This document shows, piece after piece, positions 1-64,000 of a stretch of DNA of 64,000 bases (within the stretch, counting starts at the first letter, position 1; every line of letters begins with the position of its first letter). Source of the DNA: Elsinoe ampelina (taxonomy: Eukaryota). Both the position numbers and the translations under genes were made by a program. Below the pieces are notes generated by a model. That model was given only the letters and a program-made list of their open reading frames with translations. It was not told where the DNA came from and did not search any database. Location of the stretch: contig ML992504.1 of assembly GCA_010093995.1 (NCBI GenBank), forward strand, positions 310,001 to 374,000, read 5' to 3'.

Positions 1-3000
1 TACGACTTAGTACTAGGCTAGATATAGCTCTTTAGTATTAACCTAGACATCGATTAGTAAAGCTAGAGGTAGAGACATTGCCCTACTAGCGTTAATATAA
101 CGCTCCTAATAGTAGAAGAATTTACTAAGGAAATGTTAGAGTAGCTATAGTACTATATAGTTTTCTTAAATATAATCTATAAAGATAATACTTTAACATT
201 ATAGAGTAGGCTCCTAAGCTAGCTCTATAACTTCTTAGATATATTTAATAATAAGAAAGCTATTACTATACCTCCTCTAGCGCTATATAACTACTTAATC
301 GAACTTATCGAAGAGAAGTAACCCCTATAGAGACCTATTTACGCCCTTATAGAGACGGAGCTAAGTGCTCTTAGAGAGTACCTAGCTAAGAATTTAAAGC
401 TAGGCTATATTCGCTACTCTACTAGCTCTATAGAGGCTCCTATCCTCTTTATACCTAAGGCTAATAAGTCGCTACGTCTCTACGTCGACTACTAAGGTCT
501 TAATAACGTCTTAGTAAAGAACTACTACCCTTTACCCCTTATTACTAAGATGCTCGATAGAATCTAGGGGGTAAAGGTATACTTAAAAATAGATCTTAGA
601 GACGTATACTACTATATCTAGATTAAGGGGGGTAACGAATAGAAGATAGCGTTCCGATGTAGATATAGATATTTTAAATACATAGTTATATCTTTTAGCC
701 TCGCGAATGCTTCTACTACCTTCTAGTTATATATTAGCTAATACCTCGATAGCTTAGTTAATTACTACTATATCGTCTATATAGATAATATTCTTATCTA
801 CTCCTAAGATCCGTCGTAGTACTATAGGTACGTTAAAGAAGTTCTAGCGCAACTTAGGAAGTATCTTCTTTTTATAAAGGCTTCTAAGTACGCCTTTAAA
901 GTTAAGAAAGTATAGTTTCTAGAATACGTTCTAGGCCCTAAGAGCGTCTCGATAGAGCTCTAGAAGGTTTAAGCTATCGTAGACTAGCTAGAACCTACTT
1001 CCCTAAAAGAACTCTAGATCTTTCTTAGATTTATAAACTTTTACTAATAGTTTATTAATAGCTATACGGAGATAATAAGACCTATAATATAACTACTTAT
1101 AGAGAGCAAAAATAGAAAACAGGTAGGTCCTTTCTACTTTACTAATAGTGCTAGGTAATTATTCTAATATCTTAAAGACTACTTTATAACTACTCCCCTC
1201 CTATAGTTTTTTAATAAAAGTAAGAACATAAGGATATATACTAACTCCTCTAGATTTACTATCTCTAGGATTACTATATAACTATTTAGTAACGGCGGAG
1301 AGAAGGTAGTCTAATAGTACTCTATTATATACTATTCGTAGAAACTATAGAGAGTAGAGTTAAACTAGCCTACGTATAACTAAGAGCTACTCGCTGTCCT
1401 TAAGGTAGCGCGCTACTAGTAGTAGTATCTCCTCTCTATTTCTTCTACTACTACTATATTTATAGATTATAATAACCTAAAATACTTCTTAATAACTAAG
1501 ACGCTCTTAGCTCGATAGGCCTACGTTAGCGAAGAGCTATTATAATATAATATCTAGATTACCTATAACTTAGAGAAGCTTAATTCTACCAACGGACTAT
1601 TAAGAAGACTAGACCTAGATACTAGAGACAAGTAAGCTAAGGTAGACTTATACCTATAGGTCCTAAGAGACTTATATAAGAGGCCGGAGAGACATCTCCT
1701 CCTTAACGCTATAATAGTAGCTAAGTAGGTTAAGTTAATCTAAGATATATAAGGTAAGATACTAGATATAAACTTAGTAGTTACCGAGGACTCCTCGCCG
1801 AGATAGCATAGCGAGGTAGAGTATACTAGGAGATCTAAAGATACCTAAGAGAGTGTTATAGCCTAAGGCGAGATACTAGATATAGACGCGGAAGCTAAGA
1901 TAGCTCCCTATAAGGGTAGAGATAGTAGGTCTACTCCCCTAGAGGTAAGTAGTTCCTTTTACTATTCCCTATAGATAACTATAGTAGAGAGATTATAGAG
2001 AGATCGTAGAGAACTTACTAGCCCTAGACATCTATATGCGATAGCTACGAAAGAAGACAATACGTGTAAAGAGGCGCTACTAAGGCTACTTAGCCTAGTA
2101 AAGAGGCTATAGCGGCGAGATACTATAGTAGAGACGACGCTAAAGTATCTTAGCGATCCTAAAGAAAGAGAGACTACTAAGAGAGAGAGCTAGAGACAGT
2201 AGGACAATAGTGTCCTACTATTCTAAGATAAAGTCTTTATCCTAGCTATAAAAATACTAACTACGGAGATACTCTATAGGATTTATAATAATCTAATAGT
2301 AGGCTACCTTAGAATAGAAAAGATACTCTTCGCACTAAAGTAGAAGTACTATTAGAAGGGCATAACGATAGACGTTACTAGATATATAAATTACTATAAC
2401 GAGTGCTAAAGAATAAAGGTTCCTTAATATTAGCCCTATAGTAAAATATAGGCTCTAAGATTACCCCCTATTAGAGAAGTACTCTAGCATTAGTTAATAG
2501 ACTTTATTACTAATTTACCTCTAGCAAAGGACTAATAGAGCTCCGTTACTAATTTAATTTTAGTGCTAGTAGATAGAGTGTCTAAATATGTTAGATATAT
2601 TCTAGTAAGAAAAGATATAGAGGCTCGAGAGTTAGTCGACATTATAGAGAGAGAGATTCTTAGTCGCTATAGGTTCCTAAGAAGCTAGATCACCGATAGA
2701 GGTACCCTATTTAAGTCTAAATTTTAGACATTTCTCTACTAGAGATAGAAGGTCTAGAGACGCCTCTTAATAGCGTTCTACTCTTAAACTAATAGCGCTA
2801 TAGAGAGGTAGAACTAGATAATCGAATAGTACCTAAGAGTATTTATTAATTTCTACTAAGATAACTAGCTATACTAGCTATATTAGGCCAAGTTTACCTA
2901 TAATAGCTCCTATAGCACATCGCTAGGGGCAAGCCTACTCTACTACATTTACGGAATAGTCCTATATCTCTCTAACAATATTAAGGCTAACGCCGTAGAG

Positions 3001-3597
3001 AAGGAGGTAGCTCTATAACTACTAGAAGCACTAGTAGTAGAAGTAAGAGTAAAGGCCCTATAAGATATAAGAGAAGAACTTAAGTAGTATAGGCTTAACG
3101 CTATTACGTAGTAGGAGGTATACTATAATAAGAAGCACTAGCTAATAAGGTTTAAGAAAGGCTAAGAAGTTATACTAAGTACTAAGAACCTCTAGTCCCT
3201 CTAGCTAAAGAAGAAGCTAGTAGCGAAGTTTATAGGTCTATTTACTATCGCTAAGATAGTAGGCTACTAAGTATACTAACTTAACCTCCTAGTATATATA
3301 AAATTAATCTACCTTACCTTTTACATATCTCTCTTTAAGGCTTATTAATAAGGTAATAACGTTACTCTACTACTAGTAGAGATTAAGAGAGAAGAAGAAT
3401 ATAAGGTTAAAGAGGTAGTTAATAAGGACCTTATTAGGGGCAAGACTTACTATAAGGTACTCTAGAAAGGCTATTCTAAAGAGGAAGCTAGCTAGGAGCT
3501 AATAGAGTATCTACGGAATACTATTAGTAAAATTAAGAACTTTAAGAAGAAGAGCCTTATTCTAAGTATAATAGCGAAGTAACGCTATATTAAGTAA
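1..3597 (+). mobile_element. RIP-inactivated Ty3/Gypsy (chromovirus) pol: RT, RNase H, integrase, chromodomain; 5' part outside window
   Basis: Manual translation through many TAA/TAG stops: APILFIPK..LRLYVDY*GLN, YPLPLI, KIDLRD, VYIDNILIYS (YxDD, ~775-800), RNase H ELLAV, integrase IDFITNLP and ITDRG (~2500-2700), chromodomain EEYKVKEVV..YKVL*KGY..EAS*E (~3390-3545). Strong TpA excess and CpA/TpG depletion. Confidence 0.95.
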
Positions 3598-6380
3598 GAG
3601 GCTTATAAGGCTCAAAGAGCTTAAACTTATACTATAGAGAAAGAGAGAGGTAAGAGAATAGTATAAGATTAAGATTTAAAAAAGTAAGTCTATGTTATAA
3701 AAAAGTATAACGTTAGCCTAATAATGTATCTCTAACGTAATACTAGCGGATTACGAGAGGTCTATCTTAACTCTATCCTCTAAATCTTTAGGCTTATCTA
3801 GCTCTACTAGCTTAAGGATAAGATCGCTATATAGAGACTCTATTATATCTTCGTTAGACTCCTAAATATAGATAGTAGTATTAAAGGCGCGCTAGGTCGA
3901 AATAAGACTCTTAATAAATAGAGTGTAAGAGACGTTATACTACTATAGGTTAGTATAATAAACCTAGAACGACTCGCCTAATTAGCTAATTACTATTTAG
4001 GCTTAGCGCGTAGCTTATAGACATAAATAGAGCTACCGTAGCTAGTCGTTTCTTAATTACTCTAATTACTAGTAATTAAGGTAAGTAGTACTTATAATTA
4101 CCTCGAGTAATCGTAACAACTACGTAGTATATAGGAATAGTCCTTACCTTCTATAAGTACTATAGTTAACCTCGTCTAGATATCGAACATTAGTATTACT
4201 AAGCTAGACTTAATAATACTTCTAATCGTACATTATTATCTATAAGACATACCTTCTCTAACTCTTACCTTAGTACTATACTACTATAGAAGTAGAATAT
4301 ATCGTTCTCGACTCGACCTAAGACTTACTTACGTAACCTTAGTTTAGACGGTTCGTAATAGTTAGCTATCGTAGTAACGATGTAGAACAAAAACATACGA
4401 AGACACATTTAGTATAGAAGTGTCAATAGAGGTAGTAGTAGAAGAAAGTGCCTACGTCGTTATCGTAAATACGTTAGGACTAGGCCTACTTATAGTTAAG
4501 GTATATAGTAGTCTAGCGGCAAATATAAGGCTTATACTAACGACGGTACACTAGCGTAGTATAGTTAGAAGGGGTCTAGAACTATAGGAACTTAGGCTTA
4601 GGGCTCTTACTATAGTTATAGTTATAGTTACTAGAGAAGTCTCTACTAAATTCGAGACGGTATATCGCCTCTATAATAACGTTAGTAATCTCTAGAGACT
4701 TAAAGGACATAGTATAGCCGGAGTTATTAATCTAATCGATAGGGACATAGTAGGTTATAATACTATAGAATTCTAATATTACAGCGTAAAAGTCGAGTAG
4801 ATAGAGAGAATAAGAAATCTAAGGAGATTAAGAAGAAAAGGGAGAGGAGATAGTATATATATATCGCTTCCTTATTATCTAAACAATAATACTCTCCTTA
4901 ATAATACCTACCTCGATAATAGACCCTTAATAATACAATAATACTCTAGGGGATAATAGGCCCCTAACGAAGGAGCGAGGGCGATCTAAGAGCTATAGCT
5001 CCGCTAGGGGCTATAAAATAAGAGACTTAGGCAAAAAGAAGAAGTAGAAAGTAAAAAACTCTATAAACTCCGAAAGGCAAAATCTATCTCTAATAGCTCT
5101 AAGCTATTATATCGACTAAGGAACCTATACTTATACCTAGAAACCTAAAGACTATACTAGTAACTACCCTAACTCTCTAAATCTCTTAAGCTCTACTAGT
5201 AGTACTACTAGAGGCTAGTATAGTAGCGTAGGTAAGAGCCTTCCTAGTAGGCTAGGCGCTAATAATCCTTACTAATAACTTATTAGTCTTTTAGCTACTA
5301 GTAAGTAAGGTAGCGAAGTTCTTACGAGTTATAGGCGGATTGTTATTAGAGTTAGATTCTTCTCTCTTCCTCTTCTTCTTAGTAGAAATACATTTAGCCT
5401 TAAGAGTAGCAATATATCCTACTATCGTAGCGTAGGCGCTATAAATGCGCTACTTATTAGAGAGTATAGTAGCTAAGTACTTATCTTCGTTATTACGACA
5501 GTAGATATAGATAGCCTCGTAGGTAATTCTAGTAGTATCGAGCTCGGCATTATAGCGCTTAGGAAACTAGGAATGTTAGTATTGCTCTAATATAGAATAG
5601 ACATTGGACCTATAAAGGTATAGCTATTATAGCGGAGCCTATAGAGCTAGTAGGAGGTATAGTTATTCTACTCCTTATAGTAGTAAGGGTCGTTAGTAAA
5701 GTTAGAGTTATCTAACGTTACGTATTTAGTAGAGAGCTTAAGGCAGTTAACGTAAGGACCCCCCTTAATAAGGATAGAGTTAGAGTAACTAGAGGACGAC
5801 GGCGGAGTACCTTTGCACTAGATTTAACTACGGACTTAATTGCTAGAGAAGGCGCTTACTAGAGAAGACATATTAAAAAAAGATTTCTAATAGCAGGGAG
5901 AGAGCGACAAGATATTAGAGATATACTAGAGAGAGTTAGTATAAGGTACAAATTAGAGAGAGAGAAGCTATACTTTAGTAAAAGAGTTTTAGAAGAAAGA
6001 GAAGAAGTATTCTAACGAGGGAGAAGCCTTATATATATATTAGAGCACTCTATTATTCTATTGTCCTATTGTTATAAATAATAGAAGGCTCCTATACTAA
6101 TTATAAGACAGAGGATATAAGAAGAAATAAGGTAGCCTACTAATTGTTATTATAGCTAGCACGATAGTAGCTAGAAGACAAGGGAATAATATTGTTATAT
6201 ATACTAGGTAAGGCAAATTTATATATAAAGTTAAGTAGAGCTATACTTTATATTTCTTACCTAATACTAAGACTCTATATACGGACCTCTATATATAGCG
6301 TAATAACGCTCCGAAGGTAGTCTACTCTTTTTCTACTACTAGAGGGTTTTAACGAGGGACTAGCCTAAGGATAGGCCTAT

Positions 6381-6606
6381 AGAGAAGAAGGCAATTATAA
6401 TAGGAACTATAAACTTATAGCTAGTAGATAGACGTTAGAGATACGTTATTCTAGCTACGATCCTATATAGTATATATAGTAGTAGTTCCTAACCTTCTAT
6501 AGAGAGGTTAGGAATTTGTTGTTATATTTATATAGTATATACTTCTCCTCTATTACTTCTCTATCTTAGAGACATTGTACCTACCCTATCTAGATACTCT
6601 ATTATA
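6381..6606 (+). mobile_element. Polypurine tract and 3' LTR (6396-6606) of the Gypsy element
   Basis: Purine run AGAGAAGAAGG at 6381, then a 211-bp segment bounded by 8-bp inverted termini TATAATAG (6396-6403) and CTATTATA (6599-6606), consistent with RIP-mutated TGTAACAG...CTGTTACA. Internal TATA-like run and hairpin TTCCTAACCT/AGGTTAGGAA (6486-6514). Confidence 0.75.
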
Positions 6607-7790
6607 GGAATAGCTTAAGCTTACTATCGTCGCTATTATCTAGCTAATTGTCTAGCGTGCTTATATAACTTATCGACTAACTAGAAGGATAATAGTACTT
6701 TACTAGCGTTACTAAGGCCTTAGTATAGTAAGCCTTAATACTATCCTTAAAGACTCTAAATATCTATACTAGTATACTTACTACTAGCTCTTCTCTTTTA
6801 AAGTGCTCCTTAAAAGGCTATAGTACTAAGAGAACTTACCTTTAAGGGGTAGCTATCGCTATAAGGCTTACTACTACCTTACTATCTTCCTTAATCTTAT
6901 TAGTACTAATAGCTCTTATCGAGATATAGTAATCTAGATAAGGTATATACTACGGACTATTAGTACTACCTTTTACCGAGTACTAGATAGCTTAGTACCT
7001 CTATATCTCGAGGCTATATAGCCTATCTCTTAGCTAGTCGATTTGCTACTAAAATATTAAACTAATATAAGTTCTAGCCTTTCTTTAAAGGCTATATTAG
7101 AGCGCTAGATAGATCGTATTTACCGGTGTATATTGCTAGTAAGTAATTGCCTTAGAGGAATAGAAAGAGTATACTTATATAGAACGTACTAGTAGTAGTA
7201 GACTTTAATATACATTTTATATATATATTAGCTAGATAGGAGAGGTCTATATACGACTCTAGAGTACTTAGCTCGGCGTATAAGAAGGGCTTTATAATAC
7301 CTAGAGATTGTTACTATCTAGCTAATACTAGATATAGTAATAGAGACAACTTACTAGTGCCTTACTATAGCGTAAGATATTACCTCCGAGAGTAGAGAGC
7401 TACTAGTTATAAACTAGAGAACTCTTAAGAGATCTTTAACCTCTACTATATATAGATAAGAAACGTTATAGAGAGGGCCTTTAGAGTCTTTAAAGGGCGC
7501 TTTAAAATCCTTACTTAGCCTTGCTCCTTTCTAATCCTTATATAGATTAAGCTAGTATATACTCTAGCTACTCTCTATAACTTCTTAATCGATAAGTAAG
7601 GCCTATAGAGGGACGATAAGAGAGTAGCAAAAGTAGTAGCAATTAACGCCTTATATAATCTAGAGGTGCTCGATCTAGATAAGTATAAATCTAAAGTTAA
7701 CTAGAGCTTAATAATAGTAAAGAAGAGAGATAAGATAGTAGAGGAGATATAGAAGAGTTATAGAGCTTATCTAGATAGATAGAAGAGTTA
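6607..7790 (+). mobile_element. RIP-inactivated PIF/Harbinger DDE transposase (DDE_Tnp_4 type), interrupted at the 5' side by the Gypsy LTR
   Basis: Translation PFFKGYIRALDRSYLPV..RNRKS..NVLVVVDFN..FIYILAR*ERSIYDSRV..YYLANTRY..LLVPYYSVRYYL..EIFNLYY..RNVIERAFRVFKGRFKIL matches RIP-altered CIGALDGSH, AGWEGSAHD, YLADAGY and RNVIERAFG motifs. Confidence 0.93.
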
Positions 7791-7899
7791 AAAATTAATT
7801 AAATTTAGTTAGCCTTAAGGAGAGTTTATTTCTTAGTAAATAGTACTATAAAAAACTCCCCTCGAGGCTAACCTCGTTATTATATATACTAACTAATCC

Positions 7900-8880
7900 T
7901 TATAATATCTCGCTTACCTCTCTTAAGCTATAAACTCTTTACTACTTCTACTACCTATTTAACTAGCTAGCCTTACGTAATATTAGAGATTATTAGTTAT
8001 AATACTAGTCTACTACGATACTAACTTAATCCGCGTCTCTTTATCTATAGTATTAAACGTTTTAGCGTAATCTCGAAGGTAGAGAGCAACTTATACTTTC
8101 GCTACTAGAGAAAGGTAGGTAAATTCGGTATAGAGCTTAGAGGTAGTAGTAGTAATAGGAGAAGATTTAGCGCGCTATTTATTTGCTATGTTTATTACTC
8201 TTCTTATACCTCTTAACTCCTCTATTATCTTATTATCTAATAGCCTCCTTCTCTTTCTCGCCTATAATAAGCTTAAAGCTAAGGTTCTAGTTACCGAGGT
8301 TAGTATTAACCTTCTAGATACTAGACTCTCTAGGTTAAAAAGCAGCGGCGGTGCTATAGAGGCTAACAATTCTATAGGCTTAGAGTTACTCTAGAAGATT
8401 AATTTATTAGCCTTAGTATTAAGCTCCTTATCCTCTTCTAGTACTACTACTAGTCGATTAATAAGGTCCTCTACCTTATTAGTAAACTTGCTAGTAGTAG
8501 CGACGCTAGCCTAAAGCTTATTACACTGCCCTTTATATTTAAAGGCTTGCCTTATAAATTTATATACTCTTAAGTACTTCTTAAAATAAGTCTCTATTAC
8601 TAGCTTCTTACTAGAGAGTAATCTAAACTTGTTCTTTAACTAACTACTTAAGCCGAGGAGCGCCTTCTAGTCTATCTACTTGCCCTTTAATCCTAATAAC
8701 TTATTCTTTACTTAGTTAGTCTTTAGTAACTACCTTAGTATTAATACTATACTTACTATAATAGTAGCCTCTCGATAGGCCTTTACCTTCTATCCGGATT
8801 AAGCCTACTAGCCGCTCCCCTTTACCTTTAGCATAGTCTTAAATAGTACTATTATTATCTAATAATTCTATAAGGCATTA
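7900..8880 (-). mobile_element. RIP-inactivated Myb/SANT-like accessory gene of the PIF/Harbinger element (boundaries approximate)
   Basis: Minus-strand translation SG*KVKAY...KNKLLGLKGK*ID*KALLGLSS*...YFKKY..YKF resembles Harbinger Myb/SANT proteins (GWK, KNK..LK..W, SGW). Convergent with the transposase, as expected for this superfamily. Confidence 0.75.
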
Positions 8881-9140
8881 CCTTAGTTAGAAGTAGACTT
8901 AGTAGAAGGAGTTAGCGTTTATAAAGAGTAAGGAGGTATAACAATTAGTGTATAATAAGAGCAAGGAGTATAACTAACACCTCTTTAGATAGAGGTTAGA
9001 TAAAGGCTTAGCGGCAGAAAAGCAATTATAGCTTGTAAACTACCTCTCGAGGTAGTTATACTAAGAGGGTATAATTGCTCGAGCTTTACCGCTAACCTTA
9101 CAAGATTAAGGCATTATAGCGCTAATTATCACTATAATCC

Positions 9141-9241
9141 GATTACACGACAATTACAAAGTATACGCGTTTCGATTACAGCTGTAATCGCTGTAATCTG
9201 TAATCGATTACAGCCGTAATCGCTCAAAAGTATACGCCCTC
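9141..9241. repeat. Probable Harbinger right end: subterminal GATTACA/TGTAATC palindromes and candidate TIR AAAAGTATACGCCCTC
   Basis: Perfect palindromes CGATTACAGCTGTAATCG (9173-9190) and CTGTAATCGATTACAG (9198-9213). AAAGTATACGC occurs twice (9158, 9227). Lies at the AT-rich/GC-normal boundary. Confidence 0.6.
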
Positions 9242-9609
9242 TCAGCTGGCATCCGAAGTCTGAAAGTCCAAGATCAAGAAAATCGACATTTCGTGGCTCA
9301 CTTCCACGCCTCCGACCAATCTTGCTTCCTGAGCCTCTCATTACGGTTTCACCTTGACTTTTTCCTCCATCCTCGCCTGCACGCATTATTTCACGACTCT
9401 CGCTAGCCGCCATTCTACACACTTGACTCTTGGAATACGAGACGTTCAGATTCGCGCGCATCCCACCAGCCCATCCCACACAGCCCACCTCCACCGACCA
9501 CTCCAATTCTTCAGGCCTCTTTTGCAAAAGTCAGCCCCGACAGACACGCTCGCTGATCTCTTTCTCCCTTTCTCCCCATGCTGTCTCGGATCCAAGAACA
9601 GGCCGTGAC

Positions 9610-12600
9610 ATGCTCTGGCCGGCGATGCTAAAGAGGAGGACTACTTCGCATACAAGATGGGGGACGAGTGCTTTACTGGCCTCGACTGTCCTTTTGCAAC
9701 TACTGGTGTCCGGCGCGACGGCTGGATTCATAGCATTTGAGAATTGTCTGAGCTCGTCCATCGTCGACTCGAATCCAAGGCAACTACAGTTTGTTCCGTA
9801 TTACCTCAATGCTCGCTTTGTCGACACCGGGCCGAGCAAGCGACTCAACATTACAATCTACGGCAATGTCACCGGACAGGCTTTTGAGGGTACATATCCT
9901 CCCGCGGACGACCCGCAGTGGTCAAATCCAAACGAGACCTTTGGCAAGATTGTCGACATAAGCCCGACCAACAACAGGTATACGACTCTGTTTGAGCGCT
10001 ATCAGTTTCTCAACTATGACGCCTATGAAGCTCCGCCCAGTCAGTTCTGCATCGCAACGATCAACAGCTCTTGTCCCCTGGGTCCTTCATTCGACGGGAA
10101 CAACTCCGACCCGTTCTCTCTGTCCGCCTTCACTGTTGCACACAGTTTAAATTCTTCCTACTCCTTTGCGACCATCCTGGCCACCATCCGAGTCAGGTCC
10201 GGCGACGAGGGAGCACAAGATCTGGCATGTATCTCAGCGAGCATAACGCCCGACTTGGGCCAGCAGATTGCGGGTCTTCTTAGATATCTGCCTGTGGTGG
10301 TCTTGATATTCGTCGGACTCGCAACAATGGCCGCCGCCATCTTCAGCCCTTGGGGTACATCTGATCCTTTCAAATGGACCACAAATTACGGAAGAGACGA
10401 GGATCTGCTCCGCCTTGTCACCCCTGGCTTCGGCGACTGTCTGCAGTACATACAATTCGTCTTCTTGACTGGCGCCCTCTCCCTCAATTACCCTGGTTTC
10501 TATCAGCCGGCTGTGAGTCAGGTCAGCTGGTCGTCCTTGCAATTCAACGAAAGCTTTGTAACCAAGGGTTCGGGTTCCGCTTCTCTCATCGACGGCTTGT
10601 ATTCAACAAATGCCACTCGAGGTATGACCCGAATGAGCCAACTAGTGGGCATATCTTCCAGAACCGACATCTGGGCATGCATGGCTGTTTGGCTGGCTGT
10701 GCTCATCTTGGTAGCCATCGCCTTCTGTCAATCGGCTTTCCTCCTCCGCTGGATCTATTTCAGGCTGTCCGACACGACCGAGGAAGACTTGCGACAGAAG
10801 AATTGGCCTCTGACTGGAGGTATGCTCGTCCGCGTGGTCTATAACTACTTCCTCTTACCCATTGTGGCCATCTCAATGTTCCAGCTTCTCGTTGCGCCAG
10901 AGTCGCGATTCTACATGGTCATCGCAGCTGTCGTCGTACTCTTCTTCATCATTGTATTGGCTGGATGGATTTTGTACATCATTTACTACACCAAACCTCG
11001 CGCTATTCTCTTTGACGACCTTACCACTTTACTGCTATATGGCTCACTTTACAACACCTACTCGGACGAACGGGCACCCTTTGCACTAATTCCTGTCATT
11101 CTCACATTTGTCCGCGGCGTGGCTATCGGAGCCATCCAAGCTACTGGGATCGCCCAACTCATCACACTCGCCATCTGCGAGGTCGTCTTCATCCTCACAG
11201 TTCACGCTTTCAGGCCCTTCTCTTCACCAACACATATGAATCTCATGCATACAATTTACGCCGCGATCCGGCTTGTAACAATTTTCTTAATGATTGCGTT
11301 TCTCCCATCCCTCGGTGTTCCGGAATCCTCAAAAGGCTGGATCGGCTACATCATTCTCTTCCTCCATGCCATCGTCTTGGTCTTTGGCTTCTTCCTCAAC
11401 TCAATACAGACACTCGTCGAAGTCGGCGCAAGAATGGCTGGCGCTGGCGGCGATTCACAGCACGGCGCTAGGAGAGGTGCGCTGATCTCGTACAGCTGGC
11501 GGCAGCTCAGGAGCCGAAAACCAAACAAGGGCATCCGACCGACTAGTACGACGTCGGATGCTGCAATGTTGTCCAACGATCAGGAGGCGAAGAACTACAA
11601 TCCTAGCCACAGGACTAGAAGTCTTTCGGCTAGCTCAAGAATGCTGCTTGCGAATCAACGGTATAGCGGTAACGATTTGAGCAGCCTGGGAGATATAGCT
11701 TCAAGCCCTGGTTTGGAGACGCCAACAGGCGCCTCACAATTGCCCACTGGCGCAGCTGGTGCTGCAGGTGCTTCGACGGTGCGCAGATTATCGCAGACGC
11801 AGGCTGCTGATCCATACTATCGACCGCCGCGGGCGAGAAGAGCGACGCTTGATCCTGGGACACCAGCGACCAAAAATCGAACCTCGATCAGCGGAGACTG
11901 GGGAACGAGAACTCGTGGTTACGACGACTGGCCCGACGAAGCAGATGACAGGGACAATGACCCTAGAGATGCCAACTCCCCAGCTTTCTTCCGCCATCAA
12001 CGCGGGGGATCAGAAACGGACCTGGGTGAGCAGCAAGGCAATCGGACAGACTATGCTGTTCGCGAAGTTGACTTCTACTATGGAGTCACGCGTGGACCCG
12101 CCTTGTCGAGTCAGCCCACCCGCAAGAGGAAGACTGGACCTGCTGATCCCATGGGACCGGTGTCAAATGCCTCGACCTGGCTGCAACGTCTCATAGGCGG
12201 AGGGAAAAAGGATAAGCAAAAAGGCTTCGAGGTTGTCAGGTCTTCTCGAGCACCGCCGCAGATGCTGAACCCAATCAACACCGACCGCGGCCCCGACGAA
12301 GAGGGCGAAGAGCTTCAGACGAGCCCGCCGACACATTACCCGCCATATCGCGATATGCCCGAGGGCCAAGCTGCTGCAGGTTCTGATCTAGTACCACCTG
12401 AAGGCGTGCCGGCTGTGGGCAAGACAAAGAAACGGATGCCACTCGATGGGCCATGGGATGAATCTACAGACGACGAGAATACTACACCTCGGCCTGGATC
12501 TAGCAAAGCCACGTCAAGTAAAGGTGACAAGGAAAACCCGCCATTTCTGCGACCCATAGCACGGAGTCCAAGTCTCAAGTTCACCTTCCCTGACAATGGC

Positions 12601-12957
12601 AATCCAAGCCAACAAACCACCGCTGCTGCCAGTCCCGTTCCTCGCAGCCCTCCTGTGCCTAGGAGGAGCTCCAGACGCAACAGCAGTCTCGGTGGCGGTT
12701 TCGGCGGCAGCGGACCCAGCAGTCCTAGCTTCCCGCCAGTGAGCTACGGGTCTGGCGCATACTCCCAAGAACGACAACCAGCTTGGCAGACCGATCGGCC
12801 CGCAAGCATAGGGTTAGTAAATCACAGAGTCACGGGAAGCAGCGTCACCGCCGGCAGTGGAGTAGCACAAGGTAGCAGAGCCGAATTTGTGGGTGAGTCG
12901 GGAGCCAGGCCTGGAAGTAGAGCCGTCAGTGGCGAGAGGCGATTGGACCTGGATTGA
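9610..12957 (+). CDS. TRP-like / flavin-carrier (FLC)-family integral membrane protein (TRP_N + TRP domains, disordered C-tail)
   Basis: Intronless ORF with signal-like N-terminus, LACISASITP, PGFGDCLQYIQF..LSLNYPGFYQP, multiple TM helices and YGSLYNTY. First ATG at 9610. Confidence 0.85.
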   Translation: MLWPAMLKRRTTSHTRWGTSALLASTVLLQLLVSGATAGFIAFENCLSSSIVDSNPRQLQFVPYYLNARFVDTGPSKRLNITIYGNVTGQAFEGTYPPADDPQWSNPNETFGKIVDISPTNNRYTTLFERYQFLNYDAYEAPPSQFCIATINSSCPLGPSFDGNNSDPFSLSAFTVAHSLNSSYSFATILATIRVRSGDEGAQDLACISASITPDLGQQIAGLLRYLPVVVLIFVGLATMAAAIFSPWGTSDPFKWTTNYGRDEDLLRLVTPGFGDCLQYIQFVFLTGALSLNYPGFYQPAVSQVSWSSLQFNESFVTKGSGSASLIDGLYSTNATRGMTRMSQLVGISSRTDIWACMAVWLAVLILVAIAFCQSAFLLRWIYFRLSDTTEEDLRQKNWPLTGGMLVRVVYNYFLLPIVAISMFQLLVAPESRFYMVIAAVVVLFFIIVLAGWILYIIYYTKPRAILFDDLTTLLLYGSLYNTYSDERAPFALIPVILTFVRGVAIGAIQATGIAQLITLAICEVVFILTVHAFRPFSSPTHMNLMHTIYAAIRLVTIFLMIAFLPSLGVPESSKGWIGYIILFLHAIVLVFGFFLNSIQTLVEVGARMAGAGGDSQHGARRGALISYSWRQLRSRKPNKGIRPTSTTSDAAMLSNDQEAKNYNPSHRTRSLSASSRMLLANQRYSGNDLSSLGDIASSPGLETPTGASQLPTGAAGAAGASTVRRLSQTQAADPYYRPPRARRATLDPGTPATKNRTSISGDWGTRTRGYDDWPDEADDRDNDPRDANSPAFFRHQRGGSETDLGEQQGNRTDYAVREVDFYYGVTRGPALSSQPTRKRKTGPADPMGPVSNASTWLQRLIGGGKKDKQKGFEVVRSSRAPPQMLNPINTDRGPDEEGEELQTSPPTHYPPYRDMPEGQAAAGSDLVPPEGVPAVGKTKKRMPLDGPWDESTDDENTTPRPGSSKATSSKGDKENPPFLRPIARSPSLKFTFPDNGNPSQQTTAAASPVPRSPPVPRRSSRRNSSLGGGFGGSGPSSPSFPPVSYGSGAYSQERQPAWQTDRPASIGLVNHRVTGSSVTAGSGVAQGSRAEFVGESGARPGSRAVSGERRLDLD

Positions 12958-13380
12958 TTGTTCGCGAATGGAAAGAGAACAGAGTCGCTTTAGCATGGCG
13001 TTTCGGTGTGGGCATATCAAGTCTGAAGAACAGATCTGCTCTCAGAACGACGGGAGAATTGTGTGAAAGAGTATCTAGCAGAGATTCATTAAATATATGT
13101 ACATTTGTCAATCTGAGGGCGAATCAATGGTGAAGTGCAAGTGAGAAGGTAGCTTACTCGTGTTGGTGAAACAAGGTTGGTCTGCCTGAATCGAGCTTCC
13201 GAGCTCTCTCGACCGAACTCGCGTCAGCTATTGCTGCCTCTACAGCTTCATCAGACAGAAACATCTTAGTACCTCTACCACTCTGCGACGCTCGTCAATC
13301 AATCCGTCGATATCAGTGACTCTTTCGTGGGTACCAAGCATCACCAGGACTGAGCGCGACGAATCACATACACCGTCGCC

Positions 13381-14371
13381 ATGGCGGACCGCTACTCTTT
13401 CTCCCTCACCACCTTCTCGCCTAGGTAAGCTATTGTTGACAACTCACGCATGCCAGACCACTAACACATGTCCAGTGGCAAGCTTGTACAAATAGGTCCG
13501 CTCAGCTATCACATGGCTCTTTCGACCCAACTAACAAACCCCCAGAATACGCCCTCAATGCGGTAAATCAAGGTGTCACCTCATTAGGAATCAAAGGTAT
13601 CACCGCACTCCTACTTCTCCCACGCCATCACTTGCCTAACTCCACCCAGCGACCAACGGCATCGTCCTCGCCACCGAAAAAAAATCCTCAACCCCCCTCA
13701 TCGATGCCTCGTCCTCCTCCAAGATCTCCCTCATCACCCCGAACATCGGCATGGTCTACTCCGGCATGGGCCCCGACTACCGCGTCCTCGTCGACAAGGC
13801 CCGCAAAGTATCCCACACCGGCTACAAGCGCATTTACAACGAGTACCCGCCTACGCGCATCCTTGTGCAGGACGTCGCCCGCGTGATGCAAGAAGCCACT
13901 CAGTCCGGAGGTGTGAGACCATACGGCGTCTCCCTCCTCGTGGCAGGATGGGATGATGGTATCGAGCCTGAGGGAGCGACCGAGGGCCTGACGGAAGACG
14001 AGAAGAAGGCGAGAGCCAAGGGCAAGACGGGCGGGATCAGAAAGGGTGGTCCATCATTGTACCAGGTCGATCCGTCGGGCAGCTACTTTCCCTGGAAAGC
14101 GACGGCGATCGGGAAGAGTGCGACTTCTGCCAAGACGTTCTTGGAGAAGCGCTACACGGAGGGTCTGGAGCTGGAAGACGCAGTTCACATTGCCCTGCTC
14201 ACGCTCAAGGAGACGATAGAGGGGGAGATGAATGGGGATACAGTGGAGATTGGCATCGTGGGTCCACCGGCGGATCATCTGCTGGGGTACGAGGGTGTGG
14301 AAGGGGCGCAGGGGCCGAGATTCAGGAAGCTGAGCCCGCAGGAGATTGAGGATTACTTGACGAATTTGTAG
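13381..14371 (+). CDS. PRE8: 20S proteasome subunit alpha type 2 (multi-exon)
   Basis: [15 protein letters not shown] | GKLVQI | [17 protein letters not shown] | [12 protein letters not shown]...[18 protein letters not shown]...[10 protein letters not shown]; three short GT-AG introns. Confidence 0.96.
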
Positions 14372-14471
14372 ACCTGTCCTTCGGCGTCGATAGATGTCGG
14401 ATGTCCAATTCAATCAGGTATCTACATTTGCTCTACTACTCACACGATCACTCCCAACTTCCCAGTGATGC

Positions 14472-15704
14472 TCATTCCTTTGACAAATCCAGCACCACCC
14501 TCCCCTGCAGCTCTTGTCTCTCCATCTGCTGAAACACTTCTGTCAACTTACTCATCGGCTCGGTCCGGAAATGCGTCTTGATGATTCCCCTGGCGGCCAT
14601 GTCGAGGGTCTCGATGGCGTCTTTGCGGCTGCCGACGGCCACGCCGACGATTTTCTGGGCTTTGGCGACGAGGACTTGCGGGAAGGCGGTGGCGATGGGT
14701 TTAAGTTCGCCTTCAGGGAGGCCGACTGCGACCAGGGTGCCGCCGAAGCGGAGGAGATTCATGCCCCTTTCGTGATTGTCAGCAGCAGTCTCTCACGAGG
14801 AAAGGATCGAGAGGGCGTATGCGATGGAAAGGGGCAGAAGAAAAGATACACACATAGCATAAGCCCCATTCGCCGCGGTCAACACCAACACAGCATGCGC
14901 CCCCAACCCCCCGGTCACCTCCTTGACCTTCTCCTCCACATCCTCCTTGGTATGATCCACAAACACCTCCGCGCCACTCTCCACCACCAACCCCTTCTTA
15001 CTCCCCTGATCCACCCCAATAACCCTCAACCCCATCCCACGACTCGCGATCTGCACCGCCAAATGCCCCAATCCCCCTCCAGCCCCAAGCAACACGACCC
15101 ACTCCCCACTGAGCGTCCCACTCTTCCTGAGCGCAGAGTACACCGTGACCCCGGCACACAACATTGGCGCCGCAGCCGCGCCATCCAACCCGTCCGGTAT
15201 GGGCGTGACGTAACTCGCCTGCGAAACGACGTACTGCTGGAACGTCCCCGGCGTCATGTACCCCGAGATTTTCTGGTTGAAGCACACGCCGTCGTGGCCG
15301 GCCAGGCAGGCGGGGCAGGTCCCGCATATCGCCGCCACCCATTTTATGCCGACGCGTTGCGATTCGCGGATGGAAGTCGTGGCTTCGACGCCTGGCCCGA
15401 GGGATACGACGTGTCCGACGCCTTCGTGGCCGCCGACTTGGTTGGGAGGGGTGGGGAAGGGGAGGGCGGCCCAGGAGTTGGTCATGATGCCTGGGGGGAT
15501 GGGGTTAGTGGGGGAGGGGGGATGAGGGGCAGGGGGAGGGGTACCGAAGTCTGAGTGGCAGACGCCGGTGTGGGTGAGTTTGATGAGGACTTCGCCTGGT
15601 CCCGGGGTGGGCATGTCGAGGTCGAGGATCTTGGTGGAGACTTTGCCGGGGGAGTCGTAGACGGCGGCTTTGTAGGTCGCGGGGAGGGAGGTGGTGGTGG
15701 CCAT
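14472..15704 (-). CDS. Zn-dependent medium-chain alcohol dehydrogenase (intron-containing)
   Basis: GVCHSD, GGHEGVG, CGTCPAC..C zinc site, APMLCAGVTVY, GAGGGLG, C-terminal GRVVLDL. Confidence 0.93.
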
Positions 15705-16269
15705 TGTGGGTGGTTGTGAGGACTGTCTGGTAGGTGTTGGTATGGGATGTGGTGGAGGAGAAGTGAAGGAGAGAGGTGAGATGAGAATGAAGCCACACTC
15801 CCCGTGGAGATTGTGGAGGTTGTGGAGTGAATACTTAGCAGGCTGGTTAGCTCCAACTACTGAGCTTAGCTGATCCGCTAGCTGTTATCAACCTCGGACT
15901 GTTTGGCAGACAAGCTCACAAGTGGATGATGCGGCACATGCGAAGGCGGGGCTGGACGCGGGGAAGTCAAACATTTGGAGGCAGGACGAGGGGCAGATCA
16001 CCGCCCCGAGAATCGGAGCCATGATGTGGCGAGATCTGCACAAGATTGATTACATGCAGCTTGTGCAGGTACATGCACTTTCATTCGCATGATCCGAATT
16101 GGCATCTACAGAAGAGTGAGACTCTGGTCGTCTGCATGTTGATCGCCCGCGGAGCCACGTGCTCACGTTCGCATTTATGAAGCGTGAATACCCTGGGAGA
16201 CTGGTGCTGACAGGGCCCTGGTTGACTCGAGGACCAACCGTCTGGTATCTACAGATCATCCATATCTGC

Positions 16270-18049
16270 TCAATGAGCAAATCGAAAGTCCAGCCTCTTG
16301 TTCCCCTTATCCTTTGTCGTCGCCAGGTAATTCTCCCTTTCAATCTTGCTCATACTGCCCCAGATCTTCTCACGTTTGCGGTTGACTGAGACGTAGAAAA
16401 GCTTTGTGCCGGTAAAGAGAAGGATGTTGTAGCAGCAGATTCCTATGAGAATCTTGTTGCCAGTAAAATACAAGGGCTTGTCGTGCTCACGGTAGATCTA
16501 GGATAATCAGCCACACAATAGACTCAACAGAAACAGCCACTTACATTGGACCCAATGATATTCGAGGCTTGCACACACATGTTGTATATCGCCGATGCGA
16601 CAGTCCTCGTCCTGACCGATCCTGCGTTTCGACTAGTGATAGCGACAATGACGGCATGGAAGTACGGTTCAGCATAGAGCAGCGAGGAGAGTGCCCAAGT
16701 CGACCAGCTACTCCTCGTTGCTGGGAGTGCCACCAATGCAATCAGGCATGTGAGACACCACCATTGGCTAATAGTTGCTAGCAGAAACCGCTCATTCAAT
16801 TTCTCGGTGAGCCAGGTGAAGAAAAGGAGGCCACAGATGAAGATGACGCAGGCCGGAATAGTGAGCAAGTTCGTCTGGAAGGCGTCGAATTTTGCGTTCC
16901 GCAATGTCAAGGTGAGGTACTGCGTCATTGGCGATGCAGGAAGAAGCCAAGATAGACCGATAAGGTAGATTGGCCACATGTGGTAGTCCATGATGCATTC
17001 GCGGAACATGGTCAATGACAGACCTTGTCGGTTGTGCATATCACCCTTGCTTGGGTCGTCCCGCAGCACGCGATTGACCATGATCTTCTCTTCGTGCTCG
17101 GTAAACCAGCCCTTCTTGCCTCTGAACCAAGACGCTGTTTGTGTCGGTGAAGGAGGGAGGTAGAACCAAGACACAATACCAATGAGTCCAGTGAGAGTTC
17201 CCTCTAGGGCAAAGAGCCAGCGCCAGCCATCAAGTCCATTTACTCCATCCATATGCAGAATGCCATATGCGAAAAATGCCGAGACAATATACGTCAATTG
17301 GTAAGAGACCCAGAAGAATGACAGACGTTTGGGGAGCTCAGTTGAGTTGTACCAATAAGACAGATATAGAATGTTGTCTGGAATGAAACCTATCGTATGT
17401 CAGCTTCTGAGCTTGGCCTCTACATGGAATGACTGACCCCCTTCAATCAGGCCTAGGAGAGATCGAGTCACGTAAAAAGATGCTCTGCCGCTCAGAAAGG
17501 CTTGCATCGAAGCAGTCAAACTCCAAGACACCATCTGGATAGGAATCCAGTTGTCAGGTCCGACCTTCTTGGAAATGAGCTGTGAAGGTAATTCGGCAAA
17601 GAGAAACGACAGGTAGAAGATGGTCTGTCCAGTGTTGTACTCGTTGGTGGTAAGTTTGAGGTCAGTCAGCATGTCGCCGGCGACAGCTTGAGAAATGTTG
17701 CCACGATCCAATTGCAGGGCGAAGAACATCAGGCAGACCCAGCTGCATATTCTGTAATCGATCTTCTCATGTCAGGTGGTGTAAGATCCTTGGCATAATG
17801 GTGACTGACCTTGCGAACGAGCTTCTTCTCCTCTATCGGCTCCCACGAAAATGAGGGGTCATATCGGTGTAAGCCCTCATAGCTGGCGATGGGCTTGTGG
17901 AAATCTTCCAGCGATTCGGTAGCAAATGCATTGCCAGATCGCTGGCGAAGGGCATGCTCAGATTTCCCAAGTGGTACAAGCTTGTGATCACCACCTTTGT
18001 CATCTAGGCCATCGGAGTCGTAGCGGGGTGATTCCTTTTCGGCAGACAT
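16270..18049 (-). CDS. MFS transporter, allantoate-permease (ACS) family, SOA1/AstA-like sulfonate/sulfate transporter (multi-exon)
   Basis: LQLDRGNI, AELPSQLISKKVGP, GWRWLFALEG, RDDPSKGDMHNRQ, SRNAGSVRTRTV, C-terminal GNKRLDFRFAH; divergent from a TauD gene. Confidence 0.88.
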
Positions 18050-19025
18050 GTCAGTATAGATATTCAATGTCTTGAGCTTCAACTTGGCAGAAGCTTGTCA
18101 CAGAGGTAATCTGCCTTCTTAAAGAGGGTCCTACATACAGGGCCACTTAGGAACGGGGTTAGCTCCGAAGAGAAATCTTTCGCAACAGAGTCCTCAACAT
18201 CCACAGAGTCATCTCCGTCGTCATTACGTCCACCAGTAGAGGGAGGGGTTTGCGAGGACAGCCCACGCATCGCGGCTAGCACGGGAGCATCTCAGAGACA
18301 GATGCAGCTACCAGGTATCGATGGGCGACCTTAGCGGTTTGGAGGAGCCGGGTTTGATGTCTTTGAGTCGTTAATTATTCGATAAGGAGAGCAGGTTGAG
18401 CGAAGACGTGATGCTCTAGAGACGCAGGTGAGGCAATCGCCTGACCCAATGAGGAAAGATTGCACATTGCGTGCTCGCCTACCTCGTGCTACCCACGATT
18501 TACCCACCGCGCCCCCTGCACCGTTGCCATTGGTCATCTCGCCTGATCACGTCCTCACTGGCTGGAGATAGACGAGCACACCACGTGCTGGATTTAAGCA
18601 TAACGTTGCGCCTCTGACGACCATGTGAAAACAGTGGAGTTTAGTATGAAGATTGAACGGCAAAAGAGGTGAAGTCGAGGTCGTCGAGCGATGTCGGCCC
18701 ACTCGTCGCGGACTCGCCCAGCATTTTTTCCCTGTCTCTCTCCTCACTTCGCCTTATCACGCAAGCGGAAATGATCCACCGTCGCCCTCAAATCGAGCGT
18801 GGCGGCGAACGGCGACACTTCCCCCCTCTCACGTCCCCGCCTGTTCAGTATGATCTGCCCAGACATTGCGTGCTCATCCTCCAATGCCGTGCACCCGACT
18901 GGCCAAGCAGTGATAGACCGATGTAGCTGTTGTCATCACGGTATAGATTGTATCATGGGTGCCGAGTTTTCTTTTCGTACATACTCTTCCCCTCTCTCTT
19001 CTAGCATCATCAGACAAACATCACA

Positions 19026-20222
19026 ATGGCACCAATCGCTGTAGAGACATCGCCCGACGTCAAGGCCGAGCAGGACTGGGACAGGCAGAACGTCAACTCT
19101 GGAAAGACTCACAAAGAGGCCTTTGCTCAAAGTGCCGCCACCACCAACTACGAGGGCGAGTTGAAGGGGGCCAACGGCCACGCTCCTGCAAAGTATCCAA
19201 ACTACCTTCCTGTATGGGAGCCTACCACATATCCTCCTCTCGAACTTTTCGAACACTACGAGCACGGCAAGGATGCCGACCCGACCTTCCCCAACCTGTT
19301 AAAGGGTGCCAAAGTCGATGACCTTTGCGCCAACATCGGTGCTGAAGTCAAGGGTGTCCAGCTTAGCAAGCTCAGCACTGCTGGCAAGGACGAGCTCGCA
19401 CTCTTCGTGGCACAGAAGAAGGTTGTTGCCTTCCGCGATCAGGACCTCGCCGACTTGCCGATCCAGGACGCCCTAGACTTTGCAGAGTACTATGGTCCAA
19501 GTCACATTCACCAAGCCAGTGGTGCACCAAAGGGATTTCCACGTGTTCACCTGGTCCACCGTTCTGCCGGCGACACTACCGTACATGATTACTTCAAGAC
19601 CAGGACTAACAGCACTACATGGCACTCGGACGTCACCTTTGAGAAGCAGCCTCCCGGAACCACATTCTTGTACATCCTGGATGGACCGGCAGCCGGTGGC
19701 GACACATCCTTCGTCAACATGGCAGAAGCATATAAGCGTCTTTCGCCAGAGTTCCAGAAGAGGCTGCACGGTCTCAAGGCTGTCCACTCCGGCCACGAGC
19801 AGGCCGCGGCAGCCCGTGCCAGGAACTCTGTCGTTCGCCGTGAGCCGATTGCCACCGCGCATCCGCTTGTCCGAACCCACCCAGCCACTGGTGAGAAGGC
19901 CATATTTGTGAATCAGCAATTCGTTCGATATGTTGAAGGCTACAAGCAAGAGGAGAGTGATTATCTGCTCAAGTTCCTCTACGACCACATTGCCTATGCT
20001 CAAGATCTGCAATGCCGTGTCAAATGGGCTCCAGGCACGGTCGTCGTGTGGGATAACCGTGTGACCACTCACACTGCCATTCTCGACTGGCAAGACGGTC
20101 AGAGGAGGCATTTGGCTAGGCTGACGCCCCAGGCTGAGCAGCCATACGAGGTAAGCCATGATACAATAGATGGACTTGACACAGCTGACCCATTGCAGAC
20201 ACCTTTCGAGGAATCAAAGTAA
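19026..20222 (+). CDS. TauD/TfdA-family alpha-ketoglutarate-dependent sulfonate dioxygenase (Jlp1-like)
   Basis: WHSDVTFE, GGDT, HPLVRTHP, VWDNR..H..R motifs; probable in-frame intron 20151-20198. Confidence 0.93.
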   Translation: MAPIAVETSPDVKAEQDWDRQNVNSGKTHKEAFAQSAATTNYEGELKGANGHAPAKYPNYLPVWEPTTYPPLELFEHYEHGKDADPTFPNLLKGAKVDDLCANIGAEVKGVQLSKLSTAGKDELALFVAQKKVVAFRDQDLADLPIQDALDFAEYYGPSHIHQASGAPKGFPRVHLVHRSAGDTTVHDYFKTRTNSTTWHSDVTFEKQPPGTTFLYILDGPAAGGDTSFVNMAEAYKRLSPEFQKRLHGLKAVHSGHEQAAAARARNSVVRREPIATAHPLVRTHPATGEKAIFVNQQFVRYVEGYKQEESDYLLKFLYDHIAYAQDLQCRVKWAPGTVVVWDNRVTTHTAILDWQDGQRRHLARLTPQAEQPYEVSHDTIDGLDTADPLQTPFEESK

Positions 20223-20721
20223 ATGTGCTCGAAGTTCAACGACGATTGAAGAAGTCGGAGGGTGAAAAAGTCACTCATTATACGCTATACACTTGTTGTA
20301 GATACTATCAGAATGTATACCACTGTCTAATTTTCTCAAGCTCCCTGGTAGCGACGGACAATAGGAGACTTTTAAGGACCTTACCCAATGATATTCTTAC
20401 CTTGAGGACATCCAGTAGAAGGGTGAGGTTACACGTATCAGCACAGCTTACAGTGAATGTCAAACGTAGCGTACAGTTCAGGGCGCACATTCACATGTCG
20501 AAAAACCACTTTAGCTCACGTGATTGCGCGTGCACGTTCCGCGCGTTGCTGCCTGAAATAGAGGCGTTCTGCCAATGTTGACCGCCTTCAGTGATCCAAC
20601 TTTCTCCAGTTCGCCCCTCCAATTCCGGACCCTCAAGGGGTTTGCCATCGACATTTCTGCTTCTTCCTTTCAACTTTCTGGCGATCCTTCTTTGCACGAC
20701 GTTCTCCAAGTAACCGCGATC

Positions 20722-22640
20722 ATGTCTGGCAGAAGAGGTGGTAATCGCATTCGCGGACCGTATGTGAATTCACATGATCGCTTCGAATGCCTGTTGACAC
20801 TTCCTGCAGCCAATCCGCCCTTACGGATTTCCTTGCCGCGAACAACATCTCAGCTGCGCAGATCAGAGACGAATACGACCGCCGCCAAAGAGAGGCTGAG
20901 CTCCAAGCGAGCGCCAATGGTGAAGGACCCTCCACAAGCGCCGCTCAACAACCTGGCGAAGACGATGACGCCGACCTCGAAGTCGCAGAAGCAGTAGCCG
21001 CCGCCGAAGAAGCTGCCGAGAAGTCCAAGAAGCGCAAGCGGAATGAGAAAGAGGCAATAGAAAAGATCAAGGACGCCAAGAAGAAGAACAAGAAGTCCAA
21101 GAAGAAGCACATCGACTCTGACGATGACGACTACGATGCTCTGGATGTGTACAAAAAGGCGAAGCCTATGCCCGGCCAATTCGAGAACTGCGAGATATGC
21201 GACAAGCGCTTTACTGTCACGCCATATTCCGTCGAAGGTCCAGACGGCGGTCTGCTCTGTACACCATGCGGCAAGAAACAGAAGCAGGACCTGAAGAAGG
21301 AGGAGAAGGCTCAGCAGAAGAAGCCCGCCGGTCGGAAGAGGAGGCAGGCAGAGAGCAACCGTCTTGACGGTATTGCGGCGAATAGGGCAAAGAGCCTCGC
21401 ACAACTGTGCATCGAGAAGGTCGTCCAGTACCACGACGACGTTGAAGAGCTAGGAGATATCCCACAACCACTCCTGGAAAAAGTCAGTGCCATCTTCTCC
21501 AAGAAGCGCGTCATGAACTCCAAGACACTCAAGCTATTCGTGAGGCCGGATTTGGACACAATTGCCATTCACGACGCAGCGAATCTCACAGTCGAGGACT
21601 ATCAGCAAATGTTCGCTGTTGTCCCGAACGTGAACAAGCTCGTTCTGCGCAATGCTCACCAGCTGAAGGATGAGGCCATCGAGTACATGCTGGACAAATG
21701 CGACAACATCTCATACCTCCAGCTATACACTGCCAACCTCATTTCGGATGACTTGTGGATCAAGGTGTTTCAGAAGTACGGGAAGAAGCTCAAGACTCTG
21801 AAGCTGGAGTGGCTGGACGCAACTTTCGACGACGACATCTGCACAGCCATGGTCGCCAACTGTCCGAACATCAAACGTCTAAAATTCAAGCGTTGCCGTC
21901 GACTTGGTGAGGGTGCAGTCGAGATCATCTCCAAGCTCAAACATCTGGAGCACCTTTCTCTGCAGCTCTCGAGTGATGTGGCTCCAGAGACGCTGGTGAC
22001 TTTGATCAACCGCGTTGGGTCTGGCCTTCAGACACTCTCCCTTGAGCACTTCCTCGACCTGGACGACTCTGTCCTCGCCGCCATCCACAACACCTGCACA
22101 CAGCTCAGCAAGCTCCGCATCACCGAGAACGACACGGCCACAGACACAGCCTACGCTGAGCTCTTTACTGGCTGGAAGAATCCTCCACTCACCTTCGTCG
22201 ACCTCAACTCGAACCGTGACATTGACAATAACAACCCCAATGGTCCGGTCGAAGCCATCGGTCTCGCGGACAAGGGCTTCCGCGCCCTCATGAAGCACTC
22301 TGGCGAAGCGATCAAGCATCTCGATATGGCATCGTGCAGGCACGTCAGCCTCAAGACATTCAACGACATTTTTGATGGCAAGAATATCTACCCTGCGCTC
22401 GAGTCTATCAATCTGTCTTTTTGCAGTTGCGTCGATACTAGGGTCATTGCTGGTGTCTTCAAGTCTTGTCCGGCGGTCAACCAGGTCATTGCGTTTGGGT
22501 GCTTCGACGTCATGGATGTAGTCGTCCCCAGAGGTGTGATTCTGATCGGTGTTCCCAAGGCGCAAGACGCCATCGAACAAGTAGGTTTCGGTCTGGGAGT
22601 GGAAGAGGCCATTGGGCAAATGGTAGAGGCTGCAGCATGA
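20722..22640 (+). CDS. RAD7: Nucleotide-excision-repair protein Rad7/Rhp7 (LRR)
   Basis: N-terminal IRGP|QSALTDFL across an intron, GQFENCEICDKRFTVTPYS..LLCTPC treble clef, LRR C-terminus. Confidence 0.92.
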
Positions 22641-22825
22641 GAGGTGTTTTACATTTCAAGGAGGCTGGTATCAATTCATAGCTTCATTCGAGAGGTCGCA
22701 GTCCGACCTCATTAGCCACAGTAGGCTGTTATCCTGTACATACTACATAGCAAGGCGTCACGGCTGCATCTCAATCCACCACATCCACCAATCCCCTTCA
22801 ATCTTCCTCCCACACGCTATAAAAT

Positions 22826-24814
22826 CTACTGCAACCTCACCCCCGCCACACCCCTCCTCCTCCCCTGCTCCCTCGCCACAATCCCCATACCCCTCTCCCC
22901 TCCTTCCTCCAACAAGCCCCTCCCCTCCCTCCTCTTCTCATCCTCAATCTTCTTCAACCTCTTCTCCTGCTTCCCCTTACCCGACCCCTTGCCATGGAAC
23001 TGATGACTCATATGCTTAAACGCCTCCTTCTGATTCATCTCCCTGCCAAACTCATCATGATACTCCAACTTGACATGGGGCCTGTAATTCCTGCTGAAGT
23101 GCTCCGCCTGCAGCCTGGCGAGGTACGCGTCGCGCCTCTCGTTCTCCTTGCGGGAATACTCCTGCCGCTGGACGTTGGTCATGTGGTTGAAGACGCCGCG
23201 CTCCCTGTCGCGCTCGCGGTCCGAGCGGGCCCTGGCGTCGAATTCTTGGATGAGGCGCCGGTTGGCCGCGAGGAATTCGGCGTGTTGCCGGTCGTGCGAC
23301 GAGCGTTTGGCGGATTCGAGCGAGGCGTCGTCGGCGATGAGCCCGCGTTTGCGGAGCATGGAGGCGACGGCGCCGAGGGAGGAGGTGGTTTCTTCGGCGT
23401 CGAGGCCGGTGGAGGTGTGGGGGGGGAGGTTGGTGGGGGTGGGGGAGCGGGAGGGGGGGACGATGGTGGCGTCTGGGTCGAGCGGGGTGGGGTCGGTCAT
23501 GGTGGTGTCGCGGTCGGGAGAGGGGTTGGGGTTGATGGCGGGAGTGGGGGAGCGGCGGCGAGTAGGGCGGGCGGTGTCGGAGTCGGATTCGTCGCGTTTG
23601 AGGTGGGAGACGAATTCGCGAGTCTCGTCGATGACTAGACCGGGCTCGCCGTCGGAGTCTTGGTTGGTAGGGTCTGGTTGCTCGGATGTTGAGCGGATCT
23701 GGCGGGCGAGCTCTGCCGCGTCGAGCTTCTTGCGTTTTTTGAGGGCCTGACGTCTCTGGAGGGCGAGTTGGGTCTGGAGATCCTCGTCGTCGATCTCCAC
23801 CTCGTGTCGCTTTGGAGCGCCATTGGTGTTTGTGGTAGAACCGTCGCCGAGATCCATTGCTGCGTCTCCGTTCTGTGGTACCGGAGCAGCATCGTCCTCA
23901 TCCACGTCTCTTTGTCTCGTAGTCCGTTGCTTTTTCGACTTCTTGGGCTTCTTGACTTTGGCTTCCTTGTATTCTGCGTAGTCGTTGACTGGTGTATCAT
24001 CCATGAGCTCGTCGAGACTGATCCTGATACCATTGCCTTGCCCAAGATCCATCTTCTCTTGCTGCTTCTGCCCACCTCCCTTCTCGTCCAGAGTGAATCG
24101 CTTCCTCTTCTTTCCTGTGATCTCTTCGTCATAGTGCCCCAAGATGGTTCGCTCGCCGCTCTCATTCACCTCATTCGGGTCATAGACTGGCTTCTTTTTC
24201 TTAAGCTCGAGCTTCTCCTGCAATTTTTCTTGCTCGACCAGCTCTGCGTTCTCAAGCTCGTCCTCGCCCTCATCGTCGCTGCCAATCTCAGCATCCTTGA
24301 GCGTCAAGATCTGTTCGCCATCTCCAAAGCCCTCGGCACTGTGTCCGACTCTGATCCCTGCCAGATCCTTGCTCGTGTAGTCCTGCTGTTTCGCCTTCTC
24401 TAAGCGTTCCCTTTCCTGCTCTGACAGCCGTTGCTTCTCGATCTTCTTTTGCCGCTTCTTCTGTCCGAGCAGCCAGCTCTTAGTATCCTGAGTCTCGCCA
24501 TCGTCCATGTCACCCAAACCTCGACCCTCTAGCTTGGCATACTGTGCTGCTCGATCACGTGCCTTCTTTGCAGCTTCCTTTCGTTTCTGCCGCTCAATTT
24601 TCTCCTGCCTTTCCGCCTCCAGCTTCTCCCAGTTGGATCCAGCTGCGGCGGAACGCTTGTCCAGTGTCGACGTGATGTCTTCGGGATCTGAGTCGACGGC
24701 GCCATTGCCTTCCTTGAACTGCAGCGAGCCAGAGTCGCCGCCCGGGGTGGGCAGGGGTGGCAGGCCCATGGCCGCCCGGATTTTGTTTGCATCTGCGATC
24801 GCTATGGCGTCCAT
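22826..24814 (-). CDS. SNU66: SART-1/Snu66 tri-snRNP protein
   Basis: HIND motif IADANKIRAAMGLPPL, ILTLKD..DELEN, DEFGREMNQKEAFKHMSHQFHGKGSGKGK. Confidence 0.94.
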   Translation of the reverse strand: MDAIAIADANKIRAAMGLPPLPTPGGDSGSLQFKEGNGAVDSDPEDITSTLDKRSAAAGSNWEKLEAERQEKIERQKRKEAAKKARDRAAQYAKLEGRGLGDMDDGETQDTKSWLLGQKKRQKKIEKQRLSEQERERLEKAKQQDYTSKDLAGIRVGHSAEGFGDGEQILTLKDAEIGSDDEGEDELENAELVEQEKLQEKLELKKKKPVYDPNEVNESGERTILGHYDEEITGKKRKRFTLDEKGGGQKQQEKMDLGQGNGIRISLDELMDDTPVNDYAEYKEAKVKKPKKSKKQRTTRQRDVDEDDAAPVPQNGDAAMDLGDGSTTNTNGAPKRHEVEIDDEDLQTQLALQRRQALKKRKKLDAAELARQIRSTSEQPDPTNQDSDGEPGLVIDETREFVSHLKRDESDSDTARPTRRRSPTPAINPNPSPDRDTTMTDPTPLDPDATIVPPSRSPTPTNLPPHTSTGLDAEETTSSLGAVASMLRKRGLIADDASLESAKRSSHDRQHAEFLAANRRLIQEFDARARSDRERDRERGVFNHMTNVQRQEYSRKENERRDAYLARLQAEHFSRNYRPHVKLEYHDEFGREMNQKEAFKHMSHQFHGKGSGKGKQEKRLKKIEDEKRREGRGLLEEGGERGMGIVAREQGRRRGVAGVRLQ

Positions 24815-25820
24815 CTCGAGGTCTTCACAGCACGTGCACAGTGTTGCGATCACAAAAAGGTGAACTTAAGCATCAACTTTTCGAGGTCGCGAGTCAGCCA
24901 ACGCTCGGCCGAAGATTCACCGAGCGATGCATAAACCCTTCAGAAAATTTCCAGCTTCATCTCTTTTCTATCACAGATCTGTGGTCCAGTGTTTTTTGGC
25001 CTTCACGGGCTCAGAAGACACTGCACCAGCCCGGCATTTGGAGCCTTTCATTCTCCACCATGAGATACCTCCCGTCGACAGATCTACGAAGGACCACCTC
25101 TTGCACTGGGATTATCCAGGGCAGTCTCCGTTCTTGTTTGAGTCGGATCTTTCACATCTCACCGTCCCACCGCCACCGAGAACGCCTAAAAGAATTCCTA
25201 GAGTCTCTTCGTGAGACTCGGAACTGCTCGGTGGACGCGGGCGGCAGAGGGGGAGTGACGATGAGAGGCGGAGATCTCTTGGGGGGTGGAAGCGTCATAT
25301 TCCTAGGCGTTCCCTAGACTCTGTGTCTATAAGGGTTGGGCAAAACCATGTCGCTTACATACAATCATTTCCTTGCTGTGGTCCTGAGGCAGATCCTTCC
25401 GCGTAAAAGTGTCCAACCAACGTCTGCTTTCTACACTGTGCCAGGCATCAAGCAACACCAAGGGTGCCAATTTCCTACCATCGATTCACGATCAGGTCAC
25501 CGCTTCAAGAAGTCCTGCCTGATTTCAATCAATCTGCACGACGCTTGTACAGTCTTGACGTCTTTGCTATTGGTCTTGTGCTGTACGCCGACCAATACCA
25601 GGCCGCCAAGCGATACGCGTGAAAGCGGGACCGCTACTTTCATTCAGTTGTGGACAGGTACCTTTGCTTCCTCAACTACTATATGCGAATCTTCAACCGG
25701 CAGTTGGATGTAGATGCCTACTCGGTATTTGCCAATGGTGAACATTTAAAAATGTGGTCGGTGCCACATATACCTCGATGTAGGTACAAGGATCAACGAC
25801 CAGAATCTCATCTTATCACA

Positions 25821-26839
25821 ATGTCCACTTATCGTTCCCTTGTTCATGGTTTGTCCTTGTTGACTCTTTCATGTGCATGTACCCTGCCTGCTTCGCAACA
25901 TACCATCTCAGCCAGAGCTGCAGGTGTCCAGTGGACTCCATGTCCCGACTTCAACCAGACAGGGGGCCTGCCCATCGAGTGTGGCAGTCTCGCTGTTCCA
26001 CTTGACTATACCGACATCTCCAACAACACCACAGTCACTTTACAACTACGCAAAGTAGCCGCCACAAATGGTCCTGCTCGTGGTAGTATCCTGCTCAATT
26101 ACGGCAGCCCCGGCTACAACGGTATCGACACTCTTGCAGCAGTAGGCGCACTGGAGCAAACATATCATCCCCGAATTCTCCGCGAGATAGTAGCTAACCA
26201 CTCACAGCCTTGTCCGGCGGAGTCTATGACCTCGTCCTTGTCGTGCCTCATCCAAGCCCTCATCTCCACCCCCCCTCCCCCCACCGACGAAGCCGTCTTC
26301 GCCATCCGCTGCTCCGACAAGACATTCCGCTCCACCAACCCCGCCTCCATCCTCCCCGCCATCGCCGCCCGCACCAACGCGAGCTACTTCGGGGACAACG
26401 ACTACAACGTGGCGTCGTGCGCGAGGTGGAAAGTCGAGGCCAAGGGGAGGTACGGGGGTGATTTCAGGGTGGGGACGAAGGAGGGGGTGTTGCTTGTGGG
26501 CAACAGGGGGGATCCGGCGACGCCGGTCAGGAATGGAGGGGTGGTGGGGGGGAGGGTGCGGGGGAGTGCGGGGTTGGTGTAGGAGGGGTTGGGGGTGAGT
26601 TCTGATTTCTTAAGTCGTGGGGGAGAGGCGAGTGTGCTGGTGGGGAGGAGGGCGTGGGCTGACGGGCGTAGCATACTACTCTTGCGCAAGGGTCGCGGTG
26701 TACGGCGCTGGCGCTGAGGGCGTATTGGGTGGGTGGCACTTTGCCGGCTCCTGGGGCGGTGTGTCCTGTTGACGTTGATGTGTGGGCGGGCATGACGGGG
26801 TGGGATGTTGTGGCTGCTGAGATTGAGGCAGGGAAGTAG
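25821..26839 (+). pseudogene. Secreted TAP-like alpha/beta hydrolase (peptidase S33) pseudogene with large internal deletion
   Basis: Signal peptide, W.PC, ECGSLAVPLDY, LNYGSPG, YDLV, then an abrupt jump to AIRCSD, LLVGNRGDPATP and GH..C. Catalytic GxSYG region absent; in-frame TAG at ~26580; damaged 5' splice site. Confidence 0.75.
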
Positions 26840-27702
26840 GACCGCTTATCGTTTACAATGGTCAGTCCAGGAATCGGGTGATGTTGGGGGTTTTTGTGAA
26901 CTCGAGATCTGAGCATGAAGCTCCGAGCACGAGAACGCATGGTTGTTACGACGACAGGAGGATCCCGGAAGGTATACAGCAGTGAACATGAGAGCTAGAA
27001 AAGTCGAAAACACGAAAACAATGATATGTCAAGGTAGTGAGGAAATGTCTGTACATACCGAGTCTCAACTCACTCTGTTCAAAGCACGAGATACACATCC
27101 CACGTGACCATCTCTCGGCCGCATTCATCTCGTACCGATCATTGCTACCGGGACAATACCTCCGATCCATGCCTGCCGCACAGTCAAAAAGAACAAGGCC
27201 GAGAGGAGAGGAGGTCAGGGATAAAAACCCGTTGACCCGAGCAAATCCTTCCATCTCCACCCGTGTGGGTCTCGCTCCGAGCCAAAGCCTCAACAAACGG
27301 GCCCGGCCAGATCCCGGTCAGGAACAAAGTCGTCAGCTACCCACTAGTCAATGCCATCCCCGTCCTCACAAGTATAGCCAGTCAGTCACGTCCAAGAAGC
27401 AGTGCAAATAGCAACCAAGTGTAGTAAAACCCAGTCATTGGCCTCACGGCCATCTATCTACCCTATTTATAGTATCGAACTAATCCCCCCCCCCATCTTC
27501 ATCCCATCAAGTCTATACCAAGCTAGACATTACCCCTTCCCTTTACCCTCCATCCAGCCTTGACCCTAGCAAGGACCCGTGTGCGTGCGTGTCGAGAGAG
27601 AGAAAAAAAGCCATGATAGTAGTAGTAGTCATTACAACCTCATCCCTAACCATCCCCCATCCTCATGAACAAACATCAGAAGAAGAAGCAGCCATCAGGC
27701 AT

Positions 27703-28714
27703 CTACAACATCGCCAGCGCAACGACACCAGCGACAAGACCGTACAGCTCACCCCTCAACGTCGGCGCCGCAGCACCAGTGAAGCTGCTCGCGGGCACAT
27801 TACCCGCAGTCGTGGCCGGGCTGGTCGCCGCCGTCGGGGTCCTGGTCGCGATCGTCGTGCCGTTCGTCGGGGCCTGGATCTGACCGTCCGAGATCTGGCT
27901 GACGCGCCCAGTGGGGGCCTGCACCGCCGGCGTGGCAGGGCTGGAGGGGGCGGGAGTCACGCTCGCGGCGGCGGCGCTACCGGAAGGACCAGGGGCTTGG
28001 ATCTGGCCGTCGCCGATCTGGGTGATTGCGGGCCCGGTGACGCGAGGGGCGGAGATCTGGCCGTCTGTGAACTCTGCGACGGGGGTGGCGGTGGTGACGC
28101 AGGTGTCTTGCTGGATCTGGCCGTCGCCGATTTGGCAGATGATGGTGTGGGCGCCGGCGGTGACAGAGGCGGCCTTCTGGGCGGCTTGACCTGTGCCGGT
28201 TGGGGAGGAGGAGCCGAGGGCGACGAGGTAGATGGGGGAGCATTGTGCGGCGGTGTTCTCGTCGTAGAGGTTATAGAAGGTGCCGGACAGGCATTGGTAG
28301 AAGATGGCAGAGTTGCCGAGGGCGAGCGAGCCGTTCTGGCAAACGGACCAGCCGGCGGTGTAGATGGCGCCGGCTTGGGCGGGGCCGTCGAATTGGAATT
28401 GGTTGTTGGAGGCGATGTAGCCGGTGCGCTTCTGGGCGTCGAGGAGGACACCGTCCTTGAGGGTAATCTCGAGAGGAACGGACTGGCGCTGGGAAGGGTT
28501 AGGCATCGTCAAGTGGAGGGTGAGTTAGCAGACTGACCTTCTCGATGGATCGCTTCTTGGAGCCAATGGCTTGGACGGTCACCTGGAAGACACCATTGTA
28601 GTTGGCGCTGCAGCCGGCGGGAGTCTCCTCCTGAGGGGCGATGGCAGAAGTGACAGCCTGGGGAGCGGCGGTGACGCCAGCGACGAGCGCGGCGATGAAT
28701 ACAGCAGCCTTCAT
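27703..28714 (-). CDS. PIR-repeat cell-wall mannoprotein with probable GPI signal (intron 28489-28537)
   Basis: Signal peptide MKAAVFIAALV, KR processing site, GYIASNNQFQFDGP.QAGAIYTAGWSVC..FYQCLSG.FYNLY, QIGDGQIQ/QISDGQIQ repeats, hydrophobic C-terminus. Confidence 0.92.
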
Positions 28715-30705
28715 TTTGGATGTAGTGTGCGTGTGACCTGGCTTGGTATGATAAGGATTATCGGAATGTGGCGGTTGAGGTAGCTGGTTGACGTCGGATA
28801 GCGAGAGTGTGTAGTGGGTGTTGTTATCAAAACGATGGTGATAGAGTAATACCGGTCTAGTATGTACTCTGTTTGGTTGATTATTAGAAGAGTGGGATGA
28901 GAGAAGAAAAGAGGTGACCAGGTATGCGGATGGGGTTAATAAATACGGCAAGGGGTTGAGGAATGCTGAATGCTGGAAGCCGGCCACCTCTGCGAGAGTC
29001 TGGCACTAGCTGCGGGCTTGATGCAGGCTCGATGCAGGCTTTCTCAGCGGGCATGCATGAATGGCGCTTGGGCATTTGGCCCGGTGGTCAGGGGAGAGGG
29101 GAGGGGGCCTTTGGGTCGCGGCTCGACTGGACGAGCGAAATCTAATCGACGGCCCCCCAGTAATGATACCGCAACGGCGGGTATGCATCGAGGCCATTGG
29201 AGGGACGGGCGGGCCCATGGTTGATCTCTCTGACCTCTATGGCTTGTTGTTGTTATCTCTCACGCGGTCCAACGGTCTCCGTCTGTTGTGGCGTCTCGAA
29301 GACAAAGACCGCGACTGTTTATCCACGACGTTTGCCGGGCTGTTTGACGGCACTCCTGCAATCAATTGACAGACCCGGAGAGCAGAAAGCAAGGAATATT
29401 CTCCTTGGTCAAGGACAATCTCGTTTGGTAGCACGGCAGACGGGTGTGTTCCGGGATCAGAGTCTTCTGGCGAGACGCATACTACTGCAGAGTTTGCGTC
29501 GTCGTCCAGTCAGAGTCGGCGGCACATGGAGATTGACAGCATCATGGTTGTGTAATGACAGCCACGCCCGCCGTGTCGTCGGCGATCCTGATGCGGCTCT
29601 TGTCTCGAATTGCGCCAACCCTGCCCTGCCGAGCTGTCGACCGCATGCACTCCAAGCCTCTTTGGGACGACGGCGTCCAGGTACATTGCTGGAAAGTGGA
29701 TAGAGGTGGTGGGGTTGGTCACGATTCATTGGAAGCAAGAGCATGTTTTTCTCGTCCGTCGATAAATCCTGTTGAGCCTGACCAGGATCAAGATTTTTTG
29801 TCAAGCTCACCCGCACGTCTCGGATCGTGAGATCCATCTTTCTCCCACCTCTTTCGTCAGCTGCTGGCGTGGACTTGCCTCTTCCGTACCAGAGCTGGCC
29901 AAAAACTCTACTTCAACCTCGTGTGGCTGTAGCTGTGACGGCTGGGTGAGGTCTCCAAGTTGCAGTCATCGCCGCGGAAGCTGCTCTGCATCGCATAGTT
30001 GCTCATTATTCACTTGCCTCGCTTTGTCATTAAACGGTCGCTCGAGCATGCCTGTCCCTGAATTTCTCGTGTGCGAGCCAGACTGAATAGCCAAGAAGAT
30101 TCACCGTTTTCACTCTCCCCCTCTCTCCCCTGACGGATCTTGCCCTGTCTGTCGGAACTTCCGGACAGGCTCAACGCAAGACGCGCAACGACGTGCGAGG
30201 ACGTGCAGCCTTCTGTTCTGGCAACCTTCCTCTTCGGATCCTGTCGCCGGGCCATGCGGCATGGGAAGCTAGCTGTCCATAGTTTGGTTATTCAGAGACA
30301 TGGTACGAATGCATCTACGCATGGCTGGGAGACGACATGTACATCCGACACGGCAGAGACATGCAAGGGTGTATTTGGATTCATCTTCTCATTGGGTTTG
30401 AGCTTGCTATAATCTAGCCATGCCATTGTCCCGTGCGGGGAGTCTGAAAAGCCATGCATCTGTCATCTGATGCTATCGTACGCCGGTTTCCCACGAACGC
30501 CCATGATCCATTCTCCATGAAGCCATGTACCCACAAACAAAAGAATCAACTCGCTTGAACGCTCATCATCGACTGCGTGTGCAGCTCTTGTCATGCCTTT
30601 TTGCCTTTTGTCTACCTTTGATGCCATGCTGCGAAACCTTTGGAAGGTGAGCCGAAATTTGCTCAAACCAACAAAGCAAACCCATTCGCAATGTAGGTGG
30701 CTGGT

Positions 30706-32403
30706 TTACTGTCCGTAAGCACCGGCCTGGTGGGCAACAGGAAGTGCGTATTCCTTCTTGCCAAACTGGCTGACGGGAGCAGTCTTTGGACGGCCAAAAT
30801 CGTCAACTTGAGGGTAGCGCGCCCTGAGCTCGAGGTCGTCAAGGTCCATGTGGGAGCGGATATACTTGTCCTGAGAGTTGTCGGGCACTCTGTAGTCCCA
30901 AGACTCCCAGCGACCTTGCTTGAGAGATGCAGCCACGAAGCGGCGGCGGCGCTGCTGGGCAAGCACGTCGGCAGTAATCTTCTCATGGTCCCATCGAGCC
31001 TCGGCCTCCTGCTCGAACGCCTTGAAAATAGCCTGGTCTTCTGGGTCGGTCGACTTGGTCAGATTCTTCAACTCCTTCGGATCGCGGTTGAGGTTGAAGA
31101 GCATGGGAGGATCGACGTGGCAGCGAATATACTTCCAAGGGCCGCGACGGATCATGAAGAGAGGGGCAATGGTACCCTCTCCCATATACTCGGCGATGAC
31201 GGTGTCATGACCGGGCAATCCCTTCAGGTGAGGAAGCATGGAGACGCCGTCCATGGGAAGACCAGGAATGAGCTTTGTCGAAGTGAGATCGACCAATGTG
31301 GGGAGAATGTCCAGAGTAGACACGTTCTGAGAAACGCGGTGTGGGTAGTAAGTCTGGGGGTGGCTGATGAGGAGGGGTACACGGACAGAGCCCTCAAAGT
31401 AGGACATCTTGTACCACAAGTCGCGCTCGCCGAGCATATCACCGTGGTCGCCAGAGAACATGATGATGGTGTCATCCCTCAATCCACACTTGTCGAGGAC
31501 CTCGAGGAGCTGCCCAATGCAGTCGTCGACGTACGACACCGCTCCGTAGTATGCACGGCGGGCCTGCTTGATCTGAGCATCGGTGAATTCGTGGCCCTCT
31601 AGCTCGCAGACATGGCGGAGGCGCTTGCTGTGCGGATCCTGCTCCTCAGGCTTGAGGCGGACATCAGGGAGAGCAATGTCAACGTCCTCGTACAAATCCC
31701 AGTACTTCTGCTCAATGCAGTACGGGTCGTGGGGGTGGGTGAGAGACACTGTCAAGGCGAATGGGCGAGCGTCCTTACCCTTGCGGACATGGTCGTAAAG
31801 GTATTGCTTGCTCTTGTACATGACCTCTTCGTCGTAGTCGAGCTGGTTGCTCCTGACGCAGACACCGGCCTGAAGGATGGAGCTGCTGTTGTGGTACCAC
31901 TCGAGGCGAGTATCCGGCTCATCCCAGTTCACCGCCCAGCCAAAGTCACCTGGGTAGATGTCTGCGGTAAGACGAGTCTCGTAACCGTGAAGTTGGTCGC
32001 CGATAAAGTGCATCTTGCCGGCAAGTGCTGTCTCGTAGCCCGCGGCACGCAGGTAATGAGCGTATGTGGGAGTATCAGAGGAGATCTGACTGGCGTTGTC
32101 GTACGAGCCGATCTTGGATGGGAGCTGTCCAGTAATCATGGCCATGCGGGAAGGAGCGCAGAGGGGAGAGTTGCAGTATGCAGACTCAAAGACGACCGAC
32201 TTCTCGGCAAGCTTATCGAGGTTGGGAGTCTTGATCTGGGAGTTCTTGTTGTACATCTTGAGGAGGGGAGCAGCCAGCTGGTCCGCCATGATGTAAAGGA
32301 TGTTCTTCTGCGTCGGGAAGAGGGGTGTAGAGAAGCCATTCTGGCCGATGTATCCTGTGGGAGGGGAGATTGGTGGGCTCTCCGGCATGCGAACTGGAGC
32401 CAT
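30706..32403 (-). CDS. Choline sulfatase (BetC-like)
   Basis: NILYIMADQ, SPLCAPSR sulfatase motif, GKMHFIG, SLTHPHDPY, DHGDMLGER..WYKM, C-terminal YIRSHMDLDDLE..AR.P. Confidence 0.93.
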   Translation of the reverse strand: MAPVRMPESPPISPPTGYIGQNGFSTPLFPTQKNILYIMADQLAAPLLKMYNKNSQIKTPNLDKLAEKSVVFESAYCNSPLCAPSRMAMITGQLPSKIGSYDNASQISSDTPTYAHYLRAAGYETALAGKMHFIGDQLHGYETRLTADIYPGDFGWAVNWDEPDTRLEWYHNSSSILQAGVCVRSNQLDYDEEVMYKSKQYLYDHVRKGKDARPFALTVSLTHPHDPYCIEQKYWDLYEDVDIALPDVRLKPEEQDPHSKRLRHVCELEGHEFTDAQIKQARRAYYGAVSYVDDCIGQLLEVLDKCGLRDDTIIMFSGDHGDMLGERDLWYKMSYFEGSVRVPLLISHPQTYYPHRVSQNVSTLDILPTLVDLTSTKLIPGLPMDGVSMLPHLKGLPGHDTVIAEYMGEGTIAPLFMIRRGPWKYIRCHVDPPMLFNLNRDPKELKNLTKSTDPEDQAIFKAFEQEAEARWDHEKITADVLAQQRRRRFVAASLKQGRWESWDYRVPDNSQDKYIRSHMDLDDLELRARYPQVDDFGRPKTAPVSQFGKKEYALPVAHQAGAYGQ

Positions 32404-33436
32404 TGTGATTGTGAGGTTGCTGTTTCAGCTGATGTGCTGAAGATGTCTTTTGAGGATGAGGTTGAGTTGCGGTGAGCGTCGCAGAATCTGATCGATCTCG
32501 AAAAAGAGAGACTGCTGTCACTGAGGAATGTCGTATTATAAATCAGTGACGGTGGATGTGAGTTGATCAGATAAGGTCAGCTTGGAAGAAACAAACGATC
32601 AGGGAAGTGCGCGGAAGGAAGGCTTTATGATCAAACTCTGACTCTCGAGGCAACAGCAATGACCGAAGATGCAGGAGTTCACCGCTGCAATTACCTGGGC
32701 TGATGCAAACTTGAGGGAGGTTAAGGGACAGCCGAGCACGCGATCGCATCCCCAGATTCAAGGGCACGGATTACATTTCGATCGGTTTCTCATATCACGC
32801 CTTTGTGAGCCAATCAGAGTCGTCGTTCGTGCGAAGGCGCCATCGTTGGAGAGACTCTGGAAGGGCAAAACGTCCCAGAGCGCCGTTGTCGATGAGAGAT
32901 GAAGATGATCAAACGGTCATGGACGAGCCGCGTCAATCAAACAACCAAAGAGGTGACAATGCACGCCCATCGCAATCCCCGCCATATGTCATGGGTCCAA
33001 CAATGGAAACAAGGCATGGATGGAGTCGAGAGCGGATGCAAGACCCCATACCACACAGATGTCAACCAAATTTTGAACAATGGCATCTTTCTGTCCTACG
33101 ATGAAGTTCACTTTCGATGCAGGCTAGACGCAGATCTAGGCGATGGCGCCGTCTTCGGTGTGTCTTCTGCTGCAGGTTCCTTGCATAACAGGAGCCGGCC
33201 TGGACGCGGGGAAGCACCATCAAGGACTAGCCTCATCGGCCCTCGGGATCACTTAACCACTTTTGTCAAGTCTGCATGTGATTTTCTCTGCACAGCGAGC
33301 TTCGTGCTGTAGGGCTTGCTTGGTATCCAAAACGTTCGCTCACGAGCTGCGGAACAGTTTGACTACAAATATCCTCCTGTCCTTGGCGACACCCACATCT
33401 CATCTGGACTGCTCCACACACGGAACGACGCCCGTC

Positions 33437-34084
33437 ATGCCCTCGTCGGCCGTGGAGAAGCCACCGCCGTCGGTTTGGGCTGTTGCATTCGCTACAGCGA
33501 TCATCACGGGCCTGGCAGGCTATTTTCTGGGGCAGGCATCGAGCATTGGTATTTTCGGTGGCACATCGTCACGGCCTGCTCGCAAGGCGAAAGAGTCGGA
33601 CTCGGAATCGTCTGATCTGGAAGACGATGAGGATCGCCAGGACGAGCTCATGGGGTTCTCCGAAAAGAATGAGCCTTGCAAGCTCGTGCTTGTTGTCAGG
33701 ACTGATTTGGGCATGACCAAAGGTATGTCGTGCTTGTGCACAGAGCAAGGCCATGCAGAGCTGATTCAACGTCCAGGCAAGATAGCTGCACAATGCGGGC
33801 ACGCGACTCTGGCTTGCTACAAGACACTCCTCAATGACTCTTCAGCATCGACGATTCTACAACGGTGGGAGAGATATGGCCAGGCAAAGATCGCGGTCCA
33901 GGTCAAGAGCGAGGAAGAGCTGGAGATCCTGCAGGCGCAGGCGGTCAGCCTGGGTATTTGTGCGAGGATAATACATGATGCTGGTCGGACACAGATTGCA
34001 AGCGGAAGCGCGACCGTTCTGGGCGTAGGTCCAGCACCGGAGAGTATGGTCAATCAGGTCACAGGAGGCTTGAAGCTGTTATGA
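33437..34084 (+). CDS. PTH2: Peptidyl-tRNA hydrolase 2 (intron 33723-33776)
   Basis: N-terminal TM helix, KLVLVVRTDLGMTK|GKIAAQCGHA, GQAKIA, DAGRTQIASGSATVLG.GP, VTGGLKLL. Confidence 0.95.
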   Translation: MPSSAVEKPPPSVWAVAFATAIITGLAGYFLGQASSIGIFGGTSSRPARKAKESDSESSDLEDDEDRQDELMGFSEKNEPCKLVLVVRTDLGMTKGMSCLCTEQGHAELIQRPGKIAAQCGHATLACYKTLLNDSSASTILQRWERYGQAKIAVQVKSEEELEILQAQAVSLGICARIIHDAGRTQIASGSATVLGVGPAPESMVNQVTGGLKLL

Positions 34085-34279
34085 GGAACGCATTGCATTT
34101 GATGAAAGGCTATACGAAGACCACGACTGTAGAATATAAAGAGAGCGGAGACCGTGATGCAATCCGGCCAGAAATTACGAACGAGTGACACAAATCGAAT
34201 CAAAGCATTTCATATCCTGGTCAGAATATTAGCGGTTGTCTCCAATAGTATAAGTGACAGTTCTGATGTGATTGAGGTG

Positions 34280-34383
34280 TAGTCAGACATCCAAGGAAGA
34301 TTGCACGCTCATCGTCCGTCTATAAAGGTTCTTTGGCGACGGCTAGCGAGAAAACTGCGAATGTGGTATGGTTTCATCAGGTG
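34280..34383 (-). ncRNA. SNR128: U14 (snR128) box C/D snoRNA, in intron 34217-34421
   Basis: Box C TGATGA (34374-34379), domain A ACATTCGCAGTTT, domain B CTTCCTTGGATGT plus box D CTGA (34283-34286), matching recalled U14 conserved elements. Confidence 0.9.
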
Positions 34384-34576
34384 GAGGGGAGAGTGGATGA
34401 AAGAGATGTTTGCTGACTTACACGATGGAGGACAAGCGTAGACATGTCCTAGAATATCACGTCAGAGAGGTCGGTCCGAGGTCTGATCAGGCCCCCGACG
34501 GCGTAATAATTCCTATTCGTGAAGTCAGCGGAAAGTTCGCGCAATCCATGACTGCGAGCAGATCGGTGAAGGCAGG

Positions 34577-34690
34577 TGATCAGTAGGAAGTTACTGGCTA
34601 GTATACAGACAGCTTTGGGCTGTCCGAAAGTGTGTCGTCAAGGTCGAGTCTGACGGGAAAAGAAGACAATTTAATGTGATTTCATCGTTT
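34577..34690 (-). ncRNA. SNR190: snR190 box C/D snoRNA homolog, in intron 34513-34723
   Basis: C-like CGATGA (34682-34687), TCTTCTTTTCCCGTCAGACTCGACCTTGACGACA similar to the recalled yeast snR190 5' part, GCCAGT then box D CTGA (34580-34583). Directly upstream of U14, as in yeast. Confidence 0.8.
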
Positions 34691-35734
34691 GAGTTGAGTA
34701 GAAGATGCAGCTGGGTGACTTACAGAGGCGGTACAGAGTGAATATATAGGACAAAGAGGTTGAAGAAAATGATGTTGAGGTAAAGAAATAATGAAGCTTG
34801 ACAAAATTTTGACAGGTCGTCTCCCGTCGGATTGGCTTCCCGAAAAGGGAGACGGCCTTGGCAATTTTCCCTCGTTCCCGCGTTGAACTCGGACTTTTGA
34901 TTCGTGAATCGTGATTGAGAAGAGACTCGCTCGGCCTTGACTCCCGCCGCGTCCTCGCAGTCTCCCCCCAAGTCCCTTGATGCTCTCTCCAGTCCTCTTC
35001 TGTCGGCACTCAAGTCCCTGCTGATCATGCAGACTGGGCTTCCTACGACTTCACATCACCTTCACTTCTATCGCGCCCTTCCCCCATTCTTCTCCCATTC
35101 TTCCTTGTCCTGGATATCCACGAAGGTCACCAGACTGGCCTAGCTCGAAGCCAATTCCCGCTTTCTCGGATCTAGCACGCGATTGACACAAATCACGCTC
35201 GATCTCAGTGCAGACTCAACAATCTCAGAGCCAGGCATAATCAAAAAGGCGCCCGATCGACCTCAATCTACTCGGCCATCTCGCATCGTCTTCGTCGAGA
35301 CGTAGCGACGTCAAACGCGCTTCCCGTTCCCATCTTTGCTTGTTCAGCGCCAAGCCATCCCATCCTTCAACGTACAAGTTGCGACACGCTACACAAGCTC
35401 GAGAAAGAAACTCAAATCATATTCCGCTGAGGTCTTTTGTGTCCAGGAAGAGCTTTGATACACTTGCGCATAGTCCACATCAATCATTGTGGTTATCCGT
35501 CACCTCCACAGACGTCAAAGCCGTGGACCCCACCACGTACCTCGAACTTCAGTCGCGACAAGCTGCTGGACAAATCAAGTCGGTCACAGCAACCATCTCT
35601 ATAAATTTTACAGCTCGATGCAGCAGATCTTTGAACACTGTCACATATCCAGAGGAGTGCCAACACCCTTACGCGTCTGGGCTAGTCCCGCAAGTCGCCA
35701 GCTCTAGGGAAACCATACTCGACCACCTTCCACC

Positions 35735-36409
35735 ATGATGGCGGCCTATCAACCGCATCCCGGAGGTATGCAACCCGGCATGCCTCATTCTATGCCGGGT
35801 ATGCCACCAGGAGGAGGACAGCCTATGGGCCATCCCATGCAAATGGGGGGAGTGTCTGGAGGAAATCCGCACATGGGACAAACCGCTGCCATGATGAATA
35901 TGCAGGGCGCCGGCGGCATGCCTGGAGGTATGGGAGGTCAAGGACCTGGTGGTGGCATGGGTATGCCCGGTCAAAACTTCGGTCAGCCAGGTCCAAATAA
36001 TATGGCAATCAGCCATCTGACTCCTCAAGCTTCCATGATGCAACAACAGCAACATCAGCAACAGCAGCAATTACAGCAGCAGATGCAACAAAATCCTCAG
36101 CTTTTGCAACAACAACGAGCTGCATACATTCGCCAACAGCAAATGCTACAGCAACAGCAACAGCAGATGGGAGGCATGAATATGGGCGGTAATCCGGGAC
36201 AAATGGGCATGAACCCGCAACAGATGGCTCATCTGCAGAACAATCCTGCTTTCCATGGCACGAATGGCTTACCGCCACACCAGATGATGCAATTGCAGCA
36301 GATGCAGCAACTCCACAGAGCGCAAGCTGTTCAACAACAACAAGCACAGGCGGCGCAGGCTCAACAAGTACAGCAGCAAGCACAACAGCAAGCGCAGCAG
36401 CAACAACAA

Positions 36410-36440
<31 letters not shown>

Positions 36441-38301
36441 CACAGCCACAGCAGACTCCTCAACTCCAGCAACAGCCACCACCGCCACAGGGTCAACCTC
36501 AAGGACAGGCTCCCACGCCGCAGCAGAACATGGCCCACCATGTAGCTATGCAGCACGCACCGTCCCAACAGAGTAATCACAGCGCACACGGTCCTGGTCA
36601 GCAAGCACAAACACCACATGCTGGTCAGACTCGAGCACAATCTCAGGTCCCTGGGGGATCAGATGGTACACAAGCTGGCCAAACGCCGCAATCTGGACCA
36701 CAAAATCCGCCAACGACGCAGCCTGGTCCGCAAGGTCAGCAAGGCAATCCTCAGGCGCAGAGCATGACACCACAGCAACAACAGATGATGCAGCAACGCC
36801 AGCAACAGCTCATGGCTGCCAATATGGCACGGCAGCAACAAGCTCAACAGGCTCAGAATGCTTCGCAACAGGGTAGGAACACTGGCACTTTCATCTTGAA
36901 ACTGCTCTCGTTCTCTGATCATCTCGGTTCTTTCAATTGCAGTGCGCCGAACAAACCAAACAGTCTCGAGTATTGGCAAGCATTCGTCCAAAAATTCTTC
37001 TCGCCCGAAGGAAAATTCGTCTTGCAGACCACCGGGTCCACAGAGCGGATCAAGCATTTTACCACTCCCTACGCCATGTTGCCGAGATTCTGGTGGACAC
37101 ATTTCGAAAGTGGTATCCAGAATGTGCAGGTCAGGATGGAGGGATCGAAACAAACTCAGATGGCCAACAACTACCATTATGTCTCATTCGAGCGCTGCCA
37201 ATTCACGTTCTGGTACAAGAATGGAGTACCGGTGAGTCTAGTCCCCACAGAAGAGTGGGAAGGTTTACTAAACTTGTTCAGGTCATCTGGTCCGGCAGGT
37301 TGAACGCTGTATTTCCTCCAGACTCGGATAAGCTCGAGCTCATGGAATTTGAATTGATCAAGTGGGACGAATATCTACCCAAGTCGGAGGTCGCTCGAGT
37401 CATCTCAATGGGGTCTCCGACCATGACTCGATCTCCAAAGATCAGCAAGAACACTCCCAAGCAACGGCAGATGTCAAAGGTCAAAGGCATGGATGCTCTC
37501 ACCATGGATGACTTCCCAGCCGCTCCGCTCAAAGAACATGGTCTTCCGTCTCAGGTCGTGCAATTTCTCGAGGTTAGCTCTAGTCCTGTCTACAATGAGA
37601 GGTAGTTTTCGCCCTAACCATCTTAGATTGGCGAGACCATGTTCATGATGCAAGACCTTATCGACCACGCGCAGAAGACGGAGCAAAGACCAACTATTGC
37701 TCTCAATACACTCGTACAAGCTTTCGACGATGCCGCCTCGCAAAACCCTGAATTGAACGCTGCGAATGGCAACAATCAGCCGGCCTCTGCTCCTACTCCA
37801 CAACAACAACACATGATGCTGCAGCAACAGCAGCAACGACAAGCTTCGATCGGATCGTCCGTCCCACCGAACCGAACACCAATGCAGGCCAACATGCAAC
37901 TTGGCCAACCACCAAACTTTTCTCCTCAAGTCTCCAACATGAACATGCCAATGTCCATGTCTCACCTCAACGGCCCAATGACTGGGTCGCCACATATATC
38001 TCACCCCCAGAACCCACAGCTCAATATGCTGCAGCAACAACAAATGCAAGCTGGTATGATGGGCGGCATGCAAGGCATGGTCGGTAGCCCCGCAGCCATG
38101 GCGGCACCGATGATGATTCCGCAACACAGCCAGCAAGGCACCAACAGCAGCGCGGCCTCGGCAAACACGTCGCCGAATGTAACGGCGAAGCGACGGAGAA
38201 GTACCGTCAAGATGGAAGACGACGGCGGAGGAGAAATCAATGGTGGTAACAGAGTCAAAGCCTCCCCACGAGTGGGTGGCAATAAAAAGTTGAAGGGCTA
38301 G
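35735..38301 (+). CDS. Q-rich LIM-domain-binding (LDB/SEUSS-like) transcriptional co-regulator, PtaB/Mfg1/Adn1 family (2 introns)
   Basis: PolyQ N-terminus; LKLLSFSDHL..YWQAFVQKFFS..LPRFWWTHFESG..FWYKNG..EIGETMFMMQDLI; C-terminal SANTSPNV..KRRRS.VK.E. Confidence 0.85.
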
Positions 38302-38917
38302 ACGCCAGGTTCATCTAACGCAACGAGTCCAGCAAATCATCTTTGGGAGACGAGTGGCTCAGGTGTCCGTCTCCACAGGCGCATTCTGCCAAAGGCGTAG
38401 CCTCTGCGGACGACGTTTTGACCATAACTGGATCAATGATGATACCACGCCATCATCGCAAGCGTTCACGACGCAGCATCGAAGCTCACGACGCAGACCT
38501 GAGGATCCAGTCCCCTCGATAGCATGCTTCGACCTATTCTCATGGCGGGTGCACGCCTGCTACCACGTTGTGACCCAGGCGAGTCGATGTCGTACAATCA
38601 CTTGCAACCCCAGAGGAGCAGAGGAGCAGAGGAGAAGACACGGTCGGCAGACCAGCCTCGTCTCAACAACGATCGTTGGAAAGACAGTCGCTTCGTCGAT
38701 CACCCCCATCAGCCAACGCACGAGGGCGTCCCGGCCAGAAAAATCATGAGCGATAAGGGCGTAATACAGGCGTTTACACAGGAAGGCGGAGTCCCATGTC
38801 CAGCGAAGGAGTGTCCAAGAGGGCTTATTTGGGTATTCATCCCTGCTCGGTCGGGAGTCATTGGATTTGAGAGGGGATATGCATTCGTCTATAGATTATT
38901 CAGATTACAGACGGGGT

Positions 38918-38938
38918 GAGATGAGATGAGATGAGATG
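38918..38938. repeat. (GAGAT)n microsatellite
   Basis: gagatgagatgagatgagatg. Confidence 0.8.
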
Positions 38939-39219
38939 GAGGACATGAGGGGGAAGGGGAATGTATTATTCTACCCCATTCTGCCTTGCTTTCATTGTCT
39001 GTTGTGCGTGGTGACGACAGTGAATGTTCTCGTCGTGTGGGAACATCAAGGGGCGAGACGCTGTTCGACGACAAGCATCTCGGCAGCATCAAATCGTGGA
39101 TATCGGTTCAATTACACACCACCCCATCACTACAGCTCTATATACCCTCCCTCCTCAACCACACAGAGCACACACCTCCACCTCTCCTCCCCCCGACCTC
39201 CCCTCTCGACCTCAGCCTT

Positions 39220-41093
<1,874 letters not shown>

Positions 41094-41890
41094 GGCTGCT
41101 GTGTCGTCCTGAGCTACGGATGAATGGGTATAAGATGCAACGAAGGTGCCCAAGAAGACTCAGCAGCTGCGAACTGAGTAGTGACGGATGCTCGAGGCTG
41201 TGAGGCTTGAGGTAGATCTGGCTGGGGACGCTTGCAAGTGGTTTCGAGGTTGGACTGACCCAAGCTTCCCGCGCAGACGTCAGTGGACGTTCAGCCAATC
41301 AGAGCGGAGCTGGCTTTTGGAGTGATATGGAGCAAATCTTTCCTGCGACTCTTTCTTTCTTGTTTTATACATTTACCTGCGCATGGACAATGTCGATCTT
41401 GTATTGATGTAACTGCATTTCATGTCTACAAAATTGCGGTATGGGTCTCGCGCAGAGAACAAGTCTTGTGATCACGATTAAGCCGGAGCGTCTTCTTGAG
41501 CGTTGTTTCGAAAGGAGCTTCGTGGGTGGAAGAGGTTTGACTTTGTTGGTCGTACATTCATGTGTTGTGATATAAGCATCCCGCTCGTAGTCGGTAGGGG
41601 ATGAGTAGAACCGAACGTGACTTTAATCTACATGCTCTGGGACGGTAAGTATATCTCATGAATTCCATACCAAAGTCAATCACCACTGGTTCCTGCTGTG
41701 TGCTTTGGTGGCGCAAGCAGCAAAAGGTGACATGTATCCCCTATAAGTGCCCACCACCGAGAAGTGAGGCACAGGTGACAATGCACTGGCAAAAAGACTG
41801 CCCCCCTTATTGACTTACCTGATTCGACTTGGCCACGTTACCAGGGCTTCTAACTCACGTTCACCGCAGCGCACATTAATTTGTGGTGGT

Positions 41891-42037
41891 CGGCTACTGA
41901 GAGAAGAATTCGAACCCGAGGTCTTTGCACTGTGTCAGTGCTACGCCGAATATAAGAGTTATGGGCTGTCCAAACTCGGTCAACTGCTTTTTACGGCAGA
42001 GACTTGGTTTCAGCTGAACTGACTGAGCTAAGCTACC
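41891..42037 (-). pseudogene. Degenerate tRNA-like sequence (A box + B box), possible tRNA pseudogene or SINE head
   Basis: 5' GGTAGCTTAGCTCAGTCAG (A-box-like), GGGTTCGAATTC (B-box-like) and partial acceptor pairing with AGTAGCC. T stem poor; no clear anticodon arm. Confidence 0.3.
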
Positions 42038-42177
42038 GTCATTGTTCGCTGAGGTAGGGAGGGGACAACGAGCATTATATAGTCATGCCATCTGTGAGGG
42101 GGACTTTGGCATGTGACTGCTGTTGCGCTGGCTGGTGGGTGTGGTCGGGAGTGCACAGGGAGGACATTGCACGCGGG

Positions 42178-42412
42178 AGGAGATTACACATGGGAAGATT
42201 ACACATGGGAAGATTACACNNNNNNNNNNNNNNNNNNNNNNNNNNNNNNNNNNNNNNNNNNNNNNNNNNNNNNNNNNNNNNNNNNNNNNNNNNNNNNNNN
42301 NNNNNNNNNNNNNNNNNNNNNNNNNNNNNNNNNNNNNNNNNNNNNNNNNNNNNNGGAAGATTACACCTAGGAAGATTACACCTAGGAAGATTACACCTAG
42401 GAAGACTACACA
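42178..42412. repeat. 15-bp tandem repeat GGAAGATTACAC(ATG/CTA) spanning an assembly gap (N 42220-42354)
   Basis: About 3 units left and about 4 units right of the N run. Confidence 0.9.
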
Positions 42413-42604
42413 TGGACAGGGACTGTACATCGCGGAATACTACGCATGGACGAGCTTTCTGACCAGAATACTCGGTTCACAATCCTTCGCCTTGATCTGT
42501 TAGAGGATACCATACATGCGAGCTATGGGGAATAACAGCGTGCTCATGAATCTTTTCATAACCTGTCCCAATGCTATCTACTTTATCCTCTCGTCCACAG
42601 TCAC

Positions 42605-44341
42605 TCATCCTAAAAGATCGCCCAGAGCACCTCCAGCTGGTTTCTGCCCTTGCGCTGGCTTTGCTGCTCCTGCTGGTGCTGTGCTCCCCGCTGGCGCACC
42701 CCATAGACCGGCACTTGCCTTTTGCTTTGCCATTTCCTGCATGCTCATGCCTCCTGCTTGCTGACCACTCTTGTTCCCTAATTTACTGCCGCCTAGTAAG
42801 CTTGCAAAAGCATCTCCGCCAGCCGCCTTCTTTGGCGCAGCACCTCCTCCAATAGAGCCAGGAGTAGAGACAGCCGACGTTCCAGATACGACACGATTCA
42901 TGCCAGATTGTGCAGGCTGAGCGTTTTGCGCCACCGAGACGGAGGTAAAGTAATTCGGTCCCGCCGGCTGGTAGCCGCTCGGCTTGTTCTGAACCGGGGG
43001 CGATGAGAGCGATGAGATGCTCGCTGCACCAGGCGTAGAAGCTGCTTGTGGCGGGGGTGACTTTGTCGAAAAGATCGTGCTAAAGTCGGCTGGCTTGTTG
43101 GCTTGTGGTTGCGGTTGAGCGAATTGAGTGCTAGCCGAAGGTGTTGAGGTCGAGGCTGGCGGAGGTATTGAAGAGATAGATGATGCCATTGTCGAAGTTG
43201 GTTTGGAGATAGAAGCGGTTGAGGCGGTTGGCGCAGCAGATTGGAAGTCGTCAAAATCGTCATCATCGGCAGCTCCGCCAGACTGGAAACCACCGAATCC
43301 ACCAATTGTAGAAGTGCCGTTGCCGTTGGAGGCGGAGGGGGCAGTAGTGGTGGTGGTGACAGCGTCATCGCCAAAGTCGAACAAGTCTACCTCCGGCTCT
43401 TTCGGCTTTGGTGGTTCTGGCTGCTTCTTGTTCCTGTTCGGCGCGCTCCTGTTGCTCCCCGCTCTCCTTCTTCCTGAGGATGCAACCGCTCCACCATCGT
43501 CGAATTCGTCGTATTCCTCGAATCGTTCCCCTCTCCGCCCGCTGCTGCTACCGTCGTAATCGTTGTCTTGCTGCCCGCCAAAACCTCCTCCGTCTCCAAA
43601 GACACCACCACTGAATCCACCATATCCGCCAGCGGGTGCTCCACCGGTCTCGCTCCCGAAGCCTCCGTATCTGCTAGAGCCAGACATGCTGCTACCTCCG
43701 AGACCCATGCCACCTTCCACCCCAGCATACTTACCACGAGTCGCCCGAGCCTTCTTTCGTTCTGAGCGAATGCGTTCTACATCGCTCAAGAGATCCGTAA
43801 GCTCTTTCGACCGATTCCGGACGTTGATACCCTGATCTTTTCCATTCTGATCGATGTAGTGGAATTGGCGAAGCATCTTAAGGAGTGAGAGATGTGATCG
43901 TGCGTCGTCAATGACCCTTTCGGACCCGTGCTTGACAAGGAACTCCATCAATTGTAAAGCCTTGTAGATTTGCCGCCACTCTTCGGCTGACTTTTCGGTG
44001 AAGCGTTTGTATATCATCGGCATGATCTCGTTGAGTGCCTGGCTGAGAGCATTGTTAGAGGTGAACTCTCGAGATCAGGGGCCATGTCCATACTAGTTGA
44101 AGGTCGCACTGGCAATCTCCTGCATCAGCGAAGATGAGGCTCCCCAGGGTTCATTGTTTGTCGCTTCCCGGACCTTGGATTCCATCTCGGTATAGTTCAT
44201 TACGGCTAAGTGGTCCTGTCAGTGGCTATTCATTGGGCTGACACGTCCTGCGACCTTACCATTTTGGACCTTGCGCACTCCTGCTTTGAGGTCGTACAAG
44301 GTCAGCTGGCTGACTTGGTCTTTGAGCGAATTGAAATCCAT
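42605..44341 (-). CDS. ENT3: ENTH-domain epsin-like Golgi/endosome adaptor (multi-exon)
   Basis: YDLKAGVRKVQN|AVMNYTEMESKVREATNNEPWGASS, EWRQIYKALQL, DQGINVRNR, DLFDF and DDDFDDFQSA motifs, C-terminal DLLG. Confidence 0.9.
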
Positions 44342-45144
44342 GATGAGCTGCCGCCGAGGTGCAATGCCTGTGACAATTGAGAGATGGAGATGGGCGAAGA
44401 AATGGCAACGGTATCAACTTCCAGTTGTTGGTCTGGCAGCGAGCCGAAGTCCAGGGTCCTCGGGCACTCGCTCCAGTGCCAAGAAAGGCAAGCTGGTGCT
44501 TCACTTGGGGGAGAAAAATAGACAGGGAGCTTGCTTATCTACAATACCGTCTAATATCATCAAGAGGGGCAATTGTATCATATCAAAAGCTCTATCAAGT
44601 ATATATCGATCCGTACACGCCTCATCTACGCCAACCTCAGCGCCATCAGACGTCGTTTGAGCAGCACCAGACAGCTTGGGTATAGCTTCAAGCTTGCTTG
44701 TTGGAAAGATTTTCCAGGTACGTGTATCACCAAACAATCAGCGAACCCCACGTGTCGGCTACCTCGAAACTTGTTTTTGATGGACATTTGTCCTCATGCA
44801 AGCCACGAGATCGTTCATTTGTGAAGCTTCTGGCGTGTTAGATCGAGCAGCGAATATTCCACTGCTCTCGGGCGATGCCGCGATGCAAGGGAAAGGCTAG
44901 ACGATCTCCCAACCTCGAGCAAGGCCCGTCACCAAGACGCACGTAAAGGGCAGGGCGAAAAGCGGTGAAACGAGGTTGGGTGGGACGTCAGAGAGTCTTG
45001 GATTGCGTTTTGGCCAACGAGGGGCAAGCGTGGGAAGGAAGAGGCTGACGCGAGCAGGAAGGACCAGAAAGGACCCTCTTTCGACAGAATTGCCCCGCCA
45101 TTCATCTACCCCACCTCGACAGAACGAGAAGTCTTTCTCTCACA

Positions 45145-45985
45145 ATGCTCACCAACAATCTCTCCTTCTTCACCCGCACCGCCGCATCCCGCTCCATCAA
45201 CCTCGCAAAATCACATCAATTACGTCGTCAGTTCCACGCTTCAGCTCCAAACATGACTATCAAGGTTTACTTCGATACCACCTGGTACGGCCCGCTCGTC
45301 AAGGTTGACAGCAACGGCAAGCCCACTGGCGGCGAGTCCGAGGCAAAGGGTATGTGAAGAGCTCTCCATCATCAATTGTCATCCATCACTGACCTTGTTC
45401 TCATCATAGATCGCTCCGGCCGCATCAACTTTGAGCTCTTTGACGATGTCGTCCCCAAGACCGTCGAGAACTTCCGTGCTCTGTGCACCAAGGAGAAGGG
45501 CTTCGGATATGAGAACTCCAAGTTCCACCGTGTGATCCCAGAGTTCATGCTCCAGGGTGGTGACTTTACCCGCGGCAACGTATGTCGATGGTCAATGATA
45601 CGCTCAATCGATACTGATGCATCATCCACAGGGCACCGGCGGAAAGTCCATCTACGGCGAAAAGTTTGCCGATGAGAACTTCAAGCTCAAGCACGACGTG
45701 CCATTCCTCCTCTCCATGGCCAACGCTGGACCCAACACGTAAGAGTATCTCACATTCATTATCGAGCACCTCACTGACCCCCACTCCAGCAACGGCTCCC
45801 AGTTCTTCATTACCACCGTCGTCACCTCTTGGCTCGATGGCCGTCACGTCGTCTTCGGCCGCGTCCCAGCCGGCGATGTCGAGTCCATGAGCGTCGTCAA
45901 GTCCATCGAGGCCTGCGGTAGCCAGTCTGGCGCCATCAAGTACAAGGGCAACCCACCCACCATCGTCAAGGCCGGTCAGGCGTAG
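45145..45985 (+). CDS. Cyclophilin-type peptidyl-prolyl isomerase with N-terminal mitochondrial presequence (3 introns)
   Basis: [79 protein letters not shown]. Confidence 0.95.
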
Positions 45986-46664
45986 ATGATGACGACATGC
46001 AAGAGACGTGCCCGGTTAAGATCAATGACAATCATTCGGCTCACAAAGGGGTGGAAGTTGAGTGGGGAGATGAAGTAGTTTGAAGGCTTTGAATAGATCG
46101 CACAAAGTCCGAGTCAATTGCTGTCTCTGCCAACTAAATGTTCAACATGTCCATCCTGCCCAGTGACATCATCATTGAGTTTCATCTACTCTACCTTACT
46201 CCACTGCTTAACAAGCTTGACGGCGTCTCTTGACCTACAAGAGAACCTAAAGCAGTGACCGCCTCTAGCCAGTCTTGTCTTGTGAGCTTTGCCTCGATGA
46301 GAGCCGTCTCCTCTGCCAGACATGTTGTTCGCCTGACTCGCCCTCTGTTGAACCTATCATGACCCACCAATAGATAACTCCAGACCACAGCCTCTGGCGC
46401 GGTCACACCCCTTCTTGTCTTTCTGACAGTTGAGGCACTTTGGCCTCAAACACCACCTCCCGCACCGACCATAGGTGTGGGCTACGAATGGCGATACTTG
46501 GACATAGACTGATTGGATCCGGACCAAGAGTGTAAGGTCGGTGATTTGTATGGGACTTTCCACTGTTCCAGGTCCATGATTCCTCTATTCACAGTCCAAG
46601 TCCATGAGTGGTTCTTAGCCTGTGCTCCCTCTTCCCATGCCGTGAAACCTCCGACTTCGCCCAC

Positions 46665-47075
46665 TCAATTGTTGTACCCCACTCCCCATGCCATCGTCGC
46701 GGTAGACTGACTACCACCCGCCCCTGCCGGCGTGGTAGAACAGGAAGAAGGATGCCCCTGTGTCTCTGTCGTGGTCGAGACGACCAAAGCAGTGACGGTG
46801 GCGGGAGAGGAGGCAGTGGTTGTGGTGGGCATGGTGTAATGAGTGATGGAGCCCAGAGGAGTACATCGGAGGGGGGAGTAGTGCCTCCTCACTTGTTGTA
46901 CCCCACTCCCCATGCCATCGTCGCGGTAGACTGACTACCGCCCGCCCCTGCCGGCGTGGTAGAACAGGAGGGAGGATGCCCCTGTCCCGACGTGGTGGTA
47001 GAGGCATCCGGGGCAGCGACGATGGCGGGAGAGGAGGTGGTGGTCGTGGTGGGCATGGTGTAATGGATGATGGGA
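46665..47075. repeat. Two-copy 224-bp-period tandem duplication; each copy carries a 55-aa minus-strand ORF
   Basis: TTGTTGTACCCCACTCCCCATGCCATCGTCGCGGTAGACTGACTACC at 46669 and 46893; ORFs 46665-46832 and 46889-47056. Confidence 0.9.
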
Positions 47076-50000
47076 CCGGGCGAGAGAGGCGTGAGGGGCG
47101 CGAGTGGCTCTTGGTGGGTAGGACAGGTTGTGGTCTGTTGGGAGTATGAAGGGTGCGGGAGCTCGGTGTGAGTGGCGATGGATTTGTAGAGGGTGATTGA
47201 TAGCTTGTTGCTATCTTCGGAGGCTAAGGGATAGTTGGATGGTTGACGGGACATGTTGACTGAGAAGAAGGGCGACTTTATAGAAAGTGATGTGGTCAAA
47301 GTGTTGAATTGTGAGATTGATTTCCATGTTGTGCCAGCGCTTCCCCTGACGACTTCGCCAGCTCTGTGTCGACGCCGACCACGTCAACATCGATATCGAT
47401 TGGAACAACTCTTTCCTCAACCATTTCCATGCTGCAGGTCAGACATCTCGTCACATTCTTAGTCATGGGTGTAAATGGCCGTGCCGGTCGAAATGAAGTC
47501 GTGCTACATCTTCAGCAACCCCCTCACCATCTTCGCCAGGTCGACGTTCGAGTATTGGCTATCCTTGAAGGTCAACAGTGTGCCAGGGGTGGTGATGCGA
47601 GGACAGCTGCATGGTTCCGCAGGCCTAGCAATTCGCGACTAGTCCTAGGTCAAGGAGGGAGTGGAGTTGCAAACTTCGATCAGCGATTGGCCAACGACAT
47701 CATCGACGACGGCATCAACGTACCTGGAGCTTCACAGAGCTTGGTCAGAGCGAAGATTGACCAAGGGATACGCGCTCGCGCGGCAGGAGATGTCATGATC
47801 TGTGGTAATGGGGTGTACAAGGTGGTGGATACTCCGGAGGCGGATCCACAGGAGGCGGTGTCGACGACCAAGGCAGCGCAGACTATCGATGAAGCACCGT
47901 CACACCAAGCTTCAAGAGTTTTTGAATAATTCGACTGTCGTAGAAGCCACGCCAATGGTTTGACGAAGGAAACACAAAGCAAGAGCATGAGAGGGATACC
48001 CTTGAGTCAAAATGTTTGCTAGAAGTGGTGCAAACCGGCGACATGCATAGACGACCAAACACATCTGCACCCGTCACACACTAGCCAGCGCAGCCAACGT
48101 CGGAGAGCCAAAGAACGACACTACGAATGTCGACAAGGATCGAGAAGCACACTTTGGCGATGCCGTGTTGCCCCTGCGCTGTATGCGGAGCGGGTTCACG
48201 CATGGCCTCAAGACCGGCACTCAAACGCCAGCGAGACGTAGCATGCACGTTGCCGAAGCCAACATGGATACTCGCATGGACTAGCTCAGCCATAGACTCC
48301 AGAAATACTCATAACGATCACGACGATGTGTGTCTGGCTTGCACGGGTGGTCGAGCAATTCCGCCCTCGGCATTCCCGAACGGGCAAGGTCCTGCATGCA
48401 GCTGCGATGTCAGGTCCTCCACATCGCGGAACAGTGCATCCAAGCGACCCAGTCGGATGCAAGTATATGGTCTCATGCATGAACAGGCCGTGCGGGTGTC
48501 GTATGTTCTGTACGACATAAATCGCTGGTCAGGGTTGGCTTCCCCGCCGCCGGGATCGCAACATCGTGCATCCAGTACAGCTTCATACCAAGATGTGTTG
48601 GCGCCCAGATCATTAGCACCAACAGTCATGTAATCGATTCAACAGTCGAGATACGACTCTCGTCAAGCACAAGAGCGTAAGCCTTGTGTCCGCAAAGGTA
48701 TCTACTCCGGGCGGAAGTTCCGCGCGACAAAGCAATTCTGCAGAAGCCTGGACACAGAAACACTGGTTGTATGACTGTCGGTTTACTATCCCGGAAGCCA
48801 AGGATGTCGGTCATGTTCTTGGACATGCAGCACTGCTGGAAGGTTATGCGTAGCATGTGTCATCGCCGCACCAGCTGTCTGAACGAGCAACGTCAAGCAG
48901 AGCGGTGGGACCTATCTGATGGACGCGCCTGGCTGAACCGGATCAGCGAACCACATGCCAGCATGAGATCCTCCTACCAGGTCAACTTCAGACAGTCCTC
49001 GAAGCGATCCGACGGCAGCTTGCATGCCTCATAGTGTCCACATCCTCCAGGGTCCCCCGTGCTGAGCAAGACGAGTGTCCTGGTACGTGGTAGTGATCGG
49101 AGTGACACTTGAGACTGTGGTCCCGCCTTCTCCTTATGTCCAGGTCGCAGTTAGATGGTGTCCCATCGCGAATGGCTGCATCAGCTCTCGCAGAAGTCGA
49201 TGATTACTACCGACGGGCGATGTTTTGCTTCCGAGGGACGTTAGAGTAGACGCGAGGTCCTCCAGTGTTGCTGTTCCGTCCTAGCAAGCCTGCCCGTTTG
49301 AAGCGTCATCTGCCGGCCATGTAGGACTATCATGCTTCCGAGGTTTGATGCTCTTGAACTTTGGCTATCTTGGTGTTCAGTCCTCTTGACCTAAACTGTC
49401 TTCTGAGTCCAATGGTCTGAGTCCAACAATCTTGAGACCTGATGCCCTCTGAGGCTGTCGCGGTCCAACAGCTTCATGTCGCATCTCAGGGTTGAGCGCA
49501 TTTGCGCCGTCCAGCTGTAATTTTGGAGCACCCATTACCTCAACCCAGATGTACTTCTGCAGCTATCAACTACCTCCTGTTGATTCGGGTCTGTGCAAAG
49601 CAAGTGTCTTGTTTTGGGCGATCTGAGCCGTCTTCTGGACAGACATGTGTGTGTCGACAGCTCCTGCCGGGCTTGGCGTAAGGAGTAGATTGTCCCATGC
49701 GTGTGACTATAGAGCTTGATGGGAGAGGATGGTTCCGCTGTATCTACTTCACTGCCGTTGCTGCTCCCGTGAAGGCTGAGCTAGACCTGTCGAGATAGTC
49801 CACGGTTCTCCTGATGGTGAACATCCTCACGACGGGGTAGAGGGATCGTCTGATAACGAGATTATCTTCCCTACGCGTGTATGAAAGCCTCTGTTCCAAG
49901 CCTTTGTTTCTTTGGGAGATGGGGAGGTTTGTAGAGGCGCACCTCTCTCTGAGGTTTATCTACGTCGATGAAGCCAATCCGACTGAGGAGACGTGAGTGT

Positions 50001-51060
50001 TTGGCTAAGGTCTACAGCGCTCATGTCGAAGAAATCGAGGTCGCATCGAAGTTGAAGACTACCACAGCCCTGCCGACCATCTTGACAAGTCGCATTCAAG
50101 GGGTCGGTCTTGGTGTGCCTCGGACGTACAGGTGATGCTGGTATTCGAGAAGGCAACAACAAGCTGAGATCGATCTTTCGCTATTGCGAGCAGTGAGGTT
50201 GGTCGAGATGGTGCCGCCGAGTAAAGGTTGTTCCGAAGTCATTGATGAAGGCTCGTTGGCCGCTTGGTCGAGGCAAGGGGTGCTTGCAAGCGTTCTGGAT
50301 CGGCTTTGCCTTTCAGCAAGCGTGTCGTCTTAGGAATTATCCTTGACTTCTTCGATATTTCGAGATCTGCAGGGATGGTATCGCTGTCATAACGATGGCT
50401 CTTGATGCACCTTTGTGACTGATCGGGTCGCTGGAGTCGAGGGCATTGGGATAGGTGGTTGGGATCTTGGTGGCACAAAATCCATTGGCCCTGCTTGTTC
50501 AAACCATCGCGTGTACCTTCGAATCATCTACGAAGGGTCTTCGCCAAACGATCTGACTGGATCTGTCGTCTCTCGGGATGAAATGTGGATGATGAGGTGC
50601 TCCGCGAGAGTGCCTTTCTAGCCGATGGAATGGGAGACAGCATCCGCAGCTCAACATGCCCACCCGGTCCTTTCTCTTGGTCCGTCTTATCAGCCACCGA
50701 GTCTTCGAAACCAGGCACCATAGCGCTATCACTGTGTATGTGTATTGTCGCTGAAAAATTGGTCGGAGTTGGTGGCTGTCGAAGATCTTGGGCGAAATCC
50801 TGCGCAGGAGCCTCCCAGGCTTCGGCCAACAAACAACGACTCCACCAAGACTGGAGCTCCAAAGCCCATTCACAGGCCCAGGAGACGCGCTGTGGGTAGC
50901 TAAGAGAGGCATACGGAAGAAGGAATATGGCACTATGTTGCAGACGAGTCACACTCGTGGTCGAGAAAAGGTCTGGACAAAAGGGCTCGTGTACATTCAT
51001 GATCGGACATCCAAAATCTATCAACGCTATAACCATACGATGCAACCCAGATGTATAACA

Positions 51061-52519
51061 TCAAAGACCGACACTGGCGAACATGCGCCTCTTCAACTCC
51101 TGTCCCATTGCCGTCCTGCTTCCAGATGTCCTTCCCGCAGCATCCTTGTTCTCAGCCGCACGCCTGAGCAAGTAGTTTAAGCACTGGGTCATCGTCCCCC
51201 AAGTCGTGCACTTGAACACCTGCGGCGCGTCTGCGGTATCGATACCTCGTGCCTCTGCAAGCAGCTCACAGCTGACTTCGTCCGCCATGCCTTGGAGCTG
51301 AGCATACTTGAGGGGCGTGAGTTCTTCACCGTTCTCGACTTGCTCCTTCCGAATTGCCTGTGCCTTTCTTGTTGTAGCCACATTGTGTGTTGCCAGCATC
51401 ACGTTGATCTCGGGAAACTTCTGCTCGGGAATCGCTGCTGTTAAAGGGGCATCAAACTTCCTCCTCAGTAGCGCAGCTGCAATGCCGTCGTAGTTGGCAT
51501 GTGTCGCCTCCGCCGAGTCCCAAATGAAATGCCGCTCCTCACTTCCCAAGTACGCACCGCGCACGAGCTTGATACCATGCGTGAAGCCTTCTTTGTTCGC
51601 CGTTGCCAGGTGGTGGCTGAGGATGTCGGCCGTACTGCGGAGGTATGCTTGATAGGTGCTGTAGACGATGGACCCGGCAGGTCCCCTATTGTATGCGCTC
51701 TGCATGTTGAGAGTCCACTTGTGGAAGGCGTCGAGTGTGTTGACTTCTTCGGCTGCCGGAAGGAGGTGCACCGTCTTTGTGTGTGCTGCTTCACAGACCT
51801 CTCGCATAGCGGAATCCATGAGTGGCGAAGGCTTGTCGGATGCCCTCATGCGCTTGTAAGCTGCTGTACCTAGCCCGGACCATCTGGAAAATGTCAGTTA
51901 TGGATCAAGGGTGATGTGTTGCTCGAGCATACTTGAGTCCGACAAAGTCACCTGGCCGTGCCATGTCGATCGTCTCGAGTAGTCCCTGGCGCCACACCTC
52001 GACGTCCTTGCCCTCGTCGGCGTCTTTTGCGTCTTTGAGCACTTCAAGCGCGTACTCAAGGATGACACCATGGTATCCAATCTTTTGAAGTTGTTGCATG
52101 CATTCTCGAGCTGACGGCTTGTCTTCACCTGCGCAGAACTGCTTGTAAAATGTCTCACGGAGCGCGAGGTTGATAAGCGGATTCCGCTCCACGTCGGTAA
52201 GCCATGATGACGAGCTGAGCAGACGCGTCAAGATGTTCTGAGACGCTGCGAGAAAGGTAGGAGATGATGATACTGATGTTATCAGGTAAGTCCGCAGTAC
52301 TTGTGATAGTGGTAGGCAGGCTAATGTGGTGCGTTCAGATGTTGTCGGTGCTGCTGACGAGCGTTTAGTGAGACCTTCAAAGGATGCCTGCACGGGACTG
52401 GTCGTCGTCAAGGATGCATGGCCGGGTCGAGAGGTATGCAGGCAACGAAGGGATGTTGCTTTGGTGGCCGGATGGAGGCCCGAGAACCTCGATAAAGCCG
52501 AAGGAGCTCTTGGCGGCAT
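51061..52519 (-). CDS. PUT1: Proline dehydrogenase, mitochondrial (intron 51884-51932)
   Basis: TFYKQFCAGE, VILEYALE, TYQAYL, GIKLVRGAY, MLATHN, QLQGMADE, YLLRRAAEN. Confidence 0.94.
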
Positions 52520-55500
52520 GAGTCGAGGTGGTTGGCTGTGCGTGGAGTGGAGAGGTGGTCAAATTTCAGTCTTTGTGTCACAATCACTTTGCAGAGTCGT
52601 CGAGCAGCTTTAATACATCTACATCTCCACCATACCTTATCAACACATTCCTTTTGATTGAGCTGGGGGCTCGGCTTGCGTCGGATGTTGTTCCGTTCAA
52701 CGATCTTTGGTCACACGTCGCTGAACCCTGGTCCCAGCGGGTCCACCTGCCCGATCAACCTGTCCGATACCGCACACCCAACGTCCTCTCCTCTTTGTTG
52801 GTCACGCAACCATCACAAAGGCCTTGATTCCATCACAGGCGATAATGGATGATGTTATTGCCATCGAAAGAAGTCCAGATTGAGGTCCTTGACGCGTGTG
52901 AGGGAGACAAGCAGCATCTGAGCGCCTTCTACGGTCGCACACGTAGCTCAGTCCTCCTCTCACTCGACGCACTGTATTTTGCACCACGCGCCTTCACGAA
53001 CTGGTCTCATTGAAGCCTCATCCCGCGACGAAGGTCTCAAGCTACGCGCCATCGTTGCATGGAGAGATTCGCATCAGCTTGCATACCCTCAACTTCACTC
53101 AAGCGCCCCAGAGACTTTCACCACAGGTGCATCTTGGGCGCTTTGCCACAGACCTACATCCCTCAGATCCTCTAGGTCGAAATCCATCGGCTCCAGAATG
53201 AAGAACACCATACACCACCGGCATCGGTGTCGTCGACGATTGCCATCCTTGGACGACCTGAGCAGCAGCTGGCCACGTCCACTGCTGCTGCTCTCGCCTA
53301 GGAGCCTAGTTCCTGATGATCCCAAGATCAGCGCCATCCTCGTCAACCAGGCAATCGGGCTCCTCGAACGTTAAAGGCCTTAGTTGGTTTCCGATAGACC
53401 GAGACTCTTTTGAAACCTCGAAACGTACACCCTCATGGCTCTCATCGAATCCGTCCATCTTGCCTGTCTGGTTTTTTCGAATCCGGATCCATGATACGGC
53501 ATCTAAGCTCTTGCTCAGATGAGATCTTCTCCAAGATAGACATCGCCGACAGATTCGAGTCTCAATGAGCAGTGCAGGTGCTCAAGGACGTTCGAGAAGG
53601 ACGCAACACAGACCAAGGAAATACTGGACGCATACTCACTTTGTTGTCTGTACCTACCACTTCAAGGCTGCACTGGCTATCTTCTGGTAGCTTTCATCGG
53701 CACTGCTTCGACTTCTTGGTGTGCGGTCCACGGATGTCGAGATGCTCGATCTACAAAGGGTGTCTATTACACTCATCATATGGCTGTGCAGTGGCCACAG
53801 ACGGTCTTGTCACTCCCGCATGTCCACAAGCACATCATGTGGAGGGGGAATCAACATGCAACTCATCGACGGAGGTACCCCTGAAGAGATCTGCCCTGTT
53901 CACATGCGGCTCGAAAGTCTGATCACATGTCAGCCTCATCAATGCTAGCCATACCCGGCACCACGCCATATCGGACCTGGGTTTTGGGCAGGTCTACCGC
54001 CGGACCCTGATAGACAGCACCAAGCTTGGCCCATGGTGAGCCAGATCAACCCATACGCCTAGTGGTGCACCATTCTTGTTGCGAAGTGTGCTTGATCATG
54101 TCGGGCGCTTGCGAGCCCGATGTGTTGGCCACTGCCCATCATGTATCGGTTTCTGCCACAAGGAGTGTCGTCTGTGGCCTATGCTCGGCGAATCGGCCCA
54201 ATACAGGCACGCTATGTCACATCGTAGCGTCTGTAGAAGAGAGAAGAAGTCCAAGTCAGCATATGATGTGGACGGGATGTTTGTGCGTTGGCAAACATCC
54301 ATGTCCGCGAGTCCCGCTCCAGGGCACTTGCTCCCACACTTCTCCAAGGCAGGACCCTGAGACATCAAGCTATATAATAATTTCTTGTCTGGCTGTCTGT
54401 CAGCTCATCCGAGCTGCGGACGACACTCTCTTCCGGATCTGGATCTTCTGGACACGACTTCGACACCAGCAGAGCGGCGGCGCGGCACCACACACATTAG
54501 ATAGACAAAACGTTCTGAGACTAGTTCGCTAACATTTCTCCAAGTCACTACCCTCTACGAGCCGTCAAAAGCTCACATTACTATCTTCTTTTGCCCGGTC
54601 GTCGCCCTGGTCTTGGCGCTGTCGGGTCTTGGGTTCGTCTCCTGCCTGCGCCTTTCTTTTTGCCTCTTACTCTTTGGCGGATCATTGGAGAGCCTTTAGA
54701 ACTCGTTCTCATCGTCAGGAGGATCTCCACGATGCCCTTCTGATCCTGGGAGTCATCTGACACACTCGGAGACGTTCGCTGAATATTGAGTTTTGATGAG
54801 GACTTGGTGCTGGCGTGTTACATGACGCTGGAGAAGCCTCACCAAATGCGACGCTCACCCCCCACAATGGCTGCTGTTTGCGAGGCCACCACATTGGCGG
54901 CGGGACAGCTGATGCATAACTGCATGAAACAGCTTCGGCAGTTGAAAAGGCAAGGATGCATCATGTCACGGACCCTGTAGAAAAGATCAAGATAGCCCCG
55001 ATCCTCGATACCCATCGGACATCTCGATGCCTCAATTTGGGACATGTATCATTGCGCGCTGCACAAGGGGATTCTCCTCACGCACACCAGTCACGCTAGC
55101 AGTTGAACAAGTCGAGACAGATCTGGCAAAGAGGAGTGGCAGTCACTAGGCGAGATTCTGGCCCATAGAGCCGAAGGAGCTCTGAGTCTATGTCCCCTTG
55201 AACGCCGTGGAAATGTGACCATCCTGGCGGTGAGCAGTTGAACCACTTAGCAAGATCCTGGTTGGTCGATCTGCCGGCGGAACGCATTTCATGTGCATGA
55301 ACGCTGTTGATATTCTGTTCGACCGGCGACAAGCAATGGCAGACATCAAGAGAGGTTTGGGCTGGCAGATCCGGAGGCGAATTGGTTTTGTATCAGCATG
55401 ACGGCCGTGGACATCCTGCCGCTTCAAATTCTCAGCGAGCAATGACCGCTATCGAGAGAGGTCCTGGCTGGGAGACTCTGAGACAGCCTGGACCCACATC

Positions 55501-55878
55501 GATACCAGGTGCATAACATGGCGCACTGCCATTGATCGTGAGCGCTGTGAACATCCTACCAGACTGCTATTAGTAGCTTCACCGGGCCGACACTGCATGG
55601 CCACCGGCGCAGAAGAAACACTACCAGCACGGCTTGAATTGCATGATCATGCTCTCACTGGTACACTGAGGTCAATCAATGGGCGAGCAGAAGGGTATGT
55701 CATTGCTCTTGCCATCTCCCCCAGCCGTCGATATGCAAATGTCCTCAGGACTTGCCGGCATTCTCCTAGAAGTACATCGCTCGGGTATTGTACAGTCGCT
55801 GCCCCTTCCTCAGCCCAGAGATGTCACCAAACGCCTCCCTCACCCCAGAACTCTGCTCCCACCACCGAACTCCACCCC

Positions 55879-56307
55879 CTACGCCTCCCTCCGCACACCG
55901 AACGACATGCCCCTTGACGAACCCCTCCAGACCCCCCTCGCACCACCCCTCGGCACCCCTCTCGCACCACCCCTCGGCACCCCCCTCGCTCCTCCCCTCG
56001 GTACCCCCCTGGTCGCTCCCCCAGGCATCCCCCTCAGCCCACCACGCGCCGCCGCCCTCGCCCTCCTCTCCAGGTACTCCTCCGTCCTCCTCACGGGTTC
56101 TCCCCCATCCTCCGCCTTGGTATCCGCCGTGAACCTCACCCTCTTGGGCGGTCCACCCCTCCCCCTCACCCTCAGCCCACCCCTCGCCTCACCCCCGGCC
56201 CCCTGCACCGCCTTCTCCCTCGCCTCCCCCTTCCCCGACAGCTTCTTCCACCACCTCTTCGCCGCCGCCACCCCTCTCTCAACCGCTCTCTTCATCTCCG
56301 CCTGCAT
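55879..56307 (-). CDS. Orphan basic 142-aa protein with KRVRF motif and RGGARGVP repeats (24-bp tandem repeat ~55930-56040)
   Basis: ATG in AAG ATG context with upstream TATTTAAA; GC-rich open frame; no recognised family. Confidence 0.4.
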   Translation of the reverse strand: MQAEMKRAVERGVAAAKRWWKKLSGKGEAREKAVQGAGGEARGGLRVRGRGGPPKRVRFTADTKAEDGGEPVRRTEEYLERRARAAARGGLRGMPGGATRGVPRGGARGVPRGGARGVPRGGARGVWRGSSRGMSFGVRREA

Positions 56308-58704
56308 CTTGGTTGTTTGTATGTGTGTGGTGAGAGCTGTGGCAGTGGTCAGTAAGTGTTTAAATACACAGGCGAAGGTGCTGGGGTAGCCGCAAAGCGA
56401 CCGTCGCAGCGAGCTGCAGCGGAAGCTATTGAGCAACCTGCAGGGTGAGAGGCGATACTTACAGGCGTGGTGAGGTGGTGGGTTGGTTGAGGAGAAAGCG
56501 CTTTGTGAGGAATTGGCGAAGCTGGATAACTTCACCTGAGGCGGAGCCGCCTCCTCACTGGGTGGCTGGCCAATGAGCTCTTGGCACTACTTCACTTTGG
56601 GCAGGGCACAGAGCATTTCTTGCACTTCTGCGCTGGCAGACTTCATGCGGCATAGTGCAGGACGAGTCCTCAACCCTTCCGGCAGATGTGATTGTACAGC
56701 CAATGTAGGTTTGGTCATTAGCTGTGGCGTGTTTACCGTCAGCAAAGTAATGGGATTGCTATCACGAGTGCTGTCTACACAATGGACGGAAGCTGGCGAA
56801 CATCCATGGTCGAGAACGGCAGCGCGGACACGTCTTGGAAAGCGCAGCGATGTTGTAGCACCGGGCGGATTGTGAGGGCTGCCGTTGTCGACCATTTTTT
56901 GGCCTGGCCCAGAGGTATGGCTCTCAGCGCGATGCCTCATGATGTCTATTTCTCGACTCTGCTGTCTTGCGTTTTGCATGTTGGCAGCTCCGAAGACCGT
57001 TACTCGATTCATATGGGCATCAGCTTTTAGCATATCTTTGCACATAGAAGCATTGTCGTAACTGGTAAGGAGTCGCTGCCAACAATGCCTCTGGAAGCAG
57101 CACATACACATGACACGAGCTGCACTATCATGACCGTCAATTGTGTGAAGTGGACACATTGATGTCAACTGTCGAGACTCTCGACTCGATTGATTGCAAA
57201 GCGTCTATCTACAATGTACCACCTGACTACTGGTCCCTCATGCTTCTCTGCGAGGAACCAACCTTTGATCAGCTGGCGCCGCCCACTGCTGTTTGTAGCA
57301 GTGGACTTTGATCTTGGACTTGTATGCATGCCGAACAGCCATGGGATAGAGCTGGGGCACTTGACCCTGACCAGCCGAAGAGGTCGTCGAGGCGGGCGAG
57401 ACTTGGTCCGTTATGATGAGATACCCATCATTTCATGCGGTAAAAGGAGACCCAGGCGCTGCTTACCTGTTCATCGCTCCTTACAGCGAGCAGATCACGG
57501 AAAGGATGGCAAAAGCGCACACATGCAAAGATGAAAAGATGTACAACTGCTTCGAGCACCAAGCCTTGTCCTGAACGCTTGATGCAAGTGTAGCAGTGGC
57601 AACCGCGGACGCCTGGCTTGTTCAGGCACAGGCACGCTTTGATCTTGGGTCCTTGGCCGCTGGGATATCATCCTCCTCTGACAAGTCAGCGAGTCAATCC
57701 AGGATAGCTTCGGTCCCGTGGCGGCGACAAGCCGAAAGGTGACTCTTATCTTGACTGTCGAGAAAGGTGAAAAGGGATGAGTTGCAAGACACTCGACCAG
57801 TACTCAGCTGGCCAACACCGATACCGGTCGGACAAACACACACGTCACAGTCACAATGCACGAAGGAGATGACACAAGAATTTGTCTCGAGTATGTTCTA
57901 GCACTGTCGTGAGCAAGTCTCAACAACGCTTTCAGTAGCCCGAGTCAAGAAAGATTGCTCTCGGGCACGCCTCCGACGCCATCAGCTATGAAGAAGCCGA
58001 GACGTGCTCACGACCCGCCCAGCCCGTGAAGGCGGATGAGACCGTGTGGAGTGCATGCCCTTTGGGATAAGTACAAGATTGCATGTTGAGGGTACCGGCT
58101 TGCATGGCCGACTGAACGGACCTGAAGCGAATCGACAAGAGAAATGAAGACCAAACAAGAAAGCGAAACGACCTACCGAGTAAACTCACCGGCGAACTCA
58201 CGGGGAAACACCCCCAGACCCCGCTTGTCACGCACTCAATTGCACCGTTCAATGACCCGGACCACTAAATCTAGTCCGAGTCGGCCGAAGCGGTGGCGAA
58301 CATGGTTTTTGCTGTGGGGCGCGATTCAGGTTTGCAGCCATGGAATGTCTGTGCCTTATTCCGCCGCCCCGTGGCTGGTTCTCGCCGGTGTCGAAGGAGA
58401 ACGTCAAAGCCCTGCTTTGCCCTGGGAAAGAAGTCAGTAGGGAACTACCGCAGCACGGCATCCCGAAGCCCCCGCCCCATTGCATCTTGCCGGGACCAGG
58501 GCTCCGAGGTCATTGAGACGGATCTCGATCCTCGAAACCGCTGGCCGCTGTGGCGCTTGTGAAGGAGAACAGTGAGGTGGTGGTGAAGCCAGTGTTGGCT
58601 TGTTCTTGTTTGCTGGTACCTGTCTTTGAGGAAGGTCGGTGGAGCTCGGAGGGAAGTACTGGAACCGTCAGCATTCATTCTTGAACGGTGGAAGTGGTCG
58701 AGGT

Positions 58705-58845
58705 GAATGTATCCCGACGTCGGCCGAGCAGCTTTGAGGTCGGCACGCAGCCTGGCTGCCCAGTACACTGCCGGGACTGGTGTTTGATGTTGCCAGTGAC
58801 CAAAGCTCCACGACCGTGAGGCCGCTGAAACTCTGGCCAAGGGGC
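58705..58845 (-). ncRNA. Intronic box H/ACA-like RNA copy A
   Basis: H box ACATCA 58785-58790; hairpin 2 GTCCCGGC/GTCGGGAT; ACA 58708-58710. Confidence 0.7.
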
Positions 58846-58977
58846 GAGAGGTGAAGGGGAGGAAGAGAGTAGCGGCTTCCTTGACGATGAGAAACAGTTC
58901 GAAGGGCGAAAGGCGACAGTCTAAAGTCGAATTGGCTACACCTGAAGCCGTCAGCACTCATTCCATCCAGTGAGGTG

Positions 58978-59126
58978 CAATGTATCCCAGCATTTTATCC
59001 GAGCGGTGTTGAATTGGCACGAGGCCAGACCGCCCGAGACACAGCCGGGATTGGTTGATATTGCCTGACGGCCTGGGCTTCACAGAGTGGTACTCGAGCT
59101 GCGAAAACCCATGGAAACCGAGCGGC
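58978..59126 (-). ncRNA. Intronic box H/ACA-like RNA copy B
   Basis: H box ATATCA 59056-59061; ATCCCGGC/GCTGGGAT stem; ACA 58981-58983; GTAAGC donor. Confidence 0.78.
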
Positions 59127-59270
59127 GGGGGAAAAGTCGAAAGGGAAAGGACAGAACGAATGCTGCGGCTTACCTGAGGGGATCTTTGGCGAGTGAGTCG
59201 AGGCACTTGAGCCAGAGGGTTCGGGTTGAAAGATCTGAAGCCGTCAGCACTCATCCCATCCAATGAGGTG

Positions 59271-59423
59271 CAATGTATCCCAGCATCTTATCCGAGCGGT
59301 GGTGGATTGGCACGAGGCCAGACCGCTCAGTACACAGCCGGGATTGGTGTTTGATATTGCCTTAACGGCCTGGGCTCCACAGAGTGGTACTCGAGCTGTG
59401 GAAACCCATGGAAACCGAGCGGC
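59271..59423 (-). ncRNA. Intronic box H/ACA-like RNA copy C
   Basis: H box ATATCA 59352-59357; upper stem CTGAGCGGT/ACCGCTCGG ends 15 nt before ACA 59274-59276. Confidence 0.8.
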
Positions 59424-59569
59424 GGGGGAAAAGTCGGAAGGGGAGAGAACAGGACGAATGCTGCGGCTTACCTCGGTGAATGTTTGGCGGTTGAGTTGGA
59501 GCTGTTCGGTTGTGGGAGTTGAGTTGGGATATCTGAAGCCGTCAGCACTCTATTCCAACCGGTGTAGTG

Positions 59570-59708
59570 GAATGTATCCCAGCATCATCCCGAGCGGTGT
59601 TGGTGTGGCACGAAGCCAGACCGCTCAGTAACAGCTGGGACTGGTATTTGATGTTGCCCTTGAGAAACGCACCACAGCCATGAGGCTGCCGAGCACGAGA
59701 TCAAGGGC
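59570..59708 (-). ncRNA. Intronic box H/ACA-like RNA copy D
   Basis: Hairpin 1 GCCCTTGA/TCAAGGGC; H box ACATCA 59649-59654; upper stem ends 14 nt before ACA 59573-59575. Confidence 0.82.
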
Positions 59709-59851
59709 GGGGATGAGGGGGGTGACGGAAAGGGGAAGCAGAAGGTCTAGAGTGCTGCGGCTTACCTGAAGGATTGGTCGATGAAGGATGGTTGAGAGTT
59801 GGGTCGAAAATATCTGAAGCCGTCAGCACTCCATTCCAACTGGGTGCAGTG

Positions 59852-59991
59852 GAATGTATCCCAGCATCATCCCGAGCGGTGGTGATTTGGCACGAGGCCA
59901 GACCGCTCAGTAACAACTAGGACTGGTATTTGCTATTGCCTCGCGATTGAGTCCCCACAGCCATGAGGCTGCCGAGCGCAAGATCGCGGGC
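59852..59991 (-). ncRNA. Intronic box H/ACA-like RNA copy E
   Basis: Hairpin 1 CGCGAT/ATCGCG; H box ATAGCA 59931-59936; ACA 59855-59857. Confidence 0.8.
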
Positions 59992-60158
59992 GGGGATGAG
60001 GGGGGTGACGGAAAGGGGAAGCAGAAGGTCTAGAGTGCTGCGGCTTACCTTGAGGAGGGTTGACGAGTGGTGGTCGATGACGGGTTGGACGATGAAGTGT
60101 GGTCGAGCGTTGGGTCGAAAACATCTGAAGCCGTCAGCACTCGTCAATCTGGCGTGGT

Positions 60159-60294
60159 TGATGTATCCCAGCATCACCCGAGCAGCGTCGCGTTGGCACG
60201 AGGCCAGGCTACCCGGTACACAACTGGGACTTCGATCTTGCCCGGCGATCAGGGCTCCACAACCGTGAGGCTGCTGAAACCAAGACCAAGGGGC
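60159..60294 (-). ncRNA. Intronic box H/ACA-like RNA copy F (degenerate H box)
   Basis: Hinge shortened (AGATCG); hairpin 2 intact; ACA 60162-60164; donor ATAAGC. Confidence 0.65.
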
Positions 60295-60428
60295 GAGAAG
60301 GTGAGGGTGATTGAGAGTGCTGCAGCTTATTTGAGAGAGCTGACACTGATGGCGGCTATCCTGGATGGAAGGAGGAAGAGTCTGGGTCCTGTCAGCTTCA
60401 ATCGAAGTTGAGTCATGGTTGGATGGTG

Positions 60429-60566
60429 TGGTGTATCTCGACGTTACCCTCGCAGCCTATAGGTTGGCCCGAAGACCTGCTGTTTGAGACACTGCCGAGA
60501 CTGGTATTTGATCTTGCCCGGGCCGAAACTCCTCAGCCGTCAGGCTGGGAAGGCAGGACCAAGGGC
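60429..60566 (-). ncRNA. Intronic box H/ACA-like RNA copy G
   Basis: H box AGATCA 60509-60514; GTCTCGGC/GTCGAGAT; ACA 60432-60434; donor GTCGGT. Confidence 0.75.
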
Positions 60567-60684
60567 GTGTGATGCTTGGGGAAGGAAAAGGGATAGGACC
60601 GACCTTGAGGTTGACTTTGACTCTGAAAAGGGTAGGAAGACCTGGGTCCTGTCAGCTTCGTTCGAAGATGAGTCGTTGGTGTAT

Positions 60685-60821
60685 GGGTGTATCTCGACGT
60701 CTACCCTCACAGCATGGAAGTGGCACAAGGCCTGCTGATTGGAACACTGTCGAGACTGGTGTTTGATCTTGCCACGACCAAGACTCCTCAACCGTGGGGT
60801 TGAGAAGGCATGGTCAAGGGC
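60685..60821 (-). ncRNA. Intronic box H/ACA-like RNA copy H
   Basis: H box AGATCA 60764-60769; GTCTCGAC/GTCGAGAT; ACA 60688-60690; donor position CTCGGT. Confidence 0.72.
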
Positions 60822-60923
60822 GAAAGGGTTGGTGAGAGGAGGAACAAGACCGAGCTTGATGATGAATGATGGGGATGTATCTGGGTCCTGTCAGCTTTAT
60901 GCGAAGAAGAGTCTTGGATGATG

Positions 60924-61060
60924 GAATGTATCTCGGCTTTTACCCTCACAGCTTGGAAGTGGCACGAAGCCTGCTGCTGGGGACACTGCCGAGACTGGTG
61001 TTTGCTCTTGCCACGACCAGGACTCTCCAACCATGGGGCTGGAAAGGCAAGGCTAGGGGC
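60924..61060 (-). ncRNA. Intronic box H/ACA-like RNA copy I
   Basis: H box AGAGCA 61003-61008; GTCTCGGC/GCCGAGAT; ACA 60927-60929; donor GTCGGT. Confidence 0.75.
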
Positions 61061-61259
61061 GTGTTGTGGATGGAGGATGGGGGGACAGGACCGACCTTGA
61101 GTAGTTGACAAAGCACAATGTGGTGGGGTCATCTTCGACATCAGACTCTGGATCAACAACAACACTGGCTCATGTTAGTATAGGTAAGAAGGTGTGGGGA
61201 AGAGGGACTTATCTTGCAAAGGACCAGGAGCTCGAAGGTACCTTGCTAAGAGGTGAGAA

Positions 61260-61391
61260 GTATGTTGCACTGCTTTACTACCGCCGATGAGGAGGACTTT
61301 GTCTCATCGGCAGTCGATTGCAGAGCTTTTGATCTTGGCTGTTGCTGGTCACCATGAAGACATGGATGTCTTCTGATGAAAAGCTGGAGCC
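61260..61391 (-). ncRNA. Sequence-unrelated intronic box H/ACA-like RNA (J)
   Basis: Hairpin 1 with GAAGACAT/ATGTCTTC, H box AGATCA 61330-61335, hairpin 2 ACTGCCGATGAG/CTCATCGGCGGT ending 14 nt before ACA 61263-61265; within GTGAGC...TAG intron 61246-61427. Confidence 0.7.
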
Positions 61392-61993
61392 GGACTTGGT
61401 GTTGTGATGGGAGCAGGTGAGGCTCACAGGAGGTGAAGTGGTTGAGGAGGGGTAAGTTGGTGAGTTTTTCTGTTTGAGGTCAGTTGATGTCGTTGCTGTG
61501 GAGGGTAAGTCTACTTATCTTCTTCTTTTTGGTTATCTGAAAGCTTGGTTGTGATGTGCGATGGTGTTGTTGGAGTAGGTGGTGTTGGTCGAAGCTGGTG
61601 CGACCGGTGAGATGGAGGTTGAAGAGCTCTTAAAAGTTTCAAAAACCATCCAAAGGGTGATGAAAGCTGGTATAGAGCATTAGCTTTGCCAGTAGGAGCT
61701 TGGCTACTTACTTGAGGTTGTTGTTGAGTAAGATGTTGGCTGTTGTCTAAGGAGAAGTGAGGGGAGGGAGGCGGAGGTTGGAGTGAGCTTGCCGGTCGGC
61801 AGCGAGGTAAGTGAGAAGGTAAGAAATTGGCTCGGTGGCCTCTCGTGCATTTGAGTGTGCTAATGTACAGGCTGCTCTTCTGGGTATCTGTCATCGTCGC
61901 CGCCGGCTGAAGAGCGAGCGATAGTCAGTGGCGGTCGCGTGTGGTATGGGTAGAGGGTGAAGGGTCACTTACAGCTCGAGCTCGTCATTATCA

Positions 61994-62205
61994 TCAGCGA
62001 CGGTCAGCTCTCTTCTCCCTCCTCTCCATCATCTCCCACCATACTCTGACGATCATATCGATCGTCGCCGCCGCCCTTGCACCGACGAAATGACGGGCAC
62101 CAAGGCCCCGGAGGAGTGCGCGGATCTCTGCGAGTAAAAAGTCAGTTCGGGGTCTGCGATCACGCGATAATGATTGTAGAAAGACATACCACGCAGGTTG
62201 AACAT
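61994..62205 (-). CDS. Putative 49-aa spliced micro-ORF at the 5' end of the H/ACA host transcript
   Basis: MFNLR|EIRALLRGLGARHFVGARAAATIDMIVRVWWEMMERREKRADRR after removing GTATGT..ACTGAC..CAG intron 62128-62189; ends in four consecutive in-frame stops. Confidence 0.35.
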
Positions 62206-62479
62206 GGTTAGACCGTTGTGATGGTCTTTGATTGCTGTTTGGAAGCTTGGTTGCTTGTGGTGGTTGAGGTTTTGTGGTGATGGTAAGCATGAAGCTAGGG
62301 GGCAAAATTTGAAGCTTTATTCACTGTGCGCGGCTGACGAAAAGGGCCAACCGGAGCAGCAACAATAGGAAGCGAAAATGACTGGTCCTATGGCAACGGA
62401 TTAGGCATAGTCCATGCCGCCCAATCACTGCCCTGTTTTGGAGACTGATTTAGCTGCCTCCTCACGCGACAAAGTCTCC

Positions 62480-63290
62480 TTCTGCAAACACAACACACAT
62501 CACAGTAAGTCGATCAATGGATACTCCAATTGATTGATGAGCTCATCAGCTAACGCGTAGCGCTCAATAGACCATATCGAATCAATCACCGCCTCCTCCG
62601 CCGCCACCACCACCACGTAAGTACACATCTTCCCCTTCACCTCACCCATCGCCTCACCCATCACAATCTACACATCCTCCGCGTACTGCTACTCGTCTGA
62701 ATAGTACTGACGCAAGCTATAGATCCCCCTCTCCACCACCACCACCTCGTAAGTGCTCGTCTACGCCTTCTCTTCCCTCGTGTTTTTGCCCTCGGTGGCC
62801 CCAAACACACACCCCTCTTCAATGACCGTGAGAAAGTACTGACATGTTCTCTAGACCTCCTTCCTCTCCTCCTCCACCTCGTAAGTCTCAATCCGGCCCT
62901 CGACATACTCACCACCATTATCCTCCTTCTACCACATCGCCATCGCCCAAGCACAGCGCTGACCATACCATCAGACCTCCTTCGCCATCAAAGATGGCAG
63001 ACAAAGGCTTCAATGAAGCCATAAAGGTGCACATGATGCGGTTAGTGCTCAGTATAGTATCGACGGAGACGCCAATAATGCTGACAATGACATAGCCACA
63101 TGAGCTGCAAGGTCTGGGCCCAGATGCCCGGACGCAAAGCGTTTGTCGCGGTGGTCGATCCACCAAAGAAGTTTACGCCGCCCCCTCCGTTCCCTCCTCC
63201 CAGGTACGACCTGAAGGAAAAGTGGGTGGAGGCATTGATCTGGAGCGGATGGTACGGACAGGGGTAGACGGGGGACAAGGAGCCTGGTAG
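62480..63290 (+). other. Divergent multi-intron transcript with micro-exons (lncRNA or small-ORF gene)
   Basis: Four canonical GTAAGT..CTRAC..YAG introns: 62505-62560, 62617-62722, 62749-62854, 62881-62974. Confidence 0.6.
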
Positions 63291-63621
63291 TTTTTTCAAG
63301 GTCATGTACTACCAGATGACAACCGGCGGACATCAGAAGCTTGCGGCAGAAGAAGCCAGCAGAAGCCAGCAACAAACATCAAAGCAAATGAAGTAACTTT
63401 GCCTTTCTCCCCACAATCAATTGTCCATGTCTTGCCCCTCGTGCGGCTCTGTAGCACAGGGCTTGGCGTCTGTGGTCCCTCCCGCAATCGTGCAATCTCT
63501 GGGGATACATTCCGCTTTCCGCTCACCGACTTCGCGGCTTCCTCACTCATTTTTGTGCAAGAACCCTCCGCTCTCGGAGTCGTTGAGTCGGAGCATTGGC
63601 GACCCTGGAAGCAAGGTCAAA

Positions 63622-64000
63622 ATGTCATGGCCTGCGACACCTGTCCAAGGTCTACCTCAGCAATCGCCTCTACAAAGTCCACAGACGGCGAGTATTCCGC
63701 GCAAGCGCAAAAAGTCGAATGACGTCGAAGACCAGAGCGATGAGGGGGAACACGGGTCTGGTCAGAGGGGTCGCAATCAAGGCGTGAAGAGAGCCTGTAA
63801 TGAATGCAGACAGCAGAAGGTATGGTCAATATGGGGCTAACACGCGCATGGAGGCTGACTCTTTTCATAGTTGCGATGCGACGTGCAGACCGAACCTGTC
63901 TACCAACCCTGTAAACGATGCATGAAGCACAAGCTGCACTGTGCGATTGACCCCGGCTTCAAGAGACAAGAAAAGCGCCAACAATATGCGGAACTTGAGA
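63622..64000 (+). CDS. Zn2Cys6 transcription factor, Leu3/LeuB-like N-terminus (intron 63820-63870; continues beyond window)
   Basis: VKRACNECRQQK|LRCDV....PCKRCMKHKLHCAIDPGFKR.EKR. Confidence 0.88.

Follow-up and report, generated by a model that had tools for sequence, protein, structure and literature searches.

In Drosophila, box H/ACA snoRNA genes clustered in introns were reportedly described by Huang et al. in 2004, and the clustered RNAs are rRNA guides. As for vertebrates, duplication of snoRNAs inside a gene is described as "cis-duplication" in a chicken paper (PMC2653536), while in the SNORD115/SNORD116 and 14q32 arrays a non-coding host carries exon–intron cassettes in tandem, every one of which holds a paralogous orphan snoRNA, and the arrays evolve by birth and death (PMC4063771, PMC2653536). 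Fungal H/ACA genes are mostly independent singletons (PMC2780460); a fungal survey counted 56 H/ACA families, 7 of them orphan and several limited to a genus or species (PMC5824354). N. crassa has UHG-like non-coding hosts, isoforms are rare in it, and its known clusters, I–V, hold only unrelated box C/D RNAs (PMC2780460); in a filamentous fungus, the output of intronic snoRNAs is dependent on the debranching enzyme (PMC9606315).

The locus described here lies in a window of 64,000 nt from Elsinoe ampelina (GCA_010093995.1, contig ML992504.1, 310,001–374,000, forward strand), and consists of nine head-to-tail units on the minus strand, at 58659–61164 of the window, with unit lengths of 239–311 bp (Table 1). 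Each unit has an element of ∼135–141 nt with the order hairpin, hinge, hairpin and ACA, followed by a GCTGAC branch site and CAG. Like UHG/gas5-type hosts of animals and N. crassa, it shows short apparent exons that are not conserved, about one snoRNA-like RNA to each apparent intron and a lack of coding potential; unlike the N. crassa clusters, it holds nine copies of one H/ACA RNA instead of unrelated C/D RNAs, and the donor is absent in three of the nine units. It shares with the Drosophila clusters and the vertebrate cis-duplications the multiplication of H/ACA paralogues inside one host gene. It resembles SNORD115/SNORD116 and 14q32 in its tandem exon–intron cassettes with paralogous, apparently orphan snoRNA-like RNAs and in its probable non-coding host and birth-and-death evolution; those, however, are box C/D arrays of tens of copies, imprinted and mammalian, and the present array is of H/ACA type, has nine copies and is fungal. 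What appears to be new, judging from these features, is that one orphan H/ACA-like RNA stands nine times in tandem in a fungus, such arrays being known in animals; no tandem H/ACA array described in fungi was found in the papers searched, in agreement with the first-pass annotation, which knew of no fungal equivalent.

Table 1. Predicted features of the array and its surroundings (window positions; RNA limits approximate; R1, the covariance model used).
Feature	Position	Strand	Signals and remarks
Proposed non-coding host gene	58430..62300	-	limits approximate, inferred from GC skew and intron-like signals
sno0, tenth H/ACA-like RNA	61246..61392	-	in preceding intron; H box AGATCA 61335-61330; ACA 61265-61263
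U1	60881..61164	-	exon 61164-61096; donor GTCGGT at 61095; branch GCTGAC 60895; acceptor G 60881
u1 RNA (U1)	~61056-60924	-	H box AGAGCA 61008; ACA 60929-60927; R1 136.7 bits
U2	60642..60880	-	homologous donor place CTCGGT, 60854-60849, no GT; branch 60656; acceptor G 60642
u2 RNA (U2)	~60818-60685	-	H box AGATCA 60769; ACA 60690-60688; R1 135.7 bits
U3	60382..60641	-	exon 60641-60604; donor GTCGGT at 60603; branch 60396; acceptor G 60382
u3 RNA (U3)	~60564-60429	-	H box 60514; ACA 60434-60432; R1 120.7 bits; weakest fold, z -1.65
U4	60125..60381	-	donor place ATAAGC, no GT; possible GTCAGC at 60344; branch 60138; acceptor G 60125
u4 RNA (U4)	~60296-60159	-	AGATCG replaces ANANNA; 5-nt hinge deletion; ACA 60164-60162; R1 132.1 bits
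U5	59814..60124	-	exon 60124-60049; donor GTAAGC at 60048; branch 59827; acceptor G 59814
u5 RNA (U5)	~59992-59852	-	H box ATAGCA 59936; ACA 59857-59855; R1 142.3 bits; z -4.13
U6	59533..59813	-	exon 59813-59766; donor GTAAGC at 59765; branch 59546; acceptor G 59533
u6 RNA (U6)	~59708-59570	-	H box ACATCA 59654; ACA 59575-59573; R1 144.5 bits; z -6.18
U7	59235..59532	-	exon 59532-59472; donor GTAAGC at 59471; branch 59248; acceptor G 59235
u7 RNA (U7)	~59420-59271	-	H box ATATCA 59357; ACA 59276-59274; R1 123.8 bits
U8	58942..59234	-	exon 59234-59174; donor GTAAGC at 59173; branch 58955; acceptor G 58942
u8 RNA (U8)	~59123-58978	-	H box ATATCA 59061; 3-nt hinge deletion; ACA 58983-58981; R1 117.4 bits
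U9	58659..58941	-	no GT at donor place, which reads G-AAGC and lacks the T; branch 58672; acceptor G 58659
u9 RNA (U9)	~58846-58705	-	H box ACATCA 58790; ACA 58710-58708; R1 135.5 bits
Possible decayed further copy	58436..58575	-	in next apparent intron; carries GGCAAGATGCAA, GTCCCGGC...TTCGGGAT; no ACA

The nine-unit tandem array is real. The motif G[AG]GATACA starts nine times on the minus strand (60934, 60695, 60439, 60169, 59862, 59580, 59281, 58988 and 58715), and the GGCAA-hinge motif and GCTGAC[AG]G line up with it in all nine units; the rest of the window has the three motifs 6, 2 and 2 times, not in register. Model R1 scores the nine units at 117–144 bits and its next match in the window at 8 bits, so that no copy was found in the 64 kb outside the nine. 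A pattern of hinge plus ACA matches seven of the nine units, with 0.00 matches expected from 100 shuffles, whereas TRF detects just the two youngest pairs, with periods of 298 (84%) and 283 (89%). Pieces of the array were also present, at 95–100% identity, in contigs from sequencing runs of two further studies, one of these contigs covering 60349–60749; therefore, the array cannot be put down to faulty assembly of a single data set. No relative was found in metagenomes.

Regarding the fold, RNAfold gave two hairpins and a single-stranded hinge for all nine units, with z-scores from -1.65 to -6.18, so that the nine minus-strand copies of the hairpin-hinge-hairpin-ACA layout claimed at first sight were borne out. 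An ANANNA box in every unit had also been claimed, and this applied to eight of them, the exception being u4, with AGATCG and five hinge nucleotides missing. The ACA adjoins the lower stem in 9/9 units, and the upper stem ends 12–16 nt before it in the alignment (13, 13, 12, 13, 14, 14, 15, 16 and 13 nt), close to the 13–15 nt initially proposed, with an interrupted upper stem and an ill-defined pocket in u1–u3. In H/ACA RNAs, the top of the pocket is ∼14–16 nt from the box; further features of the class are an ACA that lies 3 nt before the 3′ end of the mature RNA, the bound proteins Cbf5, Nop10, Nhp2 and Gar1, and a nucleolar or Cajal-body location. RNAfold of the nine units gave no conserved pocket in the 5′ hairpin.

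The stems quoted as covarying are present and keep their pairing through two-sided changes: the RNAalifold analysis suggested by the first-pass annotation returned a consensus of 28 pairs, nine of them with compensatory change. Pair cells are paired in 95.2% of cases versus 26.5–44.5% with the partners slid, 9/28 pairs are changed on both sides versus 2–4 in the slid controls, and all 72 cells of the lower stem (helix 3) hold a pair. The covariation score was reached by 0/500 shuffles, for a structure derived from these very sequences. The predicted fold of the nine RNAs is, thus, supported by covariation, which is that of paralogues of one locus, some of them joined by gene conversion.

As for the intron signals, the GCTGAC branch and CAG do not vary among the nine units, while the donor, attributed at first to each of them, is a GT at the homologous place in six (GTCGGT in U1 and U3, GTAAGC in U5–U8) and is missing in U2, U4 and U9, where other GTs are poor; in U2, the sole others 5′ of the RNA are GTCTTG and GTTCCT. 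The predicted exons measure 38–76 nt where both ends are defined. Read from the sequence, the duplicated unit is a whole cassette, as first proposed, with a short non-conserved exon, intron signals and the RNA. The array has no coding signal, because its ORFs have no Pfam family (0/13 at E ≤ 0.01, one chance-level match at 0.094) and its units do not have lengths divisible by 3. A non-coding host is suggested by a plus-strand GC skew of +0.19 to +0.39 over 58500–62000, near 0 or negative outside, the minus strand being C-rich, and by intron-like signals (GTAAGT/GTGAGC donors, CTGAC/TACTAAC branches and CAG).

Constraint is uneven along the unit. Mean pairwise identity is 1.0 for the ACA, 0.85 for branch and acceptor, 0.84 for H box and hinge, 0.82 for the apical hairpin, 0.74 for the 5′ pocket strand and 0.71 for the 3′ hairpin; it is 0.51 in the 5′ flank, 0.42 in the 3′ flank, 0.41 in the exon (with many gaps) and 0.46 in the 3′ pocket strand, which is as variable as the flanks; the nine copies show eight different pockets. 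The 5′ pocket strand reads [A/U]GUGU[A/C] or UGUUA. According to this pattern, selection would have kept the H box and the ACA, the lower as well as the upper stem, the apical hairpin and the 3′ splice signals, and would not have held the 3′ pocket strand, for which reason the copies are probably orphan with respect to rRNA. U5 and U6 form a mosaic, with 0/59 mismatches in the 5′ flank and 13/51 in the 5′ hairpin, which fits exchange between units.

The Rfam comparison proposed earlier found no H/ACA family over the array: at E ≤ 10, the stretch 57500–62000 gave a lone chance row, CRISPR-DR15, and at gathering score the only match of the whole window, Afu_309, lies elsewhere. In the 18S, 5.8S and 25S rDNA of a stand-in fungus, which is not the organism's own, neither any unit nor sno0 beat shuffled rRNA; the best case was reached by 29/200 shuffles in one run and by 76–257/300 in another, and 50/50 synthetic guides were recovered as a control. 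The term "guide array" is, hence, doubtful, given this result and the identity of 0.46 in the 3′ pocket strand. The H/ACA class is accepted to include orphan RNAs, and the array shares with box H/ACA snoRNAs the layout with an ANANNA hinge, the length, the spacing of the internal loop from the ACA and the compensatory stems, and differs from them in its lack of an Rfam sequence match and of an rRNA target in the stand-in rDNA, and in its nine tandem paralogues.

The observed anatomy, covariation and constraint pattern are probably best explained, with a probability of about 0.6, by a lineage-restricted orphan family of H/ACA-class snoRNAs, tandem-amplified in a non-coding host gene. One such RNA, together with a short exon and intron signals, would have given nine paralogues via repeated tandem duplication by unequal crossover. 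In the course of events that we infer, from transcription and splicing to protein binding and activity, Pol II would transcribe the host on the minus strand from roughly 62.3 to 58.4 kb; Cbf5, Nop10, Nhp2 and, later, Gar1 would assemble on every hairpin-H-hairpin-ACA element, splicing and debranching would free the introns, and exonuclease trimming would leave RNPs of ∼135–141 nt ending 3 nt past the ACA, with the spliced exons as a by-product. The copies would lack a target altogether or act on non-rRNA targets that differ from copy to copy; U2, U4 and U9, devoid of a GT donor, may be decaying, derive from a two-RNA intron or be trimmed from an exon.

That the array is mostly dead, an amplified intronic H/ACA snoRNA with most or all copies unexpressed or drifting as non-functional pseudogenes, and with an apparent constraint due to shared ancestry and gene conversion, is unlikely. 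Such decay would suit the unconstrained 3′ pocket strand (0.46), the donors lost in 3/9 units and the H box in 1/9, the lack of an rRNA target in the stand-in rDNA, the possible relic downstream and the U5/U6 mosaic, which is typical of conversion; however, even in copies whose RNA bodies are down to 55–65% identity, the lower stem stays paired in 72/72 cells and shows several double changes that are independent of one another, and the contrast of invariant ACA and branch-acceptor with flanks at 0.41–0.51 is not expected from uniform decay. Redundant canonical guides for rRNA pseudouridylation, kept in many copies for dosage, are the least probable reading: the geometry is right, identity is fairly high in the 5′ pocket strand (0.74) and the scanned rDNA was from another fungus, but no 18S, 5.8S or 25S site beat shuffles with any pocket, and a 3′ pocket strand that differs in 8/9 copies makes one common target impossible.

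Fungal introner-like elements are introns that recur as structured repeats, bring splice signals of their own and are scattered over many protein-coding genes. The array units are also repeated and structured and have a branch and acceptor of their own, ANANNA and ACA are short motifs of low information, and neither a known H/ACA family nor a target was matched, so that the hairpins might serve intron splicing or spread, with no Cbf5 RNP and coincidental H/ACA motifs. This is improbable, because conservation is highest inside the unit (hinge 0.84, GATACA 9/9, apical hairpin 0.82) while the 5′ intron end is at 0.51, the H and ACA boxes are constrained, and the ACA adjoins the lower stem in 9/9 units, 12–16 nt from the pocket; moreover, the copies are in tandem in one non-coding locus, with none elsewhere in the 64 kb, and an unrelated RNA of the same layout occupies the adjoining intron.

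If the amplified orphan family is true, birth-and-death amplification, as known from the snoRNA loci of animals, is at work in a filamentous fungus as well, and a small, genetically tractable locus would be at hand to study the role of orphan H/ACA RNPs and the origin of new guide specificities; should the RNAs not be expressed, the array is no more than a decaying repeat. A bolder and quite unlikely version takes the array as an expressed, lineage-specific orphan H/ACA RNP locus that functions as a whole and does not serve to guide rRNA modification: its 3′ pocket strands, which evolve freely, may try out new targets other than rRNA, and the donor-less junctions U1–U2, U3–U4 and U8–U9 may give introns with two H/ACA RNPs, which would be long RNAs with snoRNA ends, like SLERT. 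It could then be a fungal counterpart of SNORD116-type arrays.

Finally, both sides of the array deserve mention. Downstream, 58436..58575 is a weak candidate for a relic of another copy, on the basis of its sequence motifs; it was not found by model R1, its fold is no better than shuffles (z -1.10), and its alignment to U9 or U3 is unconvincing. Upstream, sno0 is unrelated in sequence to the array (no R1 match at E ≤ 10, no Rfam match), and its intron has a TACTAAC branch at ∼61180 and an acceptor G at 61165. It folds as two hairpins in RNAfold (-54.2 kcal/mol, z -6.81, equalled by 0/200 shuffles), with 14 nt from the upper stem to the ACA; a second, unrelated H/ACA-like RNA in the adjoining intron is as expected for a host gene.

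On the minus strand, the region at ~58.5-62.0 kb is C-rich and carries a run of intron-like signals; it holds nine head-to-tail units, U1 to U9, of 284, 239, 260, 257, 311, 281, 298, 293 and 283 bp, respectively. Three short landmarks are in register in all of them: the hinge motif GGCAA-N-A-N-C, the motif G[AG]GATACA, and GCTGAC[AG]G followed by CAG; out-of-register matches elsewhere in the 64 kb number two, six and two, respectively. The pattern combining hinge and ACA matched seven of the nine units, with an expectation of 0.00 from 100 shuffles, and R1, a covariance model with the nine RNA bodies of the array as its input, scored the units at 117-144 bits and the rest of the window at 8.2 bits at most. 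Tandem Repeats Finder detected only the two youngest unit pairs, one with a period of 298 (84%) and one with a period of 283 (89%), and missed the older copies because their divergence is too high. Array pieces are also present, at 95-100% identity, in run contigs of two further studies; therefore, the sequence is not an artefact of one assembly.

Coordinates of the array and of the features discussed with it
Feature	Position	Strand	Remarks
Array, U1-U9	61164-58659	-	nine head-to-tail units
U5, donor/5' flank	59992-60048	-	compared with U6
U6, donor/5' flank	59708-59765	-	compared with U5
sno0, H/ACA-like RNA	61246-61392	-	in the intron directly upstream of the array (acceptor 61165, TACTAAC branch); outside the coordinates of the first-pass annotation
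Next downstream apparent intron	58436-58575	-	GGCAAGATGCAA plus GTCCCGGC...TTCGGGAT pair, without ACA
Short ATG-started frame	~61995-62233	-	split by a small GTATGT...CAG intron; at the 5' end of the proposed host gene
Proline dehydrogenase domain	51061-51897	-	Pfam Pro_dh, E 6.7e-46; nearest and only recognisable protein-coding neighbour, ~7 kb off
Afu_309 match	24958-25362	+	only Rfam match of the window at gathering score; 51.3 bits, full-length model

Regarding the RNA element, RNAfold brought a stretch of ~135-141 nt in each unit, unaided, into a hairpin, a single-stranded hinge, a second hairpin and ACA, with energies between -49.5 and -66.4 kcal/mol; the z values lie between -1.65 and -6.18 (below -2.7 in eight of the nine). 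The consensus fold has 28 pairs, nine of which change on both sides, vs 2-4 when the 3' partners were slid by 1-3 columns; likewise, standard pairs fill 95.2% of the 250 alignment cells in the true alignment vs 26.5-44.5% in the slid ones. The covariation score was reached by 0/500 shuffles, a figure obtained with a structure derived from the same sequences and with related copies. In the 3' hairpin, 72/72 cells of the lower stem are paired, and the sixth and seventh pairs of this stem read, depending on the copy, G-C/G-C, G-C/A-U, G-C/G-U, A-U/G-C or G-U/G-C. ANANNA occurs in the hinge of eight copies, while u4 has AGATCG and is short of five hinge bases; ACA directly follows the lower stem in 9/9 copies, and the spacing from the upper stem to ACA is 12-16 nt, close to the 14-16 nt rule of H/ACA guides. 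As for the 5' hairpin, its build varies between copies, and the RNAfold structures of the nine have no conserved internal loop.

The first-pass annotation had described nine intron-encoded box H/ACA-like RNAs amplified as exon-intron cassettes and released by splicing. Its observation is largely right, and every stem it quoted was found; its interpretation is right on the RNA class and on cassette-wise amplification, with release by splicing as a putative step.

Averaged over all pairs of units and taken segment by segment, identity is 0.41 in the "exon", where gaps are many, 0.51 in the 5' intron flank, 0.58 in the 5' hairpin, 0.84 in the H box and hinge, 0.71 in the 3' hairpin, 0.82 in the apical hairpin, 1.0 in ACA, 0.42 in the 3' flank, and 0.85 in the branch-acceptor segment. 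Such uneven identity, which marks the parts under selection, is what an embedded structured RNA with 3' splice signals shows, and not what a uniformly decaying satellite or a coding repeat would show. A coding repeat was also rejected on other grounds, namely the lack of Pfam families at E ≤ 0.01 in the 13 ORFs of both strands (0/13) and unit lengths that are out of frame. RIP was rejected as the source of divergence, given the few RIP-type differences in the pairs compared: CpA<->TpA plus TpG<->TpA account for 5/35 differences in U5/U6, 1/43 in U7/U8, and 2/60 in U1/U2. Between U5 and U6, 59 aligned bases of the donor/5' flank are identical and 13/51 positions of the adjoining 5' hairpin differ, a mosaic suggestive of units having undergone gene conversion or unequal exchange with each other.

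The array has a tenth, sequence-unrelated H/ACA-like RNA next to it, sno0, with two hairpins, the H box AGATCA, ACA at 14 nt from the pocket, and a z value of -6.81; it matched neither R1 nor Rfam. Two kinds of H/ACA-like RNA in adjoining introns would have the look of a snoRNA host gene. The apparent intron downstream of the array has a few motifs in common with the units and could be a copy that decayed and suffered an internal deletion; as a relic it is unconvincing, backed by neither the fold nor R1, and as a tenth copy it is unsupported.

As for splicing, six units bear out the claim that each RNA has its own exon-intron cassette, in that a GT donor stands at the homologous place (GTCGGT in U1 and U3, GTAAGC in U5-U8); U2, U4 and U9 do not, and have CTCGGT, ATAAGC and a lost T, respectively; the remaining GTs in their donor stretches are poor, the best being GTCAGC in U4. 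Either the RNAs of these three units would lie in an intron common with the upstream neighbour, or they would be exonic, or the copies would be dying. A mostly dead array appears unlikely as a reading of the whole; a structured-intron cassette is more doubtful still.

Finally, the first-pass annotation had spoken of a guide array. The nine copies carry eight different pockets, whose 3' strand is as free as the flanks (identity 0.46) and whose 5' strand is fairly well conserved ([A/U]GUGU[A/C] or UGUUA, identity 0.74). The target was a stand-in for the rRNA of E. ampelina, a complete fungal-type rDNA repeat on a contaminant contig of a prokaryote assembly, in which Rfam located 18S, 5.8S and 25S, the last carrying a group I intron; every U of this rRNA was tested for bipartite pairing to each pocket. 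With one mismatch allowed over the whole pocket, seven weak rows were obtained, each having a mismatch plus 1-5 G-U pairs. In a stricter scan, which required ≥4 contiguous pairs per side and let 0-2 pairs of the upper stem open, at least 29/200 shuffles did as well as the top real site of the stand-in rRNA or better, for all units and settings, and when its sites were ranked by mismatches, 76-257 of 300 shuffles matched or beat the real ones; the code recovered 50/50 synthetic guides. Nor was a target for sno0 found in the stand-in rDNA. As no site in the stand-in rRNA was better than shuffles, the copies are orphans with respect to a conserved fungal rRNA, and "guide array", if rRNA guides were meant, is probably wrong; canonical rRNA guides are the least probable reading and a very improbable one. 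The snR30/U17 family has conserved internal-loop motifs; these motifs are not seen in the array RNAs, and a role of this type appears unlikely. The most probable reading of the array, at about 60%, is a family of orphan H/ACA-class snoRNAs that was amplified within a non-coding host gene.

Over 57500-62000, Rfam gave no match even at E ≤ 10. Scanning of metagenomes with the hinge-plus-ACA pattern gave no matches, and with the ACA-plus-branch pattern it gave five loci, about the number due to chance by a rough estimate, with an R1 match at E ≤ 10 in 0/5. No tandem H/ACA array in fungi was found in the literature searched. In Drosophila, intronic H/ACA clusters reportedly exist. Intragenic tandem snoRNA duplication is described as well known in vertebrates (PMC2653536). 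The text on N. crassa places 16 of 20 H/ACA genes between genes and two in introns, and describes nearly all snoRNAs as singletons, with UHG-like clusters made of unrelated C/D RNAs (PMC2780460). A survey of 147 fungal species lists 56 H/ACA families, seven of them orphan and some restricted to one genus or one species, and its main text does not contain the word "tandem" (PMC5824354); the H/ACA RNAs reported by a screen for structural RNAs in fungi are single-copy, and one of these lies in an intron (PMC8216456), and in F. graminearum the production of intronic snoRNAs is reported to depend on debranching (PMC9606315).

Some minor observations concern the contigs and the surroundings. More than 51 contigs in bacterial or archaeal assemblies have the exact eukaryotic 18S 3' end and look like contaminant rDNA; one of 24 kb, examined over 9900-20200, has tandem fungal-type rDNA repeats ~10.2 kb apart, with a 25S group I intron. 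Six sequencing runs contain the stretch or part of it, none of them recorded as RNA. The run contig sets X1, X2, X3 and X6 showed no joints, starts or loose ends, and their array pieces, from libraries of a presumed kind, span exon-intron borders unspliced. At ~61702-61830 the depth of the X1 contigs changes from ~40 (over 56500-61702) to 2-11, and a hole separates the two levels; the break sits 9 nt into an intron start that reads GTAAGT, and may mark a transcript end, a strain difference or an effect of the filter. The ATG-started frame could belong to the host transcript as a small ORF or represent a small gene of its own, and the stop-to-stop frames overlapping it gave nothing in Pfam scans. 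Afu_309 is a functionally uncharacterised sRNA from A. fumigatus, and its match fits a filamentous ascomycete origin.

What the first reader, a model, noticed from the sequence alone, without database searches (positions are those of the whole stretch)
58711..60995. Conserved scaffold with a hypervariable guide pocket: possible diversified RNA-guide repertoire
Seen: in hairpin 2 the stems and apical GGC-N5-GCC element are largely conserved, but the pocket strands (5'/3') differ: A AGTGTA/CCGAC, B TGTGT/ATAAAAT, C TGTGTA/ATAAGAT, D and E TGTTA/GATGAT, F TGTGTA/GTGAT, G AGTGT/GGTAAC, H AGTGT/GGTAGAC, I AGTGT/GGTAAAA. Established: canonical rRNA guides usually show the opposite pattern (conserved pockets, drifting stems). 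Predicted targets have the form AUCAUC-UN-UAACA, AUCUUAU-UN-UACACA, GUUACC-UN-ACACU. I could not match these to rRNA or snRNA from memory, except a partial 8-nt complement of copy I to LSU UUUUACCC. Inference: orphan guides with different targets (mRNA, TE or viral RNA), or a non-guide function.
Basis: partly seen in the sequence, partly recalled or inferred. Interest (0 to 1): 0.78.

Follow-up and report, generated by a model that had tools for sequence, protein, structure and literature searches.

The report
Tandem intronic H/ACA snoRNA array
Nine tandem copies of a two-hairpin H/ACA-type small nucleolar RNA sit inside intron-like units of an apparently non-coding fungal gene, and only one strand of their guide pocket has drifted, so the claimed hypervariable guide repertoire is only partly borne out.

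Summary
The RNA lies on the minus strand. Nine units (A-I, 58705-61064) each fold into hairpin-hinge-hairpin-tail with an H box, an ACA box and a pocket 13-15 nt from ACA. Covariation supports the fold: 94% of cells pair against 26-45% in slid controls, and 14 pairs carry compensatory changes against 2-4. Each RNA sits in a GT...CTGAC...CAG intron-like segment between short, unconserved exons. The first ~20 nt of each segment pair with its last ~22 nt.

"Hypervariable" overstates them. The 5' pocket strand is as conserved as the stems (0.67 parsimony steps per column). Only the 3' strand varies (1.83), and that is below the flanks (2.35-2.79).

No rRNA target was found. Pocket complementarity to proxy fungal rRNA did not exceed shuffles, and exact canonical targets had 0 hits in 106 fungal rDNA loci. 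The organism's own rRNA, snRNAs and transcriptome were not available. No Rfam family matched, no homologue appeared in metagenomes, and there is no expression evidence.

Verdict: a real, lineage-specific H/ACA-class intronic array. Its targets are unknown, and a diversified guide repertoire is possible but not shown.

The parts
58705..58848 (-). Unit A, H/ACA-like RNA. H box ACATCA, ACA box, pocket AGTGTA/CCGAC, 13 nt from pocket top to ACA. The homologous 5' splice position reads GGAAGC, with no GT.
   Evidence: Covariance-model hit of 136.4 bits; fold z-score -3.98; geometry; splice position
58978..59129 (-). Unit B. H box ATATCA with a 3-nt hinge deletion. Pocket TGTGT(C)/ATAAAAT, 15 nt to ACA.
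   Evidence: 110.9 bits; z -3.59
59271..59426 (-). Unit C. H box ATATCA. Pocket TGTGTA/ATAAGAT, 15 nt to ACA.
   Evidence: 119 bits
59570..59712 (-). Unit D. H box ACATCA. Pocket TGTTA/GATGAT is open in the minimum-energy fold, 14 nt to ACA.
   Evidence: 138.9 bits; z -5.77
59852..59995 (-). Unit E. H box ATAGCA. Same pocket as D. Two C-to-T changes in the lower stem are kept as G-U pairs.
   Evidence: 132.5 bits; z -3.87
60159..60297 (-). Unit F. The H-box position reads AGATCG (last A lost), the hinge has a 5-nt deletion, and the 5' splice position reads AATAAG. Probably decaying. Pocket TGTGTA/GTGAT, 13 nt to ACA.
   Evidence: 128.4 bits
60429..60570 (-). Unit G. H box AGATCA. Pocket AGTGT/GGTAAC, 14 nt to ACA.
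   Evidence: 114.9 bits; z -1.77
60685..60825 (-). Unit H. H box AGATCA. Pocket AGTGT/GGTAGAC, 15 nt to ACA. The homologous 5' splice position reads CTCGGT, with no GT.
   Evidence: 132.4 bits; z -4.03
60924..61064 (-). Unit I. H box AGAGCA. Pocket AGTGT/GGTAAAA, 15 nt to ACA.
   Evidence: 128.1 bits; z -3.74
58942..61095 (-). Six intron-like segments with GT at the homologous 5' site and CTGAC plus CAG at the 3' end: B 58942-59173, C 59235-59471, D 59533-59765, E 59814-60048, G 60382-60603, I 60881-61095 (215-237 nt). The exons between them, where both borders are intact, are 48-76 nt.
   Evidence: Motif scan; alignment. The branch-to-3' splice site block has identity 0.83 and the 5' splice site block 0.55, against 0.19 for exons
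59533..59765 (-). Example of the terminal helix, in unit D. Intron bases +1 to +19 pair with the last ~21 bases. The A of CTGAC is the only bulged base.
   Evidence: RNAduplex energies are -24.3 to -30.2 kcal/mol in B-F, -12.8 to -17.8 in G-I and -10.6 in A. Shuffled 5' segments reach the observed value in 0/300 (C), 0/300 (D) and 1/300 (I) trials. Non-cognate pairs between the classes give -5.5 to -17.8
58422..62189 (-). Putative extent of the multi-intron, apparently non-coding host transcript. Further GT...CTRAC...YAG segments without an embedded RNA lie at 62189-62128, 61972-61907, 61711-61667, 61241-61165 and 58619-58422.
   Evidence: Motif scan. No convincing ORF in 61100-64000 on the minus strand. 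The longest ATG ORF in two hypothetical spliced products is 128-189 aa of low complexity. No transcript evidence.

Best explanation
This is a lineage-specific, tandemly duplicated family of nine H/ACA-class small nucleolar RNA genes on the minus strand. Each is embedded in an intron-like segment of a multi-exon, apparently non-coding host transcript in an ascomycete fungus.

Shown: each copy folds as hairpin-hinge-hairpin-tail. The H box sits 1 nt after hairpin 1 and ACA sits directly after hairpin 2. Hairpin 2 has a single internal-loop pocket, 5-6 nt on the 5' side and 5-7 nt on the 3' side, with its top 13-15 nt from ACA. The RNA bodies and the splice-like signals are conserved, while exons and intron spacers have diverged to near-random.

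Inferred: the host transcript is spliced or cleaved at the terminal helix, and exonucleases trim each piece to a ~140-nt snoRNP of Cbf5, Nop10, Gar1 and Nhp2. Hairpin 2 then acts as a single pseudouridylation guide. Hairpin 1 has only 2-4-nt internal loops in most copies and is probably structural.

After duplication the 5' guide strand stayed constrained ((A/U)GUGU). The 3' guide strand drifted into about five versions: A; B and C; D, E and F; G; H and I. Some copies (F, probably A and H) are decaying. The substrates are not in the conserved rRNA core as far as proxies can show. Whether they are lineage-specific rRNA or snRNA sites, other RNAs, or none at all is open.
For: Structure: the RNAalifold consensus has 37 pairs, 13 of them compensatory. 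In the count of structure pairs, 94.2% of cells pair against 26-45% when partners are slid, 14 pairs change on both sides against 2-4, and 0 of 500 shuffles reach the observed values. Seven of the 8 single folds run have z-scores of -3.06 or lower, and all 8 give the two-hairpin shape (unit C was not run because it exceeds the length limit).

Boxes and geometry: the H box is ANANNA in 8 of 9 units, ACA is present in 9 of 9, and the pocket top is 13-15 nt from ACA.

Selection: identity of RNA plus signals against flanks is 0.94 vs 0.72 (B-C), 0.82 vs 0.57 (H-I) and 0.76 vs 0.50-0.56 (A-F, C-D, G-H). Region table, parsimony.

Intron signals: GT at the homologous site in 6 of 9 units, and CTGAC followed by CAG in 9 of 9.

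Uniqueness: the pattern matches 7 of 9 units against 0 expected, and the covariance model finds only these 9 in the window. Neighbouring genes place the window in Ascomycota.
Against: No Rfam family matches the region even at E<=10. No bipartite complementarity to proxy rRNA exceeds shuffles, for hairpin 2 (19-53 of 60 shuffles reach the observed score) or hairpin 1 (5-60 of 60). Exact canonical targets have 0 hits.

There is no evidence of transcription, splicing or RNA ends. Only contigs could be laid and they showed no joints. No homologue turned up outside this genome (0 metagenome matches).

Three of nine units lack GT at the homologous 5' site. The terminal helix would bury the 5' splice site and branch site, which sits awkwardly with simple splicing. 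In Neurospora crassa, H/ACA genes are mostly independent singletons (PMC2780460, passages).
Confidence: 0.68

Rival explanations
1. This is the first reader's view: a diversified guide repertoire. On this view the subfamilies are functional orphan H/ACA guides that acquired different substrates (mRNA, ncRNA, TE or viral RNA) through changes in the 3' pocket strand. They would share the 3' half-site read by the conserved 5' strand.
For: The 3' strands fall into about five versions that one target cannot satisfy even with wobble (alignment). Pocket size and spacing are kept in all 9 copies. The 5' strand is strongly conserved (0.67 steps per column), so the pocket is not simply decaying. B and C differ at 1 of 7 positions in the 3' strand while their flanks are only 72% identical. 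No rRNA target was found.
Against: The 3' strand changes no faster than neutral flanks (1.83 vs 2.35-2.79 steps per column), so there is no sign of diversifying selection. No candidate target of any kind was found, including within the 64 kb window at up to 1 mismatch. Several copies carry damaged signals. There are no orthologues to show that each version is kept.
Confidence: 0.2
2. These are ordinary rRNA or snRNA guides whose targets I missed. One or a few copies would guide canonical or lineage-specific pseudouridines in this organism's own rRNA, snRNAs or pre-rRNA spacers, and the other copies would be redundant or decaying duplicates.
For: My rRNA references were proxies. They were one metagenomic fungal SSU-5.8S-LSU 5' part, yeast-like LSU pieces found as contaminants in prokaryote assemblies, and a protist stretch for one gap. 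No snRNA, ETS or ITS sequence of the species was available. Short pockets with wobble give noisy predictions, with null scores as high as the observed ones. Signal loss in A, F and H fits redundancy.
Against: Exact canonical targets are absent from 106 diverse fungal SSU/ITS/5.8S/LSU-5' loci and from 74 other rDNA pieces. Most known guide targets lie in conserved core rRNA, which the proxies cover. No Rfam H/ACA family matched.
Confidence: 0.25
3. This is a structured repeat without guide function. The units would be panhandle introns or a tandem genomic repeat whose hairpins serve another role, such as processing, regulation of the host transcript or small-RNA production, or no role. The H/ACA likeness would be coincidental.
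For: A strong helix joins the ends of each unit (-24 to -30 kcal/mol in B-F). There is no expression evidence, no database family, no target, and no homologues.
Against: H box, ACA box, two hairpins and 13-15-nt pocket spacing all coincide in 8-9 of 9 copies. Compensatory changes occur specifically in the stems. The RNA body is conserved against diverged flanks. A neutral repeat would not behave this way.
Confidence: 0.08

Closest known systems
Eukaryotic box H/ACA pseudouridylation guide snoRNAs, single-guide type with the guide in hairpin 2
   Same: Hairpin-hinge-hairpin-tail shape, ANANNA in the hinge, ACA after hairpin 2, and an internal-loop pocket 13-15 nt from ACA. 'The fungal snoRNAome' (PMC5824354, passages) describes single-guide, double-guide and orphan H/ACA families, and says 7 of 15 orphan H/ACA snoRNAs are conserved only at genus or species level.
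   Different: No Rfam family matched and no target was found. There are nine tandem paralogues rather than a singleton, and the two pocket strands evolve at very different rates.
UHG/GAS5-like non-coding snoRNA host genes with one snoRNA per intron, such as Neurospora crassa clusters I-V
   Same: A series of short exons with little coding potential, each intron carrying one snoRNA, with canonical splice signals around every snoRNA (PMC2780460, passages; here).
   Different: Per that paper, the N. crassa clusters hold only box C/D snoRNAs of different families, and 16 of its 20 H/ACA genes are intergenic. Most of its snoRNA genes are singletons (section 11). Here all nine are H/ACA paralogues and the exon-intron unit itself is the repeat.
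Mammalian tandem orphan snoRNA arrays (SNORD115/116, SNORD113/114)
   Same: As I recall, these are repeated units of one intron-encoded orphan snoRNA plus a short non-coding exon, in many diverged copies with no rRNA target. The orphan status of SNORD116 and SNORD113/114 also appears in the abstract of PMC12724518 (search listing).
   Different: Those are box C/D RNAs in mammals, imprinted and brain-expressed. Here the RNAs are H/ACA-type in a fungus. Expression is unknown and orphan status is only provisional.
snR30/U17, a non-guide H/ACA snoRNA that uses the hairpin-2 internal loop to bind 18S rRNA
   Same: An H/ACA scaffold in which the 3'-hairpin internal loop could act by base-pairing without modifying the target.
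   Different: The defining loop motifs m1 AUAUUCCUA and m2 AAACCAU (PMC7601244, Table 1) are absent from all nine units.

Membership tests
Box H/ACA snoRNA | Hairpin-hinge-hairpin-tail secondary structure | tested here: met
   Consensus of 37 pairs. 94.2% of cells pair against 26-45% in slid controls. 14 compensatory pairs against 2-4. The 8 single folds run all give the same shape.
Box H/ACA snoRNA | H box (ANANNA) in the single-stranded hinge | tested here: met
   8 of 9 units have A-N-A-(G/T)-C-A 1 nt after hairpin 1. F reads AGATCG.
Box H/ACA snoRNA | ACA box 3 nt from the mature 3' end | tested here: inconclusive
   ACA follows the last pair of hairpin 2 directly in 9 of 9 units. The mature 3' end is unknown because no RNA reads were available.
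Box H/ACA snoRNA | Pseudouridylation pocket with its top about 14-16 nt from the box | tested here: met
   In hairpin 2 the distance is 13 (A, F), 14 (D, E, G) or 15 (B, C, H, I) nt. The strands are 5-6 and 5-7 nt long. Hairpin 1 has only small internal loops in most copies.
Box H/ACA snoRNA | Bipartite complementarity of the pocket to a uridine in rRNA or snRNA | tested here: inconclusive
   Best scores do not exceed shuffled proxy rRNA. Exact targets have 0 hits in 106 fungal rDNA loci and 74 other rDNA pieces. The species' own rRNA and snRNAs were not available.
Box H/ACA snoRNA | Accumulates as a stable RNP with Cbf5, Nop10, Gar1 and Nhp2 | not testable with these tools
   No RNA or protein-binding data.
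Any described Rfam H/ACA family | Covariance-model match | tested here: not met
   0 matches in 58300-61400 on both strands at E<=10.
Intron-encoded snoRNA in a non-coding host gene (UHG-like) | 5' splice site, branch site and 3' splice site flank each snoRNA, one snoRNA per intron | tested here: met
   CTGAC followed by CAG in 9 of 9 units. GT at the homologous 5' site in 6 of 9, lost in A, F and H.
Intron-encoded snoRNA in a non-coding host gene (UHG-like) | Spliced host transcript exists | not testable with these tools
   Only contigs could be laid and they showed no joints.
snR30/U17 | m1 and m2 motifs in the 3'-hairpin internal loop | tested here: not met
   ATATTCCT has 0 hits. AAACCAT has 0 hits inside the units and 1 outside at 58308. 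Motifs taken from PMC7601244 Table 1.

The most novel reading that the evidence does not exclude
This could be a fungal counterpart of the mammalian tandem orphan snoRNA arrays. On this reading, a repeated intron-exon host gene produces a family of H/ACA guides that share one half-site (the conserved 5' pocket strand) and have re-targeted the other half (the 3' strand) to different non-ribosomal RNAs. Each guide would be released from a panhandle intron whose end-to-end helix presents the branch adenosine as a bulge.
Probability: 0.15. Interest if true: 0.8.

Novelty: new variant of a known kind. Interest (0 to 1): 0.5.

Why it matters
In the filamentous fungus studied in most detail, H/ACA snoRNAs are reported as mostly independent singleton genes (PMC2780460). 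A nine-copy, intron-embedded H/ACA paralogue array with one constrained and one drifting guide strand would be an unusual natural case. It could show how guide RNAs duplicate, lose or switch targets. If the RNAs are expressed and truly orphan, the array gives a compact, deletable locus for asking what orphan H/ACA RNAs do. The end-to-end intron helix that bulges the predicted branch adenosine is a testable processing or splicing feature in its own right.

Tried and rejected
**Expression.** The look-up of sequencing runs listed no RNA holder. Read laying on 4 runs gave only contigs and no joints. Two low-depth runs of unknown library type hold only pieces over units F and G. This is not usable as evidence.

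**Whole genome.** None is held for this window.

**Homologues.**
- A three-part degenerate pattern that matches 7 of 9 units found 0 matches in metagenome contigs.
- Earlier findings of this scan: nothing by place or by sequence.

**rRNA references.**
- An LSU primer scan of viral contigs gave mostly chance hits. The six longer loci had no Rfam rRNA match, and 2 of the 11 loci looked like rDNA by their flanks.
- The same scan of prokaryote genome contigs gave contaminant eukaryotic rDNA. From it I took one full protist rDNA unit and yeast-like pieces.
- Attempts to extend metagenome records failed, so the fungal LSU 3' half rests on yeast-like pieces only.

**Target searches.**
- An unconstrained pocket search and a wobble regex search were too noisy.
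- Complementary 9-mers numbered 207 on the sense strand against 164 on the antisense control.
The rRNA bases that follow do not pair with copy I's 5' strand, and the position would be 17 nt from ACA. I rejected it as a canonical target.
- A 12-13-bp match of D/E (5' strand plus stem bases) to the LSU 5' region appeared in 18 loci. It needs upper- and lower-stem bases and only 4 bp on the other side, so I rejected it.

**Tenth unit.** A supposed degenerate unit at 58422-58619 scored 29 in local alignment against a shuffle maximum of 30, and gave no covariance-model hit. Rejected.

**Literature.** Two full-text searches listed no paper describing a tandem intronic H/ACA array in a fungus.
Full report
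**What is there**

The region 58.66-61.10 kb holds nine head-to-tail units of 239-311 nt. Read on the minus strand, their order is I to A. Each unit contains an RNA-like body of 139-156 nt.

- A covariance model built from the nine bodies finds exactly these nine places in the 64 kb window (110.9-138.9 bits) and nothing else at E<=10.
- A degenerate three-part pattern matches 7 of 9 units, with 0 expected in 100 shuffles.
- Neighbouring genes (a TRP-like channel, TauD, SART-1, a sulfatase, an ENTH-domain protein) and the protein-atlas taxa place the window in an ascomycete fungus.

**Structure**

The 8 bodies folded singly all form hairpin 1, a single-stranded hinge, hairpin 2 and a short tail. 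Their z-scores run from -1.77 to -5.77, and 7 of the 8 are -3.06 or lower.

- The alignment consensus has 37 pairs, 13 of them with compensatory changes.
- On that structure 94.2% of cells pair, against 26-45% when partners are slid by 1-3 columns.
- 14 pairs change on both sides, against 2-4 in the slid controls, and 0 of 500 shuffles reach the observed values.
- The lower stem of hairpin 2 is paired in 100% of cells. It carries CG-to-UA and GC-to-AU exchanges that separate the G-I copies from the A-F copies.

**H/ACA features**

- An ANANNA motif (A-N-A-G/T-C-A) lies 1 nt after hairpin 1 in 8 of 9 units. F reads AGATCG.
- ACA follows the last pair of hairpin 2 in 9 of 9 units.
- Hairpin 2 has an 8-bp lower stem, an internal loop of 5-6 nt (5' side) and 5-7 nt (3' side), an upper stem of up to 9 bp (4 bp in H and I), and a small conserved apical hairpin.
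- The top of the 3' loop strand lies 13-15 nt from ACA, which is the spacing expected of a pseudouridylation pocket.
- Hairpin 1 has only small internal loops in most copies, so the RNAs look like single-guide H/ACA RNAs.
- No Rfam family matches the region at E<=10.
- The snR30/U17 loop motifs (PMC7601244, Table 1) are absent.

**Context**

Each body lies in an intron-like segment. All nine units end in GCTGAC followed by 8-9 nt and CAG.

- Six have GT at the homologous 5' site: GTAAGC in B-E and GTCGGT in G and I.
- A, F and H have lost the GT.
- Each defective unit directly follows an intact one on the minus strand: I then H, G then F, B then A.
- The predicted introns are 215-237 nt, and the exons with intact borders are 48-76 nt.
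- Further short intron-like segments without an embedded RNA lie upstream, as far as about 62.19 kb.
- I saw no convincing protein-coding frame on the minus strand. The longest ORF in two hypothetical spliced products is 128-189 aa of low complexity.

This resembles the UHG-like non-coding snoRNA host genes described for Neurospora crassa. There, however, the clusters hold only box C/D RNAs, 16 of 20 H/ACA genes are intergenic, and most snoRNA genes are singletons (PMC2780460, passages and section 11).

**An unexpected extra: the terminal helix**

The first ~20 nt of each intron-like segment pair with its last ~22 nt.

| Units | RNAduplex energy (kcal/mol) |
|---|---|
| B-F | -24.3 to -30.2 |
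| G-I | -12.8 to -17.8 |
| A | -10.6 |

- Shuffled 5' segments reach the observed value in 0/300 (C), 0/300 (D) and 1/300 (I) trials.
- The two sequence classes use entirely different sequences for the helix. Between classes, pairings with a B-F 5' segment and a G-I 3' segment are clearly weaker (-9.3 to -17.6 against -24.3 to -30.2), but G-I 5' segments pair with some B-F 3' segments about as well as with their own (-8.0 to -17.8 against -12.8 to -17.8).
- B/C and D/E also differ by paired changes.
- In B-F the only bulged base is the A of CTGAC, the predicted branch adenosine.
- The helix covers intron positions +1 and +3 onward.

The helix could bring the splice sites together, or protect or define the excised piece. 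It could also be the entry site of a double-strand-specific nuclease that releases the RNA without splicing; from memory, such a route is known for some yeast intronic snoRNAs. I cannot tell which.

**The claim of a hypervariable pocket**

| Region | Mean pairwise identity | Fitch steps per column |
|---|---|---|
| 5' pocket strand | 0.73 | 0.67 |
| 3' pocket strand | 0.42 | 1.83 |
| Lower stem | 0.72 / 0.81 | 1.00 / 0.50 |
| Upper stem | 0.56 / 0.72 | 1.67 / 0.67 |
| Hinge | 0.76 | 0.57 |
| Hairpin 1 | 0.50 | 1.78 |
| 3' flank | 0.32 | 2.35 |
| Exons | 0.19 | 2.79 |

The 5' strand is among the most constrained parts. The 3' strand changes like hairpin 1 and more slowly than the spacers. That is relaxed constraint, not faster-than-neutral change.

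- Within young pairs the pocket is kept. D and E are identical in both strands. B and C differ at 1 of 7 positions in the 3' strand while their flanks are 72% identical.
- The RNA bodies as a whole are under constraint: identity of body plus signals against flanks is 0.94 vs 0.72 (B-C), 0.82 vs 0.57 (H-I) and 0.76 vs 0.50-0.56 (A-F, C-D, G-H). The recent pair D-E shows 0.88 vs 0.87.
- Aligned from the lower stem, the 3' strands of B/C, D/E/F, A, G and H/I cannot all pair with one sequence even with G-U wobble (my reading). If they are functional, they have more than one specificity.

**Targets**

The organism's own rRNA was not available. I used proxies:

- a complete protist rDNA unit;
- yeast-like LSU pieces present as contaminants in prokaryote assemblies;
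- 106 fungal SSU-ITS-5.8S-LSU 5' loci from metagenomes.

I ran a geometry-constrained search. It required the pocket top 13-17 nt from the box, 3 closing pairs above it, and at least 3 pairs on each side of the target uridine. The best hairpin-2 scores were 8.5-10.5. Between 19 and 53 of 60 shuffled references reached the observed score. Hairpin 1 gave 5-60 of 60.

Exact canonical targets had 0 hits in the 106 fungal loci, 0 in the 74 other rDNA pieces, and 0 in the window, including at up to 1 mismatch in the window.

It fails the bipartite geometry, and 9-mers are as common against the antisense control (207 against 164).

These tests cannot exclude sites in species-specific rRNA segments, spacers, snRNAs or other RNAs.

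**What could not be shown**

- There is no evidence of transcription, splicing or mature ends.
- No homologue was found elsewhere.
- Two literature searches listed no report of a tandem intronic H/ACA array in a fungus. These searches do not cover subscription journals.

**Verdict**

The feature is real and is best read as a lineage-specific tandem array of intron-embedded H/ACA-class snoRNA paralogues in a non-coding host gene. The conserved-scaffold half of the finding holds. The hypervariable-pocket half holds only for the 3' strand, and not beyond the neutral rate. The idea of a diversified orphan guide repertoire remains possible, at about 0.15-0.2. Drift among partly redundant copies, or targets missed in the organism's own RNAs, explain the data at least as well.

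Noticed in passing
window 58659-61095, minus strand, ends of each intron-like unit: The first ~20 nt of each unit pair with its last ~22 nt (-24 to -30 kcal/mol in B-F). The A of the CTGAC branch motif is the only bulged base. The G-I class keeps a helix with a wholly different sequence. The helix covers the 5' splice site and the branch site.
   Followed up: partly
window 58881, 60331, 60856 (homologous 5' splice positions of A, F, H): The three units without GT each follow an intact unit on the minus strand (B then A, G then F, I then H). Introns carrying two snoRNAs, or exon-retained copies, are therefore possible.
   Followed up: no
window 24958-25362 (+): The only Rfam match in the window at gathering threshold is Afu_309, an Aspergillus fumigatus sRNA family (51.3 bits, full model length). 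It is not related in sequence to the array.
   Followed up: no
window 60142-60584: Two low-depth public runs of unknown library type hold only short contigs over unit F with about 20 nt on each side, and over unit G with its 3' flank. They hold nothing else of the 3.3 kb laid. This could be low-level RNA or chance DNA coverage.
   Followed up: no
window 46664-47073 and 55931-56201: There is a 224-nt tandem repeat (1.8 copies, 87% matches), and C-rich 12/24/48-nt tandem repeats lie upstream of the array region.
   Followed up: no
L012-L066, L073 (prokaryote genome contigs): Many prokaryote assemblies and MAGs carry contaminant eukaryotic rDNA contigs. One MAG contig (G004:C107) holds more than one full protist rDNA repeat, with a period of about 8.4 kb.
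   Followed up: partly
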